In this document: positions 1 through 64,000 of the stretch, in pieces
Position numbering within the stretch: position 1 is the first letter of the stretch
Layout: each line of letters begins with the position of its first letter
From: a virus
Length of the DNA stretch: 64,000 bases
Direction: 5' to 3' (one strand)
Virus record (IMG/VR): IMGVR_UViG_3300045988_067909
Translations under genes and position numbers: made by a program
Notes under the pieces: generated by a model
Told to the model about the DNA's origin: nothing
What the model saw: only the letters and a program-made list of their open reading frames with translations
The model's database searches: none

Positions 1-2
1 CA

Positions 3-467
3 ATGTTCGTCAAAGTCGAGGACGAACCAAAAGAGAAAGAGTATATCGATCCACAAGATCGAAAATACACTTTATTTATTTACTTTATTGAGGGTTATGA
101 CCAAGAGAAGACATTTGAATTCATTACAGGTCAAGATGTAGTACGTGAGTATGTAATTGCAAACGTAGATATCATTGACTTTGAAGAATCTCTTATCTCT
201 AACTGGTCTATTAAACCTGAAGACCCAGTTAATGGGTTTAGATCATTGAAAGATTTCATCTTATACTTAGAAGATTTAGGTGATGAAGATGGAAACTATA
301 TTTACAATGATGGATTTAGATTAGGTGACTACTTGGATAGTCTACATGAGATCCAAAATATGAGTGAAACTGAACGACAAAACTATGAAAATGCTGTTCA
401 TTTATCACAACCTGGGTCTAGACTACTTCAAGCAGTTACATCTTTGAACGAAGGGGAAGAAATCTAA
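3..467 (+). CDS. hypothetical protein (acidic); may be 5'-truncated by the window edge
   Basis: Six-frame ORF of 154 aa starting at position 3. No motif recognised. The stop overlaps the start of the next ORF (ATG at 469). Confidence 0.4.
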   Translation: MFVKVEDEPKEKEYIDPQDRKYTLFIYFIEGYDQEKTFEFITGQDVVREYVIANVDIIDFEESLISNWSIKPEDPVNGFRSLKDFILYLEDLGDEDGNYIYNDGFRLGDYLDSLHEIQNMSETERQNYENAVHLSQPGSRLLQAVTSLNEGEEI

Positions 468-468
468 T

Positions 469-1251
469 ATGTATAATCCTAATATCGAGGTGGACCCAAA
501 ATATAATATCACTGCTAATAGTGAAGCTTATAAGATGGGTCAAGCAAGAGCTGAAGAGCATATAGCATTCTTCAGACAAAACAATCAACCTATAATGGTT
601 CCAAGTTTCCCAACTGAACCAACTAGTGAAGCGGAAATATATTTCCGTAGAGGCTATGAGGATAAGTTTAAGGAAGAAACTGGCTTAACTAAACAAATCA
701 TCACTGGTACTAAACCATTTGATGCTAGGTTAGCTAAGGGTAAGAAAGGTAAGAAGCGTAAGAACTGTATTGACCGTGAAATCAATAATAATAAACAGAA
801 TAAGAACTTCTTACTATACTATGGTGATAAAGCCATTAAAGAATACACAAGATTAGCTAAGCAAATCATTACTGATTTTACTCATGCTAATATTGATTGT
901 AATATGTACGTAGAAGTATTTACTAATGAACGCTTTATAGATTCTCTATTACAAGCAGCTCAGTTACAAGCATACTTCTATGGTAGAAACGTACAATATG
1001 CTGAAACATTTAAGCATGTATGTATGGAAAAGGGTGAAGAGTTCAATTACTATGATGATGGGTTCCTGAACTACTATAGAGCTTTAGCACGTATTAACCA
1101 ATTAGTATATACGGCTCTAGTACAATTCAGAGACTATCTCAAGCAAGGAGTGTTCCAACCAGAAATCTTGAATCAAGTCCAAGAAAAGATTTATCAAGAG
1201 CGGTTGGGGTTGCATGCAAGAGACCCTTACGAAAAAATGCGAACTCGATAA
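469..1251 (+). CDS. hypothetical protein
   Basis: 260-aa ORF translationally coupled to its neighbours. Lys-rich internal patch KGKKGKKRKN. No family recognised. Confidence 0.45.
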   Translation: MYNPNIEVDPKYNITANSEAYKMGQARAEEHIAFFRQNNQPIMVPSFPTEPTSEAEIYFRRGYEDKFKEETGLTKQIITGTKPFDARLAKGKKGKKRKNCIDREINNNKQNKNFLLYYGDKAIKEYTRLAKQIITDFTHANIDCNMYVEVFTNERFIDSLLQAAQLQAYFYGRNVQYAETFKHVCMEKGEEFNYYDDGFLNYYRALARINQLVYTALVQFRDYLKQGVFQPEILNQVQEKIYQERLGLHARDPYEKMRTR

Positions 1252-1597
1252 TGATTATACTCTATCTACTCATTTCTCTAAGAGAATGAAAGAAAGAGTC
1301 AATATCAAATCGAAGAAGAAACAGAAGACGTTTCTTAAAAGAGCATTTGAACGTGGTGTTACAATGGAGGAGACGAAAGGACATTCTCTATTGTATCACC
1401 ACCTAAAACGGGTTGTTAGGTACAACCCAGGCTGTAAAAGTGCCATCTATAACAGGTATATAATTGTCTCAACTAATGACAATATGGGCGTAACTGTCTT
1501 GACTCTGCCGGATTGGATTCAAGACATTGTCGATCAATTTGTAAAAACTCTTAAGAGAAAAGGAGAATATACTAGTTATGGAAAAAACTGCAGTTAA
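1214..1597 (+). CDS. hypothetical small basic protein
   Basis: 127-aa ORF overlapping the end of the previous gene in another frame. True start uncertain. Confidence 0.3.
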   Translation: MQETLTKKCELDNDYTLSTHFSKRMKERVNIKSKKKQKTFLKRAFERGVTMEETKGHSLLYHHLKRVVRYNPGCKSAIYNRYIIVSTNDNMGVTVLTLPDWIQDIVDQFVKTLKRKGEYTSYGKNCS

Positions 1598-3110
1598 ACT
1601 AGTAAGAGATAAGCGAAAAGCTGTCAATAGTAATCATGATACTCCTGTCAGTGGTATGCTTGTCTATGGTGATAATAATCACAAATATAACTTAGGCTTT
1701 GTCCCAACTATTTGGGATGACAATAATGAAGTGCTTATTGTAGCACATCAAAATTCAGATCCATCTACAGATACTTACCGTGAACCATTCCAGCTTACAG
1801 TAGTGCCTTATGAAATGATTCAATATCTTCATATCAATATGGATTTACAAAATGCTCGAGCTATTATGAAAGAGTTTGGTTTTGAAGATAAGATTATTAA
1901 TCTCTTCTTAAATGAACAAGCTCCTACAACTGATATGTATGCATTTGGTGCAGTACGTAAAGGTGAGCTCGATGAAATCTACAAACTCAGAGAGGAACAA
2001 GAACGCCAAGCAGAAGCTGCTCTTATGCGTTTACGTAACGAACAACGTTCTCGTGGTATTGGTGTTCCTACTTATGATTTGAAAAACAATCCAAAAGACG
2101 TTCCAATGGCTGGTCCTCAAACAGCACCTAGTGCTCCAGTAGAGGATACAACTAGTGATAACGTTCCTGTAGTTCAATACAGATTGGATGATCCTCTATA
2201 TGACCCTACAGCAGTACATAGTGTAACTCGTGATATTAACGATTCTTATCCATATCCTACACCACATGTACCTGACTTGAAATACTTAGGGGTTCATGTA
2301 GACGAAACTAATACTGGTACAATCTTACCTGTAGCACCAGCTCCTACTCCAGGACATGTTACTCCACCTGTGAGCCCAACACCTGGTCATGGAACTAGTG
2401 GTACAGCAACTCCTGTATCTCCTACTCCAAGTAGCGGTACAGGTTCTACAGCTACACCAGTAACACCTGGTAGCTCTTCTGGCACAGGTAGCACAGGTAC
2501 AACTCCTGTATCTCCAAGTCCAGCTACCCCTACACATGGTTCAGCAGTAACTCCTGCTACACCAAGCCCTACTACGGGTACAGGTTCTAGTACTACTAGC
2601 CCAGTAACTCCAAGTAGCGGTACTACCCATACACCTTCTCAAGGTGGTCAAAGTGGTAGTACAACACCTGTAGCCCCTGCTATTGGTACAACAGTTCCTG
2701 TTACACCTGGCACAGCTACACCATCTCCAACACCTGGAGCACCTACGACTACACCAATTATAGCTCCTCCAAGTGTTCCAGTAACACCACCAGCTACACC
2801 AGTTAATGGTTTAAGTGCTAATGGTGCTATTGACTTATTTACTAAGCTTAATAAAATTATCAGTGACAAGTTAGCAGGTCACCCTATTGCAGCTACTGCA
2901 TTTGATGCTATTACACCTGAATATACAACTACAGCAAGTGATCAAGTCTCCAAGCACGACTTTAATAGTGCACTGGCAGCTTTGAGCACTACACTTGCTA
3001 ATATTCATGGTGGTGTAGCACCATCTATCACAGTAACTGAAGATGCTAACCCTGTAGACCACACTATTGTGGATAACTTAATTGCTACCGTTAAAACAAT
3101 GGTATCTTAA
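1578..3110 (+). CDS. hypothetical protein with a long Pro/Thr/Ser/Gly-rich low-complexity linker
   Basis: 510-aa ORF with RBS-like aaaggagaatatactagttATG. Residues ~250-420 are TPVSPTPG/SGTGSTATPVTP-type low complexity. Opposite-strand ORFs 2325-2537 and 2648-2869 are artefacts of this repeat. Confidence 0.5.
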   Translation: MEKTAVKLVRDKRKAVNSNHDTPVSGMLVYGDNNHKYNLGFVPTIWDDNNEVLIVAHQNSDPSTDTYREPFQLTVVPYEMIQYLHINMDLQNARAIMKEFGFEDKIINLFLNEQAPTTDMYAFGAVRKGELDEIYKLREEQERQAEAALMRLRNEQRSRGIGVPTYDLKNNPKDVPMAGPQTAPSAPVEDTTSDNVPVVQYRLDDPLYDPTAVHSVTRDINDSYPYPTPHVPDLKYLGVHVDETNTGTILPVAPAPTPGHVTPPVSPTPGHGTSGTATPVSPTPSSGTGSTATPVTPGSSSGTGSTGTTPVSPSPATPTHGSAVTPATPSPTTGTGSSTTSPVTPSSGTTHTPSQGGQSGSTTPVAPAIGTTVPVTPGTATPSPTPGAPTTTPIIAPPSVPVTPPATPVNGLSANGAIDLFTKLNKIISDKLAGHPIAATAFDAITPEYTTTASDQVSKHDFNSALAALSTTLANIHGGVAPSITVTEDANPVDHTIVDNLIATVKTMVS

Positions 3111-3185
3111 TAACTATTATGAAATAATTTAGATTTGTAAATTTTAAAATCTATGAAACAAATCTATAATTATATACTATATCTG

Positions 3186-3210
3186 TGTATAGGGAAATTC
3201 CCTATACACG
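3186..3210. promoter_or_regulatory. perfect 10-bp inverted repeat GTGTATAGGG-aaatt-CCCTATACAC, operator-like
   Basis: Palindrome seen directly in sequence. It lies just downstream of an AT-rich tatatactatatct -10-like stretch and about 50 nt upstream of the 3262 start codon. Confidence 0.3.
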
Positions 3211-3261
3211 GTATGGTACTCATACTTTTATTCTATCTATTTGATTATAGGAGGAAACAAT

Positions 3262-4257
3262 ATGTATAATCAAAACACTGGATTTGCAAATCCAACATTC
3301 AACACTGCTCAAATGCCTGTAGGAAATTACGCACCTGTAACACCTACAGATCCAATGACTCAGGCAGACCGTGAGTTGTTGAAACCTCAACAAAAAGCTT
3401 CTTTCTCTTTGGAAATTCCACCAGAAAAAGAAGCATGGGCAAAATGTCCACACAAAGACCACACTGGCTTCTTAACTGTAGCTGATGGTAAAGGTTGGGT
3501 ACGTTGTACACAATGTGGTGAACGTATTCCTACAACACCTTACAGTGATGAAGAAGTTCAAAATGCAGTGCGCACAATGCGACACATTTGGCAACAAATC
3601 AAATTATTCAGCATTACATTGCCAGCTGAAATCAACACTGAATTTATGATGAGCTTACCAATTGCTGAAAAATCTCTTGATTTGTACCATTTAGCATTCA
3701 AGAACTTTGATGATGTATCTCGTGGTATGAGCCGTGCTCAAAATGTACAACCTCAACAAGCTGTACGTCCAGATGCATTCACATCTTTCGACAATATCTT
3801 GAATGGTAATGTACAACCAGCATATGCTAACCCATGGGGTGCACAAGCTAACCCTAACTTCTACAACATGGCCAATGGTGGATACTACAATGCACAAACT
3901 ATGAATGGTCAAATGCCTGTACAAACAATGCCTCAACAACAATGGCAACAACAAGCACAAGCACCATTCGGTTATAATGCACAACCACCAGTTCAAGGTA
4001 TGCCTAACCAAGGTCAAGGCCAAATGATGAACCAACAACAGCAACAACAAATGATGGGCGGTCAAGCATTTAACCCACAAGCACAAATGCAACAACCACC
4101 TGTATCTCCAGTGCAACAATTACAAAACCAACAAGCAATGGTAGCGAATGCTAACCCATTCAATGCTAATGCTTCCGTAGGTGCAACTGTTCCTGGTCCA
4201 GCTGTAGCAGCTCCACAAAAGGAAACTATTACAACTGACACAATCAGCTTAGGCTAA
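3262..4257 (+). CDS. zinc-ribbon protein with Q/N/M-rich prion-like C-terminal domain
   Basis: RBS ataggaggaaacaatATG at 3262 (the ORF track starts at an upstream TTG). CxxC-type ribbon CPHKDH...CTQCGERIP. C-terminal ~150 aa dominated by Q, N, M, P (QQQWQQQAQ, MMNQQQQQQMMGGQ). Confidence 0.5.
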   Translation: MYNQNTGFANPTFNTAQMPVGNYAPVTPTDPMTQADRELLKPQQKASFSLEIPPEKEAWAKCPHKDHTGFLTVADGKGWVRCTQCGERIPTTPYSDEEVQNAVRTMRHIWQQIKLFSITLPAEINTEFMMSLPIAEKSLDLYHLAFKNFDDVSRGMSRAQNVQPQQAVRPDAFTSFDNILNGNVQPAYANPWGAQANPNFYNMANGGYYNAQTMNGQMPVQTMPQQQWQQQAQAPFGYNAQPPVQGMPNQGQGQMMNQQQQQQMMGGQAFNPQAQMQQPPVSPVQQLQNQQAMVANANPFNANASVGATVPGPAVAAPQKETITTDTISLG

Positions 4258-4273
4258 TTATAAATAAAGACAA

Positions 4274-4315
4274 CCCCATAGGAGTACATCTCCTATGGGG
4301 AATCTTTTATTTTTA
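4274..4315 (+). terminator. rho-independent terminator
   Basis: Hairpin ccccataggagtacatctcctatgggg followed by a T-run. Confidence 0.5.
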
Positions 4316-4329
4316 CTGAGGTGATAAAA

Positions 4330-5061
4330 ATGGCTAATGATTGTTATCAAAACGTAGCATTCTATTCTCCTGTAAGAGAGGAGATAGAGATACTTAGAGA
4401 TAAATTGATATCTCTATATAATGATAAGAAAATCTGGCTACCATATGTTCTTAAAGACTTAGGACTATGGGAAACAGAAGAAGACTTTGCTAAATTATCT
4501 GATGACTGTGAAGATGGGACTACATTACGTGGTGAAATGGTATGGCCACCAGATGATAATGAAATTTGGTCTACTACTTTACCTGATGGTACTCTTGTAT
4601 GGTATTTCCAAACAGAGTATTGCAATAAGTGGACATATATTACTACAGGGTTTAATATTCTGATAGATAAGATAGTCCCTAATAGTAGTATTAAGTTTGT
4701 CTACTATGCAGAAGAACCTGGCTTTGCTATATATGATACTAATGACAAAGATCATATTATCTTTGATGATACAGTGAATGTAGATTTAGGCTGGAGTAAA
4801 AAAGAAGAAGGTAAAGATAAACCAGAATACTTTAGCATGTGCGATAATATGTATTATCCACAGACTTATAAGGACGTACCTAAGTATTTGAATGACGTCC
4901 TTAGAGACGAATTCAAGATTACAAACGTTAAACCATTTGTGCCATCAATGTTTTGTAAACCTGGTGAATCCATAGAAACAAGCTTTATGGAATATATTGA
5001 AGAAGAGCTTGGGGGTACCATTGAATGGTGCAATATACAGCCTTTCAATTATGTAGACTGA
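4330..5061 (+). CDS. hypothetical protein
   Basis: RBS gaggtgataaaaATG at 4330. About 244 aa. Followed by hairpin aaagccccagcaatggggcttt at 5067-5090. Confidence 0.5.
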   Translation: MANDCYQNVAFYSPVREEIEILRDKLISLYNDKKIWLPYVLKDLGLWETEEDFAKLSDDCEDGTTLRGEMVWPPDDNEIWSTTLPDGTLVWYFQTEYCNKWTYITTGFNILIDKIVPNSSIKFVYYAEEPGFAIYDTNDKDHIIFDDTVNVDLGWSKKEEGKDKPEYFSMCDNMYYPQTYKDVPKYLNDVLRDEFKITNVKPFVPSMFCKPGESIETSFMEYIEEELGGTIEWCNIQPFNYVD

Positions 5062-5140
5062 CTCAGAAAGCCCCAGCAATGGGGCTTTTACAATATGTAT
5101 TTTTTAAACAAAGATTAACAGTTAAGTGAGAGGTGATAAA

Positions 5141-7525
5141 ATGGCCAAAATAACAAAAGAGATGCAAGATAATATTGCCAATTATGGTGATGACTTTTTA
5201 ACTCTTACTCCAACTGAAGGCGTACGACAGAATATTGGTACTTACCTAGGTTACTCTGGTAATCGAGGATTTATTAATATGATTAGGGAAATCTTTCAGA
5301 ACTCAGCCGATGAGTTGATGAAGAAAGATTCTCCATGTGATGAAATTTGGGTATACTATGATGAGAGAAATCACGAAGTTACCATACAAGATAACGGTCG
5401 TGGTATTCCATTTGACATTATGGTTACTGCATTTACTAGTCAGAATACGTCAACCAACTATGAAAAGAAACCAGGTGCTTTCTCATCTGGCCGACATGGT
5501 TTAGGTTCTAAAGCTACGAGTGCATGTAGTGAGCATTTTGTAGTTAAATCTTATCGTCTAGGTAAAGGACAAGAGATGTCTTTATACTTAGGTGACCCTG
5601 AAACTGCCAAGGTTAAGTCTATCCCTAATAAGGATAACTACCAAGGTACAATCATTACATTTAACCCTATTCATACTATGCCAACTAAGAAACAAGGTTA
5701 CACTGGTTATCAAGCTGGTAAAGTTATTATGGGTGAAATCACTACAACTTGGCAAGATGTATTAGACTTATTAGAAAGTCTAATACCTTTATTAGATATT
5801 GGTGCTAAAGTAAACTACTTTGGTACTGATGTTAATGGTAAATGCCATAAAGTACGTATTGTGAACGATAAAGGTATTGCTGGTATACTAGACTCCTTAG
5901 CAACTAAACCTATGATTGCTCCAATACATATCTCCAAGCTTAAAGAAGATGGACAGATGAAAGCTGATATCTTATTTACTTTTGATAGTACAAAAGCAGA
6001 TGATATCTTTGCTGGTTATGCAAACTTCTGTCCTACACCTAGCGGAACTCATATTAAGGGTTTCGTTGAAGGGCTTACCAAATTCTTTAGAGACTATATG
6101 AATAAATACTTCCTAGGGAAGAATTCAAAACTAAAGATTACAAATGCTGATATTCTCAGTGGACTATGCTGTGTAAATTCTGTATATCACTTGTATCCAG
6201 AATTTACAGGACAAGCAAAGGAAATCATTTCTAATGAAGACCTAGTCCCTTTTGTTAAAGATATCACGATAGAAGGTTTAGACCAATGGGCTAAGACCTC
6301 TTCGTCGGATCTACAAAAACTTTGTAAATACTTTAAAGAAGTAGCAGAACTTCGTACGAAAAATGAAGCAGGACGTGTCCGCATTCAAGTTAAGAATGCT
6401 TCAGCTATTACTGGTCTTCCAGCTAAGTTTGTAAGACCTAAAGGTAAGAAGCATAACGAACTATTCATCGTGGAAGGCGACTCTGCTGCTGGTAATGCTC
6501 GTAATAGACGTGACAATGATTCCCAAGGCATCTTCCCTATTCGTGGTAAAATCATTAGTGCTTTGGCTAAGAAAAAAGAAGATGTACTTAAGAATGAAGA
6601 AGTTGCATCTATCATTTCTATTATTGGTGCAGGTTATGGTAAAAACTTTGATATTAGTAAGTGTAATTGGGAACGTATAGTAATCTGTACAGATGCTGAC
6701 CCTGATGGTGCACATATCCGTACATTGTTATTATCGTTCTTCTTATTATACATGGAACCATTAGTATTAGATGGTCGTGTATATGCATCTGTACCACCTT
6801 TATATGGCGGTAAGATTGATGGTAGGAACTTTAAGTACTTCACTGACCGTACAGAGTACAATGCATACTTACAGAAACAATTTTCAAAGAACCATAAAGT
6901 AACCTTACCTGGTAAGGTGAACTTTACCAATAATCAATTAATCAAGCTATTGAATTCTACAGAGTTCTATATTGAACGTTTAGAGTCTGCAGCGAATTCG
7001 TTCGCCATCAATCCGTATTTATTGGAAGAAATTTTGTTATATGTGGGTAAAGGACTATCATTCAGTCAATTCAAATCTAAGATTACAAAGAATCATAAGT
7101 ATTTGGAATGTAAGAATGATAAAGGCAACTGGACTATTACTGGTCTTTATGAAGATAACAAGTACCAAACTATATACATCAATGACCGCTTATTAAGCTT
7201 CTTTGAAACAATGCATTATAAATTGGTAACTGATATCATTAGTTCTCAACCTAGCCATTATGTAGTCGATGGAGAGACTATGTCCTTATATGGCTTATTG
7301 AATAAGTTTAAAGAACTAGCACCAAAGAACATCACTCGATTCAAAGGTCTAGGGGAAATGAACGAAGACCAATTATATGATACAGTAATCGGTAAAGATA
7401 AAGAAAGGGTTCTCGAACAATATACAGTGGAAGATATCAAATATGAAATTGCTAAGATTCGTGAAATCGATTCTAGTAAGATGGACCTAATTGCAGGGTT
7501 AGATATCTCCAATTACATTTTCTAG
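5141..7525 (+). CDS. type II DNA topoisomerase, ATPase/Toprim subunit (GyrB/ParE/T4 gp39-like)
   Basis: RBS gagaggtgataaaATG at 5141. GHKL ATPase motif EIFQNSADE...VTIQDNGRGIPF. Toprim motif ELFIVEGDSAAG. ICTDADPDGAHIRTLLLSFF matches the GyrB [20 protein letters not shown] block. Confidence 0.85.
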   Translation: MAKITKEMQDNIANYGDDFLTLTPTEGVRQNIGTYLGYSGNRGFINMIREIFQNSADELMKKDSPCDEIWVYYDERNHEVTIQDNGRGIPFDIMVTAFTSQNTSTNYEKKPGAFSSGRHGLGSKATSACSEHFVVKSYRLGKGQEMSLYLGDPETAKVKSIPNKDNYQGTIITFNPIHTMPTKKQGYTGYQAGKVIMGEITTTWQDVLDLLESLIPLLDIGAKVNYFGTDVNGKCHKVRIVNDKGIAGILDSLATKPMIAPIHISKLKEDGQMKADILFTFDSTKADDIFAGYANFCPTPSGTHIKGFVEGLTKFFRDYMNKYFLGKNSKLKITNADILSGLCCVNSVYHLYPEFTGQAKEIISNEDLVPFVKDITIEGLDQWAKTSSSDLQKLCKYFKEVAELRTKNEAGRVRIQVKNASAITGLPAKFVRPKGKKHNELFIVEGDSAAGNARNRRDNDSQGIFPIRGKIISALAKKKEDVLKNEEVASIISIIGAGYGKNFDISKCNWERIVICTDADPDGAHIRTLLLSFFLLYMEPLVLDGRVYASVPPLYGGKIDGRNFKYFTDRTEYNAYLQKQFSKNHKVTLPGKVNFTNNQLIKLLNSTEFYIERLESAANSFAINPYLLEEILLYVGKGLSFSQFKSKITKNHKYLECKNDKGNWTITGLYEDNKYQTIYINDRLLSFFETMHYKLVTDIISSQPSHYVVDGETMSLYGLLNKFKELAPKNITRFKGLGEMNEDQLYDTVIGKDKERVLEQYTVEDIKYEIAKIREIDSSKMDLIAGLDISNYIF

Positions 7526-7537
7526 GAGAGAACTGCC

Positions 7538-8473
7538 ATGATCATATATTATGCAGATACACAGGATGGGCGGTTAGCTGCCCATCTAATACTTCAGAAC
7601 CCGGAGAAAGTTCTGATTGATGAAGAAAAAAGATTAGACCCTGAATATTGTCTATTAAATGACATTAATGATTCTAAGGATATTAAGCTTCTACCATATA
7701 TATTTAAACCTAATGCTACTGTATTAGATAGAGTCAATGAAGACGAAGCTATTATATGTGTCGGTATTGGGTTTAATATAAATAATGCGGTATCTTTACA
7801 CAGATTCAATGCAGTGGTGAATAAAGCTAGACGAGTGGTATTTATAGATTACTTACCAAAGTCTAAGCTTTTAATAGAGAAGTATAAAGATAACGATAAG
7901 ATAGACTTTCATTACTACGAGTACGAGTGTCTATCTAGTATTGTCTGGTATATCATTATGGGTAAGAATGAAAGCATTCCGCTTATCAATGGTATTAACC
8001 AATACACCCATAAGCCTATTCCTGATATTAAGGCTATCTATCAAAAGATGTATATAGCGACTTTATTTAGTGATCCTCAAGACGTTGTATGGGATAATCT
8101 CATGAACGAAACAGAAGAGGAAGCTAAGTATCGATATAAGACTATTGCATATGCATATGATTATATGAAACAACGATTACAGATTGATATTGACCGTGGA
8201 GTATACTATTCTTATATTGGAGATCTTAAAGTAAGATGTATGAGCGTTCAAGATGCTGAATATATTCCATCGGTCTTATATCATAAATCTTTAGTAACCA
8301 TAAACTGGATATATGATGGTGATAGCTATCTATATAAAGTTTATGCTGATTTTGATGATTTTAATTGTGCGGAATTTGCAGCTAAGTTTAACGGTACTGG
8401 AACGAAACACTATGGTGTGTTCAGATCGGATGACTTATTGCTATATCCACATAATAGATCTCGGAGGAACTGA
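7538..8473 (+). CDS. hypothetical protein
   Basis: 311-aa ORF with RBS ggagagaactgccATG. No family recognised. Confidence 0.45.
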   Translation: MIIYYADTQDGRLAAHLILQNPEKVLIDEEKRLDPEYCLLNDINDSKDIKLLPYIFKPNATVLDRVNEDEAIICVGIGFNINNAVSLHRFNAVVNKARRVVFIDYLPKSKLLIEKYKDNDKIDFHYYEYECLSSIVWYIIMGKNESIPLINGINQYTHKPIPDIKAIYQKMYIATLFSDPQDVVWDNLMNETEEEAKYRYKTIAYAYDYMKQRLQIDIDRGVYYSYIGDLKVRCMSVQDAEYIPSVLYHKSLVTINWIYDGDSYLYKVYADFDDFNCAEFAAKFNGTGTKHYGVFRSDDLLLYPHNRSRRN

Positions 8474-8916
8474 TGGCGAGAAAATTCCACTTAGTGTCCA
8501 CAGCACCTGAGGGCACATTACTACCAAAACGTTCAACTAAGCATTCTGCTGGTTATGACTTCTTCTCTCCTATAGATGCAGAAATCATGCCAGGTGCAAC
8601 TCTTAATATCCGTACAGATATTAAAGTTGAAATGAATGAAGATGAAGTACTATTCATTGCTCCACGTAGCAGTTATGGATACAAATATCAAATGGCGTTA
8701 ACAAATACTTTAGGTATCATCGATGCAGATTTCTATAACAATGAGACCAATGAAGGTAATATCAGTATCAAAATTAAAAACAATGGTACTGAACCTATGT
8801 ATTTGGTCAAAGATGAAGCATTCGCTCAAGGTATCTTTGTTAAGTATTTGACTACAGATGATGATGATGTAACTGAAGTACGTACTGGTGGTATTGGTAG
8901 CACTACTAAGAATTAA
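8473..8916 (+). CDS. dut: dUTP diphosphatase (dUTPase)
   Basis: dUTPase motifs are present: SAGYDFFSP (motif I/II), IAPRSSYGYKY (motif III), C-terminal RTGGIGSTTKN (motif V). Start overlaps the previous stop (ATGA). Confidence 0.85.
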   Translation: MARKFHLVSTAPEGTLLPKRSTKHSAGYDFFSPIDAEIMPGATLNIRTDIKVEMNEDEVLFIAPRSSYGYKYQMALTNTLGIIDADFYNNETNEGNISIKIKNNGTEPMYLVKDEAFAQGIFVKYLTTDDDDVTEVRTGGIGSTTKN

Positions 8917-8932
8917 TTGAAAGGTAAAGACA

Positions 8933-9322
8933 ATGAGAAACAATATTAAACCTAACAAACCTGCAACTAAATTATTTGAACTTACTCTTCCTGTAACTTA
9001 CAGTGGTAAACTATCTAATGAAGTAACTGATTGGTTAGTTAATACTTTAGAAACAGGTGAAATCTTCGATATGGTCGAAGTAAATGTATTTGGTAAACGT
9101 AACGTATTTACTCAAAACAAGGAAGCTCTTGGTTCTGTAATCGTTGGTTCTGTAAAAGAATCTGGTTTCAAAGATAATATGCTAAGTATTACTATTCTAA
9201 CTGGTGAACGTAACTATGAAATCATTAAGAATATGAAACAAGCCGATGCGTTTGTATTCGTACGTCCTAATAACAAAGGTTGTTACAAAATCACTAAGAT
9301 TAATATTAACGAAATCCAATAG
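8933..9322 (+). CDS. hypothetical protein
   Basis: 129-aa ORF with RBS aaaggtaaagacaATG. Followed by terminator hairpin agccactatggtaaattacaaccatagtggct (9330-9362). Confidence 0.4.
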   Translation: MRNNIKPNKPATKLFELTLPVTYSGKLSNEVTDWLVNTLETGEIFDMVEVNVFGKRNVFTQNKEALGSVIVGSVKESGFKDNMLSITILTGERNYEIIKNMKQADAFVFVRPNNKGCYKITKININEIQ

Positions 9323-9445
9323 TCTATATAAGCCACTATGGTAAATTACAACCATAGTGGCTTCCTATTCATATCCCAATATGTCAAACTGGGAAACTAA
9401 AAATTTACCAAACGAAAAACATACATATAGACTGGAGGGATATAC

Positions 9446-11797
9446 TTGGCACAAGAAATTAAAGTAAATACGCTAGATAAATTTAGAGAAGACCTGAAGC
9501 TATATGCTATTTATATAGCCAAGCACAGGTCTGTACCTGATTTTCGGGATGGTCTTAAAGATGTACAACGTAAGATTCTATATTCGATGTATGCAGACTT
9601 TCCACAAAATACAAATAGAACTTTTAAATCTGCAGGTATCGTTGGTGAGGTAATGAAATCTTATCATCCACACGGCGATAGTGCAATTTATCAATCTATT
9701 AAACCAATGGTTAACTGGTTCGAATGTAATGTACCGTTAATCAGAAAACAAGGTAACTTTGGTAACTTCCAAGGTGATGGTCCAGCTGCTGCTCGTTATA
9801 CAGAAGTAGCATTAGCTGACTTTGCTAAAGAAGCTTTACTAGATGAATTAGATGGTGTAAATGGTTCTCCAAACATCGTTGACTGGAGTCCGACATTTGA
9901 TAATAGTAAAGTAGAACCTGACTTCTTACCTGCAAAGATTCCATTATTATTAATCAATGGTATCTTTGGTATTGCTGTAGGGTTTAGACCAGAAGTTCCA
10001 CCACATAACTTAGGTGAGGTTATTGATGCAACTATTAAGTTATTAGACAACCCTAATGCTCACGTTGTATTGATTCCTGATCATAATATGCCATGTGATA
10101 TTATCGAAACAGATTTCAAGAAGATTAGTAATAATGGTTTTGGTTCTTATCGTGTACGTGGTCATATTGATATTGGTACTTATGATAAGAAACCTGCATT
10201 ATTCATTCATAGTGTACCTAACTCAGTATACTTAGGTACTATTACTGATAATATCGATACATTAGTATCTGAGGGTAAGCTACCACAAATTATCAATAGT
10301 TTTGAAAACCATACACCAACTAAACTAGAGCATATCTTGGTATTGAAACCAGGGTCTGATCCTAACTTTGTTAGAGATACATTGTTTGCTAATACTAGTT
10401 TAGAATGCTCTTATAGGGTAAACTTACAAGTACAGTTTAATGGTAATATCCATAAGCTTACTTATAAGCAATACTTACTAGAGTTCTTACAATTTAGAAA
10501 GATTACTAAGCTACGTTTGTACTATAATCTTCTTCAAAGAGCTAAGACTAAGTTCCATGAACGTGAAGCATACATTACTCTATTGAAATCTGGTGAGATT
10601 GACAAGATTATCAATATGATCAAGAAACGTAAAGACCGTGAAGATCAACCTATTATTGATTATCTTGTAACTAAGTTTAAGATTACTCCATTACAAGCTA
10701 AGACAATCATCAATACTCAAATCAAGAACCTATCTATGGGTAACTTGAATAGATATATTGAAGAGGCTAAAGAGCTTAAAGCTAAGATGGAAGAATGCTT
10801 AGTTAGGATTCATAGTGAAGAAGCTCTCAACGAAGAGATTCGTAATGAATTATTATATTTCAAGAAGAAGTATGGTGTTCCTAGACGTTGTAGAGTAATC
10901 TCTAAAGACGATATTAATAATATCCCTGAGGGCAAATTTAATATCGTAGTTACTGAATCCAATAAGATTAAGAAGTATGGTGTAAATGAACCATTGAATC
11001 TTAACCGTGGTGAACCATGCTCAGCATTTATCTTGAATGCAGACAATAGAGACAATCTATTGATGTTTGATGGGTTCGGTAGAGTATTCAGTATGCCTGT
11101 ACATAAGATTCCACTAACTGGTAAAGGACAAAATGGTACAGATGCGTTATCTTTGAATAAGAAGATGACATCTATCGTTACTAATATCATTAGTGAATCT
11201 AAGGTAAAAGAATTAGCTAAGTCTAAAGCTTATACTATGGTAGTATTGACACAAGCTGGTTATATTAAACGTCTAGAATTGGATGACTTCTGTTCAGTAG
11301 CATCTGGTGGTCTTATCTATAGTAAGTTAGAGAATGGTGACAAAGTACAATCTATTGTCATTACTCAAAATGGTGATAACCAAATCATTACTTACTCTCA
11401 TAAGAAAGCATTACGATTCAAATCTGATGATATTCCAGTATTGAAACGTGCTACTCGAGGCGTTAAGGCTATGAATACTACTGATAATGTCGATGGTATG
11501 TCAGTAGTCTTTGGTGGTTGTACTAATGCTATTGTAGTAACTCATAATGGTTACATCAATAAGATTGATATTAGTGCATTGCCTATGTCTTCTAGAGCAA
11601 GAGCTGGTAATAATGTAATCAAACTAGGTCGTGGTGATGCAATCAGAGATATCTTAATCGTAAGAGATACAGATGTAGTTATGATTGAATCGGCTACAGG
11701 TAAAGAAGATGTAGCAGTACGTGATATTCCATTAGGCTCTTCTATCTCCAAAGGAAATAGAGTTCCTAATCTTATCCGTGTAGTAAAAAGAATCTAA
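9446..11797 (+). CDS. type II DNA topoisomerase, DNA breakage-reunion subunit (GyrA/ParC-like)
   Basis: RBS ggagggatatactTGGCA (start within 9446-9449). N-terminal block PDFRDGLKDVQRKILYSM matches the GyrA/ParC DGLKPVHRR motif. Catalytic-Tyr context AARYTEV matches GyrA RYTE. Confidence 0.85.
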   Translation: MAQEIKVNTLDKFREDLKLYAIYIAKHRSVPDFRDGLKDVQRKILYSMYADFPQNTNRTFKSAGIVGEVMKSYHPHGDSAIYQSIKPMVNWFECNVPLIRKQGNFGNFQGDGPAAARYTEVALADFAKEALLDELDGVNGSPNIVDWSPTFDNSKVEPDFLPAKIPLLLINGIFGIAVGFRPEVPPHNLGEVIDATIKLLDNPNAHVVLIPDHNMPCDIIETDFKKISNNGFGSYRVRGHIDIGTYDKKPALFIHSVPNSVYLGTITDNIDTLVSEGKLPQIINSFENHTPTKLEHILVLKPGSDPNFVRDTLFANTSLECSYRVNLQVQFNGNIHKLTYKQYLLEFLQFRKITKLRLYYNLLQRAKTKFHEREAYITLLKSGEIDKIINMIKKRKDREDQPIIDYLVTKFKITPLQAKTIINTQIKNLSMGNLNRYIEEAKELKAKMEECLVRIHSEEALNEEIRNELLYFKKKYGVPRRCRVISKDDINNIPEGKFNIVVTESNKIKKYGVNEPLNLNRGEPCSAFILNADNRDNLLMFDGFGRVFSMPVHKIPLTGKGQNGTDALSLNKKMTSIVTNIISESKVKELAKSKAYTMVVLTQAGYIKRLELDDFCSVASGGLIYSKLENGDKVQSIVITQNGDNQIITYSHKKALRFKSDDIPVLKRATRGVKAMNTTDNVDGMSVVFGGCTNAIVVTHNGYINKIDISALPMSSRARAGNNVIKLGRGDAIRDILIVRDTDVVMIESATGKEDVAVRDIPLGSSISKGNRVPNLIRVVKRI

Positions 11798-11805
11798 TTG
11801 TTTTA

Positions 11806-11840
11806 TAGGATGGGAGTGATATCCCATCCTATAATTTTAT
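11806..11840 (+). terminator. rho-independent terminator
   Basis: Hairpin ataggatgggagtgatatcccatcctat followed by aatttta. Confidence 0.45.
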
Positions 11841-11852
11841 CGAGGTGATAAA

Positions 11853-12455
11853 ATGAAACAGCAGAAAGTCATCAAAATATTAGATGATCTTGGTATCATT
11901 ACAGTTACTGAAGATAGTACATATAACGATAAACGTGAATGTGTATATGCTGATATCGATATAATAAATATAAAGTATCTTCTAAGCTTAGAGTTTGATG
12001 ATCTAACTAATCTAACTAGTGTAAAATTAGCACCTAAAGCTAATGATCTAGTAGCACCAGCATTTATAGCTTCTACAGCCAATTCTACTAGAGTTATAAG
12101 TACTAAGGTATTTAAAATCTTTCTATCTAAAGTTTACAGTATTCTTATAAAGCATAAGATTAAGTTGCTTAGAAATAAAGAAAATAGGTTCTATAAACTA
12201 TTCAACAGAAGAACTTATACTTTACATATTGATGATGGCACTGAACTAAACTGGGAAGCCAGATCTAAGGATGGTTGTTATATTATATATGCTAACCAAG
12301 CTGGTTATGGTCAGTATTTATATAATCTATATGAAATACCAAAACCTAATTCTGGTGATTGTTTTGGTCAATCATTAGGAACTTATGTACATTTAGATAG
12401 TCTTCTAGACGTTATAGTGGATGGTGATAAAAATGAAACAGCAGAATGTGATTGA
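11853..12455 (+). CDS. hypothetical protein, member A of a tandem paralogue pair
   Basis: RBS cgaggtgataaaATG. Begins MKQQKVIKILDD. Shares N-terminus and the block YTLHIDDGTELNWEARSKDGCYIIYANQAGYGQYLYNLY with the next gene. Confidence 0.5.
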   Translation: MKQQKVIKILDDLGIITVTEDSTYNDKRECVYADIDIINIKYLLSLEFDDLTNLTSVKLAPKANDLVAPAFIASTANSTRVISTKVFKIFLSKVYSILIKHKIKLLRNKENRFYKLFNRRTYTLHIDDGTELNWEARSKDGCYIIYANQAGYGQYLYNLYEIPKPNSGDCFGQSLGTYVHLDSLLDVIVDGDKNETAECD

Positions 12456-13365
12456 AAAACTCACTCGTTATGGTTTATTACACCCAGATGATAGAAATAA
12501 ACTCATGAATAATGTAAAAAGAGAAATCGGTATAGGTGTCTACATTAGTGGTGTAGAATACGCTCTTATATTAAACTTTGATAGTGAGAAAAACCTAACA
12601 AAAGTAAAACTAACACCTGAGTTAGATAGAGATGATCCATCGTTTGCTATTAATGCTCATATTATGAATGGGGACTCTATAAGAACTGAAGCATTCAGCT
12701 ATCTTATAACAGCAGCTCATGACATAGTATTGAAACATAAGCTATCTATAAGTAGTGATGAGAATAGACTATATAAGTATTACTTCAAGAATAAGGAATA
12801 TACACTATACCTAGATGGTAGTGTTGGTTATGAATTTGGGTGGGAAGCTACAAGTAGAGATGGTAAGTATTATGTATCTGCAAAACAAGCAGGACATGGT
12901 GAATATACATACCAGTTATACCTGAACAAAGGATTAGTGCCTAGTCCTGATACTAGAGTCTATGAAGCAACTTTTATTGAATTAATTAATGTATTAACTC
13001 ATGTACGTTATCTATATGAAGAAGCTAAAACTGACGTTAATAATGGTGATACTAATTTCTTAGAAGAGACTTTAGACTGTTTAAGCCGTCTCAAGATATC
13101 TACTAAAGATGTGATATGTATTGCATATGGTGATGTATATATGTCTTGGGAAACATTTGTTAAGAATGCAGACTTTAGATATGATAGTGGTTTAGGTAAT
13201 ATGGAAATATCAGATAATATTCGTATATACACTAGAGACTATATCATATATAGACACGAATATGATGGTGCAGAAGAATGGAGAGCTATAAGCACTCTAG
13301 AATCTGTAATCTCTAAGAAAACACAAATATCAAACGATACAGAAGTTGACTTTAGAGCTGAGTAA
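12433..13365 (+). CDS. hypothetical protein, member B of a tandem paralogue pair
   Basis: RBS ggtgataaaaATG at 12433 (identical context to 11853). MKQQNVIEKL... block YTLYLDGSVGYEFGWEATSRDGKYYVSAKQAGHGEYTYQLY parallels member A. Confidence 0.5.
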   Translation: MKQQNVIEKLTRYGLLHPDDRNKLMNNVKREIGIGVYISGVEYALILNFDSEKNLTKVKLTPELDRDDPSFAINAHIMNGDSIRTEAFSYLITAAHDIVLKHKLSISSDENRLYKYYFKNKEYTLYLDGSVGYEFGWEATSRDGKYYVSAKQAGHGEYTYQLYLNKGLVPSPDTRVYEATFIELINVLTHVRYLYEEAKTDVNNGDTNFLEETLDCLSRLKISTKDVICIAYGDVYMSWETFVKNADFRYDSGLGNMEISDNIRIYTRDYIIYRHEYDGAEEWRAISTLESVISKKTQISNDTEVDFRAE

Positions 13366-13374
13366 GATTCAAAT

Positions 13375-13410
13375 ACAGGTACTGGAAGTTCCAGTACCTG
13401 TTTATTTTTT
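13375..13410 (+). terminator. rho-independent terminator, family ACAGGTACTGGAAnTTCCAGTACCTGT
   Basis: Perfect hairpin followed by tttatttttt. A near-identical copy sits at 38533-38569. Confidence 0.55.
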
Positions 13411-13774
13411 CTCATCATACTCTCATTTAACCTAACACTACTGTAATAGCAGTGACAGCTGTCTATTACACCCTTATCTGGATTTAACGGTAGCCAGATT
13501 TGGTTGTTACTTCTTATATACCGTATATTATACAGGTGCCAGTATCTTAACAAACGGCCATGTTAGATACTCGTTGCAGTGTTTGCAGGTTTATTATTGT
13601 TTTCCTTGTTGCAATAATAGACAAAGTTTCCTCTTAATGGATTAGGGTAGTCCATAACCTACCCTAATACCATTACTCCTATTTACGTGATACCGTGCGG
13701 TATAATAAACTCCTTACTTAAACTAAAATAGCTTACCCAGTATAGACAGTGTCTATACTGGGTATTTGCCGTTT

Positions 13775-13846
13775 CGTAAAACTTAGTTTTTTCAGTTATA
13801 TACTATAATGGTAATATCATGGTTATATTATTTAGTTTACATATAG
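13775..13846 (+). promoter_or_regulatory. copy of conserved promoter-like repeat (CGTAAAAC...TTCAGTTATATACTATAATGGTAATATCATGGTTATAT)
   Basis: Member of a repeat family of at least 8 copies containing TATAAT. Positioned 15-25 nt upstream of a strong RBS and ATG. Confidence 0.45.
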
Positions 13847-13858
13847 GAGGAATATATC

Positions 13859-14242
13859 ATGAGCATTTCTGTAGGTATCAAACGTGTTGGTGTAGATCAT
13901 AACCACAATCAATATAAATATACAGTTTTGAGCATTGATGAAATCAAAGCTCAAACTGATAGCTTGATTGATTTATTAGATAGATGCAAACCTATCTTGA
14001 CAACACAAAAAGTTCTTACTGCATTAAGAAGTGATAAAGTGGTAAATTATCCACTAGGTCACGAATATGCTATTCTTGAAATGAAGAAGCAAGTAAGCGC
14101 TATCTTCGCAAATATCAGAGCAAAATATGCTCACAACGGTCTTGGCTTCAAGATCGAAACCATTAACAAAATTGAATCTTCTGTAAAATACAGAATTATG
14201 TGCATTATGAAAGATGCATATAAGATTCAAAATCAAAAATAA
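13859..14242 (+). CDS. hypothetical protein (promoter-cassette gene)
   Basis: 127-aa ORF with RBS ataggaggaatatatcATG, directly behind the promoter repeat and followed by a terminator. Confidence 0.5.
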   Translation: MSISVGIKRVGVDHNHNQYKYTVLSIDEIKAQTDSLIDLLDRCKPILTTQKVLTALRSDKVVNYPLGHEYAILEMKKQVSAIFANIRAKYAHNGLGFKIETINKIESSVKYRIMCIMKDAYKIQNQK

Positions 14243-14248
14243 GATAAT

Positions 14249-14300
14249 AAGGCTAGAGGAATTTCCTCTAGCCTTAATCTATTTTATTTTTTTTTATTCA
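14249..14300. terminator. bidirectional terminator between convergent genes
   Basis: Hairpin aaggctagaggaatttcctctagcctt flanked by an A-run on one side and a T-run on the other. Convergent CDS ends at 14242 and 14294. Confidence 0.5.
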
Positions 14301-15013
14301 CGACGGGATATCTTCTTACCACTTAAAGTCAATGGTGTTACATTGCCAATATTGATTAAGTTAGTAGATAGATGTGCACCTAGCATATATACGTTAAGTA
14401 AGTTCTTACTCATAGGATCACTAGGGTCATCAGGGATATCATCTTGAGAGATATAACCCATAGTAGAGATAGTATTATACATAGCTTGTTTAGCTTCCAT
14501 GGAATCTGCACGTGCTCTGGATAACTCTTTAATAGTTGCATCCATGCCACTAACTACAAGAGATTCCATTTCTCTATCAGATGTAATACCATTCTTATCA
14601 TGAGAGATAAGCATACCTGTCTTATTATCACGCATAGCTATATTAGTAGAGATAGCGTTCTTTTTTGTCAAGAATTGTTTCATACGTTTTAGATGTAAGT
14701 ACCCAACTAATGCTTCATGAGATGTAGCACCATGACCATTCTCATCTGTATAGATATATGGCATTTCGACTTTCTCTAAGATAGGTACACCCATTACATC
14801 AGCAGCTTTCTCTACTTGGTCCATAGTTGGTTCAATCTCGAATACACGAGTGATAAATCTAAATGGATATTTACCAGATACAAACTTAGTAAACTCTTTA
14901 TCACTCATATCAGAGAATATCTTTTTATAATAGTCAGTAACTTTACCAGATGGATCCATAGCTAGCATTACATCAAATACTAGCTTTTCGGCTTTCTTTC
15001 TTTGTGGTGTCAT
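14294..15013 (-). CDS. hypothetical protein
   Basis: 239-aa ORF. RBS aggagg in ctaatctataggaggaactaaATG (reverse strand). Confidence 0.5.
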   Translation of the reverse strand: MTPQRKKAEKLVFDVMLAMDPSGKVTDYYKKIFSDMSDKEFTKFVSGKYPFRFITRVFEIEPTMDQVEKAADVMGVPILEKVEMPYIYTDENGHGATSHEALVGYLHLKRMKQFLTKKNAISTNIAMRDNKTGMLISHDKNGITSDREMESLVVSGMDATIKELSRARADSMEAKQAMYNTISTMGYISQDDIPDDPSDPMSKNLLNVYMLGAHLSTNLINIGNVTPLTLSGKKISRRE

Positions 15014-15023
15014 TTAGTTCCTC

Positions 15024-16214
15024 CTATAGATTAGAGAAGTGAATCATTAAAGCGAAATACATTAGAACGGAACGTTGGTAACTGGCTTTTGTAGCAGCAC
15101 GGTTCTTACGTACATGATAACGTCTAGAGCCATTCATTAACCATCGTTCTAAGATTTCCTTAGATCTGATTACTTCTTTGACTTTACTATTAGGTCTAGG
15201 TGCTGTAGTAAATCTTACAAACTCAACACGTTTAACGTCTTTCTTATCTGTGCTTTGGAAGAATAGATATACTAGAAGACTAATGAACTCTTTAACTTCA
15301 GTAAGAGACTTAGTATCATTCTTTAACACCCATTCTATGATAGCTTTGATTTCATCAGTAGATACATTAACGTCAGCTGCCATCTTACAGTAAGAATAGT
15401 TTACACCCATAGTACTAATAGCTTGAACTGTCTTATCAATTACACGTTCAGCCATAAGACTATCAGTATCAGCCAATCTATAGTTATCTTCACTATAGTC
15501 ATCACTAGCATAGTTAAGATATTCATTACGATTTTCAAATGCTTCATAATACAACGTAGCGATATTCTTCATGAATGATTTGATACGTGTATGCAATTGC
15601 TGTACGATATCTTTGATATCTTCATCATCAAAGTCTTCAAACTTATCTTGATATGTCTCAGCCCATGTTGTAGCAATAGAACGTATTGCACCAAATACAT
15701 TACCTTTGACTTTAAGATCGTATTTAGCAGACATCTTATTATTGACTACATAATCCATTACGTGTTTATACTCAATAGGCTGTACAACTTGGAATGAGCC
15801 ATAATGAATAGATGGATAGAAAGACCCAGAGAATGCTATATTAACTAATGATAGGTCTAATTCTTTATAGTATTTCTTTCTATTCATTAAGAAGTATCTA
15901 ACTATACATAGCATAGCTATAGTAGTCTCATCTTTAGCAGCAGCCGGGTTAAAAGACGGAATACTAAAATAGAAAGTATTCCGTAATTCTCTTTGGATGA
16001 CAGAACGTTGAATGCCTAGCATTCTGAAGAATTCATCTCTATCGTTATCAGTAAAGTAAATACGTCTATATGGTGCAATAGCATATAAGTCTTCAGCTCT
16101 AGCTGCAATGAATTTACTGATATATTGTTTATATTGGGAAACCCTTCTAGAGATAGCTTGCTCTATTAGAGGGTATATCTTCTTAAGTATAACTTCGTTA
16201 TCTTGCTTCATCAT
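15024..16214 (-). CDS. hypothetical protein
   Basis: Start taken at MMKQDNEV (16214), which has an aggagg RBS 5 nt upstream on the minus strand. The ORF track extends to 16280 without an RBS. Confidence 0.5.
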   Translation of the reverse strand: MMKQDNEVILKKIYPLIEQAISRRVSQYKQYISKFIAARAEDLYAIAPYRRIYFTDNDRDEFFRMLGIQRSVIQRELRNTFYFSIPSFNPAAAKDETTIAMLCIVRYFLMNRKKYYKELDLSLVNIAFSGSFYPSIHYGSFQVVQPIEYKHVMDYVVNNKMSAKYDLKVKGNVFGAIRSIATTWAETYQDKFEDFDDEDIKDIVQQLHTRIKSFMKNIATLYYEAFENRNEYLNYASDDYSEDNYRLADTDSLMAERVIDKTVQAISTMGVNYSYCKMAADVNVSTDEIKAIIEWVLKNDTKSLTEVKEFISLLVYLFFQSTDKKDVKRVEFVRFTTAPRPNSKVKEVIRSKEILERWLMNGSRRYHVRKNRAATKASYQRSVLMYFALMIHFSNL

Positions 16215-16279
16215 TATCCTCCTTGATTTTATTAAGATGTTTCCGTGAAACACTTTAATAAGCCAAGGAGGAATAAGCA

Positions 16280-17521
16280 ATGTTTATTTATAACGAACAG
16301 TATTTTGGTAAGACACCAAGTCTTATCAAACTAGAATCTATTATCGGAGATATCCGTAAACAAAAGTACAAGAATGATACAGTAGTCGAATCTAAAGAAC
16401 TAGCTAAAGTCATGAAGAATCAATTTGGTTTTGCTAATACTAATTTCTTAGTAGACTTCACTACAGCGAAGAATGCTTATACATTAGTATTCAGAGATAA
16501 ACTAAATGGTATGGGTAAACCTATCTTTAAGAATGGTACATACCAATTTAACCCAAAAGACGGTTATGATCTAAATGTATATTTCTCTTATGGTTTATTA
16601 TGTGATACTAGCTTTACTAATGAAGAGCTAGTAGCCATCTTATTGCATGAGATTGGTCATCATTTCAGTGCTAAAGCTGCTATGTATGAATACAATCTCC
16701 CTAGTATCAAGAACCTAGTTCGTGGTATGACTGATATGAATAAAGCTATCTATAATTTAACTAATGGTGCTAAAGAAGATATCCGTAATATTAGTGATGC
16801 TAATATAATGGCTGGTATCCAGCAAGCATTTAATGGTTTAGATTGTAGATCCGCTTTGGCTTATATTAATAACGGTGTAGTCTTAGTTAAAGATGCTATC
16901 TTAAATGGTAATATCTCAGATGCATTCAAATTCCTAACTGGTGATAAAACTGTAGTCAATAAAGTAATGAATACTAAGTTTGACCAATCAGTAAAGAATC
17001 TTGTTTCTGAATATGATTCCGAAGAAGAGAAGTCTGATGCATTTGCCACTATCTATGGTTATGGTCCTGCATTGACTACAGCATTGACTAAGTTAGAGTC
17101 TAATAAATTAGATACTAGACAAAGCACTACAGAATCTAATGTATTAGAATGGATTCTTAAGTTCTACGTTACATTTGGTATTATAGGTGTATTTGAATTC
17201 TTTATTGATTCAATGGCACATATTGATTCAAGTAAACGTACATTAGCAGCATTAGCTGTATTAAACCAAGAACTTAAGACAGCTAATCTTACACCTAAAC
17301 AACGTAAACGTATCCAGCAAGATATCATTGATATTACTAAAGATTATGAATCATATCTTGAAGCAAAACAGGCTTTATTTAAAAAGACTGGTTACGTTAA
17401 ACTAGCGTTCGTATATAATAAGATCTTATTCTTATACCATACTAAGTTTAATAGTGATAGAAACTTAGAATCCTATCAGCAACTATTGAACTTGTATAGA
17501 ATGGCTTCATCTAGATCCTAA
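16280..17521 (+). CDS. putative zinc metallopeptidase (HExxH motif)
   Basis: RBS aaggaggaataagcaATG. Motif AILLHEIGHHFSAKAAM contains HEIGH. Family not determined. Confidence 0.4.
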   Translation: MFIYNEQYFGKTPSLIKLESIIGDIRKQKYKNDTVVESKELAKVMKNQFGFANTNFLVDFTTAKNAYTLVFRDKLNGMGKPIFKNGTYQFNPKDGYDLNVYFSYGLLCDTSFTNEELVAILLHEIGHHFSAKAAMYEYNLPSIKNLVRGMTDMNKAIYNLTNGAKEDIRNISDANIMAGIQQAFNGLDCRSALAYINNGVVLVKDAILNGNISDAFKFLTGDKTVVNKVMNTKFDQSVKNLVSEYDSEEEKSDAFATIYGYGPALTTALTKLESNKLDTRQSTTESNVLEWILKFYVTFGIIGVFEFFIDSMAHIDSSKRTLAALAVLNQELKTANLTPKQRKRIQQDIIDITKDYESYLEAKQALFKKTGYVKLAFVYNKILFLYHTKFNSDRNLESYQQLLNLYRMASSRS

Positions 17522-17929
17522 CATATAAGTAGCTAAGATTTTTTCATTTGACTCCTAAATAACTAAATGTACTTACCTAGTAGAGCCCTAGTACGGATAT
17601 AATTTGTACTAGGGTTTTATTTGCCTTTTGTAAAAAATAAAATCATATAAACAATATAGTGATAGGTAGCACCTCGTATAATCTATAACTTATAAATCTA
17701 CCTATCAAGAGGCTTATATAGTTGATACTTTCAGTATAGTAGGCTATCTCATAACCATTCAATCCCTACTATACTTCCCTTCTAATCAACTATAAGGGTC
17801 AAGCGCTTCTTCAAGAGTTATCGAATTAACTCACTTTAAACACAACAAGAATACTCCATATAGGCATTGCCTGTATGGGGTTTTCTTGTGTTACCTATAC
17901 CACACTTATATAAAAAAGGAGGATAATTT

Positions 17930-18439
17930 ATGGAAATTGATGGAATGCCAGAAATTAAATTGAGCAGTGTGTCTGCTAAAAAAGCTGTATCTCCATTACG
18001 TGAAGAACAAGAACCACAGTTAACTGTATTCTTAGGTGGTACCTGTAATGGCTCTGTATGGAGAAATGATTTACTTAGAATGCTAACTGACAAGGTAAAA
18101 GCATTTAACCCTGTAGTGTCAGTATGGGATGAACGTGCTAAGTTCGAAGAGAAGTATCATCGTGACCATGATGATGTAAGACTATATTGTATTACACCAG
18201 CCATGTCAGGAGTATACTCTATTGCTGAAGTAGTAGATGATAGTAATAAGAGACCTGAAAATACCATACTATGCGTATTGTATAGTGACTTTGGTGGTGA
18301 TTTTACTTATACTAATCATCAATTAGCTTCTATGAAAGCCTTAATGGATTTAGTAGAGTCTAATGGTGTAAAAGTATTCGATAGCCTATATGATGTAGCA
18401 GTCTACTTAAATAACAGAGCTGAACATATAGCTAAATAA
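17930..18439 (+). CDS. hypothetical protein, possibly nucleoside 2-deoxyribosyltransferase-like fold
   Basis: RBS aaaggaggataatttATG. N-terminal VFLGGTCNGSVWRNDLL resembles the glycine-rich N-terminal motif of Rossmann-like deoxyribosyltransferase/DUF proteins. Weak evidence. Confidence 0.3.
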   Translation: MEIDGMPEIKLSSVSAKKAVSPLREEQEPQLTVFLGGTCNGSVWRNDLLRMLTDKVKAFNPVVSVWDERAKFEEKYHRDHDDVRLYCITPAMSGVYSIAEVVDDSNKRPENTILCVLYSDFGGDFTYTNHQLASMKALMDLVESNGVKVFDSLYDVAVYLNNRAEHIAK

Positions 18440-18461
18440 TTCATTTATGGAGGAAAAAATT

Positions 18462-18593
18462 ATGGCAGATAATAAATATGGCGTAATCAATGAAGTTGGT
18501 GACTTAGGATTAGGTTTCCAAGAGCTTAATGATAATGATCAAAAAGTGCTTCAAGAACAATTGAAGCAAGAACAAGACAAAGATAAAAAATAG
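18462..18593 (+). CDS. small acidic ORF (43 aa) missed by the >=60 aa ORF track
   Basis: Strong RBS tggaggaaaaaattATG. Translation: MADNKYGVINEVGDLGLGFQELNDNDQKVLQEQLKQEQDKDKK. Terminator immediately downstream. Confidence 0.3.
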   Translation: MADNKYGVINEVGDLGLGFQELNDNDQKVLQEQLKQEQDKDKK

Positions 18594-18602
18594 TTGTCTA
18601 AG

Positions 18603-18647
18603 ATATGTAGTAGAGCCTCTTATCGGTTCTACTACATATTTATTTTT
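18603..18647 (+). terminator. rho-independent terminator
   Basis: Hairpin atatgtagtagagcctcttatcggttctactacatat followed by ttattttttt. Confidence 0.5.
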
Positions 18648-18725
18648 TACACTCACTGTAACTGTATATTAATCAGACCCAATTGGGTTAATATAGGTTA
18701 CTTATTTTAATACGAGGTAATTATT

Positions 18726-19991
18726 ATGAAAGCAAAACTTATCGGTATTGGAGCTGCTGGTAATAAAGCAGCTATGCATGCTATTAACCAAGGTGTATTT
18801 GATCGTAAAGATGTTTTACTTTTGAATACAACTCAAAAAGATATGAAAGACGAATTCAACGATATTAATATCGTATTCGGTGATAACCGTGGTGGTTGCG
18901 GTAAAGAACGTGATATGGCTAAAGGATTAGCTATGGAAGCTTTACGTGCAGACCTATTCAAATTAGACTCTTTTCCAGATCCTCAAGATGAAGCTATTAT
19001 CATTGTATCTTCTTCCGAAGGTGGTACTGGTTGCGGTGCTTCTACTATTGTAGCTAAGTACTGTAAACAAGTATTGAAAATGAATGTACACATGTTCGTA
19101 TTCACTGGTTTCGAACAAGATGCTCGTGGTATCCAAAACACTGTAGAATACTTCCAAGAATTATCTGATGAATATACTGTACAAGCTATTAGTAATAAGA
19201 AATTCTTAGATGGTATCCGTAGCAAACAAGATGCTGAACGTGCGGCTAACCAAGAATTCACTCAACGTATGGCAGTTCTTCTTGGTCAAGACTTAGTAGA
19301 ATCTGATCAAAATATTGATGACACAGACTTATATAAATTGTCTACTACACCTGGTTTCATGACTATCGAAAAAGCTAAAGTTACTAGCATTAAGAATACA
19401 GAAGACTTGTATAAAGAACTTCGTAAAATGTTAGACTATAGCAAATCTTTGGAATTCAAGCCTACAGCTAAACGTATTGGTGTAATCTTTGGTCTAGTTC
19501 CTGCGGCTCAAAACATGGACTTGAATACTGATGTATTACGTGAACGTCTTGGTGAACCATATGAATTCTTCACTCATATTCAAGATGCTGAACCTGGTAA
19601 AGAGTTCATTGAATTCATTGCTTCTGGTATTAAAATGCCAATTGATGAAGTTAATAAAGCTTACCAAACTTACTTAGAACGCACTTCTAAAGTTGATAAA
19701 TCTAAAGACTCTTTCTTTGATGAAGCTTCTTCTATGACTATCAATAAAGAAGATGGTATGTTTAACTTTGATAAGACTGGTCCACAAAATATCTCCAAAG
19801 CAGATAAAGATGCATTCTTTGCTAGTTCCAAGCCTGTAGTTAAACCACGTGTAACTGTATCTGCTAAAGATGATTTCTTCAATCAAACTACAGAAAAGGT
19901 TACAGTATCTCCTACAGTTGAAGTTCCAGAAGAACCAGTTAAACCTAAACGTGTAATTATCACTAGCAATGGTATTACAAAAGACTATTAA
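18726..19991 (+). CDS. phuZ: tubulin/FtsZ-family GTPase, phage PhuZ/TubZ-like
   Basis: N-terminal GIGAAGNKAA (G1 GxGxxG box). Tubulin signature-like SSEGGTGCGAS (GGGTGSG). Overall size 421 aa with an extended C-terminus, as in phage tubulins. Confidence 0.8.
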   Translation: MKAKLIGIGAAGNKAAMHAINQGVFDRKDVLLLNTTQKDMKDEFNDINIVFGDNRGGCGKERDMAKGLAMEALRADLFKLDSFPDPQDEAIIIVSSSEGGTGCGASTIVAKYCKQVLKMNVHMFVFTGFEQDARGIQNTVEYFQELSDEYTVQAISNKKFLDGIRSKQDAERAANQEFTQRMAVLLGQDLVESDQNIDDTDLYKLSTTPGFMTIEKAKVTSIKNTEDLYKELRKMLDYSKSLEFKPTAKRIGVIFGLVPAAQNMDLNTDVLRERLGEPYEFFTHIQDAEPGKEFIEFIASGIKMPIDEVNKAYQTYLERTSKVDKSKDSFFDEASSMTINKEDGMFNFDKTGPQNISKADKDAFFASSKPVVKPRVTVSAKDDFFNQTTEKVTVSPTVEVPEEPVKPKRVIITSNGITKDY

Positions 19992-20015
19992 TCCTACCAA
20001 TATACGAGGTGACTT

Positions 20016-20942
20016 ATGAAGGGCATTTATTTTAATAACCTGAAGAATCCTGCATTAGATCCTATTGTAGATACGATGGAATTGAATATGCTATTAGATG
20101 ATCCTTCGGAAGCAGAAAAAGCAGAGATTAGAGATAACTTTGTTAACGAGGTTATGTCTAAAGGATATAATGAAGATGAACTTAAACTATTCATCTTTAA
20201 TAACTTCCATGAGTTCGTTAAATACTCTTATGAAGTTCCTGAAGTAGCTAAGCTTTGGGAAGAACGACCTATGGTTCCTAAGCTAATTAAACAACTGCTT
20301 ACTAAATATACTCCAGGGTTTAGTTTTAATAAGCTAGACCGCATCTATATAAATGGAGTAATCTATAACCATAACGTAGTACATCAGAATGATGAAGTAC
20401 CTGGTATGGTTACAGAAATACTTAATGATTTAGGTATGACAATCAATAAAGACGTATGTGAAATCTTAGACAGCATCTATTATCTTCCTAGACAGTTCTA
20501 TACTATGGCTGTAATAGCAAGATTCTCAGATGTACGTGAAGAAATCAATATTAGACGTATCTTGTTCTTATTGATGATTACCTATGAATATAACACTACC
20601 ACTGTAGATGATATCCGCATCATTCTTGAAGCGTTATTCTATGGTGAAATGACTCCATTGTTTATCATTAATATGCTAGATACTCATAGAAGTGAACAAT
20701 GGTACAACTATAGATATAGAGCGGCTGAAGAAGATACTACATTTGCTCTATATAGAATAGTAAATGCTATGCCTAAACACATTATCAAAGATACTTTGCT
20801 AAAATATAGTGAAGTCTGTGTAGCTAGACAACTCAAACTAGATGATGTGAAATGGACATTGGTAAACTTACCATTAGATGACTATAGAGAATTAGCTATT
20901 ATAGCTGATACTCTAAAGAACGATGGTTATTATTTACCATAA
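20016..20942 (+). CDS. hypothetical protein
   Basis: 308-aa ORF with RBS tacgaggtgacttATG. Confidence 0.45.
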   Translation: MKGIYFNNLKNPALDPIVDTMELNMLLDDPSEAEKAEIRDNFVNEVMSKGYNEDELKLFIFNNFHEFVKYSYEVPEVAKLWEERPMVPKLIKQLLTKYTPGFSFNKLDRIYINGVIYNHNVVHQNDEVPGMVTEILNDLGMTINKDVCEILDSIYYLPRQFYTMAVIARFSDVREEINIRRILFLLMITYEYNTTTVDDIRIILEALFYGEMTPLFIINMLDTHRSEQWYNYRYRAAEEDTTFALYRIVNAMPKHIIKDTLLKYSEVCVARQLKLDDVKWTLVNLPLDDYRELAIIADTLKNDGYYLP

Positions 20943-20944
20943 CA

Positions 20945-21300
20945 ACACAAAAAATAATACATGGGTAGAGAGGATGCCCTACCCATGTATATCTTTATCT
21001 ATACACCATATCTATGATATAGTCGCATGCGCCATAGTGGCACCATATGCTCTATTGGTGTATCTTTATCTGGTAAATGTTCACCAGACTCAGTACCAAC
21101 AGGTATAGATTCAGATGCTAGTCTTCTAGCTTCGAGCTCAGGAATCTGAGCGCAAAGCGAGAGGAGAAACTCTCTGCTCATAGGGGATTCACCTCCTTAT
21201 GACAAGTAGACATAAGTCTACAAGTGTATGGGTAAATTTAGATACGGCTATTGGTACTAGCTGTATCTACCATACACATTTATAGTATACAATCGTAAAA
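20945..21300 (-). repeat. copy 1 of a ~350-bp repeated cassette (promoter, structured leader, 60-aa ORF, terminator)
   Basis: High nucleotide identity to 21305-21715, and in inverted orientation to 47900-48290. Contains terminator catgggtag...ctacccatg and leader hairpins. Confidence 0.6.
20999..21181 (-). CDS. conserved small protein, cassette copy 1 (60 aa)
   Basis: MSREFLLSLCAQIPELEARRLASESIPVGTESGEHLPDKDTPIEHMVPLWRMRLYHRYGV. RBS aaggaggtgaatcccctATG. Paralogues at 21365-21547 and 48031-48228. Confidence 0.55.
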   Translation of the reverse strand: MSREFLLSLCAQIPELEARRLASESIPVGTESGEHLPDKDTPIEHMVPLWRMRLYHRYGV

Positions 21301-21304
21301 CAGT

Positions 21305-21715
21305 TTACATATAAAAAATAATACATGGGTAAGTGGGGATACACCTACCCATGATTATCTTTATCTATACCCCATATTTATGGTATAGTCGCATGCGCCA
21401 TAGTGGCACCATGTGAACTATTGGGGTATCTTTGTCTGGCATCCGTTCACCAGATACAGTACCTACTGGTATGGTTTCGGATGCCAGTCTTCTCGCTTCG
21501 AGCTCAGGGTTCTGAGCACAAAGAGAAAGAAGGACATCTCTTGTCATAGGGATTCACCTCCTTATGACTTATGGGTTATAGTCCCATAAGTGTATGGTTA
21601 TATTTAGATACAGCTACTACTAATAGCTGTATCTACCATACACGTTTATAGTATACAATCGTAAAACAGTTTACATACAGAAACTCCCATATAGGCAATG
21701 CCTATATGGGACTTC
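21305..21715 (-). repeat. copy 2 of the repeated cassette
   Basis: Tandem to copy 1. Same promoter-like TTGTATACTATAAA box, leader hairpins and terminator. One leader hairpin has a different sequence but preserved pairing. Confidence 0.6.
21365..21547 (-). CDS. conserved small protein, cassette copy 2 (60 aa)
   Basis: MTRDVLLSLCAQNPELEARRLASETIPVGTVSGERMPDKDTPIVHMVPLWRMRLYHKYGV. About 80% identical to copy 1. Confidence 0.55.
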   Translation of the reverse strand: MTRDVLLSLCAQNPELEARRLASETIPVGTVSGERMPDKDTPIVHMVPLWRMRLYHKYGV

Positions 21716-21785
21716 TTTTTAATTCTTACATACTAGGAAACAAGAAAGTATATAATACTTTGAAATTATGTAAGGAGGAAGCACT

Positions 21786-23012
21786 ATGAGTGAAGATTTA
21801 ATTTCGATAGTATCTGATAAGATGGGTACATCTAGTAGTACAAGCATTTATGATGTATTATACCCAACAGGGTTCTTTAATGTAGACTATTTGAATGGTT
21901 ATAAGATTAATGGTTATCATAAAGACGGTACTAAATTCTCTTATGATGCATTTGGTATTGTAGATGGTTCTTTTAACTTAGTTGTCGGACGTACTGGTTC
22001 TGGTAAAACAACAGCAGCTATCCAATGGGGTGCTAATATCATTCGTCGTTTTGAAAAGGCAAGAATGTTTATCGCATCTATCGAGGGTGGTATTACTATT
22101 AACCGTCTTGAAGCATTAACTGGTTGGTTTGGGGATGATTTATTTAAACGTGTAAGTATTCGTAATAGTGGTCTTAATGTAGAGAGCATCTATAAAGAAA
22201 TCTTATCTATCTATGATGCTAAGATGGCTAATAAAGAAGAATACTTATATGACACAGGTCATGTAGATTCTCGTGGATTGCCTATCATTAAGATGGTACC
22301 AACTGTATATGTGATTGACTCTGTAGCTAATATGGTTCCAGAACGTGTAGCTAACCGTGGTGAAATGGGTGGTCAAATGGATGCAACTGCTATTGCTAAA
22401 GCTAATACACAGTTCATCAAATTGACTATGCAATTACTTAAGACTGCTAATATTATTGTATTGGCAATCAACCACATCAATAAACGTGTAGAGACTGGTT
22501 TCATGCCAACTAAGAATGATATCCCATATCTTAAACAAGATGAAACATTACCTGGTGGTAAAGCTATTAACTATGATGCTAATAATATCTTCAAATTGGA
22601 TGATAAGAAGATTAAAGAAGAATCTTTTGGTTTCAATGGTAAAGAAATCGTAGTTCAAATGATTAAGTCTCGTACTAATAAAGCCAATATGACTACACCA
22701 TTATTGCTTAACTTTGATATTGGGTTTGACCCATACTTCTCTTTATTATTACTTCTTAAAGATACTGGTCGTGTTAAAGCCAAAGGGGCTTATATGCAAC
22801 TAGATGAGCATGCTGATATGAAGTTTACCAATAAGAAGTTTACTGAAATCCTATTTGATAATAAAGACTTCCAAAAAGTATTCTTTGAAGCGGCTAAAGA
22901 AGAATGTCGTAAGTTGTTAACTCCAACTAAGACTTTAACTGAGTCTGTAGATAATACATTGTCTAATGATGTAATGGCATTATTTAGAGCAATGGACCAA
23001 GTAGAAGAGTAA
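21786..23012 (+). CDS. RecA-superfamily recombinase, UvsX-like
   Basis: Walker A VVGRTGSGKTT. Walker B-like VYVIDSVANMV. Blocks AINH and MIKSRTNKANMTTPLLLNFDIGFDPYFSLLLLL parallel the T4 UvsX segments AVNH and VEKSRTVKEKSKFFIDVKFDGGIDPYSGLL. Confidence 0.7.
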   Translation: MSEDLISIVSDKMGTSSSTSIYDVLYPTGFFNVDYLNGYKINGYHKDGTKFSYDAFGIVDGSFNLVVGRTGSGKTTAAIQWGANIIRRFEKARMFIASIEGGITINRLEALTGWFGDDLFKRVSIRNSGLNVESIYKEILSIYDAKMANKEEYLYDTGHVDSRGLPIIKMVPTVYVIDSVANMVPERVANRGEMGGQMDATAIAKANTQFIKLTMQLLKTANIIVLAINHINKRVETGFMPTKNDIPYLKQDETLPGGKAINYDANNIFKLDDKKIKEESFGFNGKEIVVQMIKSRTNKANMTTPLLLNFDIGFDPYFSLLLLLKDTGRVKAKGAYMQLDEHADMKFTNKKFTEILFDNKDFQKVFFEAAKEECRKLLTPTKTLTESVDNTLSNDVMALFRAMDQVEE

Positions 23013-23032
23013 TTGTATATTATAGTTTTGAG

Positions 23033-23060
23033 CCAGAAGATTCCAGTAATCTTCTGGTGC
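23033..23060 (+). terminator. hairpin terminator
   Basis: ccagaagattccagtaatcttctgg stem-loop after the recombinase gene. Confidence 0.4.
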
Positions 23061-23099
23061 AATTCTATGCTTGTTACATAATGGAAAGGGGTAAGTACA

Positions 23100-25328
23100 T
23101 TGGCAACTAGCGTAAATATTGTAGACGAAATTAAGAAATATGAAAGGAGATTGAAATTCCCAGAAGAGGCATTAGGTAAAGAATTGGCCGAACCTATTCC
23201 AACAGCAGTATCTGGGTCACGTAAATTATTGTATTCAACACAGGCCGATCAAGTTATGTCTTTGAACACACCTGAAGTGCCGTTCTTACAGACAGGCTAT
23301 GAGAATGAGTTTGGACATAAGTCCACATCATTCAAACAATATCATGGTGATGATTTAGTTATACTAGATAAAGTCGATAAGTTTAACTGGATCCCTAATC
23401 ACCATTATTTTCTACTCACATACAATGCTAATAAGAATATCATTGATGCTGTAGAACGATGCTCATACTTACATATTACAGAAAGCTATGGGTATGACCA
23501 AAATACTAAGTACTTAGACTCCCTAGGTATTGGTAGTAAAATCCGTACAGGTGACATCTATCTCAAATCCAAAGGGTTTGATGAGTATAATAACCGTATG
23601 GATGGTGTAAATCTATTAGTTACTTATGCCGCTATCTCAGATACTACAGAAGATGCTATTGTATTATCTGAAAGCTGTGCTAAGAGATTAAGTTCTCCAT
23701 TGTATCATAAAGTCCAAATCATGGTCAATGAGAATGATATCATGCTCAATCTATATGGTAATGAAACCATTTATAAAGTTATGCCTGATATCGGAGAAGA
23801 AGTATCCAATAGTCTTCTATTGGCTACAAGACGTGAGAATAAACAAGAATCCTTGTTCTCTCAAGTATATTCCAGACTTATGGATATTAATATGAATGAC
23901 AATAAGATTACTGCTACAGGTACTGTAGTTGATGTCAATGTCATTACTAATAATCCAGATATGATGGAATCATCCAACTATACTACACAGCTTAGAACGT
24001 ATTGGAAAGAATCTATTCGATTCTCCCAAGAGCTTGTAGATAAAGTGGATATGTACAAAGATCGTTATCCTAATGCTAAGATTGGATACGAACTACAAGT
24101 ACTTTATTCTAGAGCAAAGAGCTTATTAGATGGAGAGAAGTTCTCTCTTGATGGTAAGAAAGCTTTCTCTAATATCTTCCTTGAAGTTGTGGTACGTGAA
24201 AACAATGAACTACATATCGGGGATAAGATTACTAACCGTTATGGTGGTAAAGGTGTTATTAGCCGTATACTTCCAGACGAAGAAATGTTTGAGACTATTG
24301 ATGGACGTAGAGTAGAAATGATCTATAACCAAGGTACTTCTACTAACCGTCTTAATCCAGCTCAGATATTTGAAACAGAAATAAATGCAGCATCTGCCAA
24401 ACTTCTAAGATACTTACCTATGGAAACACCATATGAGGTAAATCAATCATTAGAACGTATTGCTACATTTATGAGTATCTTCACTCTAATGCAAGCTAAT
24501 GCATTCAGGGAATATGTCTATGCCTTGAATGATGATAGCAAGTTAGATTTACTTAAGTCTATGAAGAACGATGGATGTATAATTCTATCAGTATCTCCAA
24601 TACAAGAAAACATTGACCTAGATAAACTAGTAGCTATGTATGAGTTATTCCCTGAATGTGAGATTGATTATGCTTATTGTCAATTACTTGATAGTAATGG
24701 TAATCCTCGTAAGGTAAGAACTCAACGTCCTTTACTAGTGGGTCATCAATACATTGTAAGACTTAAACAGTATGCAGAAGATAAGTTCTCTGTAACTTCA
24801 TTGTCTGCTACAAACTCTAGAAATGAAAATAGTCGTAATAAGAACCCAGGTGAGGGTGGACATAGATTTCCTAATACTCCAGTACGTTGGGGTGTAATGG
24901 AAACATCTGCTATGCAACACATTGGTTCTTGGTTCAATGCTATTATGCTTCTAGTATATAGTACGTCTCCACATGCAAGACGTAAAGCTAAGAATCTATT
25001 AACAGATTCACCATTCAATATCGACGTTAAAGTTGATAGTGAATCTAAATCTAGATCTGTAGAAGTACTTAATGTATATCTACGGACTATAGGCTTAAGG
25101 ATTAGATTTGATAAATATAAGAAAGTGATTAAGAGTATATTTGCTCTTCCATCTTCTATCCCACATATGTTTATCGAAGTTCCTGATGCTGATCGTAAAC
25201 CTACAATTGAAATGGTGGATGATAAGAAAGGGTTTAAGATTCCACAAATCATCTTCAAAGGTGATGACCCTAAACCAAATATGTTTATCAACCCACCTAA
25301 AGAGGAAGAAGAACCTCAGAAGGAGTAA
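23100..25328 (+). CDS. multisubunit RNA polymerase beta subunit, C-terminal part (split rpoB homologue)
   Basis: [24 protein letters not shown] matches RpoB [41 protein letters not shown]...[11 protein letters not shown] matches RpoB [20 protein letters not shown]...VLNPLG...[24 protein letters not shown] matches [13 protein letters not shown]. Confidence 0.8.
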   Translation: [742 protein letters not shown]

Positions 25329-25331
25329 GCT

Positions 25332-27614
25332 ATGTCTGATTTGAGACAAGTTTATATGGATATACTAGGGGGCAACTTTGAGTCTGCCCTTGATCCTCAA
25401 AATGTATATCTTATGAATCATATAGCAACTTGTGCACTTCAAGACGAGAATAATGTACGTCTTGATGATGTAGAGTTGGTATTACGTATAAGCAATGCAC
25501 TATACAATGGTACCGATATTGAAGTGCTACCACTTGAAGATGGGGTATATGATCTCTTGCTAGAAATGTATAAGAGATATAACCCTAACTTCCAAGTTGG
25601 TGGAGCCAATATTGGTATGAATAGTGTACGTAAAGACAAAGATGGTATTGCTGAATATCCAAATATGTTTATACCTGTCCCTATAGGGATTGAGAATACA
25701 TATGGTATGGATATCCTAGCATACGGTAACACATCTAAGTTTGCTACACCATTATCATGGAATAATGGCCAAGTATCTGATAGACAAAGAGACACAGCTC
25801 ATAAGTATCCAGAATTAGTTGGTACTCTGGACAAGTGTAAGTTTGTATTAGACCATCAAGCATATACTGCTGGTGTAGCAGAAGATCCTAATGTAAAGAT
25901 CTTCGAAAGAGATTTCATTGGATTGCATTTCCATAATGGAGTAAATAATCCTAATGATATTCTCAATATAGTTATGGAACTCAAGTATGATGGTATCTCT
26001 ATTGAAGCCGAAGTATCTAACCATGTAGTATCTGCTAGAACTCGTGGTGATTTGGATAATGATAGAGCTACTGATCTTACTAGTGTATTGTATGGGTATA
26101 GATTCCCTAATACTATTCCAGACAACGAAGTCTTTGGTATGAAGTTTGAAGCTATCATCACTAAGTATGATATGGAAAGACTTAAAGCAAAGACTGGTAA
26201 ATCTTATACCAATATGAGAACTGCGGTATCTGGTATTCTAGGTTTAGCTAATGCTAGAGAATACTTAGAATATATTACTTTGGTTCCATTAGGTACATCA
26301 TTACACTTCGATACTAGAGAAGAAGAGCTTATGTTTATGAATAGATACTTTGCAACTAAAGTATCAAATGCATATAAAGCTTTCTCTGGTAGATATGACC
26401 ATGTATTATACATGGTAGACAAGTTCGTTCAAGATGCTGATATGATGCGTCCATATATGACGTTTGCTTATGATGGTATTGTAGTATCTTACAATGATAA
26501 TTATCATAAGCAACTCTTAGGTCGTGTAAATCATGTCAATAAGTATAGCATGGCTATTAAGTTTAATGCTATGAAACGAGTAACTAGATTCCGTGGATAT
26601 TCATATACAGTTGGTTCTAATGGTGTAATCACTCCGATGATTATATTTGACCCAGTAGAATTCAATGGTACAGTCCACTATAAAGCTAGTGGTCACTCTT
26701 ATGAACGATATAAGAAACTCAGTCTTAGATATAATGATGAGATTGAAGTGGCTTATGTAAACGATGTAATGCCATATGTAAGTAAGCTATACAATACAAA
26801 CAATGATAAGAATGAGAAACTCTATCCTATAGAACCATTTATTGATCATTGTCCTGCATGTGGTAGTCAATTAGTAGAATCTTTCTCTGGTAAGACTATA
26901 TCTTGTGAGAATCCAACTTGTCCAGGTATCCATCAAGCTAAGATGGTTAATATGATGGTAAGATTGGATTTCAAGAACTTTGGTCAAGCTGCTATAGAGA
27001 AACTAGAAATCAAGTCTCTTAGAGATCTATTTGAAAATGTAGATGAGACTAGATTATTCAATGCTGGATTTAGAGAGCGTGGTATAGCTAAGTTCCTAGA
27101 CCAGCTTAATGAAATCAAATCCAGAGATAACCTAGACTTCGTTATTGTTGGGTCTTTAGGTTTCACTGATATTGGATTTAGTACATGGTCAAACATCTTC
27201 AATGTAATTCCATTAGATTGTCTTATCAAGCTATCTGATGATGAATTATCTGATAGATTATTGGCTATTCCAGGTATAGGGCAACGTACAGTAGATACTA
27301 TTCTCAAAGAACGTGTAATATTTGCTGATGACTTAGTCTATATCTATACAAAGATACCTAATTTGAAACATAGCATCAATGCTAAGCCAGCTAAACGTAT
27401 ATGCTTTACTGGTATTAGAGATGCTAATGTTGAAGCAGCTTTAATGGCTAATGGGGATATGCCTAGTGAATCCATAACTAAGTCTACAGATTATCTTGTA
27501 GTACCTTACAAGGATTACTCATCTTCAAAGACAGCTAAAGCTGATAAGTATGGTATTCCAATCGTAACTATAGATGAGCTTGTAGCTCAACTAGGGTTAA
27601 ATATAAAAGTTTAA
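25332..27614 (+). CDS. ligA: NAD-dependent DNA ligase (LigA-like)
   Basis: Adenylation KxDG motif VMELKYDGISIEAEV followed by RTRGD. SMAIKFNA matches LigA AIAYKFPA. Cys4 zinc finger CPACGSQLV...CENPTCPG. HhH motif AIPGIGQRTVDTILK. BRCT-sized C-terminus. Confidence 0.75.
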   Translation: MSDLRQVYMDILGGNFESALDPQNVYLMNHIATCALQDENNVRLDDVELVLRISNALYNGTDIEVLPLEDGVYDLLLEMYKRYNPNFQVGGANIGMNSVRKDKDGIAEYPNMFIPVPIGIENTYGMDILAYGNTSKFATPLSWNNGQVSDRQRDTAHKYPELVGTLDKCKFVLDHQAYTAGVAEDPNVKIFERDFIGLHFHNGVNNPNDILNIVMELKYDGISIEAEVSNHVVSARTRGDLDNDRATDLTSVLYGYRFPNTIPDNEVFGMKFEAIITKYDMERLKAKTGKSYTNMRTAVSGILGLANAREYLEYITLVPLGTSLHFDTREEELMFMNRYFATKVSNAYKAFSGRYDHVLYMVDKFVQDADMMRPYMTFAYDGIVVSYNDNYHKQLLGRVNHVNKYSMAIKFNAMKRVTRFRGYSYTVGSNGVITPMIIFDPVEFNGTVHYKASGHSYERYKKLSLRYNDEIEVAYVNDVMPYVSKLYNTNNDKNEKLYPIEPFIDHCPACGSQLVESFSGKTISCENPTCPGIHQAKMVNMMVRLDFKNFGQAAIEKLEIKSLRDLFENVDETRLFNAGFRERGIAKFLDQLNEIKSRDNLDFVIVGSLGFTDIGFSTWSNIFNVIPLDCLIKLSDDELSDRLLAIPGIGQRTVDTILKERVIFADDLVYIYTKIPNLKHSINAKPAKRICFTGIRDANVEAALMANGDMPSESITKSTDYLVVPYKDYSSSKTAKADKYGIPIVTIDELVAQLGLNIKV

Positions 27615-27701
27615 CCCTAGTGAAACAAATCTATAAGTATATATTATAAATGAGATAGTGGTTTGCTATCTCGTTTCTTTTGGTTATAGGAGGATATTAT
27701 T

Positions 27702-28322
27702 ATGATTAAGAACCTAACAGAAACAACTATTTTTCAAACATGGAACTCTCGTCTAGTTGATGAAGTAGGCTTTGATGTTCCATTAGCAAGTTTTAAAGAA
27801 CTATTCCGTCCAATCATCTTCTCTTTGGCTAACTTCTTATCCAAAGTAGGTGGTGCGGACATCACTACATCTGCAGTTACTATTAGTAATACAGATGGCG
27901 TGTTCTTGTGCGCATTGTTGGTTAACCGTACAGTGGACCAAGAAAACAAAACATCCTTTGATGTATCCTTCACTACTGATAAGGAATTAGTTGACAATAG
28001 TGAATTATGTCAATATACTATTGCAGCTTCTGAACGTGAGCTTCAAGAATTCGTAAACAAATTCATCTTGGAAGAAGTTAAAAACCGTTTCCAAACACCT
28101 GAGCTATTATATGATTTCTTACGTGTATTATTCAGTACTATCTTGAATTACACTAATAGCTTGACTCGTGATGAAATCACTGAAGAAGGTCTTGAAATCG
28201 ATATCGAAGATACTATTACTATTGCAGTATCTTTAGATGAAGAGGGTAATCGTGTAGTAGCTATTGAACCAGGTACTGCATTGAAAACCTACGTAAAAGA
28301 TGATAAATGTAACCAGCAATAA
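27702..28322 (+). CDS. hypothetical acidic protein
   Basis: RBS ttataggaggatattattATG. 206 aa. Followed by hairpin ctaggggtatttcccctag. Confidence 0.45.
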   Translation: MIKNLTETTIFQTWNSRLVDEVGFDVPLASFKELFRPIIFSLANFLSKVGGADITTSAVTISNTDGVFLCALLVNRTVDQENKTSFDVSFTTDKELVDNSELCQYTIAASERELQEFVNKFILEEVKNRFQTPELLYDFLRVLFSTILNYTNSLTRDEITEEGLEIDIEDTITIAVSLDEEGNRVVAIEPGTALKTYVKDDKCNQQ

Positions 28323-28401
28323 CAAATAAGATTATACAAATCCAGGGTCTAGGGGTATTTCCCCTAGGTCCTTGTATAATTTTTATTAGCGGGGTTAAAT
28401 C

Positions 28402-29067
28402 ATGAAGCGTGCAATATGTGAAGGGAAACTACTTAGTCTGTATGATATAAATACGGACTATAATGATTACTTTATGAATGATACATCATTCATGGGGTAT
28501 ATTGATGAGGGAACTGGTATTATTTATCCTAGCACAACTCAAACTTACATAAGTAAGAATCCAGGTAAAGCTGGATTCTATAAGCATGGTCCATTCTTAA
28601 AGTTTATCGAACCATCTGATGAAGAGAGAGATAACTTTACTTTTGATAAATTGGAACATGTGGATTGGGATAATACATCTAGTATTAGTGACGTAGTAGC
28701 TAAGTCTAAAGAGGCATTCTCTTTGGACAATAGATTACTTAGTAACGTCACACCAGACAATATCTTTGCACCACCAATTCATTCTGATGACTCTCCAGAA
28801 ATGGTTGGTATGAAAACAGCTATTGCAAAGAAGAAGATTGACTTAGACTTATATGGATATCGTTTTGGTGAGAACTTCAATAATGATAAACGTATATTTG
28901 ATAAGCCATCTATGACTTTAAATAAGTTAGTGACTATCTGTGATAAGACAGATATAGACGCTTATCTCATTCTCAAAGACAAGGATGGGGATATCCCTAA
29001 CCCTATGGGAGAAGAGATAGTAGTAAAACTAACTAATGGAACGGAAGAGGAGGGTAACGATGAATAA
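28402..29067 (+). CDS. hypothetical protein
   Basis: 221-aa ORF whose stop overlaps the next gene's start. Confidence 0.45.
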   Translation: MKRAICEGKLLSLYDINTDYNDYFMNDTSFMGYIDEGTGIIYPSTTQTYISKNPGKAGFYKHGPFLKFIEPSDEERDNFTFDKLEHVDWDNTSSISDVVAKSKEAFSLDNRLLSNVTPDNIFAPPIHSDDSPEMVGMKTAIAKKKIDLDLYGYRFGENFNNDKRIFDKPSMTLNKLVTICDKTDIDAYLILKDKDGDIPNPMGEEIVVKLTNGTEEEGNDE

Positions 29068-30814
29068 TAGTTGGCAAAGCAAGTTCATTGCCGATTATAA
29101 TGATAAGAATCGTCCTAAGTTTAATGACGTATTCTTCTCTAAATCCGATGATGCTATTATCGAAGACCTAAAAGCTATGCTTATATCTTGTCAACGTGAT
29201 AAGTATTTCACAGTCAAGATTCTAGGATTCGATACTATAGAAGACTATGATGAAGTAAACAGACTTCTCATAGAAAACAATGATAATATCACTGTACCAA
29301 TCAAAGATAGCTATCTTAAGATACTTAAGGTAACCTATTATATTGAGGTCAATGGATATAGTGATACATTTGATGTGTATATAGCAGTGCCTAGAGTATT
29401 CGAAGGTGCTTATATCATCTTAAATGGTAATACGTACTTCCCATCTTTCCAATTAGTAGATGGGAGTACTTACAATAATACATTAGCAAAATCATCTAAA
29501 GTACAAAAGATTACATTGAAGACTGTCTTTGGTGCTTTACGTATGATTCGTAATTTCTATGACTATCAGACCACTGATGGCACTGTACTTAACGGTACAG
29601 TATATTCTATCATGTCTAATGGTGCTTCTTATAAGGGTAAGAAGAATGCAGTAGATAGAAAAGTTCCAGCATTCAAATACTTATTTGCTAAGTATGGTTT
29701 ATACGAAGCATTAAGTCTATTTGGATTCGATAATACTATCTTCATTTCTAAAGAACCTTTTGAAGAAGAAGAGAATTACTATACGTTCAAATGTCAAGCC
29801 ACTACTAGCCGTATAGGTTATGTAAAAGTAGCTAAGATATTATTCGATAATGACCGTGTATATCAATCAGCAGTTATAACTATCTTAGATAATCTTCGTA
29901 GTTTGAAGACTGGATATACAGCAGAGTCATTATTCAATAAAGACTACTGGGTTATTTCTCTTGGTGCACATTTCGTTAAGAATAATATGGAATATGAGAA
30001 AGGCTTATCCGCTCTATATTCTCTAGAAGATCAATACGACATAGTCACCAAGAAGAATATCAGATTACCATATGAATATAAATCTAATATTTATATGATA
30101 CTAAGATGGATGATGGCAGAGTTCTCTAATATTCGACTTAAAGATAACACTGATGTTACCAATAAGCGTATTAGATGGTCTGAATGGATTGCGTCTCTAT
30201 ATGTAATGAAACTAAATACAGGTATGTATCGTTTAAATGATATAGCTAGACGTCTTAAATCCGATACTATAATCAAACGTTTTAGACAATGTATCGATAT
30301 CAAACCTATGTACTTAATATCTGAGTTACAAAAGAGTGGTATCAAAGGTTTCCGTAATATGGTTAATGAACGTGATGCTATATTACAATTAAAGTGGACT
30401 TTCAAAGGACCTACAGGTCCTGGTGAAACATCCAATAAGAATCTCGAGGGTAGACTTAAACGTATTTCTCCATCGCATTTAGGCATCTTGGACTTTAATA
30501 CCTCTTCACCAACTGAACCTGGTACTAGTGGTATTATGTGTCCTTTGAATCAAAGTGTATATGATGGATATACGTTTACTAGTGATGGTGAACCTAATAG
30601 CTGGGATGCATCTTTCAATGAACTTAAACAAAGTTATAGGGATGCTATTGGTGTTAAGTCCGCATTTGAATTAGCAGATGATATCGGAGCTGTTCTTGAG
30701 GGAGCAGATGACGGTAAGAATCGTGCTATCTATGAAATGTATCAAATGGGTAAATCCATAAGCCTAGCTAAACAGTCAAACTATCAACCTGGAGATCTTA
30801 TAGTCGAAGATTAA
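29060..30814 (+). CDS. multisubunit RNA polymerase beta subunit, N-terminal part (split rpoB homologue)
   Basis: Start ATG at 29060, translationally coupled to the previous gene. KWTFKGPTGPGETSNKNLEGRLKRISPSHLGILDFNTSSPTEPGTSGIMCPL parallels RpoB LSALGPGGL...[25 protein letters not shown]. Confidence 0.6.
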   Translation: MNNSWQSKFIADYNDKNRPKFNDVFFSKSDDAIIEDLKAMLISCQRDKYFTVKILGFDTIEDYDEVNRLLIENNDNITVPIKDSYLKILKVTYYIEVNGYSDTFDVYIAVPRVFEGAYIILNGNTYFPSFQLVDGSTYNNTLAKSSKVQKITLKTVFGALRMIRNFYDYQTTDGTVLNGTVYSIMSNGASYKGKKNAVDRKVPAFKYLFAKYGLYEALSLFGFDNTIFISKEPFEEEENYYTFKCQATTSRIGYVKVAKILFDNDRVYQSAVITILDNLRSLKTGYTAESLFNKDYWVISLGAHFVKNNMEYEKGLSALYSLEDQYDIVTKKNIRLPYEYKSNIYMILRWMMAEFSNIRLKDNTDVTNKRIRWSEWIASLYVMKLNTGMYRLNDIARRLKSDTIIKRFRQCIDIKPMYLISELQKSGIKGFRNMVNERDAILQLKWTFKGPTGPGETSNKNLEGRLKRISPSHLGILDFNTSSPTEPGTSGIMCPLNQSVYDGYTFTSDGEPNSWDASFNELKQSYRDAIGVKSAFELADDIGAVLEGADDGKNRAIYEMYQMGKSISLAKQSNYQPGDLIVED

Positions 30815-30829
30815 AAGGGAGTGTTTATT

Positions 30830-31066
30830 ATGGCGGTAAAAGATATTTACCATCGTGTGTTCATTATGTCTCGTCAACAAATGGAAGAGCTTAAAGAACG
30901 CAATAATCAACTAGGTTTAAAAACAGAATTCGGTAAAGTAATCGTTAATGGAGTTGAACGTGTATATTCTGATATCATTCTTGATATGGCAGATTGCCGT
31001 TACTCTGATGCGGTTAAAGTTATCGAAGGTGACATTCGTGCTATTAAGCACACTGAAGTAGTTTAA
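30830..31066 (+). CDS. hypothetical small protein
   Basis: RBS aaagggagtgtttattATG. About 78 aa. Confidence 0.35.
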   Translation: MAVKDIYHRVFIMSRQQMEELKERNNQLGLKTEFGKVIVNGVERVYSDIILDMADCRYSDAVKVIEGDIRAIKHTEVV

Positions 31067-31135
31067 ACTAAGTAAGTATATAGTATGGGTCTAATGACTC
31101 ATACTATATACATTATTTTTAAGGAGGAAACAAAA

Positions 31136-32224
31136 ATGAATATTCCAGCTACACTAAGCTTCTCTAAATTAGCAGAAGATCTTAAAAATGCTATCTTCAA
31201 AGATGAAGAAAGATATAGTCTTATGCCTAATTGTGATTACTATGGTGAAAACGCTAGAAATCTGGCTTCATGGATTGGCCGTATCTTTATGGTGCAAGAC
31301 AAAGACATTGATTATAATAAAATACATATTATAATCCATAGATACCCAACAGACAAGTTGATTGGTTTTGTATACTTAGATACTGAAGATGATAATATTA
31401 ATAAAGATGAATTCATCTCAACTATCCGTGTAGATATTGATGGTGAAAATGATTATATGTATAACGAAATTATGCTAATCAACACCAAATCTATATTGAA
31501 TGCATTACAAAATAAGAACTATGATGTATTTATTAGCCTATGCTATGAGCTTACTAAATACATCTATAGAAGTGCTACACCTGAGGCTAATCAGGATGCG
31601 GTAACTGCTATCACATTATACATTGATTTCATGTATAATCAATTATTCTCTGATATGGAAATGCCACATACATATGCTAATAAAGTATACCGTACATTAT
31701 TAGATACAAACTATTGCGACTATAAACCAGTAATTGACGCTATGAAGACATTACGTGGAACTGTTGCTTGTACATACTTCTTACCATTAGTGGGTGAGCT
31801 TCTTATGGAAGCAACTAAGCAACCATACTATACTGAAGAAATCGGTAAAGGTATGGTAGCACGTGTATTTGAAGATGAACGTTTTGAGTTGGTTGTACCA
31901 ATGATTGTCAAGAATTGTTTACAAAAGTTATCTGATGAAAACATATTGACTGCAGCATTAGCACATGCTCCATCTATACTAAAATATCTTGGTGATGAAT
32001 CTCATAAAGAAGAACGTGACACTCTAGTAGCATATATCAAAGAAAAAGTTGATAGCTATGTGAAAGACCATCCAGAATTAGCTGACTTCAAAGGATTCGA
32101 AAACAATGATAAAGCATCTTATAAACCAAATGGTAATTTCATTGTACCTGGTCAAAAGCTAAATGAACAAGCTATCTTAGATGCTAAAAAAGAATTCATG
32201 AAGAATCGTAATAAGAAGAACTAA
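31136..32224 (+). CDS. hypothetical protein
   Basis: RBS ttaaggaggaaacaaaaATG at 31136 (the ORF track starts earlier at a non-RBS codon). No metallophosphatase motifs, so not SbcD. Confidence 0.45.
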   Translation: MNIPATLSFSKLAEDLKNAIFKDEERYSLMPNCDYYGENARNLASWIGRIFMVQDKDIDYNKIHIIIHRYPTDKLIGFVYLDTEDDNINKDEFISTIRVDIDGENDYMYNEIMLINTKSILNALQNKNYDVFISLCYELTKYIYRSATPEANQDAVTAITLYIDFMYNQLFSDMEMPHTYANKVYRTLLDTNYCDYKPVIDAMKTLRGTVACTYFLPLVGELLMEATKQPYYTEEIGKGMVARVFEDERFELVVPMIVKNCLQKLSDENILTAALAHAPSILKYLGDESHKEERDTLVAYIKEKVDSYVKDHPELADFKGFENNDKASYKPNGNFIVPGQKLNEQAILDAKKEFMKNRNKKN

Positions 32225-32225
32225 T

Positions 32226-32507
32226 ATGGCTAAGTCAATGTTTATTCAGGTCCATGAGTGTCCTGAATGTAGAAGTGAATCATTGTATCTTATATCACTT
32301 AAAGGTGAACGTACTCCATATTTGAGCATCCTCAATAAGCATGATGATCCTCATAAATGGATTATGGATTATAAGCATGATTTCAAATTCAAATGTACCA
32401 AGTGTGGTAAAGAATATGAAATCGATTGGAGATATGATGTACCAGTTCCAATAGACTGGTCTACACAGGCTATGCCTAAAGCTCTTGATGAGTTAACTCG
32501 TGGATAA
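32226..32507 (+). CDS. small zinc-ribbon protein
   Basis: Two CxxC pairs: CPECRSE and CTKCGKEY. 93 aa. Confidence 0.4.
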   Translation: MAKSMFIQVHECPECRSESLYLISLKGERTPYLSILNKHDDPHKWIMDYKHDFKFKCTKCGKEYEIDWRYDVPVPIDWSTQAMPKALDELTRG

Positions 32508-32516
32508 AACAAAGTA

Positions 32517-32552
32517 TACAGTATGGGACACTGTTCCCATACTGTATATTAA
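32517..32552 (+). terminator. rho-independent terminator
   Basis: Hairpin acagtatgggacactgttcccatactgt followed by atattaattttt. Confidence 0.45.
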
Positions 32553-32597
32553 TTTTTAGTGATATTTAAACAGACCTCTAATAAGGAGGGATATACT

Positions 32598-35291
32598 ATG
32601 CGTATTACATACATAAGATTAGAGAATTATATAGGCATTTATAATGGACGTGGTGATGATGTATTAGAGATAGATTTATCTCAAAATGTGAATCCTATCG
32701 TGATTATACGTGGCTCCAATGGTAGTGGTAAGAGTACATTGCTTAAATCGCTTACACCGATTAATGATGACTCTAATGCTATTGTTCCAGGGGTAACTGG
32801 GAGAAAGGTTATACGATATTTACACAATGGTATAACTTATGAGATAGAATATGTGCACCCTATAGACAAAGAGGGTAAACGTAAACAGACTAGAGGTCAA
32901 GTCTATAAATATGGGCCTAATGGTAAAGAAGAATTGAATCCGACTTGGAATGTAAGTTCTGCTAAAGATATCATTTATTCTTTATTTAACTTAGACTCTA
33001 ACTTCTTGGCATTAAGTCAACTATCTTCAGAAGATAGAGGGCTAGCTGATAAGAGACCAGCTGAACGTAAGTCATTTGTGTCTTCGATTATTAGTGGTAT
33101 CGAAGCATATAATGCTATGTATAAGATTATATCCAAGAAGCATTCTATGTATAAGAGTCTAATACAATCTTTGACAGCAAAGATTAACCGTATTGGTAAC
33201 AAGGAGGATTTAGATCTTAGATATAATACAATAACTAAGCAAGTTAGCCAAGCTATATCTGATAGAGATGCATCTATACAACGTATAGCTATTCTTAAAG
33301 CTAAACTAGATGAGAACAATGCAGAGAAGTTATTAGAAGAGTATAAGACCATTAATATCAGATACGAATCTATTAAGCAAGATCGTATAGCTCTTACTAA
33401 TACATTAAAACAGTCTCCGATATTTAGACATCAGATTGAGTATATCCATACTGTAGAAGAACGTGCTAAGCGTATTAAAGAATTAGAACGTCAACTAGAG
33501 CAAGATAAAGATAATCTTCCACGTTGGAGAGAAGCATTAGAGCGTACAAATAATGCTCATGACGAATGTGAAAGAAAGATAGCTAATATCAATACAGAAA
33601 TCAATAAGAAGAAATCTAGATTGGAGACTTTTATTGATGCTGATTTCTCAGATGAAGAATTTGGTAGATATAATGAAGCTGTAGCTAATCTTAAAGCTAT
33701 TGAAGATGATATAGCTAAATTACAATATCGTATAGATAGTAAATCTGAGTATGATAGACTTAAAGAGCTATTCGATATGATGGATAACTTCTCTTATGCT
33801 ATCATGGATAGATATGAACGCATTACTAGAGAAGATGTAGACACATTAGTAACCAGAAGCTCATCTTTCTATGAACGTACATTGGCTACTATAACTAAAG
33901 AGATTGAAGAGTGTACTAAAGAACGTATATCCACAGAAGCAGATATTGGATTCTATGAGTCTTTAGTAGAGAAAACTAAGAATCTTGAGCTTAAACCTAA
34001 AGATTGTAAGTTTACTGACTGTGTATTCATAGTAGAAGCTATTGAAGCTGATAAGAAGAAGCCTAAAGATGCTTTAGTTAGATTAACTACTAAGCTTAAA
34101 GACTTAGAAGATAAACTAAAAGAGCTTAATAATGATTTACATCTTACCAATGAAGCTAAATCATTCATGGATAAACTAGAAGCATTAGAGTTTGTATATG
34201 GAAGTAATAAACAATACCTATCTAAGATAGGTGCTGATGATATTTGGAAAGGATTCATAGAATCTATTACCAATAATACTACAGCTAAGTTCTTAGAAGA
34301 GTATGTCTATAGAGCGACTAACTCATATAACTTGCTTGAAGCTAAAGAGTCTGTATCTAAGATAGTAGACTCTCTTAAAGAATCAGCTATTAAGTATAAT
34401 GCTAATAAGTCCATCATTGATGAAATCAATAGTGATATTGATAGAATGACAAAAGAATGTAATGGCTATGAGATAGAACTAAGTGATCTTAGAGGAGAAA
34501 GAGCTGATTATGATCTTTTAGTTATGGAAACAGACTATGCTATTAGAGAATCTGAAACTAATCTTCCTCATTTAGATAGAATTCAAGAGATTGATCTAGA
34601 AATGAGAGAATTGGAGAAGAAAGCTAATGAGTCTAAAGCTAAACGTGATCTAATCAAGGAACTTAATGCTAAGATTCTTGAAGAATCAGCTGTAGCTGAA
34701 AGATGTAAGGATAATTACAATGAGCTTATAGCTCAACGTGATGATATCGCTCATAATAAGATTCTTATTGATGAATATCATAAGGAAATGCAAGAGTATA
34801 CTGATAACTACGAACGTATCGAAGCTATCAAGTATTATGTATCTCCGAATACTGGTATCCAGACTATATTCATTGGTGCTTATATGAATGATATCATGGT
34901 AAAGGCTAATGAATTGGCTTCATGTATCTTTGGTGGTGAATTCGTTATTCAACCATTCGTTATTAATGAAACAGAGTTTAGAATTCCATGCTTAGGTAGT
35001 GGATTGATGAATGATGATATCTCTTCTATGAGTACATCACAAATCTGTATGCTATCTATGATTATTAGCTTTGCTATCTTAGCTAATGCTAGTACTGATT
35101 ATAATATCCTTAAACTAGATGAGATTGATGGTGGTTTAGACACTGAAAATCGTATTCAGTTTATTACCCTACTGGGGAATCTTATTTCGATGGTTGGGTG
35201 TGAACAATGCTTCCTAATCAGCCACAATATGGAGTATTCAGACAGGGTAAGTGTAATAGATATGACAGCTAGACCAGTTGAGGTGAGATAA
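32598..35291 (+). CDS. SbcC/Rad50-like SMC-family ATPase
   Basis: RBS aataaggagggatatactATG at 32598. N-terminal Walker A IIRGSNGSGKSTLL. About 600 aa of heptad-rich coiled coil. C-terminal signature and Walker B region ILKLDEIDGGLD. Confidence 0.75.
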   Translation: MRITYIRLENYIGIYNGRGDDVLEIDLSQNVNPIVIIRGSNGSGKSTLLKSLTPINDDSNAIVPGVTGRKVIRYLHNGITYEIEYVHPIDKEGKRKQTRGQVYKYGPNGKEELNPTWNVSSAKDIIYSLFNLDSNFLALSQLSSEDRGLADKRPAERKSFVSSIISGIEAYNAMYKIISKKHSMYKSLIQSLTAKINRIGNKEDLDLRYNTITKQVSQAISDRDASIQRIAILKAKLDENNAEKLLEEYKTINIRYESIKQDRIALTNTLKQSPIFRHQIEYIHTVEERAKRIKELERQLEQDKDNLPRWREALERTNNAHDECERKIANINTEINKKKSRLETFIDADFSDEEFGRYNEAVANLKAIEDDIAKLQYRIDSKSEYDRLKELFDMMDNFSYAIMDRYERITREDVDTLVTRSSSFYERTLATITKEIEECTKERISTEADIGFYESLVEKTKNLELKPKDCKFTDCVFIVEAIEADKKKPKDALVRLTTKLKDLEDKLKELNNDLHLTNEAKSFMDKLEALEFVYGSNKQYLSKIGADDIWKGFIESITNNTTAKFLEEYVYRATNSYNLLEAKESVSKIVDSLKESAIKYNANKSIIDEINSDIDRMTKECNGYEIELSDLRGERADYDLLVMETDYAIRESETNLPHLDRIQEIDLEMRELEKKANESKAKRDLIKELNAKILEESAVAERCKDNYNELIAQRDDIAHNKILIDEYHKEMQEYTDNYERIEAIKYYVSPNTGIQTIFIGAYMNDIMVKANELASCIFGGEFVIQPFVINETEFRIPCLGSGLMNDDISSMSTSQICMLSMIISFAILANASTDYNILKLDEIDGGLDTENRIQFITLLGNLISMVGCEQCFLISHNMEYSDRVSVIDMTARPVEVR

Positions 35292-35573
35292 ATGAAATCA
35301 TTTATCCAAATAAAAGAGAAAATAGAACGATTCCTTGCTACTGTACTAGTTATCCTAGCACCGATTGGTTGTATATTTGCAGGTCTTGCATGGGTATACT
35401 CATATATAGGGTGTACCCGTGCACATAATAGTATAAGCTATATAGCCTACGATATAATAGGTCCTGCAATTTTAGTTACTGGTTTGGTGGCTATGGTAAT
35501 TTGGACACCTCAGGTTATATGGTACATATTGTCGTATTTATTCAAAAGGATTAAGAAAGCATGGAAAAACTAA
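35292..35573 (+). CDS. small membrane protein (2 predicted TM helices)
   Basis: Hydrophobic stretches LATVLVILAPIGCIFAGLAWVY and IIGPAILVTGLVAMVIW. Start coupled to the sbcC stop. Confidence 0.4.
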   Translation: MKSFIQIKEKIERFLATVLVILAPIGCIFAGLAWVYSYIGCTRAHNSISYIAYDIIGPAILVTGLVAMVIWTPQVIWYILSYLFKRIKKAWKN

Positions 35574-35827
35574 AGAATTTCATTAAACGAGAGATAGTTA
35601 TTCTTCTCTGTGGGCCATTAATAACTTGTCTTGTACTTGTATTGTGTAAGATCCTTAACCATATATCCTTAGAGTTATATGGTGAAGGGTCTTTACCGTA
35701 TATTATGGGGGTACAGGCAGAAACGTTTCTATATACCCTATGTATAATGCTTATACTAGGATTGACGTTTGTAAATATATTTTTATTAATTGCTTCAGCT
35801 ATAATAGTTGAGAAAGAAATCAGATAA
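35561..35827 (+). CDS. small membrane protein
   Basis: Hydrophobic stretches VILLCGPLITCLVLVLCKIL and LCIMLILGLTFVNIFLLIASAIIV. Overlaps the previous gene by 13 nt. Confidence 0.35.
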   Translation: MEKLKNFIKREIVILLCGPLITCLVLVLCKILNHISLELYGEGSLPYIMGVQAETFLYTLCIMLILGLTFVNIFLLIASAIIVEKEIR

Positions 35828-35839
35828 TGGGGTGAAGAG

Positions 35840-36358
35840 ATGTTAGTATCAATGATAGTTGCACATGACTTAAATAACGGTATAGGTAAAGATGGTAAGC
35901 TATTATGGTATATACCTAAAGACCTAAAACATTTTAAGAAAACAACTCTAGGTTGTACTGTAGTCATGGGTAGAAAAACCTATGAATCTCTTCCTAACGC
36001 ATTACCACATAGAGAAAATTGGATTCTCACTAATGATAAATCATATGTACCTAAACAACGATTCAATGACAAGGTTAAAGTATTTCATTCTAAAGAAGAA
36101 GTACTAGCTGAAGCTGAACGTCTTAGAAAGGCTAATATATTTATCATTGGTGGTGGAGAAATCTATAAATTATTCTTAGATGATGCTACTGATATTATAG
36201 CTACAGTGGTTAATGAGAAGCTACCAGCTGACACTTTCTTTCCTAAACTAAAACGAGGTGAATGGGAGAAAGTAAAAGTTGTAAATGAATCTGAAGTTGT
36301 AGACCGTAGACATTATAGTTTTAAGTTTGTAACTATGAAACGAAAGGAGAGAAAATAA
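35840..36358 (+). CDS. folA: dihydrofolate reductase
   Basis: N-terminus MLVSMIVAHDLNNGIGKDGKLLWYIPKDLKHFKKTTLGCTVVMGRKTYESLP is the canonical DHFR signature. 172 aa. Confidence 0.85.
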   Translation: MLVSMIVAHDLNNGIGKDGKLLWYIPKDLKHFKKTTLGCTVVMGRKTYESLPNALPHRENWILTNDKSYVPKQRFNDKVKVFHSKEEVLAEAERLRKANIFIIGGGEIYKLFLDDATDIIATVVNEKLPADTFFPKLKRGEWEKVKVVNESEVVDRRHYSFKFVTMKRKERK

Positions 36359-36705
36359 TGGCATGTATTGATGATGAATTAGCCCAAGTGACCTATGAGG
36401 TTTTAGAAACTGTACCAAAGTCTATATCTAGAACCATGCATGGTATAAACCCATGGTATATTGAAGTAAGTGATTATATATTAACCTATGAGGATAAGGA
36501 TAAATATAAACTTAGTCTTCATCAGCATGGTAAATGTATCTATGGTAAAGCTATTTACAGTTCTCATTACTTTAAAGCATTCGTACAAAAATTGTATGAT
36601 AGCTTATTCATGAGTGGTAAAGTAGTACCAGATACTAGTAATAACCCTTGGCTAATTAAGGTAAGAACTCTACATAATTTATTAAGATCAAGATACGGAG
36701 AGTAA
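36358..36705 (+). CDS. hypothetical protein
   Basis: 115-aa ORF translationally coupled (ATGA) to DHFR. Confidence 0.4.
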   Translation: MACIDDELAQVTYEVLETVPKSISRTMHGINPWYIEVSDYILTYEDKDKYKLSLHQHGKCIYGKAIYSSHYFKAFVQKLYDSLFMSGKVVPDTSNNPWLIKVRTLHNLLRSRYGE

Positions 36706-36710
36706 TTAAA

Positions 36711-37904
36711 ATGAAAAATGAAGAAATCGTAGCTAAACTTAGAGAATCACTTATTAATATTAGTAGTAGAATGGTGGAGCCATTAGTTGCTAGCAAATAC
36801 GAACACGTCTTTATATTAGATAAGGATATATCTGATTGTAATGAGTCAATCAAAATCGAAGTGACTATTCAATCTAATAAAAATATCCCACAAGCTGTAA
36901 TAAAAACTGAAACAAAAACAACTACACCACCTAAAGGGTATAATAAGGAAATAACTATTGATACTACACCAATGATCATTAGTCTTATAGATGACGCTAG
37001 TTTCTCTGAAGTGGCTAAATACATTTCAGACTTAGCATACAATCTAAGTGATGTCATTAATGAATATGCGAATATAGAAGCTCTAGCAGAATTGGAATCT
37101 AGTATTCTAATGGTAAGTCGAGGACTATTTGATTATACTGTCATCTTACCAGAATCTAATACATCTATCGACTATAGAGTAGTACAAGAGCTTTCTGAAG
37201 ATGATAATCTATATGAAGTATATACTAGATTCAATGGTATGATTATGTATGCAAAATCTGCACATTCTATACCTGGAGCAGTATCTGTAATAAAAGATAT
37301 TTACCCTAAAAATATATCTGAATGCTGGTGGAGATTAGATCTCATTTCTTTGATGACTAAGCTATTCAATGTTAAAGAACCAAAGATAATTGATAATAAG
37401 ACTTATGTTGAATATATTGGCGAATTCAGTTTACCAACTAATAGAAAGATTGATTGTAATTGCTGGCTTAAAGTCACAAAAAGCAATATAAATGAACAGT
37501 CTAAACTATATATCGAATCTAACACATTGACTCCGTATATTAGTATCAAAGTAGCTCTTGATGGGTTTGATAATATTGTCGGTTATGCTTATAATGCTAT
37601 GAATAAGATAGCTGGCATTATTAGAATTCTAGATACTATGAAAATTGATGATGGTATGACATTGTATCAGCTATTAGCACGTGCATGTAAGCCTAGTGCT
37701 CATATTGAAATTACATGTCACAATAGTAATATGGTTCTTATCTCTTATTATGAAAATGGTAAGCATAATAATATTTGGGTATCATTCCCTAGTCATAATA
37801 GACCTAATATTACTATTGGGGATAACTATGAGATTAGTGAAGCATGTGATAGCTTAGAAGAAGCTGTACTTAAGGTTATCACTGAAGCACGTAAAGATAA
37901 ATAA
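36711..37904 (+). CDS. hypothetical protein
   Basis: 397-aa ORF with RBS-like taattaaaATG. Confidence 0.45.
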   Translation: MKNEEIVAKLRESLINISSRMVEPLVASKYEHVFILDKDISDCNESIKIEVTIQSNKNIPQAVIKTETKTTTPPKGYNKEITIDTTPMIISLIDDASFSEVAKYISDLAYNLSDVINEYANIEALAELESSILMVSRGLFDYTVILPESNTSIDYRVVQELSEDDNLYEVYTRFNGMIMYAKSAHSIPGAVSVIKDIYPKNISECWWRLDLISLMTKLFNVKEPKIIDNKTYVEYIGEFSLPTNRKIDCNCWLKVTKSNINEQSKLYIESNTLTPYISIKVALDGFDNIVGYAYNAMNKIAGIIRILDTMKIDDGMTLYQLLARACKPSAHIEITCHNSNMVLISYYENGKHNNIWVSFPSHNRPNITIGDNYEISEACDSLEEAVLKVITEARKDK

Positions 37905-37927
37905 CAGTTTCATACGAGGTGAGTGAT

Positions 37928-38524
37928 ATGAAAGAAACAAGTATAGTTGAAAATACGTTAGCTGCTATCGAAGAGATAATCAATATCGAATTTGATATGT
38001 CTCCGGATGAAAGCTATGAACGAAAGTCTTACTATGGTGAGGGTACATTATTCGGTGCAGATATTGGTATATCTGTAATATTCGAAGATGATAATATTAA
38101 ACAGCTTATTATCGAATCTATACCAGGTGGTAATAGTTATGGTATTGGATATGTATCTGTAATTAAGGATGAGCATGAGACATCTGATTTATCTCATTCT
38201 ATCCCATTAGCTATTGATGGTATTATTAAGATGCGTAAGCTCTTAAGATATATTAGCGAAGAAGATAAGCAATTCATTCGTGATAACGAAGGCATTCTTA
38301 CTATTATTGGTAAGACATACACTAATGAGTATAAACAGATTGTATCACAACTAAATACAATGGAATTATGCTTTGAATATATTCCATTGTGTATTTCTAG
38401 TTATGATGGTATCTTGTTAGAATATGCTTTTGATGTACGTACAACTAAAGACTATTCTATTGTAAAAGCTGGTCTTACTATAGACGAGGCTATCAAATAC
38501 GTTAGAGAAAATAGCGGTAAGTAA
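37928..38524 (+). CDS. hypothetical acidic protein
   Basis: RBS acgaggtgagtgatATG at 37928 (the ORF track begins at an upstream GTG). Confidence 0.45.
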   Translation: MKETSIVENTLAAIEEIINIEFDMSPDESYERKSYYGEGTLFGADIGISVIFEDDNIKQLIIESIPGGNSYGIGYVSVIKDEHETSDLSHSIPLAIDGIIKMRKLLRYISEEDKQFIRDNEGILTIIGKTYTNEYKQIVSQLNTMELCFEYIPLCISSYDGILLEYAFDVRTTKDYSIVKAGLTIDEAIKYVRENSGK

Positions 38525-38532
38525 AACAAAAT

Positions 38533-38569
38533 TACAGGTACTGGAATTTCCAGTACCTGTATATTTTTT
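38533..38569 (+). terminator. rho-independent terminator (second copy of the ACAGGTACTGGAAnTTCCAGTACCTGT family)
   Basis: Hairpin followed by atatttttta. Confidence 0.55.
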
Positions 38570-38574
38570 ATAAT

Positions 38575-38650
38575 CGTAAAACTCTTTTTTTTTAGTTGTA
38601 TACTATAATGGTAATATCATGGTTATATATTTATTAGTTAATTAGAAAGG
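38575..38650 (+). promoter_or_regulatory. conserved promoter-like repeat copy
   Basis: cgtaaaactctttttttttagttgtatactataatggtaatatcatggttatatat, followed by RBS aaaggag and ATG. Confidence 0.45.
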
Positions 38651-38661
38651 AGATATATATC

Positions 38662-39183
38662 ATGTATTTACAACAATTAACAGAAACTTCCGGGGTCGAA
38701 ATCACACATTGGTTTGAAAATACTTTCTTTATTTCTAACAATGTTACAAAACGTGGCATCATTGATGTTGGTGATGGTGGTAAAGTCGAACGTGCTTCTT
38801 TAGAATACTTTTCCAATTATATTGGAGCGGTCGAAATTGTTAAATGGGTACCGAATTCCAATAGTGAAATTGAGGAGTATTTTACCAAGTATCTCGCAAT
38901 GGTGATTGCTATGGATCACGATATCGAAAGTGATCCAAACAAAATTGAAGCGATGAAAACATTGCTCAATTTGCACGGTACTTTATTCATTGAAAACGAT
39001 ACTACAGTATTTAAGTTTAAAGACTTAGGCACTATTGCACCGTTTGAAGATGATAGCTGGTACGTCTGTCCTGATGGTGCAGACAATGTACTTTGTAAGA
39101 CTTTAGCCGAAGCGGCTAAAGTGATGGCAGAGTATAAAGCAAAATTAGAAGAGAAACCTGTTCTCTTCAAAAACATTATCTAA
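38662..39183 (+). CDS. hypothetical protein (promoter-cassette gene)
   Basis: 173-aa ORF between the promoter repeat and a terminator. Codon usage visibly GC-richer than the flanking genes. Confidence 0.5.
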   Translation: MYLQQLTETSGVEITHWFENTFFISNNVTKRGIIDVGDGGKVERASLEYFSNYIGAVEIVKWVPNSNSEIEEYFTKYLAMVIAMDHDIESDPNKIEAMKTLLNLHGTLFIENDTTVFKFKDLGTIAPFEDDSWYVCPDGADNVLCKTLAEAAKVMAEYKAKLEEKPVLFKNII

Positions 39184-39192
39184 AAAGAATAT

Positions 39193-39237
39193 CACAGGAT
39201 AGGACATTGTCCTATCCTGTATACTTTTCTTTTTTCT
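39193..39237 (+). terminator. rho-independent terminator, family ACAGGATAG-ACA-TGT-CTATCCTGT
   Basis: Hairpin cacaggataggacattgtcctatcctgt followed by a T-run. A covarying copy sits at 42712-42760. Confidence 0.5.
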
Positions 39238-39264
39238 ATGATACTGAGGGTATAATGATAATAT

Positions 39265-39335
39265 CGTAAAACTGTTTTTTTAGTTGTATAATATAATGGT
39301 AATATCATGGTTATATATTTAGTTAATTAGAAAGG
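39265..39335 (+). promoter_or_regulatory. conserved promoter-like repeat copy
   Basis: cgtaaaactgtttttttagttgtataatataatggtaatatcatggttatatat. Confidence 0.45.
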
Positions 39336-39346
39336 AGATATATATC

Positions 39347-39805
39347 ATGAAATTCGTAATAGTACCTTGGTGGCAAAATGAAGACTATCTTGTAGTAAGA
39401 GCTATCCCTACTACGAAAGTAGAAAGGAACTCTTTAGAGATTCTAAAGTATGACATACAAGACGACTATGGTTATTGGGAACCACAAAAATTAGGGTTTG
39501 AGTTAGGCACTAAATACCTAAACGCCCTAGGATACCCAAACCTAACATTTTGGGGTGAGGATAGTCCGATAGAATGTCGGTTTGACCCAAGAGAACCAGA
39601 GGGTTATCAGTCTTACGATGTCACTGCTGCACCTCGAGATGTCGAGGTAATGGTTGCAGGCTATCGTTTACTAGGTCGTCATCGCAAGGTTGCCCGTATA
39701 CTTAAGGAAGTAAAAAGAAAAAATAAAGTATTCAATGAAGAAATTCTTCGTCATATGGATACTTGGGGATACCAAATTCCATACAGCACAGAGGAAGAAG
39801 AGTAG
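39347..39805 (+). CDS. hypothetical protein, paralogue of 43434-43844
   Basis: Shares AIPTTKVER, ILKYD and VAGYRLLGRHRKVARILK blocks with the 43434 gene. Confidence 0.5.
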   Translation: MKFVIVPWWQNEDYLVVRAIPTTKVERNSLEILKYDIQDDYGYWEPQKLGFELGTKYLNALGYPNLTFWGEDSPIECRFDPREPEGYQSYDVTAAPRDVEVMVAGYRLLGRHRKVARILKEVKRKNKVFNEEILRHMDTWGYQIPYSTEEEE

Positions 39806-39840
39806 GGTTTCCCTACTCTTCTCTCTTTTCTTTTTTTCTT
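39799..39840 (+). terminator. rho-independent terminator
   Basis: Hairpin agagtagggtttccctactct followed by a long T-rich run. Confidence 0.45.
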
Positions 39841-39914
39841 AGAGTAATAAAAATTATGGTTATATAATATAGCTATGACTCATTGGTTATATTTAATTTA
39901 AAGGAGGATTTAAA

Positions 39915-40382
39915 ATGAGTGGATTTATTGTTAGTGAAATTAAGAGTACAGAGCGTACTAAAAGGGACTTGTTTATAGATTTTCATAATTTTATAGGCTG
40001 TCTACCGTTAGGCACACATCAAAAGAAGTCAGTAGATAATGCTAGAAATAAACGTGTTGAAATTATCATAAGTGATACTGAAGATGAGGCTACTTTGATC
40101 ATAAAAGATCTTAATGTGGCTATAGAATATCGTCTATATGATAGACCGTTTGGTTTTAAAACCATTAAAGTAGATGATATTATTTATAATAATTTTGATA
40201 ACCTACATGAGATTGATACAATGGTAATAAAAAAGATAGTAGATAGTTTATTATATTGGGCTGCTAGTGCTTCTGATGGTAAACCGTATATTTTACCTAT
40301 GCATATATTTGATATGGCTACACGTATATATCAAGCATGTATCTTTATTGATTTTGCTAGACCGTTGGATGAGATTAATTAG
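39915..40382 (+). CDS. hypothetical protein
   Basis: Weaker promoter-like element (ttatggttatataatatag) and RBS aaaggaggatttaaaATG. Confidence 0.45.
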   Translation: MSGFIVSEIKSTERTKRDLFIDFHNFIGCLPLGTHQKKSVDNARNKRVEIIISDTEDEATLIIKDLNVAIEYRLYDRPFGFKTIKVDDIIYNNFDNLHEIDTMVIKKIVDSLLYWAASASDGKPYILPMHIFDMATRIYQACIFIDFARPLDEIN

Positions 40383-40394
40383 GAGGATAAAACT

Positions 40395-40895
40395 ATGAGT
40401 GAAATTAAAGATCTTTATGATGGCAAGTATCATCTTGTAAACAATGAGATTCTAAAGTACTTAAATAAGTTCTTTGGAAGTTTTAGTCCACTAGCTATTG
40501 GTGGAGAAACACCTGAGGGTGTAGATATTGAACCACCGATGGAAATAGTGAAAACTATGGAAACTAATTATGGCAATTGTAAGTGTACAATGAATCTATT
40601 AGACTTGAATATGAAATTCCATCTACTAGAAGTAATGGATGCTGAAACTAAAAGATTCACTTACATCTTTTATGCTTTGGAATTACCTACTGGTATCCAA
40701 GCAGGACAATTCTCTATTGGTGCTATAAAAGCAGAAATATTACGTGAAGCATTAGAGTATGTATGGAAGACTCTAATGTCTAGTTCTAAGTATAATGATA
40801 TTGGTATTGATAGTACAGATGCATATGAATTGCATTCTATTATTGATTATATCTATTATACTAAAACAGTAACTAGTTATGGATTCGATTTTTAA
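40395..40895 (+). CDS. hypothetical protein
   Basis: RBS ttaggaggataaaactATG. 166 aa. Confidence 0.45.
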   Translation: MSEIKDLYDGKYHLVNNEILKYLNKFFGSFSPLAIGGETPEGVDIEPPMEIVKTMETNYGNCKCTMNLLDLNMKFHLLEVMDAETKRFTYIFYALELPTGIQAGQFSIGAIKAEILREALEYVWKTLMSSSKYNDIGIDSTDAYELHSIIDYIYYTKTVTSYGFDF

Positions 40896-40908
40896 TAAGG
40901 GGTGTATT

Positions 40909-41409
40909 ATGAGTGAGTTTTTAAGAATAGCTAAAGAAGAAGATTTTGTATATGAAAAATATATACCAAGATTATTTAACGACTTCTTTAGTCGTGTACC
41001 ATTTGACAATGAAGATTTCAATTACTTCATCAAGAAGAATAGAATTGTAAATATACTAGAATCGAGTAATAACTATATCGGTTATGGCATTCATTTACAA
41101 GATATCAATGTATATATTGTATTACAGTTCAAATGTGTTGATGGATACATTACTGATACTAGAGTGGATTATTTTGTATTAGATCCATTTGGTAAAAATC
41201 CAGTAACTGTATTGAATAGGTATGCCTATAAATTAGATAGGGATATCGTTCGTGCTATATTTGATGATATGGCTAAGCTAATGGCAGAATTCAAATTTGA
41301 TTATCCTGAACACAATAGAATAAACGATAAGGAATTCTTTGACTTAGCGCAAGACTATTTTTATTTAGCAACTAAGGATGCTATTTATAATCCACAGGAG
41401 GAATATTAA
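40909..41409 (+). CDS. hypothetical protein
   Basis: RBS taaggggtgtattATG at 40909 (the ORF track start 40879 lacks an RBS). Confidence 0.4.
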   Translation: MSEFLRIAKEEDFVYEKYIPRLFNDFFSRVPFDNEDFNYFIKKNRIVNILESSNNYIGYGIHLQDINVYIVLQFKCVDGYITDTRVDYFVLDPFGKNPVTVLNRYAYKLDRDIVRAIFDDMAKLMAEFKFDYPEHNRINDKEFFDLAQDYFYLATKDAIYNPQEEY

Positions 41410-41410
41410 G

Positions 41411-42106
41411 ATGAACTGGAACTATACTATTGATGAAACTAAAAATAATAGCCCATTAGACTTGGCTAAAGAGATTATAGAACTCGTTAGCCCTGATGGT
41501 TATGGGCATTATAATCAGTATGGTGGATATGAAAATATTCATTATGGAGAAGTAAATATCACACGCAATACCAAATTGCATGAATTAGTATATGCTTCTA
41601 AAAATTATGGTGATATCATTGTCAAAGTAATTGAGCGTAATAATGTTGATGTATGCTATAATACAGTATGTGATATTATGATAGGTGATAAGCAATTCTT
41701 AGTTGATAGTGATCCTAAAGATGAAAGTGAGCGTTATTTCTCTTTCAACTATATGACTTGTGATCCAGAAACTGAAGAATATGTAGAAATCTCTGATACA
41801 GAATGCTTAGTAAAAGATTTAAAATATCTTTGTGAAGCATTGTTAGATATGGTAGAAACTAGTGGTGTAAAACATGGGTATCGGATTAATACTTACATGC
41901 TAAAGTACACACTAGACTATATCCAAATGGTTGAAGATGGTGAATTCGTTATAGATGATTTCTTCAACCATAATGATAGCTATTATTATAGTGCACATAC
42001 AAGAGCACATTATTTTGACGACCCAGAACCAAGACCAAACCCATATAAAGATCCTGAGTTTGATGAAGAATTCTGGGAAGCAGTAGAAAATAGAATGGAA
42101 AAATAA
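41411..42106 (+). CDS. hypothetical acidic protein
   Basis: RBS caggaggaatattaagATG at 41411. Confidence 0.45.
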   Translation: MNWNYTIDETKNNSPLDLAKEIIELVSPDGYGHYNQYGGYENIHYGEVNITRNTKLHELVYASKNYGDIIVKVIERNNVDVCYNTVCDIMIGDKQFLVDSDPKDESERYFSFNYMTCDPETEEYVEISDTECLVKDLKYLCEALLDMVETSGVKHGYRINTYMLKYTLDYIQMVEDGEFVIDDFFNHNDSYYYSAHTRAHYFDDPEPRPNPYKDPEFDEEFWEAVENRMEK

Positions 42107-42130
42107 TTATTATTTAGGAGGACTTTAACA

Positions 42131-42703
42131 ATGAAATTAGAAAACTTAGCATTTAACAAAACTTTAGGATTTGAACCAAAAGTAGAAGATATCAATGTAC
42201 CTAAACAAGGTGGTGGTACACTTAGAATGAAATCCACATCTAGAGAGTTTAGTTTCAATGGATGTCTATATACATGCAAGGTGATAATGGATTCTGATGA
42301 AAATGTTAAATTGATCAGATTGGCATATTCTAAGATTCCTACGGCACCAGTAAGAACACACATTGAGCTTACTGATATAGTAAGTAATGATGATGTCAAG
42401 AAATACTTTGAAACTATCTTACTAAGACTTAAAGTTTCTATAGATCAAATCTATAGAGAAACTAAAGCTGAAGGTGTTTTTGAATACATCAGGGATTTAG
42501 GTGGTATCTTAAAAATAGTAGACGGTAAAGTATATTTTGAATTGGATGGATTCAATATTAAGATTAAGCTAAATAGCAATGAAGAATGGGAAACTTACTT
42601 AAATGATAAGCAAATTTCCACTCATAAGACATTGCGTGATGCTGCTTATGATATAAACGATATTCGCAAAAAGAACTTTGCATTAATCCCTAATATTGTT
42701 TAG
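42131..42703 (+). CDS. hypothetical protein
   Basis: RBS ttaggaggactttaacaATG. 190 aa. Confidence 0.45.
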   Translation: MKLENLAFNKTLGFEPKVEDINVPKQGGGTLRMKSTSREFSFNGCLYTCKVIMDSDENVKLIRLAYSKIPTAPVRTHIELTDIVSNDDVKKYFETILLRLKVSIDQIYRETKAEGVFEYIRDLGGILKIVDGKVYFELDGFNIKIKLNSNEEWETYLNDKQISTHKTLRDAAYDINDIRKKNFALIPNIV

Positions 42704-42711
42704 ATAAACTA

Positions 42712-42760
42712 ATACAGGATAGTACAATGTACTATCCTGTATACTTTTCTTTTTTCTATG
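42712..42760 (+). terminator. rho-independent terminator (family copy)
   Basis: Hairpin atacaggatagtacaatgtactatcctgtat followed by acttttcttttttct. Confidence 0.5.
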
Positions 42761-42784
42761 TTACTAAGGGTATATTTGTAGTTT

Positions 42785-42855
42785 CGTAAAACTCAATTAT
42801 TTCAGTTATATACTATAATGGTAATATCATGGTTATATTATTTATTATACACAGG
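42785..42855 (+). promoter_or_regulatory. conserved promoter-like repeat copy
   Basis: cgtaaaactcaattatttcagttatatactataatggtaatatcatggttatattatt. Confidence 0.45.
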
Positions 42856-42866
42856 AGGAATATATC

Positions 42867-43271
42867 ATGACTACAAACACAAACACAGCAACTTTATCTT
42901 TAGTTTCTTGCCCAGAAGAAATGATGGCTAATTACTTTAGCCGTATTTCTGCTGAAAAGGCTGAAGGTATGAAGAAAGAGATTTTTGCTAAGTCTCAATC
43001 TGAACTAGAATCTCTTGTTAAAGCACTTAACGAGAATTTTAGTGCAGATACTTTTAATAGTGCTTTAGGTGATAGTGTGTCTGAAGAGTTATTTAATGAC
43101 TCGGACAACCTAAGACGCCATCTAAAGGACGAAGCTATTTCCACTATTAGTAAAATCCGTTCTTTCGTTAAGAACGGAAATAAGCAAGCACTATCTATCC
43201 TAGATTGGATGGAAGGGCTAGCTGTAGAACAAGCTAGTGATATCGTTAGAATCATTGAAGATAGACGATAA
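42867..43271 (+). CDS. hypothetical acidic helical protein (promoter-cassette gene)
   Basis: 134-aa ORF with RBS acaggaggaatatatcATG. Confidence 0.5.
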   Translation: MTTNTNTATLSLVSCPEEMMANYFSRISAEKAEGMKKEIFAKSQSELESLVKALNENFSADTFNSALGDSVSEELFNDSDNLRRHLKDEAISTISKIRSFVKNGNKQALSILDWMEGLAVEQASDIVRIIEDRR

Positions 43272-43277
43272 AAGATA

Positions 43278-43320
43278 AGGGTGGAGACAATGTCTCCACC
43301 CTACTCTTATTTACTTTTTC
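43278..43320 (+). terminator. rho-independent terminator, family GGGT-R-GAGACAATGTCTC-Y-ACCC
   Basis: Hairpin agggtggagacaatgtctccaccct. A covarying copy (A:T instead of G:C) sits at 43850-43878. Confidence 0.5.
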
Positions 43321-43348
43321 TATGATACTGGTGGTATAGTACGTATAT

Positions 43349-43420
43349 CGTAAAACTCTTTTTTTTAATTGTATACTATAATGGTAATATTCATGGTTAT
43401 ATATTTATTATTTATACAGA
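43349..43420 (+). promoter_or_regulatory. conserved promoter-like repeat copy
   Basis: cgtaaaactcttttttttaattgtatactataatggtaatattcatggttatatat. Confidence 0.45.
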
Positions 43421-43433
43421 AAGGAATATCATC

Positions 43434-43844
43434 ATGAAACTTATAAAACGTCAATTCGAAGAAAATGCTTATGTATCCACAGTAGCCATCCCAACTACAG
43501 AGGTGGAGCGCAAAATGATCCAAGCATTAAAGTACGATTTGATTTCTGAGGAGCCAGAAATTTGTAACTGGCACCCAGAATGGTTAGGCGAAAGCCTAGC
43601 CATTGAATATGCTAATGCGCTTGGACATAGTTGGGTTGACTTCTATGGTACTGATGAGTACATGGTAGTAGTTGATCCAGAGGGCACGTATGTTATTACT
43701 GCAACCCCTAGTAATTTAGAAACATTGATTGCAGGTTATCGCCTACTTGGTCGCCATCGTAAGGTGGCAATGATCTTGAAAAAGATCAAGAAGCTTGGTA
43801 TTGAAGACATGGTATCAAACATGACACCAGGCCGTCAAGCATAA
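43434..43844 (+). CDS. hypothetical protein, paralogue of 39347-39805
   Basis: Shares VAIPTTEVER, ALKYD and IAGYRLLGRHRKVAMILKK blocks with the 39347 gene. Confidence 0.5.
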   Translation: MKLIKRQFEENAYVSTVAIPTTEVERKMIQALKYDLISEEPEICNWHPEWLGESLAIEYANALGHSWVDFYGTDEYMVVVDPEGTYVITATPSNLETLIAGYRLLGRHRKVAMILKKIKKLGIEDMVSNMTPGRQA

Positions 43845-43849
43845 AAATA

Positions 43850-43896
43850 TAGGGTAGAGACAATGTCTCTACCCTAATCTTATTTTATTTTTTTAA
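43850..43896. terminator. bidirectional terminator
   Basis: Hairpin tagggtagagacaatgtctctaccctaatc followed by a T-run. Convergent with the minus-strand thyA gene ending at 43893. Confidence 0.5.
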
Positions 43897-44204
43897 ACAG
43901 CAACTACCATAGGGAGTTTACCCATATGGAAGTAGTTATCCACAATTACGCTATCTGGAGTAAAGTCATAGAAGTCTTGTACACTACCATTAATAACCAA
44001 TCTAGGCTCTTGTGTTGGTAGATTACCAGACTCATAACGTTTAATTTGTTCTTGTAAAGCTTCTATATGATTCTCATATATATGCATATTATTTACGATA
44101 TGAGTAAACTTACCAGGTTTAAGTTTACATACATGAGCTATCATATGAACTAGCATAGCGTATTGTGTTGTATTGAACGGGATTCCTAATCCCGTATCCC
44201 CCGA
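43893..44204 (-). CDS. thyA: thymidylate synthase, exon 2 (C-terminal part)
   Basis: SGDTGLGIPFNTTQYAMLVHMIAHVC...VAV parallels E. coli ThyA [26 protein letters not shown]...VAI. Reading frame continuous with exon 1 after intron removal. Confidence 0.8.
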   Translation of the reverse strand, partial: SGDTGLGIPFNTTQYAMLVHMIAHVCKLKPGKFTHIVNNMHIYENHIEALQEQIKRYESGNLPTQEPRLVINGSVQDFYDFTPDSVIVDNYFHMGKLPMVVAV

Positions 44205-44491
44205 CAAAGTGTTCTAGTATGGTCGTTAATCATACTACGTTCTCTTATGAACTGCTATATATTTCTATATAGATCAGACTATATCACGATCCGTCCCTGG
44301 TAGGACCCCAAACGTTTCCACCCACTTAGGTGTACTCTACTCACTTACAGATATACTGTATGCTTTCGATAGTCGTTGAACACAAATCTATTATAGATTC
44401 TTCGTAAATGATTATCGTATAAGTAAATTATACGACGTTCCATTTTTAGTAAGGTTATTCGATGTATATTACTATACAAAGGCGCCCGTTA
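44205..44491 (-). other. group I self-splicing intron (no ORF) interrupting thymidylate synthase
   Basis: The 5' exon ends in U (…CAGCGU) and the intron ends in G (…ACUUUG), as required for group I splicing. Intron RNA contains R-like GUUCAACGACUAUCG (plus coords 44363-44382, reverse complement). S-like GAUAUAGUCUGAUC (44271-44284, reverse complement) pairs with R as GACUA/UAGUC to form P7. The 287 nt are too short for a homing endonuclease. Confidence 0.8.
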
Positions 44492-44980
44492 ACGCTGGAG
44501 GAGTATGCAGTTTAATTTATCTTCTTGAACATCCCATAGTGTCTCATAAGCACATGGTTGTAGTGCCATATCTGGGAGATCTTCTATGTTCCAGAGGGTA
44601 ACTATCATACGTCTGCTATCTGGATCAGTTTTAATAGTATTGATAAGATTGTCTAGTTGATTGTATTTAGCAATCTGATATCCATAGGCTTTGCCTATAG
44701 TACCATCTTCTCTCATCCATTCATCCCATACATGACAACCCATCTTTTGTAGCTCACGTACATCATTGGATTGCATTTGCCAGATCCATAATAGTTCTTT
44801 AAGAGCAGTCTTAGCTGCTACAAACTTAGATGATAAGATAGGGAATTCTTCTTGTAAATCAAACTGCATGATTTGGTGTGGTAACTTATATGTCGGAATA
44901 CCTGTACGGTTATTACTATATGTACCGTGGTCTAAGATATTCTTTACAATATCAATATACTGCTTATCTGCGGTTCTCAT
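44492..44980 (-). CDS. thyA: thymidylate synthase, exon 1 (N-terminal part)
   Basis: [42 protein letters not shown] parallels ThyA [38 protein letters not shown]. Catalytic-Cys context [24 protein letters not shown] matches [24 protein letters not shown]. Confidence 0.85.
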
Positions 44981-45060
44981 TTATATACCTCCTGTGGAAT
45001 TAAAAAAAATATATTTATATTAGGGTGTGAACTCTATATTAAATTACAATGTGGTGATAT

Positions 45061-45140
45061 CGTAAAACTTGATTATTTCAGTTATATACTATAATGGTAA
45101 TACAATGGTTATATATTTATTTAGTTAATTAATCAAGGAG
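45061..45140 (+). promoter_or_regulatory. conserved promoter-like repeat copy
   Basis: cgtaaaacttgattatttcagttatatactataatggtaatacaatggttatatat. Confidence 0.45.
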
Positions 45141-45150
45141 GATATTAACC

Positions 45151-45546
45151 ATGGCACTTTTACACGATTTAGAAAATTTAAGTGTGTTATCTTATAATGA
45201 AATTGTTGAAGGTATTAACAATTTCAAGCATACAATGAAAACATACTTAGATGAAACACAAGACATTGTAGACTTATTACTTTTCTTAAGTGATAGTATT
45301 GGGATGAGTATCCCGGTATTTTCAGATGAAGAAAAAGTAAAAATGTTTACCTTGGGTTTTGCATATTCCACGGCTAATATCGCATTATCTATTTTGGCAA
45401 AAAACAGTGCTATCACATTTGAAGAGCATTGTAATCTTGCTGATTTAGTCTTCGATTATCGCAGTGAGTTTGCAGAACTTGTTGCAACAAAAATTATTGA
45501 AGCATTTGAACGCAAATGTGAAGAGAATAAGAATAATGTAGCATAA
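45151..45546 (+). CDS. hypothetical protein (promoter-cassette gene)
   Basis: 131-aa ORF with RBS atcaaggaggatattaaccATG. Followed by hairpin aggggtggtttatccacccct at 45553-45573 and a T-run. Confidence 0.5.
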   Translation: MALLHDLENLSVLSYNEIVEGINNFKHTMKTYLDETQDIVDLLLFLSDSIGMSIPVFSDEEKVKMFTLGFAYSTANIALSILAKNSAITFEEHCNLADLVFDYRSEFAELVATKIIEAFERKCEENKNNVA

Positions 45547-45666
45547 GTTTATAGGGGTGGTTTATCCACCCCTAATACTTAATTATTTTTTTTTGTAATC
45601 AGGATTTGAATTATATAATATAATTACGATACAGTGGCTATATTATATTTTAGAAAGGAGATTTAG

Positions 45667-45837
45667 AATGAGACGAAAGTATAGTTTTGATAATTTTATG
45701 GATATACTTCCATTAATTATCACAATACTAATAGTAACTGTAGTATGGGTTTACATGGACCTAGATTATGACAGACTATTTCATATGATAGCTTGTGTAA
45801 CTGCTGGGTTTATAGTAAGTATAGTATTAGATAGGTA
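45667..45837 (+). CDS. small membrane protein 1 of a 7-gene cluster (56 aa, below the ORF-track cutoff)
   Basis: RBS gaaaggagatttagaATG. Hydrophobic core ILPLIITILIVTVVWVY and IACVTAGFIVSIVL. Confidence 0.35.
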
Positions 45838-45867
45838 ATTTATTTAAAAGAAGGGATGATTAAAAGA

Positions 45868-45992
45868 ATGGAAACTTTATTTAATGGTATTAGATGGTTT
45901 GTAGATGCAAACTATATGATTATTGGTATGCTAGTTATAGCTACTATGATTGCTTTTGTAGAGACTACGAAAGTTGGTGATGATAATGAGTA
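45868..45992 (+). CDS. small membrane protein 2 (41 aa)
   Basis: RBS aaagaagggatgattaaaagaATG. Hydrophobic segment MIIGMLVIATMIAFV. Confidence 0.3.
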
Positions 45993-46552
45993 AGATTCAA
46001 TACATTCTTCTTACATTACTATCTGGTGGGTCTGGTACATATATTATGCTACATAGCGATCAAGACCCTTATTGGCTAAGCAGAACCATTATGTGTTTCA
46101 CATTGGTCGTACTATTCTGCTTTGCTTGGTATCACAATAGATACGTTGATAATATTCGTCTTATACGTGTGACTGCTGATATGCTGGTGAACCATAGCAA
46201 CGAAACACCAGAAACGGTTAAAGACAGAATTGAACAAGCGAAAACAGATGAAACATTATCAGACGTTAAACGTGCAGAAGTTATTAATGGTCTTGAACAA
46301 GTTTTGGAGTTGTTCAAACTATTCAATACTATGCCAACTATGGAAGAGATTACTAAAAGAAGTAATAATAATTGGTATATGGTTATAATCTTAACATTAA
46401 TTCTACTTATTAATGTATCATGGTTAAATGATACGTTCGCTATGATTAGTACATTAATATTAATGGTAGCATACATTGTGCTCCAGGTTCGAAGTATTAA
46501 ATTAGTAAGAGGTAAACCTGATGGAAAAGGAAAAACGTCTCTTTGGAAGTAA
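45986..46552 (+). CDS. membrane protein 3
   Basis: Start ATG at 45986 overlapping the previous stop (ATGAGTAAG). TM segments at the N-terminus (ILLTLLSGGSGTYIML, FTLVVLFCFAWY) and C-terminus (MVIILTLILLINVSW, MISTLILMVAYIVL). Confidence 0.45.
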   Translation: MSKIQYILLTLLSGGSGTYIMLHSDQDPYWLSRTIMCFTLVVLFCFAWYHNRYVDNIRLIRVTADMLVNHSNETPETVKDRIEQAKTDETLSDVKRAEVINGLEQVLELFKLFNTMPTMEEITKRSNNNWYMVIILTLILLINVSWLNDTFAMISTLILMVAYIVLQVRSIKLVRGKPDGKGKTSLWK

Positions 46553-46934
46553 AATCTTCCTAGAAATTTTCTCTTCAGAGCTTATTACATTGATATGCTC
46601 TAATATATTAGTATCTATATTAGTGTATAAAGAAATATATGCATTGGCTTTTATTAATATAGTAATAGGCGGGTATATCATTTCTGTACAAAGTGGAGAT
46701 ATTTCTTCCAACAAGTTCATTATTAACCATTTAGAAGATGGGCTTGTTAAATTTAATGAGCTTACTGGTGGTAAGATTAAAACCAATCTTCTTAATAATA
46801 CTAGTAAGCGTATTGCTATCGAAGAAGCATTAAAGAATGCTGTCAATGGTAGTGGAGAGGTATTTGTAGTTGCTTTATTGGTTACTATAGTGGATATTAT
46901 AGTTTTAGTGTTTAAAGGGTTAGGGGCGTTCTAA
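46521..46934 (+). CDS. membrane protein 4
   Basis: Hydrophobic segments LITLICSNILVSILVY, LAFINIVIGGYIISV, VFVVALLVTIVDIIVLVF. Confidence 0.4.
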   Translation: MEKEKRLFGSKIFLEIFSSELITLICSNILVSILVYKEIYALAFINIVIGGYIISVQSGDISSNKFIINHLEDGLVKFNELTGGKIKTNLLNNTSKRIAIEEALKNAVNGSGEVFVVALLVTIVDIIVLVFKGLGAF

Positions 46935-46935
46935 A

Positions 46936-47097
46936 ATGCTAACCATTTTGATGTATATAATCTTACCAGTGTTAATGGCTTTTACTTTTATGCTAGCGTT
47001 GTATAAAATACTTCATAAGAAATATGAGTATATATTTATTATGGTAATGCTAGCTGGGTTGTTCCACTGGTGGATTACATACCACGGAGGTATTTAA
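46936..47097 (+). CDS. small membrane protein 5 (53 aa, below the ORF-track cutoff)
   Basis: MLTILMYIILPVLMAFTFMLALY...IFIMVMLAGLFHWW. Start is 1 nt after the previous stop. Confidence 0.3.
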   Translation: MLTILMYIILPVLMAFTFMLALYKILHKKYEYIFIMVMLAGLFHWWITYHGGI

Positions 47098-47164
47098 TGC
47101 TAAGCTGAGTATAGTCATTGACTATACTCAGTTTCTTTATGTTTATTATAGTGAGAGGTGTATA

Positions 47165-47497
47165 ATGAAACTTATAATGTGTCTTATAGCTTTCCATGCT
47201 ATAATGACAGTTGGTGCTGATTGGGCTATAAACTATCAGCAAGACTTATATAGAATTCTATTAGTATATGTCCCAGGCATATTAGGTTCTATAGGGATAA
47301 TACTATATATGAATATTAGGCTTAGATTAGATGAAATAGCTGATCATATAGATAAGAGCAAGAAAGCTAGAATAGACTATGCTATGGTTACTAAGACTTG
47401 TCATAACTATGGAAGAAAGCTTATGGTATTTCTAGTAGCAATATATATTCTATGGGTGATTGAGATGATTGTAGTTAATATTATAGGGATGGTATAA
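47165..47497 (+). CDS. membrane protein 6
   Basis: RBS gtgagaggtgtataATG. TM segments LIMCLIAFHAIMTVGA, GILGSIGIILYM, LMVFLVAIYILWVIEMIVV. Confidence 0.45.
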   Translation: MKLIMCLIAFHAIMTVGADWAINYQQDLYRILLVYVPGILGSIGIILYMNIRLRLDEIADHIDKSKKARIDYAMVTKTCHNYGRKLMVFLVAIYILWVIEMIVVNIIGMV

Positions 47498-47498
47498 G

Positions 47499-47858
47499 AT
47501 GGAAAGAATAGCACAAGAGATAATTAAGAGAACTGGATATGTTATTGGTATAGTAGTTATACTACTGCTGATAGTGTTAAATGTAAAAACATTCCCATCA
47601 TTTAGGGAATGGTATGCATTTATATTTATGCCAGGTGCTATATTCTTAATACTGATGACTTATAACTTTATAACTTATAGTATGTCTAAATACTCAATGA
47701 ATGGTAATACTGAACAAGAGATATTACGTAATAGAGCTAAGTCTAAGCAGACTTGTATACGTTTCTCTCGTGGTATTACTGTATATGGTGTTGGTATAGT
47801 CTTATGGTATATGCTAGCCTTCATAGGGTCTATTATAAACAATCTACCACAATTCTAA
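47499..47858 (+). CDS. membrane protein 7
   Basis: Coupled start (TAAGATG). TM segments YVIGIVVILLLIVL, FIFMPGAIFLILMTY, GVGIVLWYMLAFIGSII. Confidence 0.45.
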   Translation: MERIAQEIIKRTGYVIGIVVILLLIVLNVKTFPSFREWYAFIFMPGAIFLILMTYNFITYSMSKYSMNGNTEQEILRNRAKSKQTCIRFSRGITVYGVGIVLWYMLAFIGSIINNLPQF

Positions 47859-47870
47859 GACAAAAGATAT

Positions 47871-47910
47871 CCCCATATAGGCATTGCCTATATGGGGTAT
47901 ATTATTTTTT
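47871..47910 (+). terminator. rho-independent terminator, TATAGGCATTGCCTATA hairpin family
   Basis: Hairpin ccccatataggcattgcctatatgggg followed by tatattatttttt. Confidence 0.55.
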
Positions 47911-48290
47911 ATAAGTAAACTGTTTTATGATTGCATACTATAATTGTGTATGGTAGATACAGCTAGTAACGTTAGCTGTATCTAAATATAACCATACACT
48001 TGTAGACATAAGTCTACGGGTCGAAAGGAGGTGACTCCTATGACTAGAGAACGAGAATCTATTCTCGCTATCTGTGCTCAGATTCCTGAGCTCGAAGCTA
48101 GAAGGCTAGCTTCTGAAAGCATCCCGGTTGGGACTGAATCTGGTGAAAGATTACCAGACAAAGATACTCCAATCGTCCACATGGTACCGCCATGGAGGAT
48201 GCGTCTATACCACAAATATGGGGTATAGATAAGGAGTATACATGGGTAAGGATATAGAACATTCTTACCCATGTATTATTTTTTATACTT
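47900..48290 (+). repeat. copy 3 (inverted orientation) of the repeated small-gene cassette
   Basis: Promoter-like gattgcatactataattgtgtatgg, leader hairpins agatacagctagtaacgttagctgtatct and gtagacataagtctac, ORF, and terminator catgggtaagg...cttacccatg. Matches the 20945-21715 cassettes in reverse complement. Confidence 0.6.
48031..48228 (+). CDS. conserved small protein, cassette copy 3 (65 aa)
   Basis: MTPMTRERESILAICAQIPELEARRLASESIPVGTESGERLPDKDTPIVHMVPPWRMRLYHKYGV. RBS aaaggaggtgactcctATG. Confidence 0.55.
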   Translation: MTPMTRERESILAICAQIPELEARRLASESIPVGTESGERLPDKDTPIVHMVPPWRMRLYHKYGV

Positions 48291-48312
48291 ATTTGTTAGT
48301 GATTTAGTAAAT

Positions 48313-48390
48313 CGTAAAACTTAGTATTTTCAGTTGTATAATATAGTGGTAATAGAATGGTTGTATTATTTAGTATTAATTGAAAAGGAG
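48313..48390 (+). promoter_or_regulatory. conserved promoter-like repeat copy (diverged)
   Basis: cgtaaaacttagtattttcagttgtataatatagtggtaatagaatggttgtattatt. Confidence 0.4.
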
Positions 48391-48399
48391 ATATTAACC

Positions 48400-48687
48400 A
48401 TGATTACTCTATTAAAAAAGTATTATTTAGACCTTACTTTTGTATGCCTAGTTGTATTTGGCTTTGTAGTTGCTACAAAGCTAGTATATTTAACAGGTAT
48501 AGACTGGTGGAATTGGGAGATTCTCCCAGTTTCCGCTAGTCCAGCTCTAAGAGAGACTGCTGAAAACTACATGACAATTGCCCAATTAGAGGTGATTGGT
48601 ATGTATGTTTTCATGGGGTTACTTGCCCCATTCGTTGCGACTATGTATGTAGCATATCGCAACGATCCTGAACTTCATCAAAAGTAA
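48400..48687 (+). CDS. small membrane protein (promoter-cassette gene)
   Basis: RBS aaaggagatattaaccATG at 48400 (the ORF track begins upstream at 48334). TM segments LTFVCLVVFGFVVA and VIGMYVFMGLLAPFVATMYV. Confidence 0.45.
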   Translation: MITLLKKYYLDLTFVCLVVFGFVVATKLVYLTGIDWWNWEILPVSASPALRETAENYMTIAQLEVIGMYVFMGLLAPFVATMYVAYRNDPELHQK

Positions 48688-48693
48688 TAAGTT

Positions 48694-48735
48694 GGGATAC
48701 AGGTATTAAGCCTGTATCCCTTATCTTATTTTATT
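48694..48735. terminator. bidirectional terminator
   Basis: Hairpin gggatacaggtattaagcctgtatccc followed by a T-run. The convergent minus-strand gene ends at 48740. Confidence 0.5.
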
Positions 48736-48739
48736 TTTT

Positions 48740-49768
48740 TTAGAATCCATCATCGAATGATGCGGAACTACCGTTTCTAGCCTGAGAGATTAATGGTGCT
48801 TCTTCTATACGACCATCATTACCAATAACCACTAATGGGAAGTCCATATTAGTATTGGAGTTTCTAGCTGTACCAGTAGCGAAGTTAATACGCATAGCTT
48901 CAAGCAAGAAGTCGTCTGGTAGACTTACATTTTCCACATATTGTTTTGTAGCTAAGTTCATCATCCTAAAGTACTTAGCATCTGTACGTCTATCATATAC
49001 TACAACGACTTTAGTATTAGGGTTAGATTCCATAATCATACGATTTTGCTCTGGAGTGAACTCTTGAGATGGGGATAATTGAGTTCTATCAGATGGAGGA
49101 ATCAAATCAAAGCTTTGTGCACGCTGAGCGATAAAGGATGGGAAGTCCATACCCTGGATAGCTTGTGGTGGAACAAAACCAGTGGATTCCAATTGTTGTC
49201 TTGGAGCATCCAATAAGTTTTTGTATAGACCCATGATAGCTGCATTATCATCACCAGCATCAATCTTAAGATCTTTAACACGAGACAATTCCAATTTAGC
49301 TGCTGTAGTGATATTATCATTGATTGCTTTAATAGCACTTAGCTTAGTACTAGTGATAGTAGAGATTACACTAGCCATATCAGTCATATATTGATATTTA
49401 CCTTTAAGACGAGATGACATACGTAGTTGATTAAACTCAGTTTTAAGTTCATCTTGTAATACACCTAGCTGAGATACAGTCTCTCTAAGCATATCATTAG
49501 TTTCATCATACATCTCAGCAATAGGTACATTAGTAGTTAAGATAGCTGCTTTTTCTTGTCTAACTTCACCATCTTCACCATTCAAAGGTTTAACCTTACG
49601 TGGACGACCACGTCGTTTAGTTGGAACAACTAACTCTTTAGGTGGCTCTTCTAATTTGATACTATTATTATCTCTCATACCACCAAATAACTTTTTCTTA
49701 GGCGGAGTAACTTCAACTTTGAGTTCTTTATTGTCCACATCTGTGGCTGTAGTAAACATACTTTCCAT
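48740..49768 (-). CDS. hypothetical protein with AT-hook-like RRGRPRK motif
   Basis: 342-aa ORF on the minus strand with RBS aaagaaaggaaataaaaatATG on the reverse strand. Motif PTKRRGRPRKVKP. Confidence 0.45.
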   Translation of the reverse strand: MESMFTTATDVDNKELKVEVTPPKKKLFGGMRDNNSIKLEEPPKELVVPTKRRGRPRKVKPLNGEDGEVRQEKAAILTTNVPIAEMYDETNDMLRETVSQLGVLQDELKTEFNQLRMSSRLKGKYQYMTDMASVISTITSTKLSAIKAINDNITTAAKLELSRVKDLKIDAGDDNAAIMGLYKNLLDAPRQQLESTGFVPPQAIQGMDFPSFIAQRAQSFDLIPPSDRTQLSPSQEFTPEQNRMIMESNPNTKVVVVYDRRTDAKYFRMMNLATKQYVENVSLPDDFLLEAMRINFATGTARNSNTNMDFPLVVIGNDGRIEEAPLISQARNGSSASFDDGF

Positions 49769-49852
49769 ATTTTTATTTCCTTTCTTTATAAGGCTTCATA
49801 TTGGTTTTTATATAGACGTTAACTTCGTAATAACTAACAGGAGGAATTATCT

Positions 49853-50275
49853 ATGAAAAGTCAACTAATCTATGATATAAACAAGAAGTTTATTGTAACC
49901 ATTCTAAAGAATATAAAAAACAACCCTAATGATATTGTCTTTGAATTTAAAAACTTCTATCTTTCTATTGATGTAAATAAAGAAAGAGAACAAGCTTCTT
50001 TTGTAATAACTGATAAAGATGGTAAAGAGATTATATCATTCTTTAAGCACTACATGAAGTATACAGCATATAGCAACTGTATGCCAATAGAAGACTTCTT
50101 AAGTGACCATACTACTAATGAAGCATTAAAGGATTTTATATTTGATGGTGGTAAAGCTATCAAATATCTATACGGTGGTGGTCCTGGCTATAGGATTATA
50201 ACCAGAGAGTTATACTTGCTATTAAATGAGCATGCTAAAGCGATAACCAAAGATAATTTCAGTTATATACTATAA
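49853..50275 (+). CDS. hypothetical protein
   Basis: RBS aacaggaggaattatctATG. The 3' end of the ORF contains a copy of the promoter-like core ttcagttatatactataatggtgatac. Confidence 0.45.
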   Translation: MKSQLIYDINKKFIVTILKNIKNNPNDIVFEFKNFYLSIDVNKEREQASFVITDKDGKEIISFFKHYMKYTAYSNCMPIEDFLSDHTTNEALKDFIFDGGKAIKYLYGGGPGYRIITRELYLLLNEHAKAITKDNFSYIL

Positions 50276-50545
50276 TGGTGATACTGTGGTAGTTATTATC
50301 TTATCTAACACACCCCACAGGTGCATAAACTCTAATACCCAACTATACTCCCTTTGGGTACTCTCCTTTAAAATAAATAATATAACCATTGAAAATGAAC
50401 GGAAAAATTATTTATGCACCTATCTATAATATTCCCTATACAATAATGAATATAATCACCCCTCTACCACAGTATCACATTGAACTTCGGCAAGACACTC
50501 CCTTTCGGTGTCTTGCCACCCCTTATTTATTTTTTGCCTATTTAG
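50255..50545 (+). ncRNA. candidate structured non-coding RNA (promoter-like box to terminator, no RBS-bearing ORF)
   Basis: Promoter-like core at 50255-50285. 16-nt long-range inverted repeat ggtgatactgtggtag (50278-50293) / ctaccacagtatcac (50461-50477). Strong terminal hairpin ggcaagacactccctttcggtgtcttgcc with a T-run (50491-50540). The only internal ORF (about 54 aa) lacks an RBS. Confidence 0.25.
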
Positions 50546-50613
50546 CTTGATTTCAACGGGAATAGTAAGTTTTTACAACTCTGACCACATACCATTAATA
50601 GGAGGAAACAATC

Positions 50614-52491
50614 ATGCTTCATATATACGACCAATATTTTGATGGGTCAGACTTAACGTTACTGAACTCATTCTATATAAAATCTAAGAAAGACAAAGCT
50701 GGATGGACATCTCCATATATAGTTATGGTAGCCAGAGACAACTCTACTGGTGAGAAAGTTAGATGTGAGATAGAGAATCCAGAATATATATACTTTGTGG
50801 CTAAAGACCCACAATCAATAACTCATCATTATGATTACATTGAACGAGATAAGGTTATACCAGTTAAGTGTAATAATGGTGAGCTTCTTAAATCTATTGC
50901 AGACAATACAGGTAATATAGAATACTTCTATAATAATATCAAGTCTAGAGACTTTGGTGCTAATACTAAGTTGCATACTTGTAATACAGTATTCTTATCT
51001 GATATGGAATTATCCGATCATTATAGATTTTGGTTTAGTCGGAGATTCCCTAATGAAATTAAAGTTCCACCAACTAAAGCATATTTCGATATTGAAGTTG
51101 ATATCTCAGAGATTGCTGGGGATTTCCCAGAACCAGGTGAAGCACCTGTATCTGCAGTAACTTATATCTTTGGTAATAATATCTATACGTATATTCTTAG
51201 AGATCATCGTAATGTACTTGTAGAAGAATTTGAATTAAAGTATAGAAAAGGTGGATTAGATGGTGAATTGTTTAGTCTTATTCGTTCTACAGTTGGTGGT
51301 AATGATAGGGTTAAACACTTTGGTTTAGAGAATATGAAATGGCATGCTTTATTTTTTGATGATGAAAAGGAGCTATTACATTCTTTATTCGATAAAGTTA
51401 ATGAAGATAAACCTGATTTCATGTTAGCATGGAACATGGCGTTCGACTTGCCATATATCATTGCTCGTATAGAAGACCAATTTGGTGAGAAAGCATCTGA
51501 CTATATTTGTCATCCAGACTTCTATACTAAGGAATGCTATTACTATGTAGATGAACGTGCAGGTCAAGCATTAGCTGAACGTGGTGACTATGCACAGATA
51601 TCTTCATATACAGTATACTTAGACCAAATGATTCAGTTTGCTTCTAGACGTAAAGGACAAGCTGCTTATCAATCTAATAAGTTGAATGATATCGGTCAAC
51701 AAGTTGCTGGTGTAGCTAAGTTAGACTATCATCATATTACTAGAGATATTGGTGAGTTACCATTTAAAGACTTTAAGACATATATATTCTATAACGTAGT
51801 CGACGTTATAGTACAGGTATGTATTGAAAAAGAAACTGGTGATATTGATTACGTATACAATACTACAGTTGATACAAATACTAGATATGCTAAGGCTCAT
51901 AGACAAACTGTATATCTTAATAATCAACGTGTTAAGATATATTACAATGATGGGTTCGTTCATGGTAATAATATCAATAAGTTTAAAGAGAAACCTAAAG
52001 AGAAGTTCCCTGGTGCATTCGTAGCAGATCCTAATCTTATTAGTGATTTTGCTAAGATTAAGATTAATGACCAACCAGTCTTGCTATTCGATAACTCAGT
52101 AGACTTTGACTTTAGTTCTCTATATCCTAGTATTATTCGTGAGTTCAATCTATCAGCACCAACTCAGATTGGTATGATTAAGTTTAATAATGAAGCACTA
52201 AGTGGTGCTAAGTTCATAGAAGATATAGCTACAGATGATAGTATCACATTCTGTCATAAGTGGTTTAATATGCCTAATATAGAAGAGATGGTACATATCA
52301 TCAAGATAAACGCACCAAGAATTCAAACTAAGAAACCATTCATGGCTTATACTGATGGTATACTTGGTGAAGTTGAACCTGATACATATACAACTTTAAA
52401 CATGTTTAGACATTCTGATACAGAAACACAATCTATGTTTAAACCTAAAGAATTATCCAAAGGAGAGATTGAAGATGGCGAAAGAGTATAA
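50614..52491 (+). CDS. family B DNA polymerase, N-terminal portion (3'-5' exonuclease domain plus polymerase motif A)
   Basis: RBS taataggaggaaacaatcATG. Exo I AYFDIEVD. Exo II LAWNMAFDLPYIIAR. Exo III-like IFYNVVDVIVQ. Pol motif A DFSSLYPSII. The ORF ends before motifs B (KxxxNSxYG) and C (YGDTDS) appear. Confidence 0.75.
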   Translation: MLHIYDQYFDGSDLTLLNSFYIKSKKDKAGWTSPYIVMVARDNSTGEKVRCEIENPEYIYFVAKDPQSITHHYDYIERDKVIPVKCNNGELLKSIADNTGNIEYFYNNIKSRDFGANTKLHTCNTVFLSDMELSDHYRFWFSRRFPNEIKVPPTKAYFDIEVDISEIAGDFPEPGEAPVSAVTYIFGNNIYTYILRDHRNVLVEEFELKYRKGGLDGELFSLIRSTVGGNDRVKHFGLENMKWHALFFDDEKELLHSLFDKVNEDKPDFMLAWNMAFDLPYIIARIEDQFGEKASDYICHPDFYTKECYYYVDERAGQALAERGDYAQISSYTVYLDQMIQFASRRKGQAAYQSNKLNDIGQQVAGVAKLDYHHITRDIGELPFKDFKTYIFYNVVDVIVQVCIEKETGDIDYVYNTTVDTNTRYAKAHRQTVYLNNQRVKIYYNDGFVHGNNINKFKEKPKEKFPGAFVADPNLISDFAKIKINDQPVLLFDNSVDFDFSSLYPSIIREFNLSAPTQIGMIKFNNEALSGAKFIEDIATDDSITFCHKWFNMPNIEEMVHIIKINAPRIQTKKPFMAYTDGILGEVEPDTYTTLNMFRHSDTETQSMFKPKELSKGEIEDGERV

Positions 52492-53053
52492 CGTAGACTA
52501 TTACAATAACCTTATAAAGATGCTAAAATGTGATAGCATCTTTAATAGTGAGAATGATAATGTGCTACTTGGGTTTGGTCCTGGTATGTCTTATATGCAA
52601 ATTGTAGCACCACCATCAAATAAACCTATTGAGGGTAATGCTAATATTAATTGTCTTGATTTCAAGAACTGTATGAAACAAGAGAACTTTACATTCTTAC
52701 ATGATAACTATGAGTTTGGTCGTCAAGATATCTTAGATAAGTACTATACTATCTTGAGTTATATGGATACAAAGAACTTAGAAGTCCAATATAATAATGA
52801 AAGATTTGTAGACAAGTTCCAATATTTCTTAGATGCTAAAGCTAGTGATGGTGCTATTAAACTAGTAGTGGAAACTAAGAAAAGAGATTATGTATGTATG
52901 ATTTCTCGTGGTATCTTCCCTATCGTTAAAGGAGATAAGATGGAATTATACTTATATGATATTCCAACTACGTCTAAGTTTAAGCTATTAGTGTTTAGAC
53001 TATTCAAACGTAATGGATATATTATCGACCAAGTATTCAAATTATTATGCTAG
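52469..53053 (+). CDS. hypothetical protein overlapping the end of the polymerase gene
   Basis: 194-aa ORF in a different frame starting 23 nt before the polymerase stop. No nuclease or polymerase motif recognised. Followed by hairpin aggctatggctctctgggtcatagcct. Confidence 0.3.
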   Translation: MKMAKEYNVDYYNNLIKMLKCDSIFNSENDNVLLGFGPGMSYMQIVAPPSNKPIEGNANINCLDFKNCMKQENFTFLHDNYEFGRQDILDKYYTILSYMDTKNLEVQYNNERFVDKFQYFLDAKASDGAIKLVVETKKRDYVCMISRGIFPIVKGDKMELYLYDIPTTSKFKLLVFRLFKRNGYIIDQVFKLLC

Positions 53054-53140
53054 TAATGTATTTTAGGCTATGGCTCTCTGGGTCATAGCCTTTAAATGCT
53101 GAAACATCCTACTAATATGCTACTTTTTTCAAGGAGGTAA

Positions 53141-55429
53141 ATGATGGCTGATGATATTAAAAAAGATACAGCCGAGCAACGTGACTTATCTAAGTCTATT
53201 CTAAATATGCTCAATGGTTTGTATCGAAGAGCTTATATGACTCAACCAGATGCTAAAGATGAATTAGATGCATCGGATGCAAATATATCTGATACAGTAG
53301 AACGTATCATCTCTGACTCCAGTTATAAGACTGGGTTAAATAATATATCTACATTATATGCTAAACTATTACGTTCTCGTGGTGGTACTGCTAGTAGTGA
53401 TGATATGAACCAAATCTTTGGTAATGATATGGAGCTTAGTGGGTCTTTATATAATGCTTTCTTTAACAATAAGAATCTTAAAGACTATGATGCTGAAATC
53501 GATATGATTTGTAAGTATATGCCTAAGCTAGATGCAGCATTAAGTACGTTATTAGACAACGTATTATCTGCTGACCATTTTGCTAAAGACTATATTACAT
53601 TAGCAGAAACTAACTTCTCTATGGTTAGTAACCAAAAGACTATAGTTAATAACGTAGAGCTTATTAAGCATAAGTATAACTTAGCAGAGAAGTTCCAAGA
53701 TATTGCTTATAATGCGATGAAGTATGGTGAAGAGTTCGTATATATTATTCCATATGCTACAGCTATTACTAGACTATACAATAGTAATCAGGCTGCAGAT
53801 GTAGTTAAAGAATCTGTGGAATTTGACCAAAACTTTATTAATACTTATCAAAACCAAGATTCTCGTGATAAGATTAATTTTAATGACTTTAAAATAAACT
53901 TATCTTATTATAATGGATTACTTAACGAGTCTATTGTGGCCAATATCAAGGCAACTGAGAGACTCAAAAGTATCCAGGAGCAAAGTTTTAACGAAGCCTA
54001 TATACCTGTACTGGAGGTTATGAGTGACACGCAGAAAGCCTCTTTACAGAAAGATACAAGTATCTCTAATGCTCTTACACCTAAAGATGAATTAGACGTA
54101 AAAGACTTCTTTGAACCAACTCCAGATGGTATTACTGACCCTAATAAAGCTAAGAAGTATGGTAAAGAGATTAAAGCTGCTGGTGCTTTAATGAAAGTGC
54201 TTAAACGTGAAAATGTTGTACCTATCTATATTGATGATATCTGCTTAGGATATTACTATATCGAAGGAACTGCTAATAATTTCTTAGATAAGGATACTGC
54301 ATATCCTATGGCTGGTATTACTGATCCATTGAATAGTATGGCTATGTCTAAATCTCCAACAGCAGCGTTAAAGAACTCTGGTAATATTAATGATAATATG
54401 CTACGTGGTATTGCTGCTAAAATCTCTGGTATGATTGATGCTCAGTTCATTAAACTAAATAAAGATCTATCTAGAGAAATTTATGCTATTCTTAAATATA
54501 ATAGCATGACTCTCAAAGGAGAGAATGCATTAAACATTACATTCATCTCTCCTGATGATTTAGTTCATTGCTATTATAAATTTGATCCTGAATCTCATCG
54601 TGGTATCTCTCTATTAAATGATTCTATGATTCCAGCTAAGCTATATACTGGTATGTATATCTCTAATACGTTAGCTACTATGTCTCGTGGTTATGATAGA
54701 CGTGTATACTATGTAAAGAACTCTGGTGTAGATACTAATATTTCTCAATTACTTCTTCAAACTATGAAGCAAATCAAAATGACTAACTTTAATATTAGAC
54801 GTTTTGAGAATATGAATAACGTATTGAATATCATTGGTCAATTCAATGACTTCATTATTCCTACAAACGCTTCTGGTGAATCTCCTGTACAGTTCGAAAT
54901 CATGCAAGGACAAAACATTGACCCTCAAACTGAACTTATGCAGAAGCTTGAAGATATGGCTGTAGATGCTACTACAGTACCTGTAGAAATTGTAAATGCT
55001 AGAAACTCTCTAGACTATGCAGTACAAGCATCTATGACATCTAGTAAATTCTTAAAGACTGTAATCAGTGACCAAATCATTACTAATGCATTCTTTAGTC
55101 GTATTATGACACAGTTGTATAGAGCTGAGTACGATGATTCTAAGGCTATTATCAATGTATCCTTGCCACAACCATCTTACTTGAATACATCTAATACATC
55201 TACTATGATTAATAATATGAATGATATGGTTCAAGCTATAACTGATTCTTATTCTGACGATTTCACCGAAGAACAAAAACCATTGTTTATGGCTAATATT
55301 AAGAAAGAAATGCTACGTACGTATATCGACCAAGATATGGTAGATAGAGTGGCTAAACAAACTAAATTACAACTAGCAGCTAAAGCTACTAATGATGATG
55401 GTAGTGATGATAGCTCTGGTGGATACTAA
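53141..55429 (+). CDS. hypothetical large protein (possibly virion-associated)
   Basis: 762-aa ORF with RBS caaggaggtaaATG. No catalytic motif recognised. Acidic Ser/Gly/Asp-rich C-terminal tail. Confidence 0.45.
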   Translation: MMADDIKKDTAEQRDLSKSILNMLNGLYRRAYMTQPDAKDELDASDANISDTVERIISDSSYKTGLNNISTLYAKLLRSRGGTASSDDMNQIFGNDMELSGSLYNAFFNNKNLKDYDAEIDMICKYMPKLDAALSTLLDNVLSADHFAKDYITLAETNFSMVSNQKTIVNNVELIKHKYNLAEKFQDIAYNAMKYGEEFVYIIPYATAITRLYNSNQAADVVKESVEFDQNFINTYQNQDSRDKINFNDFKINLSYYNGLLNESIVANIKATERLKSIQEQSFNEAYIPVLEVMSDTQKASLQKDTSISNALTPKDELDVKDFFEPTPDGITDPNKAKKYGKEIKAAGALMKVLKRENVVPIYIDDICLGYYYIEGTANNFLDKDTAYPMAGITDPLNSMAMSKSPTAALKNSGNINDNMLRGIAAKISGMIDAQFIKLNKDLSREIYAILKYNSMTLKGENALNITFISPDDLVHCYYKFDPESHRGISLLNDSMIPAKLYTGMYISNTLATMSRGYDRRVYYVKNSGVDTNISQLLLQTMKQIKMTNFNIRRFENMNNVLNIIGQFNDFIIPTNASGESPVQFEIMQGQNIDPQTELMQKLEDMAVDATTVPVEIVNARNSLDYAVQASMTSSKFLKTVISDQIITNAFFSRIMTQLYRAEYDDSKAIINVSLPQPSYLNTSNTSTMINNMNDMVQAITDSYSDDFTEEQKPLFMANIKKEMLRTYIDQDMVDRVAKQTKLQLAAKATNDDGSDDSSGGY

Positions 55430-55441
55430 GAGACACAAAAA

Positions 55442-55480
55442 CCCCTATATAGGCATTGCCTATATAGGGATTCTTTTTAG
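55442..55480. terminator. bidirectional terminator, TATAGGCATTGCCTATA hairpin family
   Basis: Hairpin cccctatataggcattgcctatataggg followed by a T-run. Convergent genes end at 55429 (+) and 55487 (-). Confidence 0.55.
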
Positions 55481-55486
55481 TACATA

Positions 55487-56335
55487 TTAACCTTGGAATT
55501 CAGTAGTACCACCAGTATTACCAGTGCCATTGCTAACAAGAGTTTTATGATATGCATTGAAAGTACCACTGTAACGGAATTCGGATTCATTCCAGATAGT
55601 ACCTTTACGTACCCAGTCAAGTAATTGTTGAGCACGTTCATTAATGTACCAGTTAGAGATAGGTACACAGTTGTATTCAATGGACAATTCTTTGAATTCG
55701 TATTGACCTTTTTCAGAGTTATACAATTCAGAGAAGTCAGCATTAGTTGGTTGAGCTGCAACCAAGTAGTATGCTTTTTCGATATGACGCATTGTGTTAT
55801 TAGTTACGATATACATGAATGTGAAACATTCGTTTTCGAAACCAGCATCCAATACGCCTTTTTCGATAAGACCATTGTAGTGTTTAACACCAGTAGTTGG
55901 GTCTTTAATACCACGTAAGTACAATTCATGTACTTTAGTAAGTACAGAACCAGCTTTTTCAAAGAAACGCATGGAGATCTGAGAAGCAGATGGAGTTGTA
56001 ACTTTGTTGATTACGTTAATGGATTGGATACCATTAGTCAATTCTGCAGTTTCAGATTGCATGTTATCGAGACCACTTAAACCACGGAATTCATATTCCA
56101 AGATATGAACGTAAGTATCGATAAGTTTTTTGTAACGAGTATTACGGTCAGCCAATTCAGTTAAGAATCGAGGAATATCCAATACAATAAGTAAGGAGTA
56201 ACCAGATTCGAATTGGTTGAATTGTTGTAAGTTAGCCCAGTCTGTAGTACCACGGAAAAGGGCATAGCCTGTTAGGTCTTTGGTATCAGTTGTACCATCA
56301 AAGATGAAAGGAATTTCACCGTTTGTAAAAGCCAT
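55487..56335 (-). CDS. hypothetical structural protein (possibly tail tube, immediately downstream of the sheath gene)
   Basis: 282-aa ORF 19 nt downstream of the putative sheath gene on the minus strand with RBS aaggaaaggagaactaaacaATG. Function inferred only from position. Confidence 0.3.
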   Translation of the reverse strand: MAFTNGEIPFIFDGTTDTKDLTGYALFRGTTDWANLQQFNQFESGYSLLIVLDIPRFLTELADRNTRYKKLIDTYVHILEYEFRGLSGLDNMQSETAELTNGIQSINVINKVTTPSASQISMRFFEKAGSVLTKVHELYLRGIKDPTTGVKHYNGLIEKGVLDAGFENECFTFMYIVTNNTMRHIEKAYYLVAAQPTNADFSELYNSEKGQYEFKELSIEYNCVPISNWYINERAQQLLDWVRKGTIWNESEFRYSGTFNAYHKTLVSNGTGNTGGTTEFQG

Positions 56336-56353
56336 TGTTTAGTTCTCCTTTCC

Positions 56354-58513
56354 TTATACGTTATCAGCAACTGGGATAGCAATGATACGGAAGATTTCGT
56401 ATTGTACGAAGTCTTTGAATTTAACTTTGATAGAAGCGTATACAATTTTATTAGCTGCATAGATTGTATTTTGTTCCATAACCAATTCGATAGAAGCGAA
56501 TTTGGATTTGAATTTTTCAATAATACGGTTAACGTCAGCTTTGTATTTTTCAAAGTCTTGACCAGTAATGAATTTGTAACGAGATTTAGGACATTCTTTA
56601 CGAATTTCTTTAATTAATTCTTGTACAGTAAGTACGTTGTTGATGAAAGATAATTGAGTGTAACGGTCTTGAGATGTGTATTCGGAAACCATAGTGAATA
56701 CGTTGTTAATATTCATACCATAGTTTACACGCATATCTTCCATTTTTGTTTGTTGATCCAATGTAGGAGTAACTTTAGGAATGAAAGATACAGTTTTGTC
56801 AATAACGTTAGGAATGATCCAGCTATTAGCTTCACCAGCGCATACCAAGTTACGACCATTACCGAAGTGCATACAAATCAAACGAGCAATATCGTAACCG
56901 ATAGTTACAGTGATTTGTTTGTTTGTGTAAGGGTCATAGATATCATAGGATTGGCAATAGTCAGCTACGAAACGAGAACGATTAGCATCAATACCACCGA
57001 TCATATCTTTCTTAGATTTGATTGCCAATAATGTATTCATACCAATACCGTAATCACGGAAGAAGAATACGTCTTGACGGAATTTACACAATTCTACGAT
57101 AGCAGTTTTAACTGGTAATGCATAGTTAGCATCAACTACAACGTCAATTGGAGTGTTATCAGTATTGAAGATATCATCAGAGAATGTACCATCGAAAGCT
57201 TTCTTCATTTCTTCATCGTAAGGAATACGATAAGTTTTGTTTAACTTACGAGCATCTTCTGCATTCAATTTTTCTCTATAAGTTAGAGGGTAACGACCCC
57301 ATTTACCGTTGTCGCCACCTTTAAGGAAGTGACCTTCGGAAACGTTTAAGAATGTAGTTGTTTGGCCATCTTCGTTTTTGTCATTAATGTGAATCTTAGC
57401 GAATTCTTGACCACGATAGTCTTTACCATTCAAGATATCTGCAGTTTTCAAAATATTTTCATCAATATTTGTCATCTTAGCAACAGCTTGGAAGAACAAG
57501 TTAGTTTGGTCTTCGTATGCATGTACTTTGATTTGAGCAGCAGAACGTTTGGATACAGAATCAATGTACAAGTTGTAACCACGTTCTAATTCATCAGGGT
57601 TCAAGGAGAAGATCATGCTTTCTAAAGCAACATCGTTCTCATAAACGTCTAATTTGTAACGAGCGGATTCAGCTGTACGGGATAATGTAGCATCCAAGGA
57701 TACACGGATACGTTTGTTAGAAACACCACGACCATTGTCAGTTACTACGAATAACAAGTAATCGTTCATACGTGTACCAGCAGCAATAGCTTCACCAGTG
57801 AACTTTTCAGCTACTGTAAGAGCATTACCTTTTTTCTTCAATACATAGTCAGCTAATTTCTTAATGTCATTACCGATCTTTTCTTTCAATAAAGTATCAG
57901 AATCGATAGACTCTACAGAGTAGCTGATAGAGCAAGTATTGATGATAGCTTTTTGTACTCGAGGATCAGAATCAATAGTAGTAGGATCAGTGATAGGTGT
58001 ATCAAAACCATCAGCAGCACCTAATTCCATGATTTCTTCTTTGATGTATCGAGGACGATCAGCTTCTTCACGATACAATGCTACGTCAGAAGTTAACCAG
58101 TATTCTTCGTCTTTGATAGGTTTCAAAACACGAACACCGTTTTCTTCAACTTCTTCACGAAGAATATTGAAGTTTTCATCATGACGGTAGCGGAACAATT
58201 GTTGCTTATCTTCTTTAAGATGAGCAATTACTGCAAAGTTAGCTAATGTGGAATCAGGATGCACTACACGTTTTGCATACAAGATACCGCCATTGTTGAT
58301 AACGTTAGCAGCTTGAAGTAAAGGTTGGCCATGGCGTTGGAAAGAGATCTCGCCATATTGCTCGAAGAACTTATTACCTTGGATATGAATATAGTCTTCT
58401 GTACCCTTATCAGAAGTGAAAGCCGAAAAGACCACTGGTCTTGTCGTATTGTCAGATATCTGTAGGGAAGGAATATCGGACTGATCTTCTAGAATGATTG
58501 TAGTACCAATCAT
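56354..58513 (-). CDS. putative contractile tail sheath protein
   Basis: 719 aa. N-terminal region PVVFSAFTSDKGTEDYIHIQGNKFFEQYGEISFQRHGQPLLQAANVINNGGILYAKRVV fits the conserved N-terminal pattern of myovirus sheath proteins (…fG…l…a…ffaNGg…yv.Rv). Size is typical. Confidence 0.5.
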   Translation of the reverse strand: MIGTTIILEDQSDIPSLQISDNTTRPVVFSAFTSDKGTEDYIHIQGNKFFEQYGEISFQRHGQPLLQAANVINNGGILYAKRVVHPDSTLANFAVIAHLKEDKQQLFRYRHDENFNILREEVEENGVRVLKPIKDEEYWLTSDVALYREEADRPRYIKEEIMELGAADGFDTPITDPTTIDSDPRVQKAIINTCSISYSVESIDSDTLLKEKIGNDIKKLADYVLKKKGNALTVAEKFTGEAIAAGTRMNDYLLFVVTDNGRGVSNKRIRVSLDATLSRTAESARYKLDVYENDVALESMIFSLNPDELERGYNLYIDSVSKRSAAQIKVHAYEDQTNLFFQAVAKMTNIDENILKTADILNGKDYRGQEFAKIHINDKNEDGQTTTFLNVSEGHFLKGGDNGKWGRYPLTYREKLNAEDARKLNKTYRIPYDEEMKKAFDGTFSDDIFNTDNTPIDVVVDANYALPVKTAIVELCKFRQDVFFFRDYGIGMNTLLAIKSKKDMIGGIDANRSRFVADYCQSYDIYDPYTNKQITVTIGYDIARLICMHFGNGRNLVCAGEANSWIIPNVIDKTVSFIPKVTPTLDQQTKMEDMRVNYGMNINNVFTMVSEYTSQDRYTQLSFINNVLTVQELIKEIRKECPKSRYKFITGQDFEKYKADVNRIIEKFKSKFASIELVMEQNTIYAANKIVYASIKVKFKDFVQYEIFRIIAIPVADNV

Positions 58514-58613
58514 ATGTTTTCCTCCTTTAAAATCAAAAAATTTTACAGGTTAGTCATATTATAATATTACTAAACTTTTACATCTATGTTGGATATAAGC
58601 CTTATAGGGTGTA

Positions 58614-59354
58614 TTACCCCATAAGGATTTTTTCCATAGGAGAATCAACTGTCTTATCATTAATGATAGCATTGACTACAGCATCATCCCAGTTTTCAGA
58701 TGTAATAGATGAGAATGGTGAAATATATTTAGGTACCATCTTAACTGAAATAGATTTGTAATGATTCATATTTGGGTCTTTAGCTAAACGGAATGGGATG
58801 GATTCATCTTTAGCAGATCTACATACTTGAGAGATAATCATACCAAACATTTGAGCAGATAGACCGAATGAACTACCATTATATTTAATACTATCCATTA
58901 AGAATGTATGTAATTGATCATAAGGGATTGTATTAGGGATATTACCAGTAATCAAGAAGATCTTAAACATGTTTTCCACATTAGTGATATCTTCTGGAGA
59001 CTTAGTATTTAAGATAGCTATATCTCCCTTATGGAAACGTAATAAACGATAGTCCTTAGGGATAGGCGTCTTCTTATCTATTACATAGTCTTTGACTTTA
59101 TCTACTTGGTTAGGCATACAAGATATTACCATAGGGAAGTAAAACATCTTTAAACCTATTTCAGATTTACCATTCTTATCAAATACTTCATAGTTGAATA
59201 GGCCTAATGTATTTACATATTCACCAGCAAACTCAGCATATTTCATATTACCATCAGATCTAAAGTAATCTTCTGGGATATAGAATACTAGCTCTCCATC
59301 ACCATTAAAGATAAGAGAGTCTCCTTCTTTAGTTAAAAATTTAGGTATTGCCAT
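58614..59354 (-). CDS. hypothetical protein
   Basis: 246-aa ORF on the minus strand with RBS aagaaggaggtatatataATG on the reverse strand. Confidence 0.45.
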   Translation of the reverse strand: MAIPKFLTKEGDSLIFNGDGELVFYIPEDYFRSDGNMKYAEFAGEYVNTLGLFNYEVFDKNGKSEIGLKMFYFPMVISCMPNQVDKVKDYVIDKKTPIPKDYRLLRFHKGDIAILNTKSPEDITNVENMFKIFLITGNIPNTIPYDQLHTFLMDSIKYNGSSFGLSAQMFGMIISQVCRSAKDESIPFRLAKDPNMNHYKSISVKMVPKYISPFSSITSENWDDAVVNAIINDKTVDSPMEKILMG

Positions 59355-59488
59355 TATATATACCTCCTTCTTAATGAGTTGTTCAAGTATAGCAGTTTTA
59401 CAGGGTTTTTGTAAACCTGTTTTTTTTTTGATTGTATATTATAACTGTATACATAATTGGTTATATTTAATTTAAGGAGGAAACAATT

Positions 59489-59989
59489 ATGAATATCACA
59501 AGTCCAACTTTAAGACAATTAGCTTACAGTGCAATTGACGACAGAGAGAATCTAAGAACATTGAACGCATTAGACCGTGGTAATATGCCATTTAGAGTGA
59601 CATATAATCAAAACGGCTTAATTGAAATCAGTGTCGGAAACGATGTACGGAAGTTAGACTGTAGCACAGACTTCCGATGCGTCTGTCGTACTATCACTAT
59701 TGATAGCGAGCATTATTACGCAATTAAATGTGTAACTATGTTTGTAAACAAAGAAAGCCATAACCAAGATACGGTTATAGCTATTACAGTAACAGAGTAC
59801 GTAAAAGATTTATTTCAAGAGGATATAGAAAAGATTATAAATAATCTAAAATCTATTGAATCTGAGACAGAAACGATTGGTCGTTTCGATATTACTTATA
59901 ATAAAGGTAATATCATTCTAGAAGACCAAGTTAAATCTTTGACTTATAGATTGGACCATATAGTCCAAACTATATTGGATCTTAAATAA
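59489..59989 (+). CDS. hypothetical protein
   Basis: RBS ttaaggaggaaacaattATG preceded by a diverged promoter-like box (ttgtatattataactgtatacataattggttatat). 166 aa. Confidence 0.45.
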   Translation: MNITSPTLRQLAYSAIDDRENLRTLNALDRGNMPFRVTYNQNGLIEISVGNDVRKLDCSTDFRCVCRTITIDSEHYYAIKCVTMFVNKESHNQDTVIAITVTEYVKDLFQEDIEKIINNLKSIESETETIGRFDITYNKGNIILEDQVKSLTYRLDHIVQTILDLK

Positions 59990-59996
59990 AAAGAAC

Positions 59997-60035
59997 TCCC
60001 AGTATAGGCATTGCCTATACTGGGGTCCTTTGTTT
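59997..60035 (+). terminator. rho-independent terminator, TATAGGCATTGCCTATA hairpin family
   Basis: Hairpin cccagtataggcattgcctatactgggg followed by tcctttgtttttt. Confidence 0.55.
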
Positions 60036-60268
60036 TTTATTAGCACACTGGTTAATAAGATAAGTAACAAAAAGTCATGCTAATAGTGTCTTTTAAAACG
60101 AATGATTGCCTTATTCACCTATCAGGGTAGGATAGGATTTTTGTGTGGTTTGTTTAAGTTATAATGTATTTATGCTTTTTCTGATTAGACGTTTCTATAT
60201 AACTAATATGGATGTGTTTGACTTAAAAAATAAATCTACATAGAAACAAAATTCAAAAAAAAAATTAA

Positions 60269-61027
60269 TTATAGAATATCTGAAAGAATGATGCATTTTC
60301 GGACTAGAATCATTATTGCTTTTTGTGCTTCATTTAATGTAATAGCACCTTGTTCATCTTCGGCTACTAATGTACCAATCGTTCTAGAATTAAGAGTATC
60401 ATTAGATATATGCATACCATAGTCCAATCTCTTAAGTTCAACTTTTTCTATTACTTTATTGACTAGATCATATATATTCATGAAATACTCTTTATCTATA
60501 ATTACTTTATCGTTATACATCAAATTACTTTTTACATCACTTACAAATTCAGGATTACTATCATATACCCCTAGAGTTATACACATAGCACCAACTAAGG
60601 TAAAGCACTTTAATAAGTCATACACATGTAAACGTTCATTGTTCTTATACTTGATCACTCTTCTTCTGTAGAACTTATCAAAGATTTTATCATTAGCACT
60701 AGTGTAGACTTCTAGGAGCTCATTAATAGTTATAGGCATATTATCTTCAATACCAGTATCTAATATATTAATGATACTATCACTAATAATACTATCTAAA
60801 GCATTTCGGACTAGGTTTAAATGTGCTCTAGTAGCGATACTATCCCTATATTGATTTAATTTTCCAAACCCAGATACCTTAGGACGCATATCACTATATA
60901 TAGATACCATATTAATTATACTACAAATGACAAAGCTAATTGTCTTGACCCGGACGACGCCAGGTTCTTCATTATTTTTTACTTGGCTTAAATCGGTATC
61001 ATCAATAGTCAAAATATGTGTTTCCAT
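60269..61027 (-). CDS. hypothetical protein
   Basis: 252-aa ORF on the minus strand. No motif recognised. Confidence 0.45.
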   Translation of the reverse strand: METHILTIDDTDLSQVKNNEEPGVVRVKTISFVICSIINMVSIYSDMRPKVSGFGKLNQYRDSIATRAHLNLVRNALDSIISDSIINILDTGIEDNMPITINELLEVYTSANDKIFDKFYRRRVIKYKNNERLHVYDLLKCFTLVGAMCITLGVYDSNPEFVSDVKSNLMYNDKVIIDKEYFMNIYDLVNKVIEKVELKRLDYGMHISNDTLNSRTIGTLVAEDEQGAITLNEAQKAIMILVRKCIILSDIL

Positions 61028-61064
61028 TATATCACTCGTTCCCTTACATTTTTAAAATATTATA

Positions 61065-63842
61065 TTAGACACCTGTGCCTACTGGAGTTTCAGTGTGTTC
61101 TTCAGTTGTACCAGGAACTACTGGTGTAGCTTCATGGTTTTCTTCAGTATGTCCTTCTTCGGAAGTATGTGTTTCTTCGGATGTACCAGGAACTACCGGA
61201 GTAGCTTCATGAGTTTCTTCTGTATGACCAGCTGTTTCAGTATGAGTTTCACCTGCAACAGGAGCTGCTGGAGATTCTGTGTGTTCTTCAGTATGACCAG
61301 CTTCAGTATGAGTTTCTTCGGAAGTGTGAGCTTCTTCACCTGTAGCTACTGCAGGAGATTCAGTATGTGTTTCTTCTGTAGTACCAGGAACTACTGGAGT
61401 TTCAGTGTGTTCTTCAGTATGACCTTCTTCAGAAGTATGAGTTTCTTCACTAGTACCAGGAACTACTGGAGTTTCAGTGTGCTCTTCCGTGGAAGGAACT
61501 GCTGGAGTAGCTTCATGATGTTCTTCTGTAGTGCCAGGAACTTCAGTATGAGTTTCTTCGGTATGTCCTTCTTCAGAAGTATGAGTTTCTTCACTAGTAC
61601 CAGGAACAGCAGGAGTTACTTCATGGTGTTCTTCATTACCTACTGGTGTTTCTGTGTGTTCTTCAGTTGTACCAGGAACTACTGGAGTTTCTGTATGAGT
61701 TTCTTCAGTATGTCCTTCTTCAGAAGTGTGAGCTTCTTCACCTGTTGTAGGTACAGCTGGAGATTCTGTGTGTTCTTCTGTATTGCCAGGAACTTCAGTG
61801 TGAGTTTCTTCTGTATGTCCTTCTTCAGAAGTATGTGTTTCTTCTGTTGTGCCAGGTACTACTGGTGTAGCTTCATGGTTTTCTTCTGTATGTCCTTCGG
61901 AAGTGTGAGATTCTTCACCTGTTGTAGGTACAGCTGGTGTTTCAGTGTGTTCTTCTGTTGTGCCAGGAACTTCTGTATGTGTTTCTTCACTTGTACCAGG
62001 TACCGCAGGTGTAGTTTCATGATGTTCTTCATCACCTACTGGAGCCACAGGAGTTTCAGTGTGTTCTTCTGTAGTACCAGGTGTATGAGTTTCACCTGTA
62101 GAAGGAGTTGCTGGTGTAGGTGGTAATACAGGGTTAGTATCATCAACTGCAGCGTGAGATTCTTCACCTGGTGTAGGTACAACAGGAGTAGCTTCATGAT
62201 GTTCTTCAGTTGTACCAGGAACTACTGGAGTAGCTTCATGAGTTTCTTCTGTGTGTCCTTCTTCAGAAGTATGTGTTTCCTCTGTAGTACCAGGAACTAC
62301 TGGTGCAACAGGTGTTTCAGTATGAGTTTCACCTGTGGAAGGAACTACTGGAGTTTCAGTGTGAGTTTCTTCAGTTGTACCAGGAACTTCTGTATGAGTT
62401 TCTTCTGTTTTAGGTGGAACTACTGGTTCTACTGGTGTAATAGGTGCTACAGGAGTTTCTGTATTACCGCCAGTAGTGGTACCCTCAGTAGGAGTAGTTT
62501 CTTCTTTTCCTGGAGTTACAGTATGTGTAGTGTCATCTGTACCAGGGTGATTAGGGGTTGTATTTTCTTTTTTATCTTCAGGTTTATTAGTTACAATATC
62601 GTCTTTTGTTTCGACTTGGTCTAATACGCCATCTTTTTTAACAATCACGTTATCTTCCTCTTCTTTCTCAATAGTCTCTTTAACCCAAACTTCTTTAGGT
62701 GGTAATACAAGTCCTTCAAGAACCCAATTACCTTTAGTGATTAAATCATTAGCTAGTCTAGCTACGTCTTTAGGACATTCTGTATTTTTAGGGAAAGCAA
62801 TATGTTTATCTTTTACATCAGGAGATAAAGCATTAATGATATTAGTTACAGTTTTATCTGTAATCTTACTAGAATCAGCTAACCAAAGATCTGTTTTAAG
62901 ACCTTTAGCTGGAGTTAATTCAATATCTTTAAGCTCTTTACATCCTGCAAATAACACATCAGCAGTCTCTAACTTAGTTACATCCAATTTTACAGACTCA
63001 AGTTTCTCACATTGATAGAAAATACCATCAGCAAAACGAAGGTCTGTAGATCCACTTAGATCTACAGAAGTGAGTTCTTTGTTATTATAAAACATATCAT
63101 TTGCTGAAGTGAGTTTACCGATGTTTTCTAATTTAACATTAGCAAGTTTACGGCACTCTCTAAACATTGAGTTTGCAGATACTAGATTAGTAGCATCTAA
63201 TGTACCAGCATCAGCTAATTCATAGCATAATGCAAACATATTGTCAGCTACAATAGTATTCTTAGTATCCAAAGGACGAGGTAACAAGTCTAGCTCTTTA
63301 CTAATGATAGGGAACTTACGATCCATGAAGTTGTAAGCATCATTAGGTACTTTGATAGCTACACCATCATTTAAGAAATCGTAATTTGCTTTAGAGAATT
63401 GTAATCTACGAAGTTTGGTAATATCAATAGATACAACTCTAGAATCATAGTCCATAGAGCAATCAAACTGGATAACTACAGTCGGATCTTCCATGTCCAT
63501 TTTGTTTAGGTTATAAGTAAATGGTGCACGTGTATTGTGCTTTAAGAATTCAAAACATTTAACACGGCCACTTAATTTAACCAATCTGCCATCTTTCACA
63601 TAGTCTATATCCCATAAAGTCGGAGACCCTGCCTCAAGATAGCAAGCATAGCAATGCTCAGGTGTCGCATATTGAAATCGAACAAGCAGTGCTTGTTTGA
63701 TCTCATGTGTTACATCAATGAGTTCAACCCGAGGACATTGGTATCCTCGGGTGTACTCAGCATCATATACTTTTACAAAAGGCATATCTCTTGTAGGATC
63801 GACTTCTAGGAACTTAGGACCATTTTTAAAATAGTCTGCCAT
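61065..63842 (-). CDS. large protein with N-terminal BspA-type leucine-rich-repeat region and C-terminal ~450-aa Thr/Glu/His/Pro-rich tandem-repeat domain
   Basis: RBS taaggaggctttaATG at 63842 (minus strand). LRR-like periodic FxxCxxL motifs (NMFALCYEL, SMFRECRKL, DMFYNNKEL, GIFYQCEKL, VLFAGCKEL). C-terminus made of dozens of imperfect repeats such as GTTEETHTE(T/V)P(A/V)VP and SEEGHTEETHTE. Confidence 0.6.
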   Translation of the reverse strand: MADYFKNGPKFLEVDPTRDMPFVKVYDAEYTRGYQCPRVELIDVTHEIKQALLVRFQYATPEHCYACYLEAGSPTLWDIDYVKDGRLVKLSGRVKCFEFLKHNTRAPFTYNLNKMDMEDPTVVIQFDCSMDYDSRVVSIDITKLRRLQFSKANYDFLNDGVAIKVPNDAYNFMDRKFPIISKELDLLPRPLDTKNTIVADNMFALCYELADAGTLDATNLVSANSMFRECRKLANVKLENIGKLTSANDMFYNNKELTSVDLSGSTDLRFADGIFYQCEKLESVKLDVTKLETADVLFAGCKELKDIELTPAKGLKTDLWLADSSKITDKTVTNIINALSPDVKDKHIAFPKNTECPKDVARLANDLITKGNWVLEGLVLPPKEVWVKETIEKEEEDNVIVKKDGVLDQVETKDDIVTNKPEDKKENTTPNHPGTDDTTHTVTPGKEETTPTEGTTTGGNTETPVAPITPVEPVVPPKTEETHTEVPGTTEETHTETPVVPSTGETHTETPVAPVVPGTTEETHTSEEGHTEETHEATPVVPGTTEEHHEATPVVPTPGEESHAAVDDTNPVLPPTPATPSTGETHTPGTTEEHTETPVAPVGDEEHHETTPAVPGTSEETHTEVPGTTEEHTETPAVPTTGEESHTSEGHTEENHEATPVVPGTTEETHTSEEGHTEETHTEVPGNTEEHTESPAVPTTGEEAHTSEEGHTEETHTETPVVPGTTEEHTETPVGNEEHHEVTPAVPGTSEETHTSEEGHTEETHTEVPGTTEEHHEATPAVPSTEEHTETPVVPGTSEETHTSEEGHTEEHTETPVVPGTTEETHTESPAVATGEEAHTSEETHTEAGHTEEHTESPAAPVAGETHTETAGHTEETHEATPVVPGTSEETHTSEEGHTEENHEATPVVPGTTEEHTETPVGTGV
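61100..62560. repeat. coding tandem repeat array (period about 45-60 nt) inside the 61065-63842 gene
   Basis: DNA-level imperfect repeats of gtttcttc(a/g)g(a/t)agtatg(a/t)gtttcttc...accaggaactactgg. Plus-strand ORFs 61095-62126 and 62154-62624 are Cys/Phe/Ser-rich artefacts of this repeat. Confidence 0.6.
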
Positions 63843-63865
63843 TAAAGCCTCCTTATAATAAATAA

Positions 63866-64000
63866 TTATTTGCGTTTCTTAGGCTTACCTTTACTTTGCA
63901 ATCGATTAAGACGATTAGCTTCTTTTTCTTTAATGTACTCATTCATCGCTTTGTCAAGATAAGTGATAAGAGACACGAAATTATTAATTATTTGTTTCGT
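63866..64000 (-). CDS. 3' end of a minus-strand gene truncated by the window edge
   Basis: Open frame on the minus strand ending ...KKRK-stop at 63866, immediately upstream of the RBS of the 61065-63842 gene. The 5' part lies beyond 64000. Confidence 0.3.
   Translation of the reverse strand, partial: TKQIINNFVSLITYLDKAMNEYIKEKEANRLNRLQSKGKPKKRK

What the first reader, a model, noticed from the sequence alone, without database searches (positions are those of the whole stretch)
50614..55429. Family B DNA polymerase appears truncated or split after motif A
The 625-aa ORF contains Exo I, II, III and polymerase motif A (DFSSLYPSII). It terminates before motifs B and C, which are essential for catalysis.

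The next ORF (52469-53053) overlaps the polymerase 3' end in another frame and has no recognisable motifs. The following 762-aa ORF also lacks a clear YGDTDS.

Possibilities:
- a genuinely split polymerase whose C-terminal half is encoded elsewhere, as in some giant phages;
- a programmed frameshift;
- an intron or intein;
- a sequencing frameshift.
Basis: partly seen in the sequence, partly recalled or inferred. Interest (0 to 1): 0.55.

Follow-up and report, generated by a model that had tools for sequence, protein, structure and literature searches.

The report
Two-gene DNA polymerase, jumbo phage
The "truncated" DNA polymerase is the N-terminal subunit of a two-gene family B polymerase already known from phiKZ- and AR9-like giant phages; its catalytic partner lies 29 kb away in the same genome, just outside the window.

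Summary
ORF 50614-52491 (625 aa) carries Exo I-III and motif A (catalytic D499) and stops 126 codons later, before motifs B and C.

It is not an artefact. The identical protein is called on 13 independent contigs. In 71 related loci the ORF ends at the same place.

No frame of the window encodes the missing half, and no Rfam family matched at E ≤ 1 in 52000-53300. This excludes a frameshift or a local intron.

The window is 100% identical to ENA contig ERZ783382 NODE_1 (260,470 bp), a jumbo phage related to Bacillus phage AR9/PBS1. On that contig a 687-aa protein (Pfam DNA_pol_B + divDNApol) lies 28.7 kb downstream on the opposite strand. That is window-equivalent 81,209-83,272, about 17 kb past the window end. 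Same-species copies of this protein carry motif B, motif C and KKxY, and no motif A.

This matches the split polymerase of phiKZ (gp82 + gp50). A 2026 cryo-EM preprint shows those two proteins form a 1:1 complex with a composite active site.

ORF 52475-53053 is a conserved gene of unknown function. The 762-aa ORF is the portal protein.

Verdict: a genuine split polymerase and a new member of a known kind. Interest is low.

The parts
50614..52491 (+). DNAP-N: the N-terminal subunit of a split family B DNA polymerase (625 aa). It holds the N-terminal domain, the 3'-5' exonuclease and the first palm strand with motif A.
   Evidence: phrog_3011 'DNA polymerase' matches over its full length (36-562 of 576 positions, 2.9e-57). 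Pfam DNA_pol_B_exo1, 1.1e-10. 33.6% identity to AR9 gp132 over 88% of the query. Residues 129-523 align with RB69 polymerase residues 81-435.
51085..51102 (+). Exo I motif FDIEVD (D159, E161)
   Evidence: Regex and RB69 alignment.
51433..51447 (+). Exo II motif NMAFD (N274-D278)
   Evidence: This region also aligns with phiKZ gp82 (BLASTP E 1e-4).
51790..51804 (+). Exo III motif YNVVD (Y393-D397)
52102..52137 (+). Polymerase motif A, DFDFSSLYPSII. The catalytic Asp D499 corresponds to RB69 D411 and phiKZ DNAP-N D562.
   Evidence: The DFD[FY][SK]S[LM]YPS core is present in all 71 related loci where the ORF was found.
52138..52488 (+). C-terminal tail (residues 509-625) after motif A. By inference it is the N-subunit share of the palm-insertion domain in which the split lies.
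   Evidence: In 71 relatives the ORF ends 120-149 codons after motif A. Similarity to relatives extends to residues 584-617 in the 52-56% identity group and to about 560 in more distant ones. In phiKZ, DNAP-N residues 589-638 form part of the palm insertion (PMC13648687).
52475..53053 (+). ORF2: a conserved 192-aa gene of unknown function that overlaps the polymerase stop by 17 nt. GGAG lies at 52462-52465.
   Evidence: Homologues sit directly downstream of DNAP-N in 72 related loci (jackhmmer). There is no Pfam, PHROG or PDB match and no similarity to AR9 g129 or Madawaska gp139. It is not part of the polymerase.
53141..55429 (+). Portal protein (762 aa). It is not a polymerase fragment.
   Evidence: BLASTP to AR9 portal gp128, E 5e-49. 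phrog_3004, 1.1e-28. Gene order matches AR9 g132...g128-g127-g126.

Best explanation
ORF 50614-52491 is the complete N-terminal subunit (DNAP-N) of a two-gene family B replicative DNA polymerase, the type found in phiKZ-related and AR9/PBS1-related jumbo phages.

DNAP-N supplies the N-terminal domain, the proofreading exonuclease and palm motif A (D499).

A separate 687-aa protein (DNAP-C) supplies the rest. It is encoded 28.7 kb downstream on the opposite strand of the same genome, at window-equivalent 81,209-83,272, outside the window. It carries the rest of the palm (motif C, TDTDS), the fingers (motif B, KRDGNATYG) and the thumb (KKNY).

Shown here: both genes exist in the same genome, their motif content is complementary, and the split position is conserved.

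Inferred from the phiKZ structure and biochemistry: the two polypeptides associate non-covalently 1:1. The DNAP-N tail and the DNAP-C N-terminus fold together into a palm-insertion domain, which builds one active site from D499 and the motif C aspartates.
For: Anatomy:
- DNAP-N has Exo I-III and motif A, and then stops.

Family placement:
- The match to phrog_3011 covers the whole profile of only 576 positions, so the family itself is this short.
[quoted passage not shown] It sits in the same gene order (polymerase, portal, tube, sheath), while AR9 gp152 is the separate catalytic subunit.

Not an artefact:
- The identical protein is called on 13 contigs from different samples.
- In 71 IMG/VR relatives the ORF stops 120-149 codons after motif A. 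None of them has motif B or C in the same ORF.

Partner gene:
- Five contigs of 170-267 kb carry a DNAP-N that is 91-99% identical to the window's. Each also carries a 687-aa DNAP-C 28-29 kb away on the opposite strand.
- One of those contigs is 97% identical in DNA to the window across the polymerase region.
- The window is 100% identical to ERZ783382 NODE_1. On that contig a gene call for a 687-aa product (PF00136 + PF20286 divDNApol) ends at NODE_1 position 208,177.
- The 285 C-terminal residues of that product that could be read are identical to the IMG/VR protein. They match DNAP-C profile positions 364-645 at E 4.7e-73.
- DNAP-C has motifs B, C and KKxY and no motif A.

Link to the characterised system:
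- phiKZ gp50 matches the DNAP-C profile at 99.8% probability.
- phiKZ gp82 + gp50 form a stable 1:1 complex, solved at 2.1 A. The complex uses D562 from the N subunit and D426 from the C subunit, and the split lies in a palm insertion (PMC13648687).
Against:
- Direct sequence similarity of DNAP-N to phiKZ gp82 is weak. BLASTP gives only local hits at Exo II (1e-4) and motif A (0.022).
- Only the 3' 858 nt of the partner gene on NODE_1 could be read. Its full length rests on the collection's gene call and on same-species contigs.
- Motif B has Ala in place of the usual Ser (NATYG).
- No RNase H-clamp (Rhc) third subunit was found among the window ORFs scanned.
Confidence: 0.93

Rival explanations
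1. Assembly or sequencing frameshift: one indel near 52470-52490 breaks a normal single-chain polymerase gene.
For: The ORF ends where a second ORF begins in another frame.
Against: - The identical 625-aa product occurs on 13 contigs from different samples and assemblers.
- The stop position is conserved in 71 relatives with 41-99% identity and in AR9.
- No frame downstream, or anywhere else in the window, resembles the C-terminal half. An HMM of 30 DNAP-C sequences, run with filters off, gives a best E-value of 0.84.
- ORF2 is a conserved gene with its own ribosome-binding site and ATG.
Confidence: 0.01
2. A programmed ribosomal frameshift or readthrough fuses the polymerase ORF to ORF2, or to downstream sequence, to complete the enzyme.
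For: There is a 17-nt overlap between the two ORFs in different frames.
Against: - ORF2 has no polymerase-like sequence.
- Among relatives, the junction varies from overlaps of 1, 17 or 65 nt to a short gap, and ORF2 lies in either of the two other frames. There is no conserved frameshift geometry (ORF2 starts there were taken as the first in-frame Met).
- The true C-terminal half is a separate gene on the other strand.
Confidence: 0.01
3. The two halves are joined after transcription or translation, by a trans-splicing intron or a split intein, to give a single-chain polymerase.
For: - This phage lineage does carry group I introns. One lies in thyA in the window. One lies inside DNAP-C of more distant relatives.
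- Split-intein PolB genes exist in other jumbo phages such as MIJ3 (PMC6892783).
Against: - No Rfam family matched at E ≤ 1 in 52000-53300.
- Pfam finds no Hint/intein domain in DNAP-N. Only PF00136 and PF20286 are recorded on DNAP-C.
- DNAP-C starts at profile position 6.
- The two genes are convergent and 28.7 kb apart.
- phiKZ homologues were purified as two separate chains in a 1:1 complex.
Confidence: 0.02
4. DNAP-N is a stand-alone proofreading exonuclease whose motif A is a relic, and DNAP-C polymerises on its own.
For: Iyer et al. 2021 described the group 1 divergent polymerase as lacking a fused exonuclease, with one encoded elsewhere in the genome that might associate with it as a standalone protein (PMC7824862).
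Against: - Motif A, including its catalytic Asp, is strictly conserved in all 71 relatives. DNAP-C has no motif A of its own.
- In phiKZ, the D562A mutation in the N subunit was used as the polymerase-dead mutant. The structure shows a composite active site.
Confidence: 0.03

Closest known systems
Pseudomonas phage phiKZ split DNA polymerase: DNAP-N (gp82, 638 aa) + DNAP-C (gp50, 731 aa). Sources: Basu et al., bioRxiv 2026 (PMC13648687); first identified by Cornelissen et al. 2012, as cited in PMC5105663.
   Same: - The split falls between motif A and motif B.
- The N subunit holds the N-terminal domain, the exonuclease and motif A. The C subunit holds the rest of the palm, the fingers and the thumb.
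- The two genes are tens of kb apart.
- DNAP-C belongs to Pfam PF20286 (divDNApol). phiKZ gp50 matches the DNAP-C profile at 99.8% probability.
   Different: - Sequence divergence is very high. DNAP-N against gp82 gives only local BLASTP hits.
- The tail after the catalytic Asp is 126 aa here, against 76 aa in phiKZ.
- DNAP-C is 687 aa here, against 731 aa.
- The genes are convergent and 28.7 kb apart here. In phiKZ they are on the same strand and about 35 kb apart.
- The Rhc subunit and the little-finger insertion were not identified here.
Bacillus phage AR9/PBS1 gp132 (exonuclease + partial catalytic domain) and gp152 (catalytic subunit). Also Yersinia phiR1-37 g170/g167 and Staphylococcus phages S6 and Madawaska.
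   Same: - These are the closest cultured relatives: 33.6% identity for DNAP-N and 28% for DNAP-C.
- The gene order is the same: polymerase, portal, tail tube, sheath.
- The genomes also encode split multisubunit RNA polymerase genes.
   Different: - AR9 DNAP-N is 554 aa. Three genes, including a DnaQ-like exonuclease, separate it from the portal. Here there is a single unrelated ORF2.
- In phiR1-37 the two halves are only about 2 kb apart.
- AR9 has dU-DNA (from the literature). This phage encodes ThyA, DHFR and dUTPase, so it probably uses thymine (inference).
Single-chain family B polymerases of T4/RB69 (gp43)
   Same: The Exo I-III and A/B/C/KKxY motif set is the same. DNAP-N residues 129-523 align with RB69 residues 81-435.
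   Different: RB69 has one 903-aa chain. Here the chain is broken after motif A. About 258 residues lie between motif A and motif B, against about 150 in RB69, which implies an insertion of roughly 110 aa that contains the split.
Intein-interrupted or split-intein PolB of jumbo phage MIJ3/PA5oct (PMC6892783)
   Same: The polymerase B coding sequence is divided between separate ORFs in a jumbo phage.
   Different: In MIJ3 the ORFs are adjacent and carry intein blocks and an HNH endonuclease. Here there is no intein domain, the genes are distant, and no splicing is expected.

Membership tests
phiKZ/AR9-type split family B DNA polymerase (group 1 jumbo phages) | The N subunit carries DEDD exonuclease motifs Exo I, II and III. 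| tested here: met
   D159/E161, N274-D278 and Y393-D397. Pfam PF03104 at 1.1e-10. Alignment to RB69.
phiKZ/AR9-type split family B DNA polymerase (group 1 jumbo phages) | The N subunit ends after motif A, which holds the catalytic Asp, and before motif B. | tested here: met
   D499 lies in DFSSLYPSII and the stop comes 126 codons later. There is no motif B or C in the ORF. The same holds in 71 relatives.
phiKZ/AR9-type split family B DNA polymerase (group 1 jumbo phages) | A separate gene in the same genome encodes motif B, motif C, KKxY and the thumb (Pfam PF20286 divDNApol), and lacks motif A. | tested here: met
   A 687-aa gene lies on ERZ783382 NODE_1, the contig the window matches 100%. 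Five same-species IMG/VR contigs carry it too. In the IMG/VR copy the motifs are K133 (B), D342-T-D344 (C) and KKNY at 462, with no motif A.
phiKZ/AR9-type split family B DNA polymerase (group 1 jumbo phages) | Sequence homology to characterised members. | tested here: met
   AR9 gp132: E 7e-66. AR9-group gp152 region (Internexus, PBS1): E 4e-56 and 8e-55. phiKZ gp50 against the DNAP-C profile: hhalign 99.8%. phiKZ gp82: weak local BLASTP matches only.
phiKZ/AR9-type split family B DNA polymerase (group 1 jumbo phages) | The two subunits form a stable 1:1 complex with a composite active site. | not testable with these tools
   No multimer prediction was available. Single-sequence AlphaFold2 models were unusable (pLDDT 32).
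phiKZ/AR9-type split family B DNA polymerase (group 1 jumbo phages) | An associated RNase H-clamp (Rhc) processivity subunit. | not tested
   No RNase H domain was found among the window ORFs scanned with Pfam. The other 196 kb of the genome was not examined.
Complete single-chain family B polymerase (Pfam PF00136 catalytic domain) | The PF00136 match reaches the gathering score and spans motifs A, B and C. | tested here: not met
   20.2 bits against a cut-off of 23. Only profile positions 62-86 of 453 are matched.
Intein-containing or split-intein polymerase | Hint/intein blocks at the C-terminus of the N piece and the N-terminus of the C piece. | tested here: not met
   Pfam finds no intein family in DNAP-N at E <= 0.1. 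DNAP-C carries only PF00136 and PF20286 and aligns with its family from position 6.
Intron-interrupted gene | A catalytic intron at the break, followed by a downstream exon. | tested here: not met
   No Rfam match at E <= 1 in 52000-53300. There is no downstream exon in any frame. The same method did detect group I introns in thyA and in a relative's DNAP-C.

The most novel reading that the evidence does not exclude
ORF2 (52475-53053) may be a clade-specific accessory subunit of the split polymerase. It could, for example, act in processivity or assembly, replacing or complementing the Rhc clamp-like subunit of phiKZ.

Three observations leave this open. ORF2 has no detectable homologue outside this clade. 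It overlaps the DNAP-N stop by 17 nt. It is retained directly downstream of DNAP-N in every relative examined. The unusually long 126-aa DNAP-N tail could be its docking site.

Nothing tested here excludes this reading, and nothing supports it beyond gene linkage.
Probability: 0.1. Interest if true: 0.45.

Novelty: new member of a known kind. Interest (0 to 1): 0.2.

Why it matters
For annotation: a polymerase ORF that stops after motif A in a phiKZ/AR9-like jumbo phage should be called a polymerase N-terminal (exonuclease) subunit. It should not be flagged as a pseudogene or an assembly error, and the divDNApol partner should be sought elsewhere in the genome.

This phage appears to be very common in public metagenomes. 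Its DNAP-C cluster has 654 members, and a neighbouring window gene appears in 1,336 index blocks. It adds an abundant, uncultivated lineage to the range over which the two-subunit polymerase is conserved.

It does not change what is already understood about the mechanism.

Tried and rejected
- **LADTDS in ORF 15024-16280 (-).** A regex hit looked like motif C. The ORF has no motif B and matches an unknown-function PHROG next to an RNA polymerase beta fragment. It does not match the DNAP-C profile.
- **ORF 29036-30814.** It matches phrog_2943 'polymerase', but its SPSHLG...TEPG motif marks it as an N-terminal fragment of the RNA polymerase beta subunit, not a DNA polymerase.
- **Partner search starting from AR9 gp152.** tblastn against the window found nothing. 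Two large protein searches, three cluster or contig look-ups and four IMG/VR scans found many divDNApol genes but not this phage's copy. Its sequence misses the automatic peptide patterns or ranks below the 80 loci kept.
- **What worked.** A hand-made degenerate DNA pattern for MKxEF-x10-KKxY hit a same-species contig. That led. Walking along NODE_1 then reached the gene directly.
- **Mistaken coordinates.** One look-up failed because I gave wrong minus-strand coordinates. It was repeated correctly.
- **ORF2 function.** Pfam, PHROGs, a profile search of PDB sequences and hhalign against the positional counterparts in AR9 and Madawaska were all negative.
- **Structure prediction.** AlphaFold2 without an alignment gave pLDDT of about 32 for both ORF2 and DNAP-N, so no fold search was run.
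- **Whole-window Rfam scan.** At gathering threshold it returned nothing, yet it missed a group I intron that a local scan found. The negative result at the polymerase junction therefore rests on the local, permissive scan.
- **Cornelissen et al. 2012.** The paper is not held in the library. It is cited only through PMC5105663.


Full report
**1. Observation**

ORF 50614-52491 (+) starts at ATG, ends at TAA (52489-52491) and encodes 625 aa. Its motifs are:

- Exo I: FDIEVD, with D159 and E161.
- Exo II: NMAFD, N274-D278.
- Exo III: YNVVD, Y393-D397.
- Motif A: DFDFSSLYPSII, where D499 aligns with RB69 D411.

These were located by regex and by alignment to RB69. Residues 129-523 align with RB69 polymerase residues 81-435, and the alignment stops just after motif A. 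Pfam finds the exonuclease domain (PF03104, 1.1e-10).

**2. What the window is**

The neighbouring genes identify a phiKZ/AR9-related jumbo phage:

- split multisubunit RNA polymerase fragments
- a tubulin/PhuZ-like protein
- topoisomerase II subunits
- NAD-dependent ligase
- SbcC
- UvsX-like recombinase
- portal, tail tube and tail sheath proteins

The closest cultured relatives of the polymerase ORF are listed below:

| Relative | Identity | E-value |
|---|---|---|
| Bacillus phages AR9/PBS1 | 33.6% over 88% of the query | 7e-66 |
| Staphylococcus jumbo phages | 28-30% (not recorded individually) | not recorded here |
| Yersinia phiR1-37 | 29.9% | not recorded here |

The gene order polymerase, small gene(s), portal, tube (-), sheath (-) is the same as AR9 g132 to g126. 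The window is 100% identical to ENA contig ERZ783382 NODE_1 (260,470 bp). Window position equals NODE_1 position minus 126,968.

**3. The short ORF is the normal state of this gene**

- phrog_3011 'DNA polymerase' is only 576 positions long, and the ORF matches it end to end.
- AR9 gp132 (554 aa) is annotated as an exonuclease plus a partial catalytic domain.
- The exact 625-aa sequence is called on 13 contigs from different samples.
- In 71 IMG/VR relatives with 41-99% identity, the ORF ends 120-149 codons after motif A. None has motif B or C in the same ORF.
- The motif A core is conserved in all of them.

A sequencing frameshift is therefore excluded.

**4. Nothing in the window completes it**

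- A profile HMM of 30 diverse C-terminal-half proteins was run against all six frames with filters off. The best E-value was 0.84.
- ORF2 (likely start ATG 52475, GGAG at 52462-52465) is a conserved gene found directly downstream of the polymerase ORF in 72 related loci.
- Among relatives, ORF2's overlap and frame relative to the polymerase vary. ORF2 has no detectable homology to anything.
- The 762-aa ORF is the portal protein.
- A permissive Rfam scan of 52000-53300 found nothing. The same kind of scan did find group I introns in thyA in the window and in a relative's polymerase gene.
- Pfam finds no intein domain.

Frameshift, intron and intein are therefore excluded at this locus.

**5. 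The other half**

AR9 encodes its catalytic subunit, gp152, separately. Searches seeded with gp152 found hundreds of divDNApol (PF20286) proteins but initially missed this phage's copy. A degenerate DNA pattern for the invariant MKxEF-x10-KKxY block hit contig IMGVR_UViG_3300006321_000011, which also carries a DNAP-N 92% identical to the window's.

Using that 687-aa protein as the query, contigs whose DNAP-N is 91-99% identical to the window's all showed the partner 28-29 kb away on the opposite strand. Four of them are tabulated below. A fifth, 3300008611_000008 (170,090 bp), shows the same arrangement at about 28.7 kb.

| IMG/VR contig | Length (bp) | DNAP-N | DNAP-C |
|---|---|---|---|
| 3300007186_000004 | 267,353 | about 102,086-103,960 (-) | 71,393-73,453 (+) |
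| 3300008747_000009 | 206,546 | 147,089-148,963 (+) | 177,775-179,835 (-) |
| 3300007123_000011 | 259,712 | 163,324-165,198 (+) | 194,216-196,273 (-) |
| 3300008275_000006 | 264,781 | 160,575-162,449 (+) | 190,343-192,403 (-) |

Contig 3300007186_000004 is 97.2% identical in DNA to the window across the polymerase region.

Walking along NODE_1 itself reached positions 188,153-209,034, which are contiguous with the window and 100% identical to it in the overlap. At the far end is a gene whose recorded product is 687 aa with PF00136 + PF20286. The 285 C-terminal residues that could be read are identical to the IMG/VR protein and match profile positions 364-645 at E 4.7e-73.

The gene therefore occupies NODE_1 208,177 to about 210,240. 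In window-equivalent coordinates that is 81,209-83,272 on the minus strand, convergent with DNAP-N and 17 kb beyond the window end.

The protein has motif B (KRDGNATYG, K133), motif C (LLTDTDSS, D342 and D344) and KKNY (462). It has no motif A. Its fingers region aligns with the poxvirus polymerase, as Iyer et al. noted for this family.

**6. Mechanism**

The motif content of the two proteins is exactly complementary. For the homologous phiKZ pair, a 2026 preprint reports the following (PMC13648687):

- gp82 (DNAP-N) and gp50 (DNAP-C) form a stable 1:1 complex with an RB69-like architecture.
- The split lies in a large palm insertion built from the tail of DNAP-N and two segments of DNAP-C.
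- The active site combines D562 from the N subunit with D426 from the C subunit.

phiKZ gp50 matches the DNAP-C profile used here at 99.8% probability. phiKZ gp82 aligns collinearly but only weakly with DNAP-N, at Exo II and at motif A.

By inference, the 625-aa and 687-aa proteins here assemble in the same way, with D499 completing the active site. About 258 residues separate motif A from motif B across the two chains, against about 150 in RB69. This is consistent with an insertion that hosts the split.

**7. Comparison and novelty**

All sequence-testable defining features of the phiKZ/AR9-type split polymerase are met. Complex formation could not be tested. The differences from the known members are of degree: a longer N-subunit tail, Ala for Ser in motif B, a different gene arrangement, and an ORF2 specific to this clade.

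The split polymerase of phiKZ-related phages has been recognised since 2012 (cited in PMC5105663) and is annotated in AR9. This is a new member of a known kind, in an abundant uncultivated lineage. Interest is low.

The one open thread is whether the tightly linked ORF2 is a polymerase accessory protein.

**8. What led nowhere**

Single-sequence AlphaFold2 models of ORF2 and DNAP-N were unusable, with pLDDT of about 32. Several database searches for the partner gene failed before the custom pattern worked. Two early candidates for a second half inside the window were excluded: the LADTDS ORF, and the phrog 'polymerase' ORF, which is an RNA polymerase beta fragment.

Noticed in passing
window 43893-44980 (-); intron at 44255-44501: The thymidylate synthase gene is in two pieces, 44489-44980 and 43893-44156, both with PF00303. 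They are separated by a group I intron (RF00028, 52.4 bits against a gathering score of 50, E 4.3e-12). This resembles the td intron of T4. The whole-window Rfam scan at gathering threshold missed it.
   Followed up: partly
L314 5965-8535 (IMGVR_UViG_3300045988_134186); also L312 and L313: In more distant relatives (DNAP-N 43-45% identical), the C-terminal polymerase gene is itself interrupted just before motif B by a group I intron (RF00028, 69.3 bits, L314 6353-6726). In those phages the polymerase coding sequence is therefore in three pieces.
   Followed up: partly
window 18726-19991 (+): A tubulin/FtsZ-family protein (Pfam Tubulin 6.4e-10; weak match to the PhuZ PHROG). PhuZ is associated with nucleus-forming phiKZ-like phages. 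Whether this phage encodes a chimallin shell protein was not checked.
   Followed up: no
window 47862-48287, 21310-21719 and 20949-21323: A repeat of about 400 nt occurs at 47.9-48.3 kb and twice, inverted, at 20.9-21.7 kb (79-81% identity). It lies in regions with only short ORFs. There was no significant Rfam match (only a 21.9-bit miRNA hit at E 0.062, far below its gathering score). Its nature is unknown.
   Followed up: partly
window 8473-8916, 35840-36358, 43893-44980: dUTPase, dihydrofolate reductase and thymidylate synthase are all encoded. This suggests thymine-containing DNA, unlike the dU-DNA of its nearest cultured relatives AR9/PBS1. This is an inference only.
   Followed up: no
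L251 17976-19318 compared with window 8473-8916: In one same-species contig (ERZ28634393) the dUTPase gene is truncated and followed by an HNH_3 endonuclease gene. In the window it is intact (147 aa). This looks like a homing-endonuclease presence/absence polymorphism.
   Followed up: no
window 61065-63842 (-): A 925-aa protein with BspA-type leucine-rich repeats (PF13306, 7.9e-8) and internal DNA repeats. It lies next to the tail genes and may be a host-recognition protein.
   Followed up: no
window 14294-15013 (-), 23100-25328 (+), 29036-30814 (+): Three separate fragments of multisubunit RNA polymerase beta subunits. The third is labelled only 'polymerase' in PHROGs and could be mistaken for the missing DNA polymerase half.
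   Followed up: partly
window 53065-53091: An inverted repeat (AGGCTATG, 11-nt loop, CATAGCCT) followed by TTT, between ORF2 and the portal gene. It is a plausible intrinsic terminator that would end the polymerase-ORF2 transcription unit.
   Followed up: no
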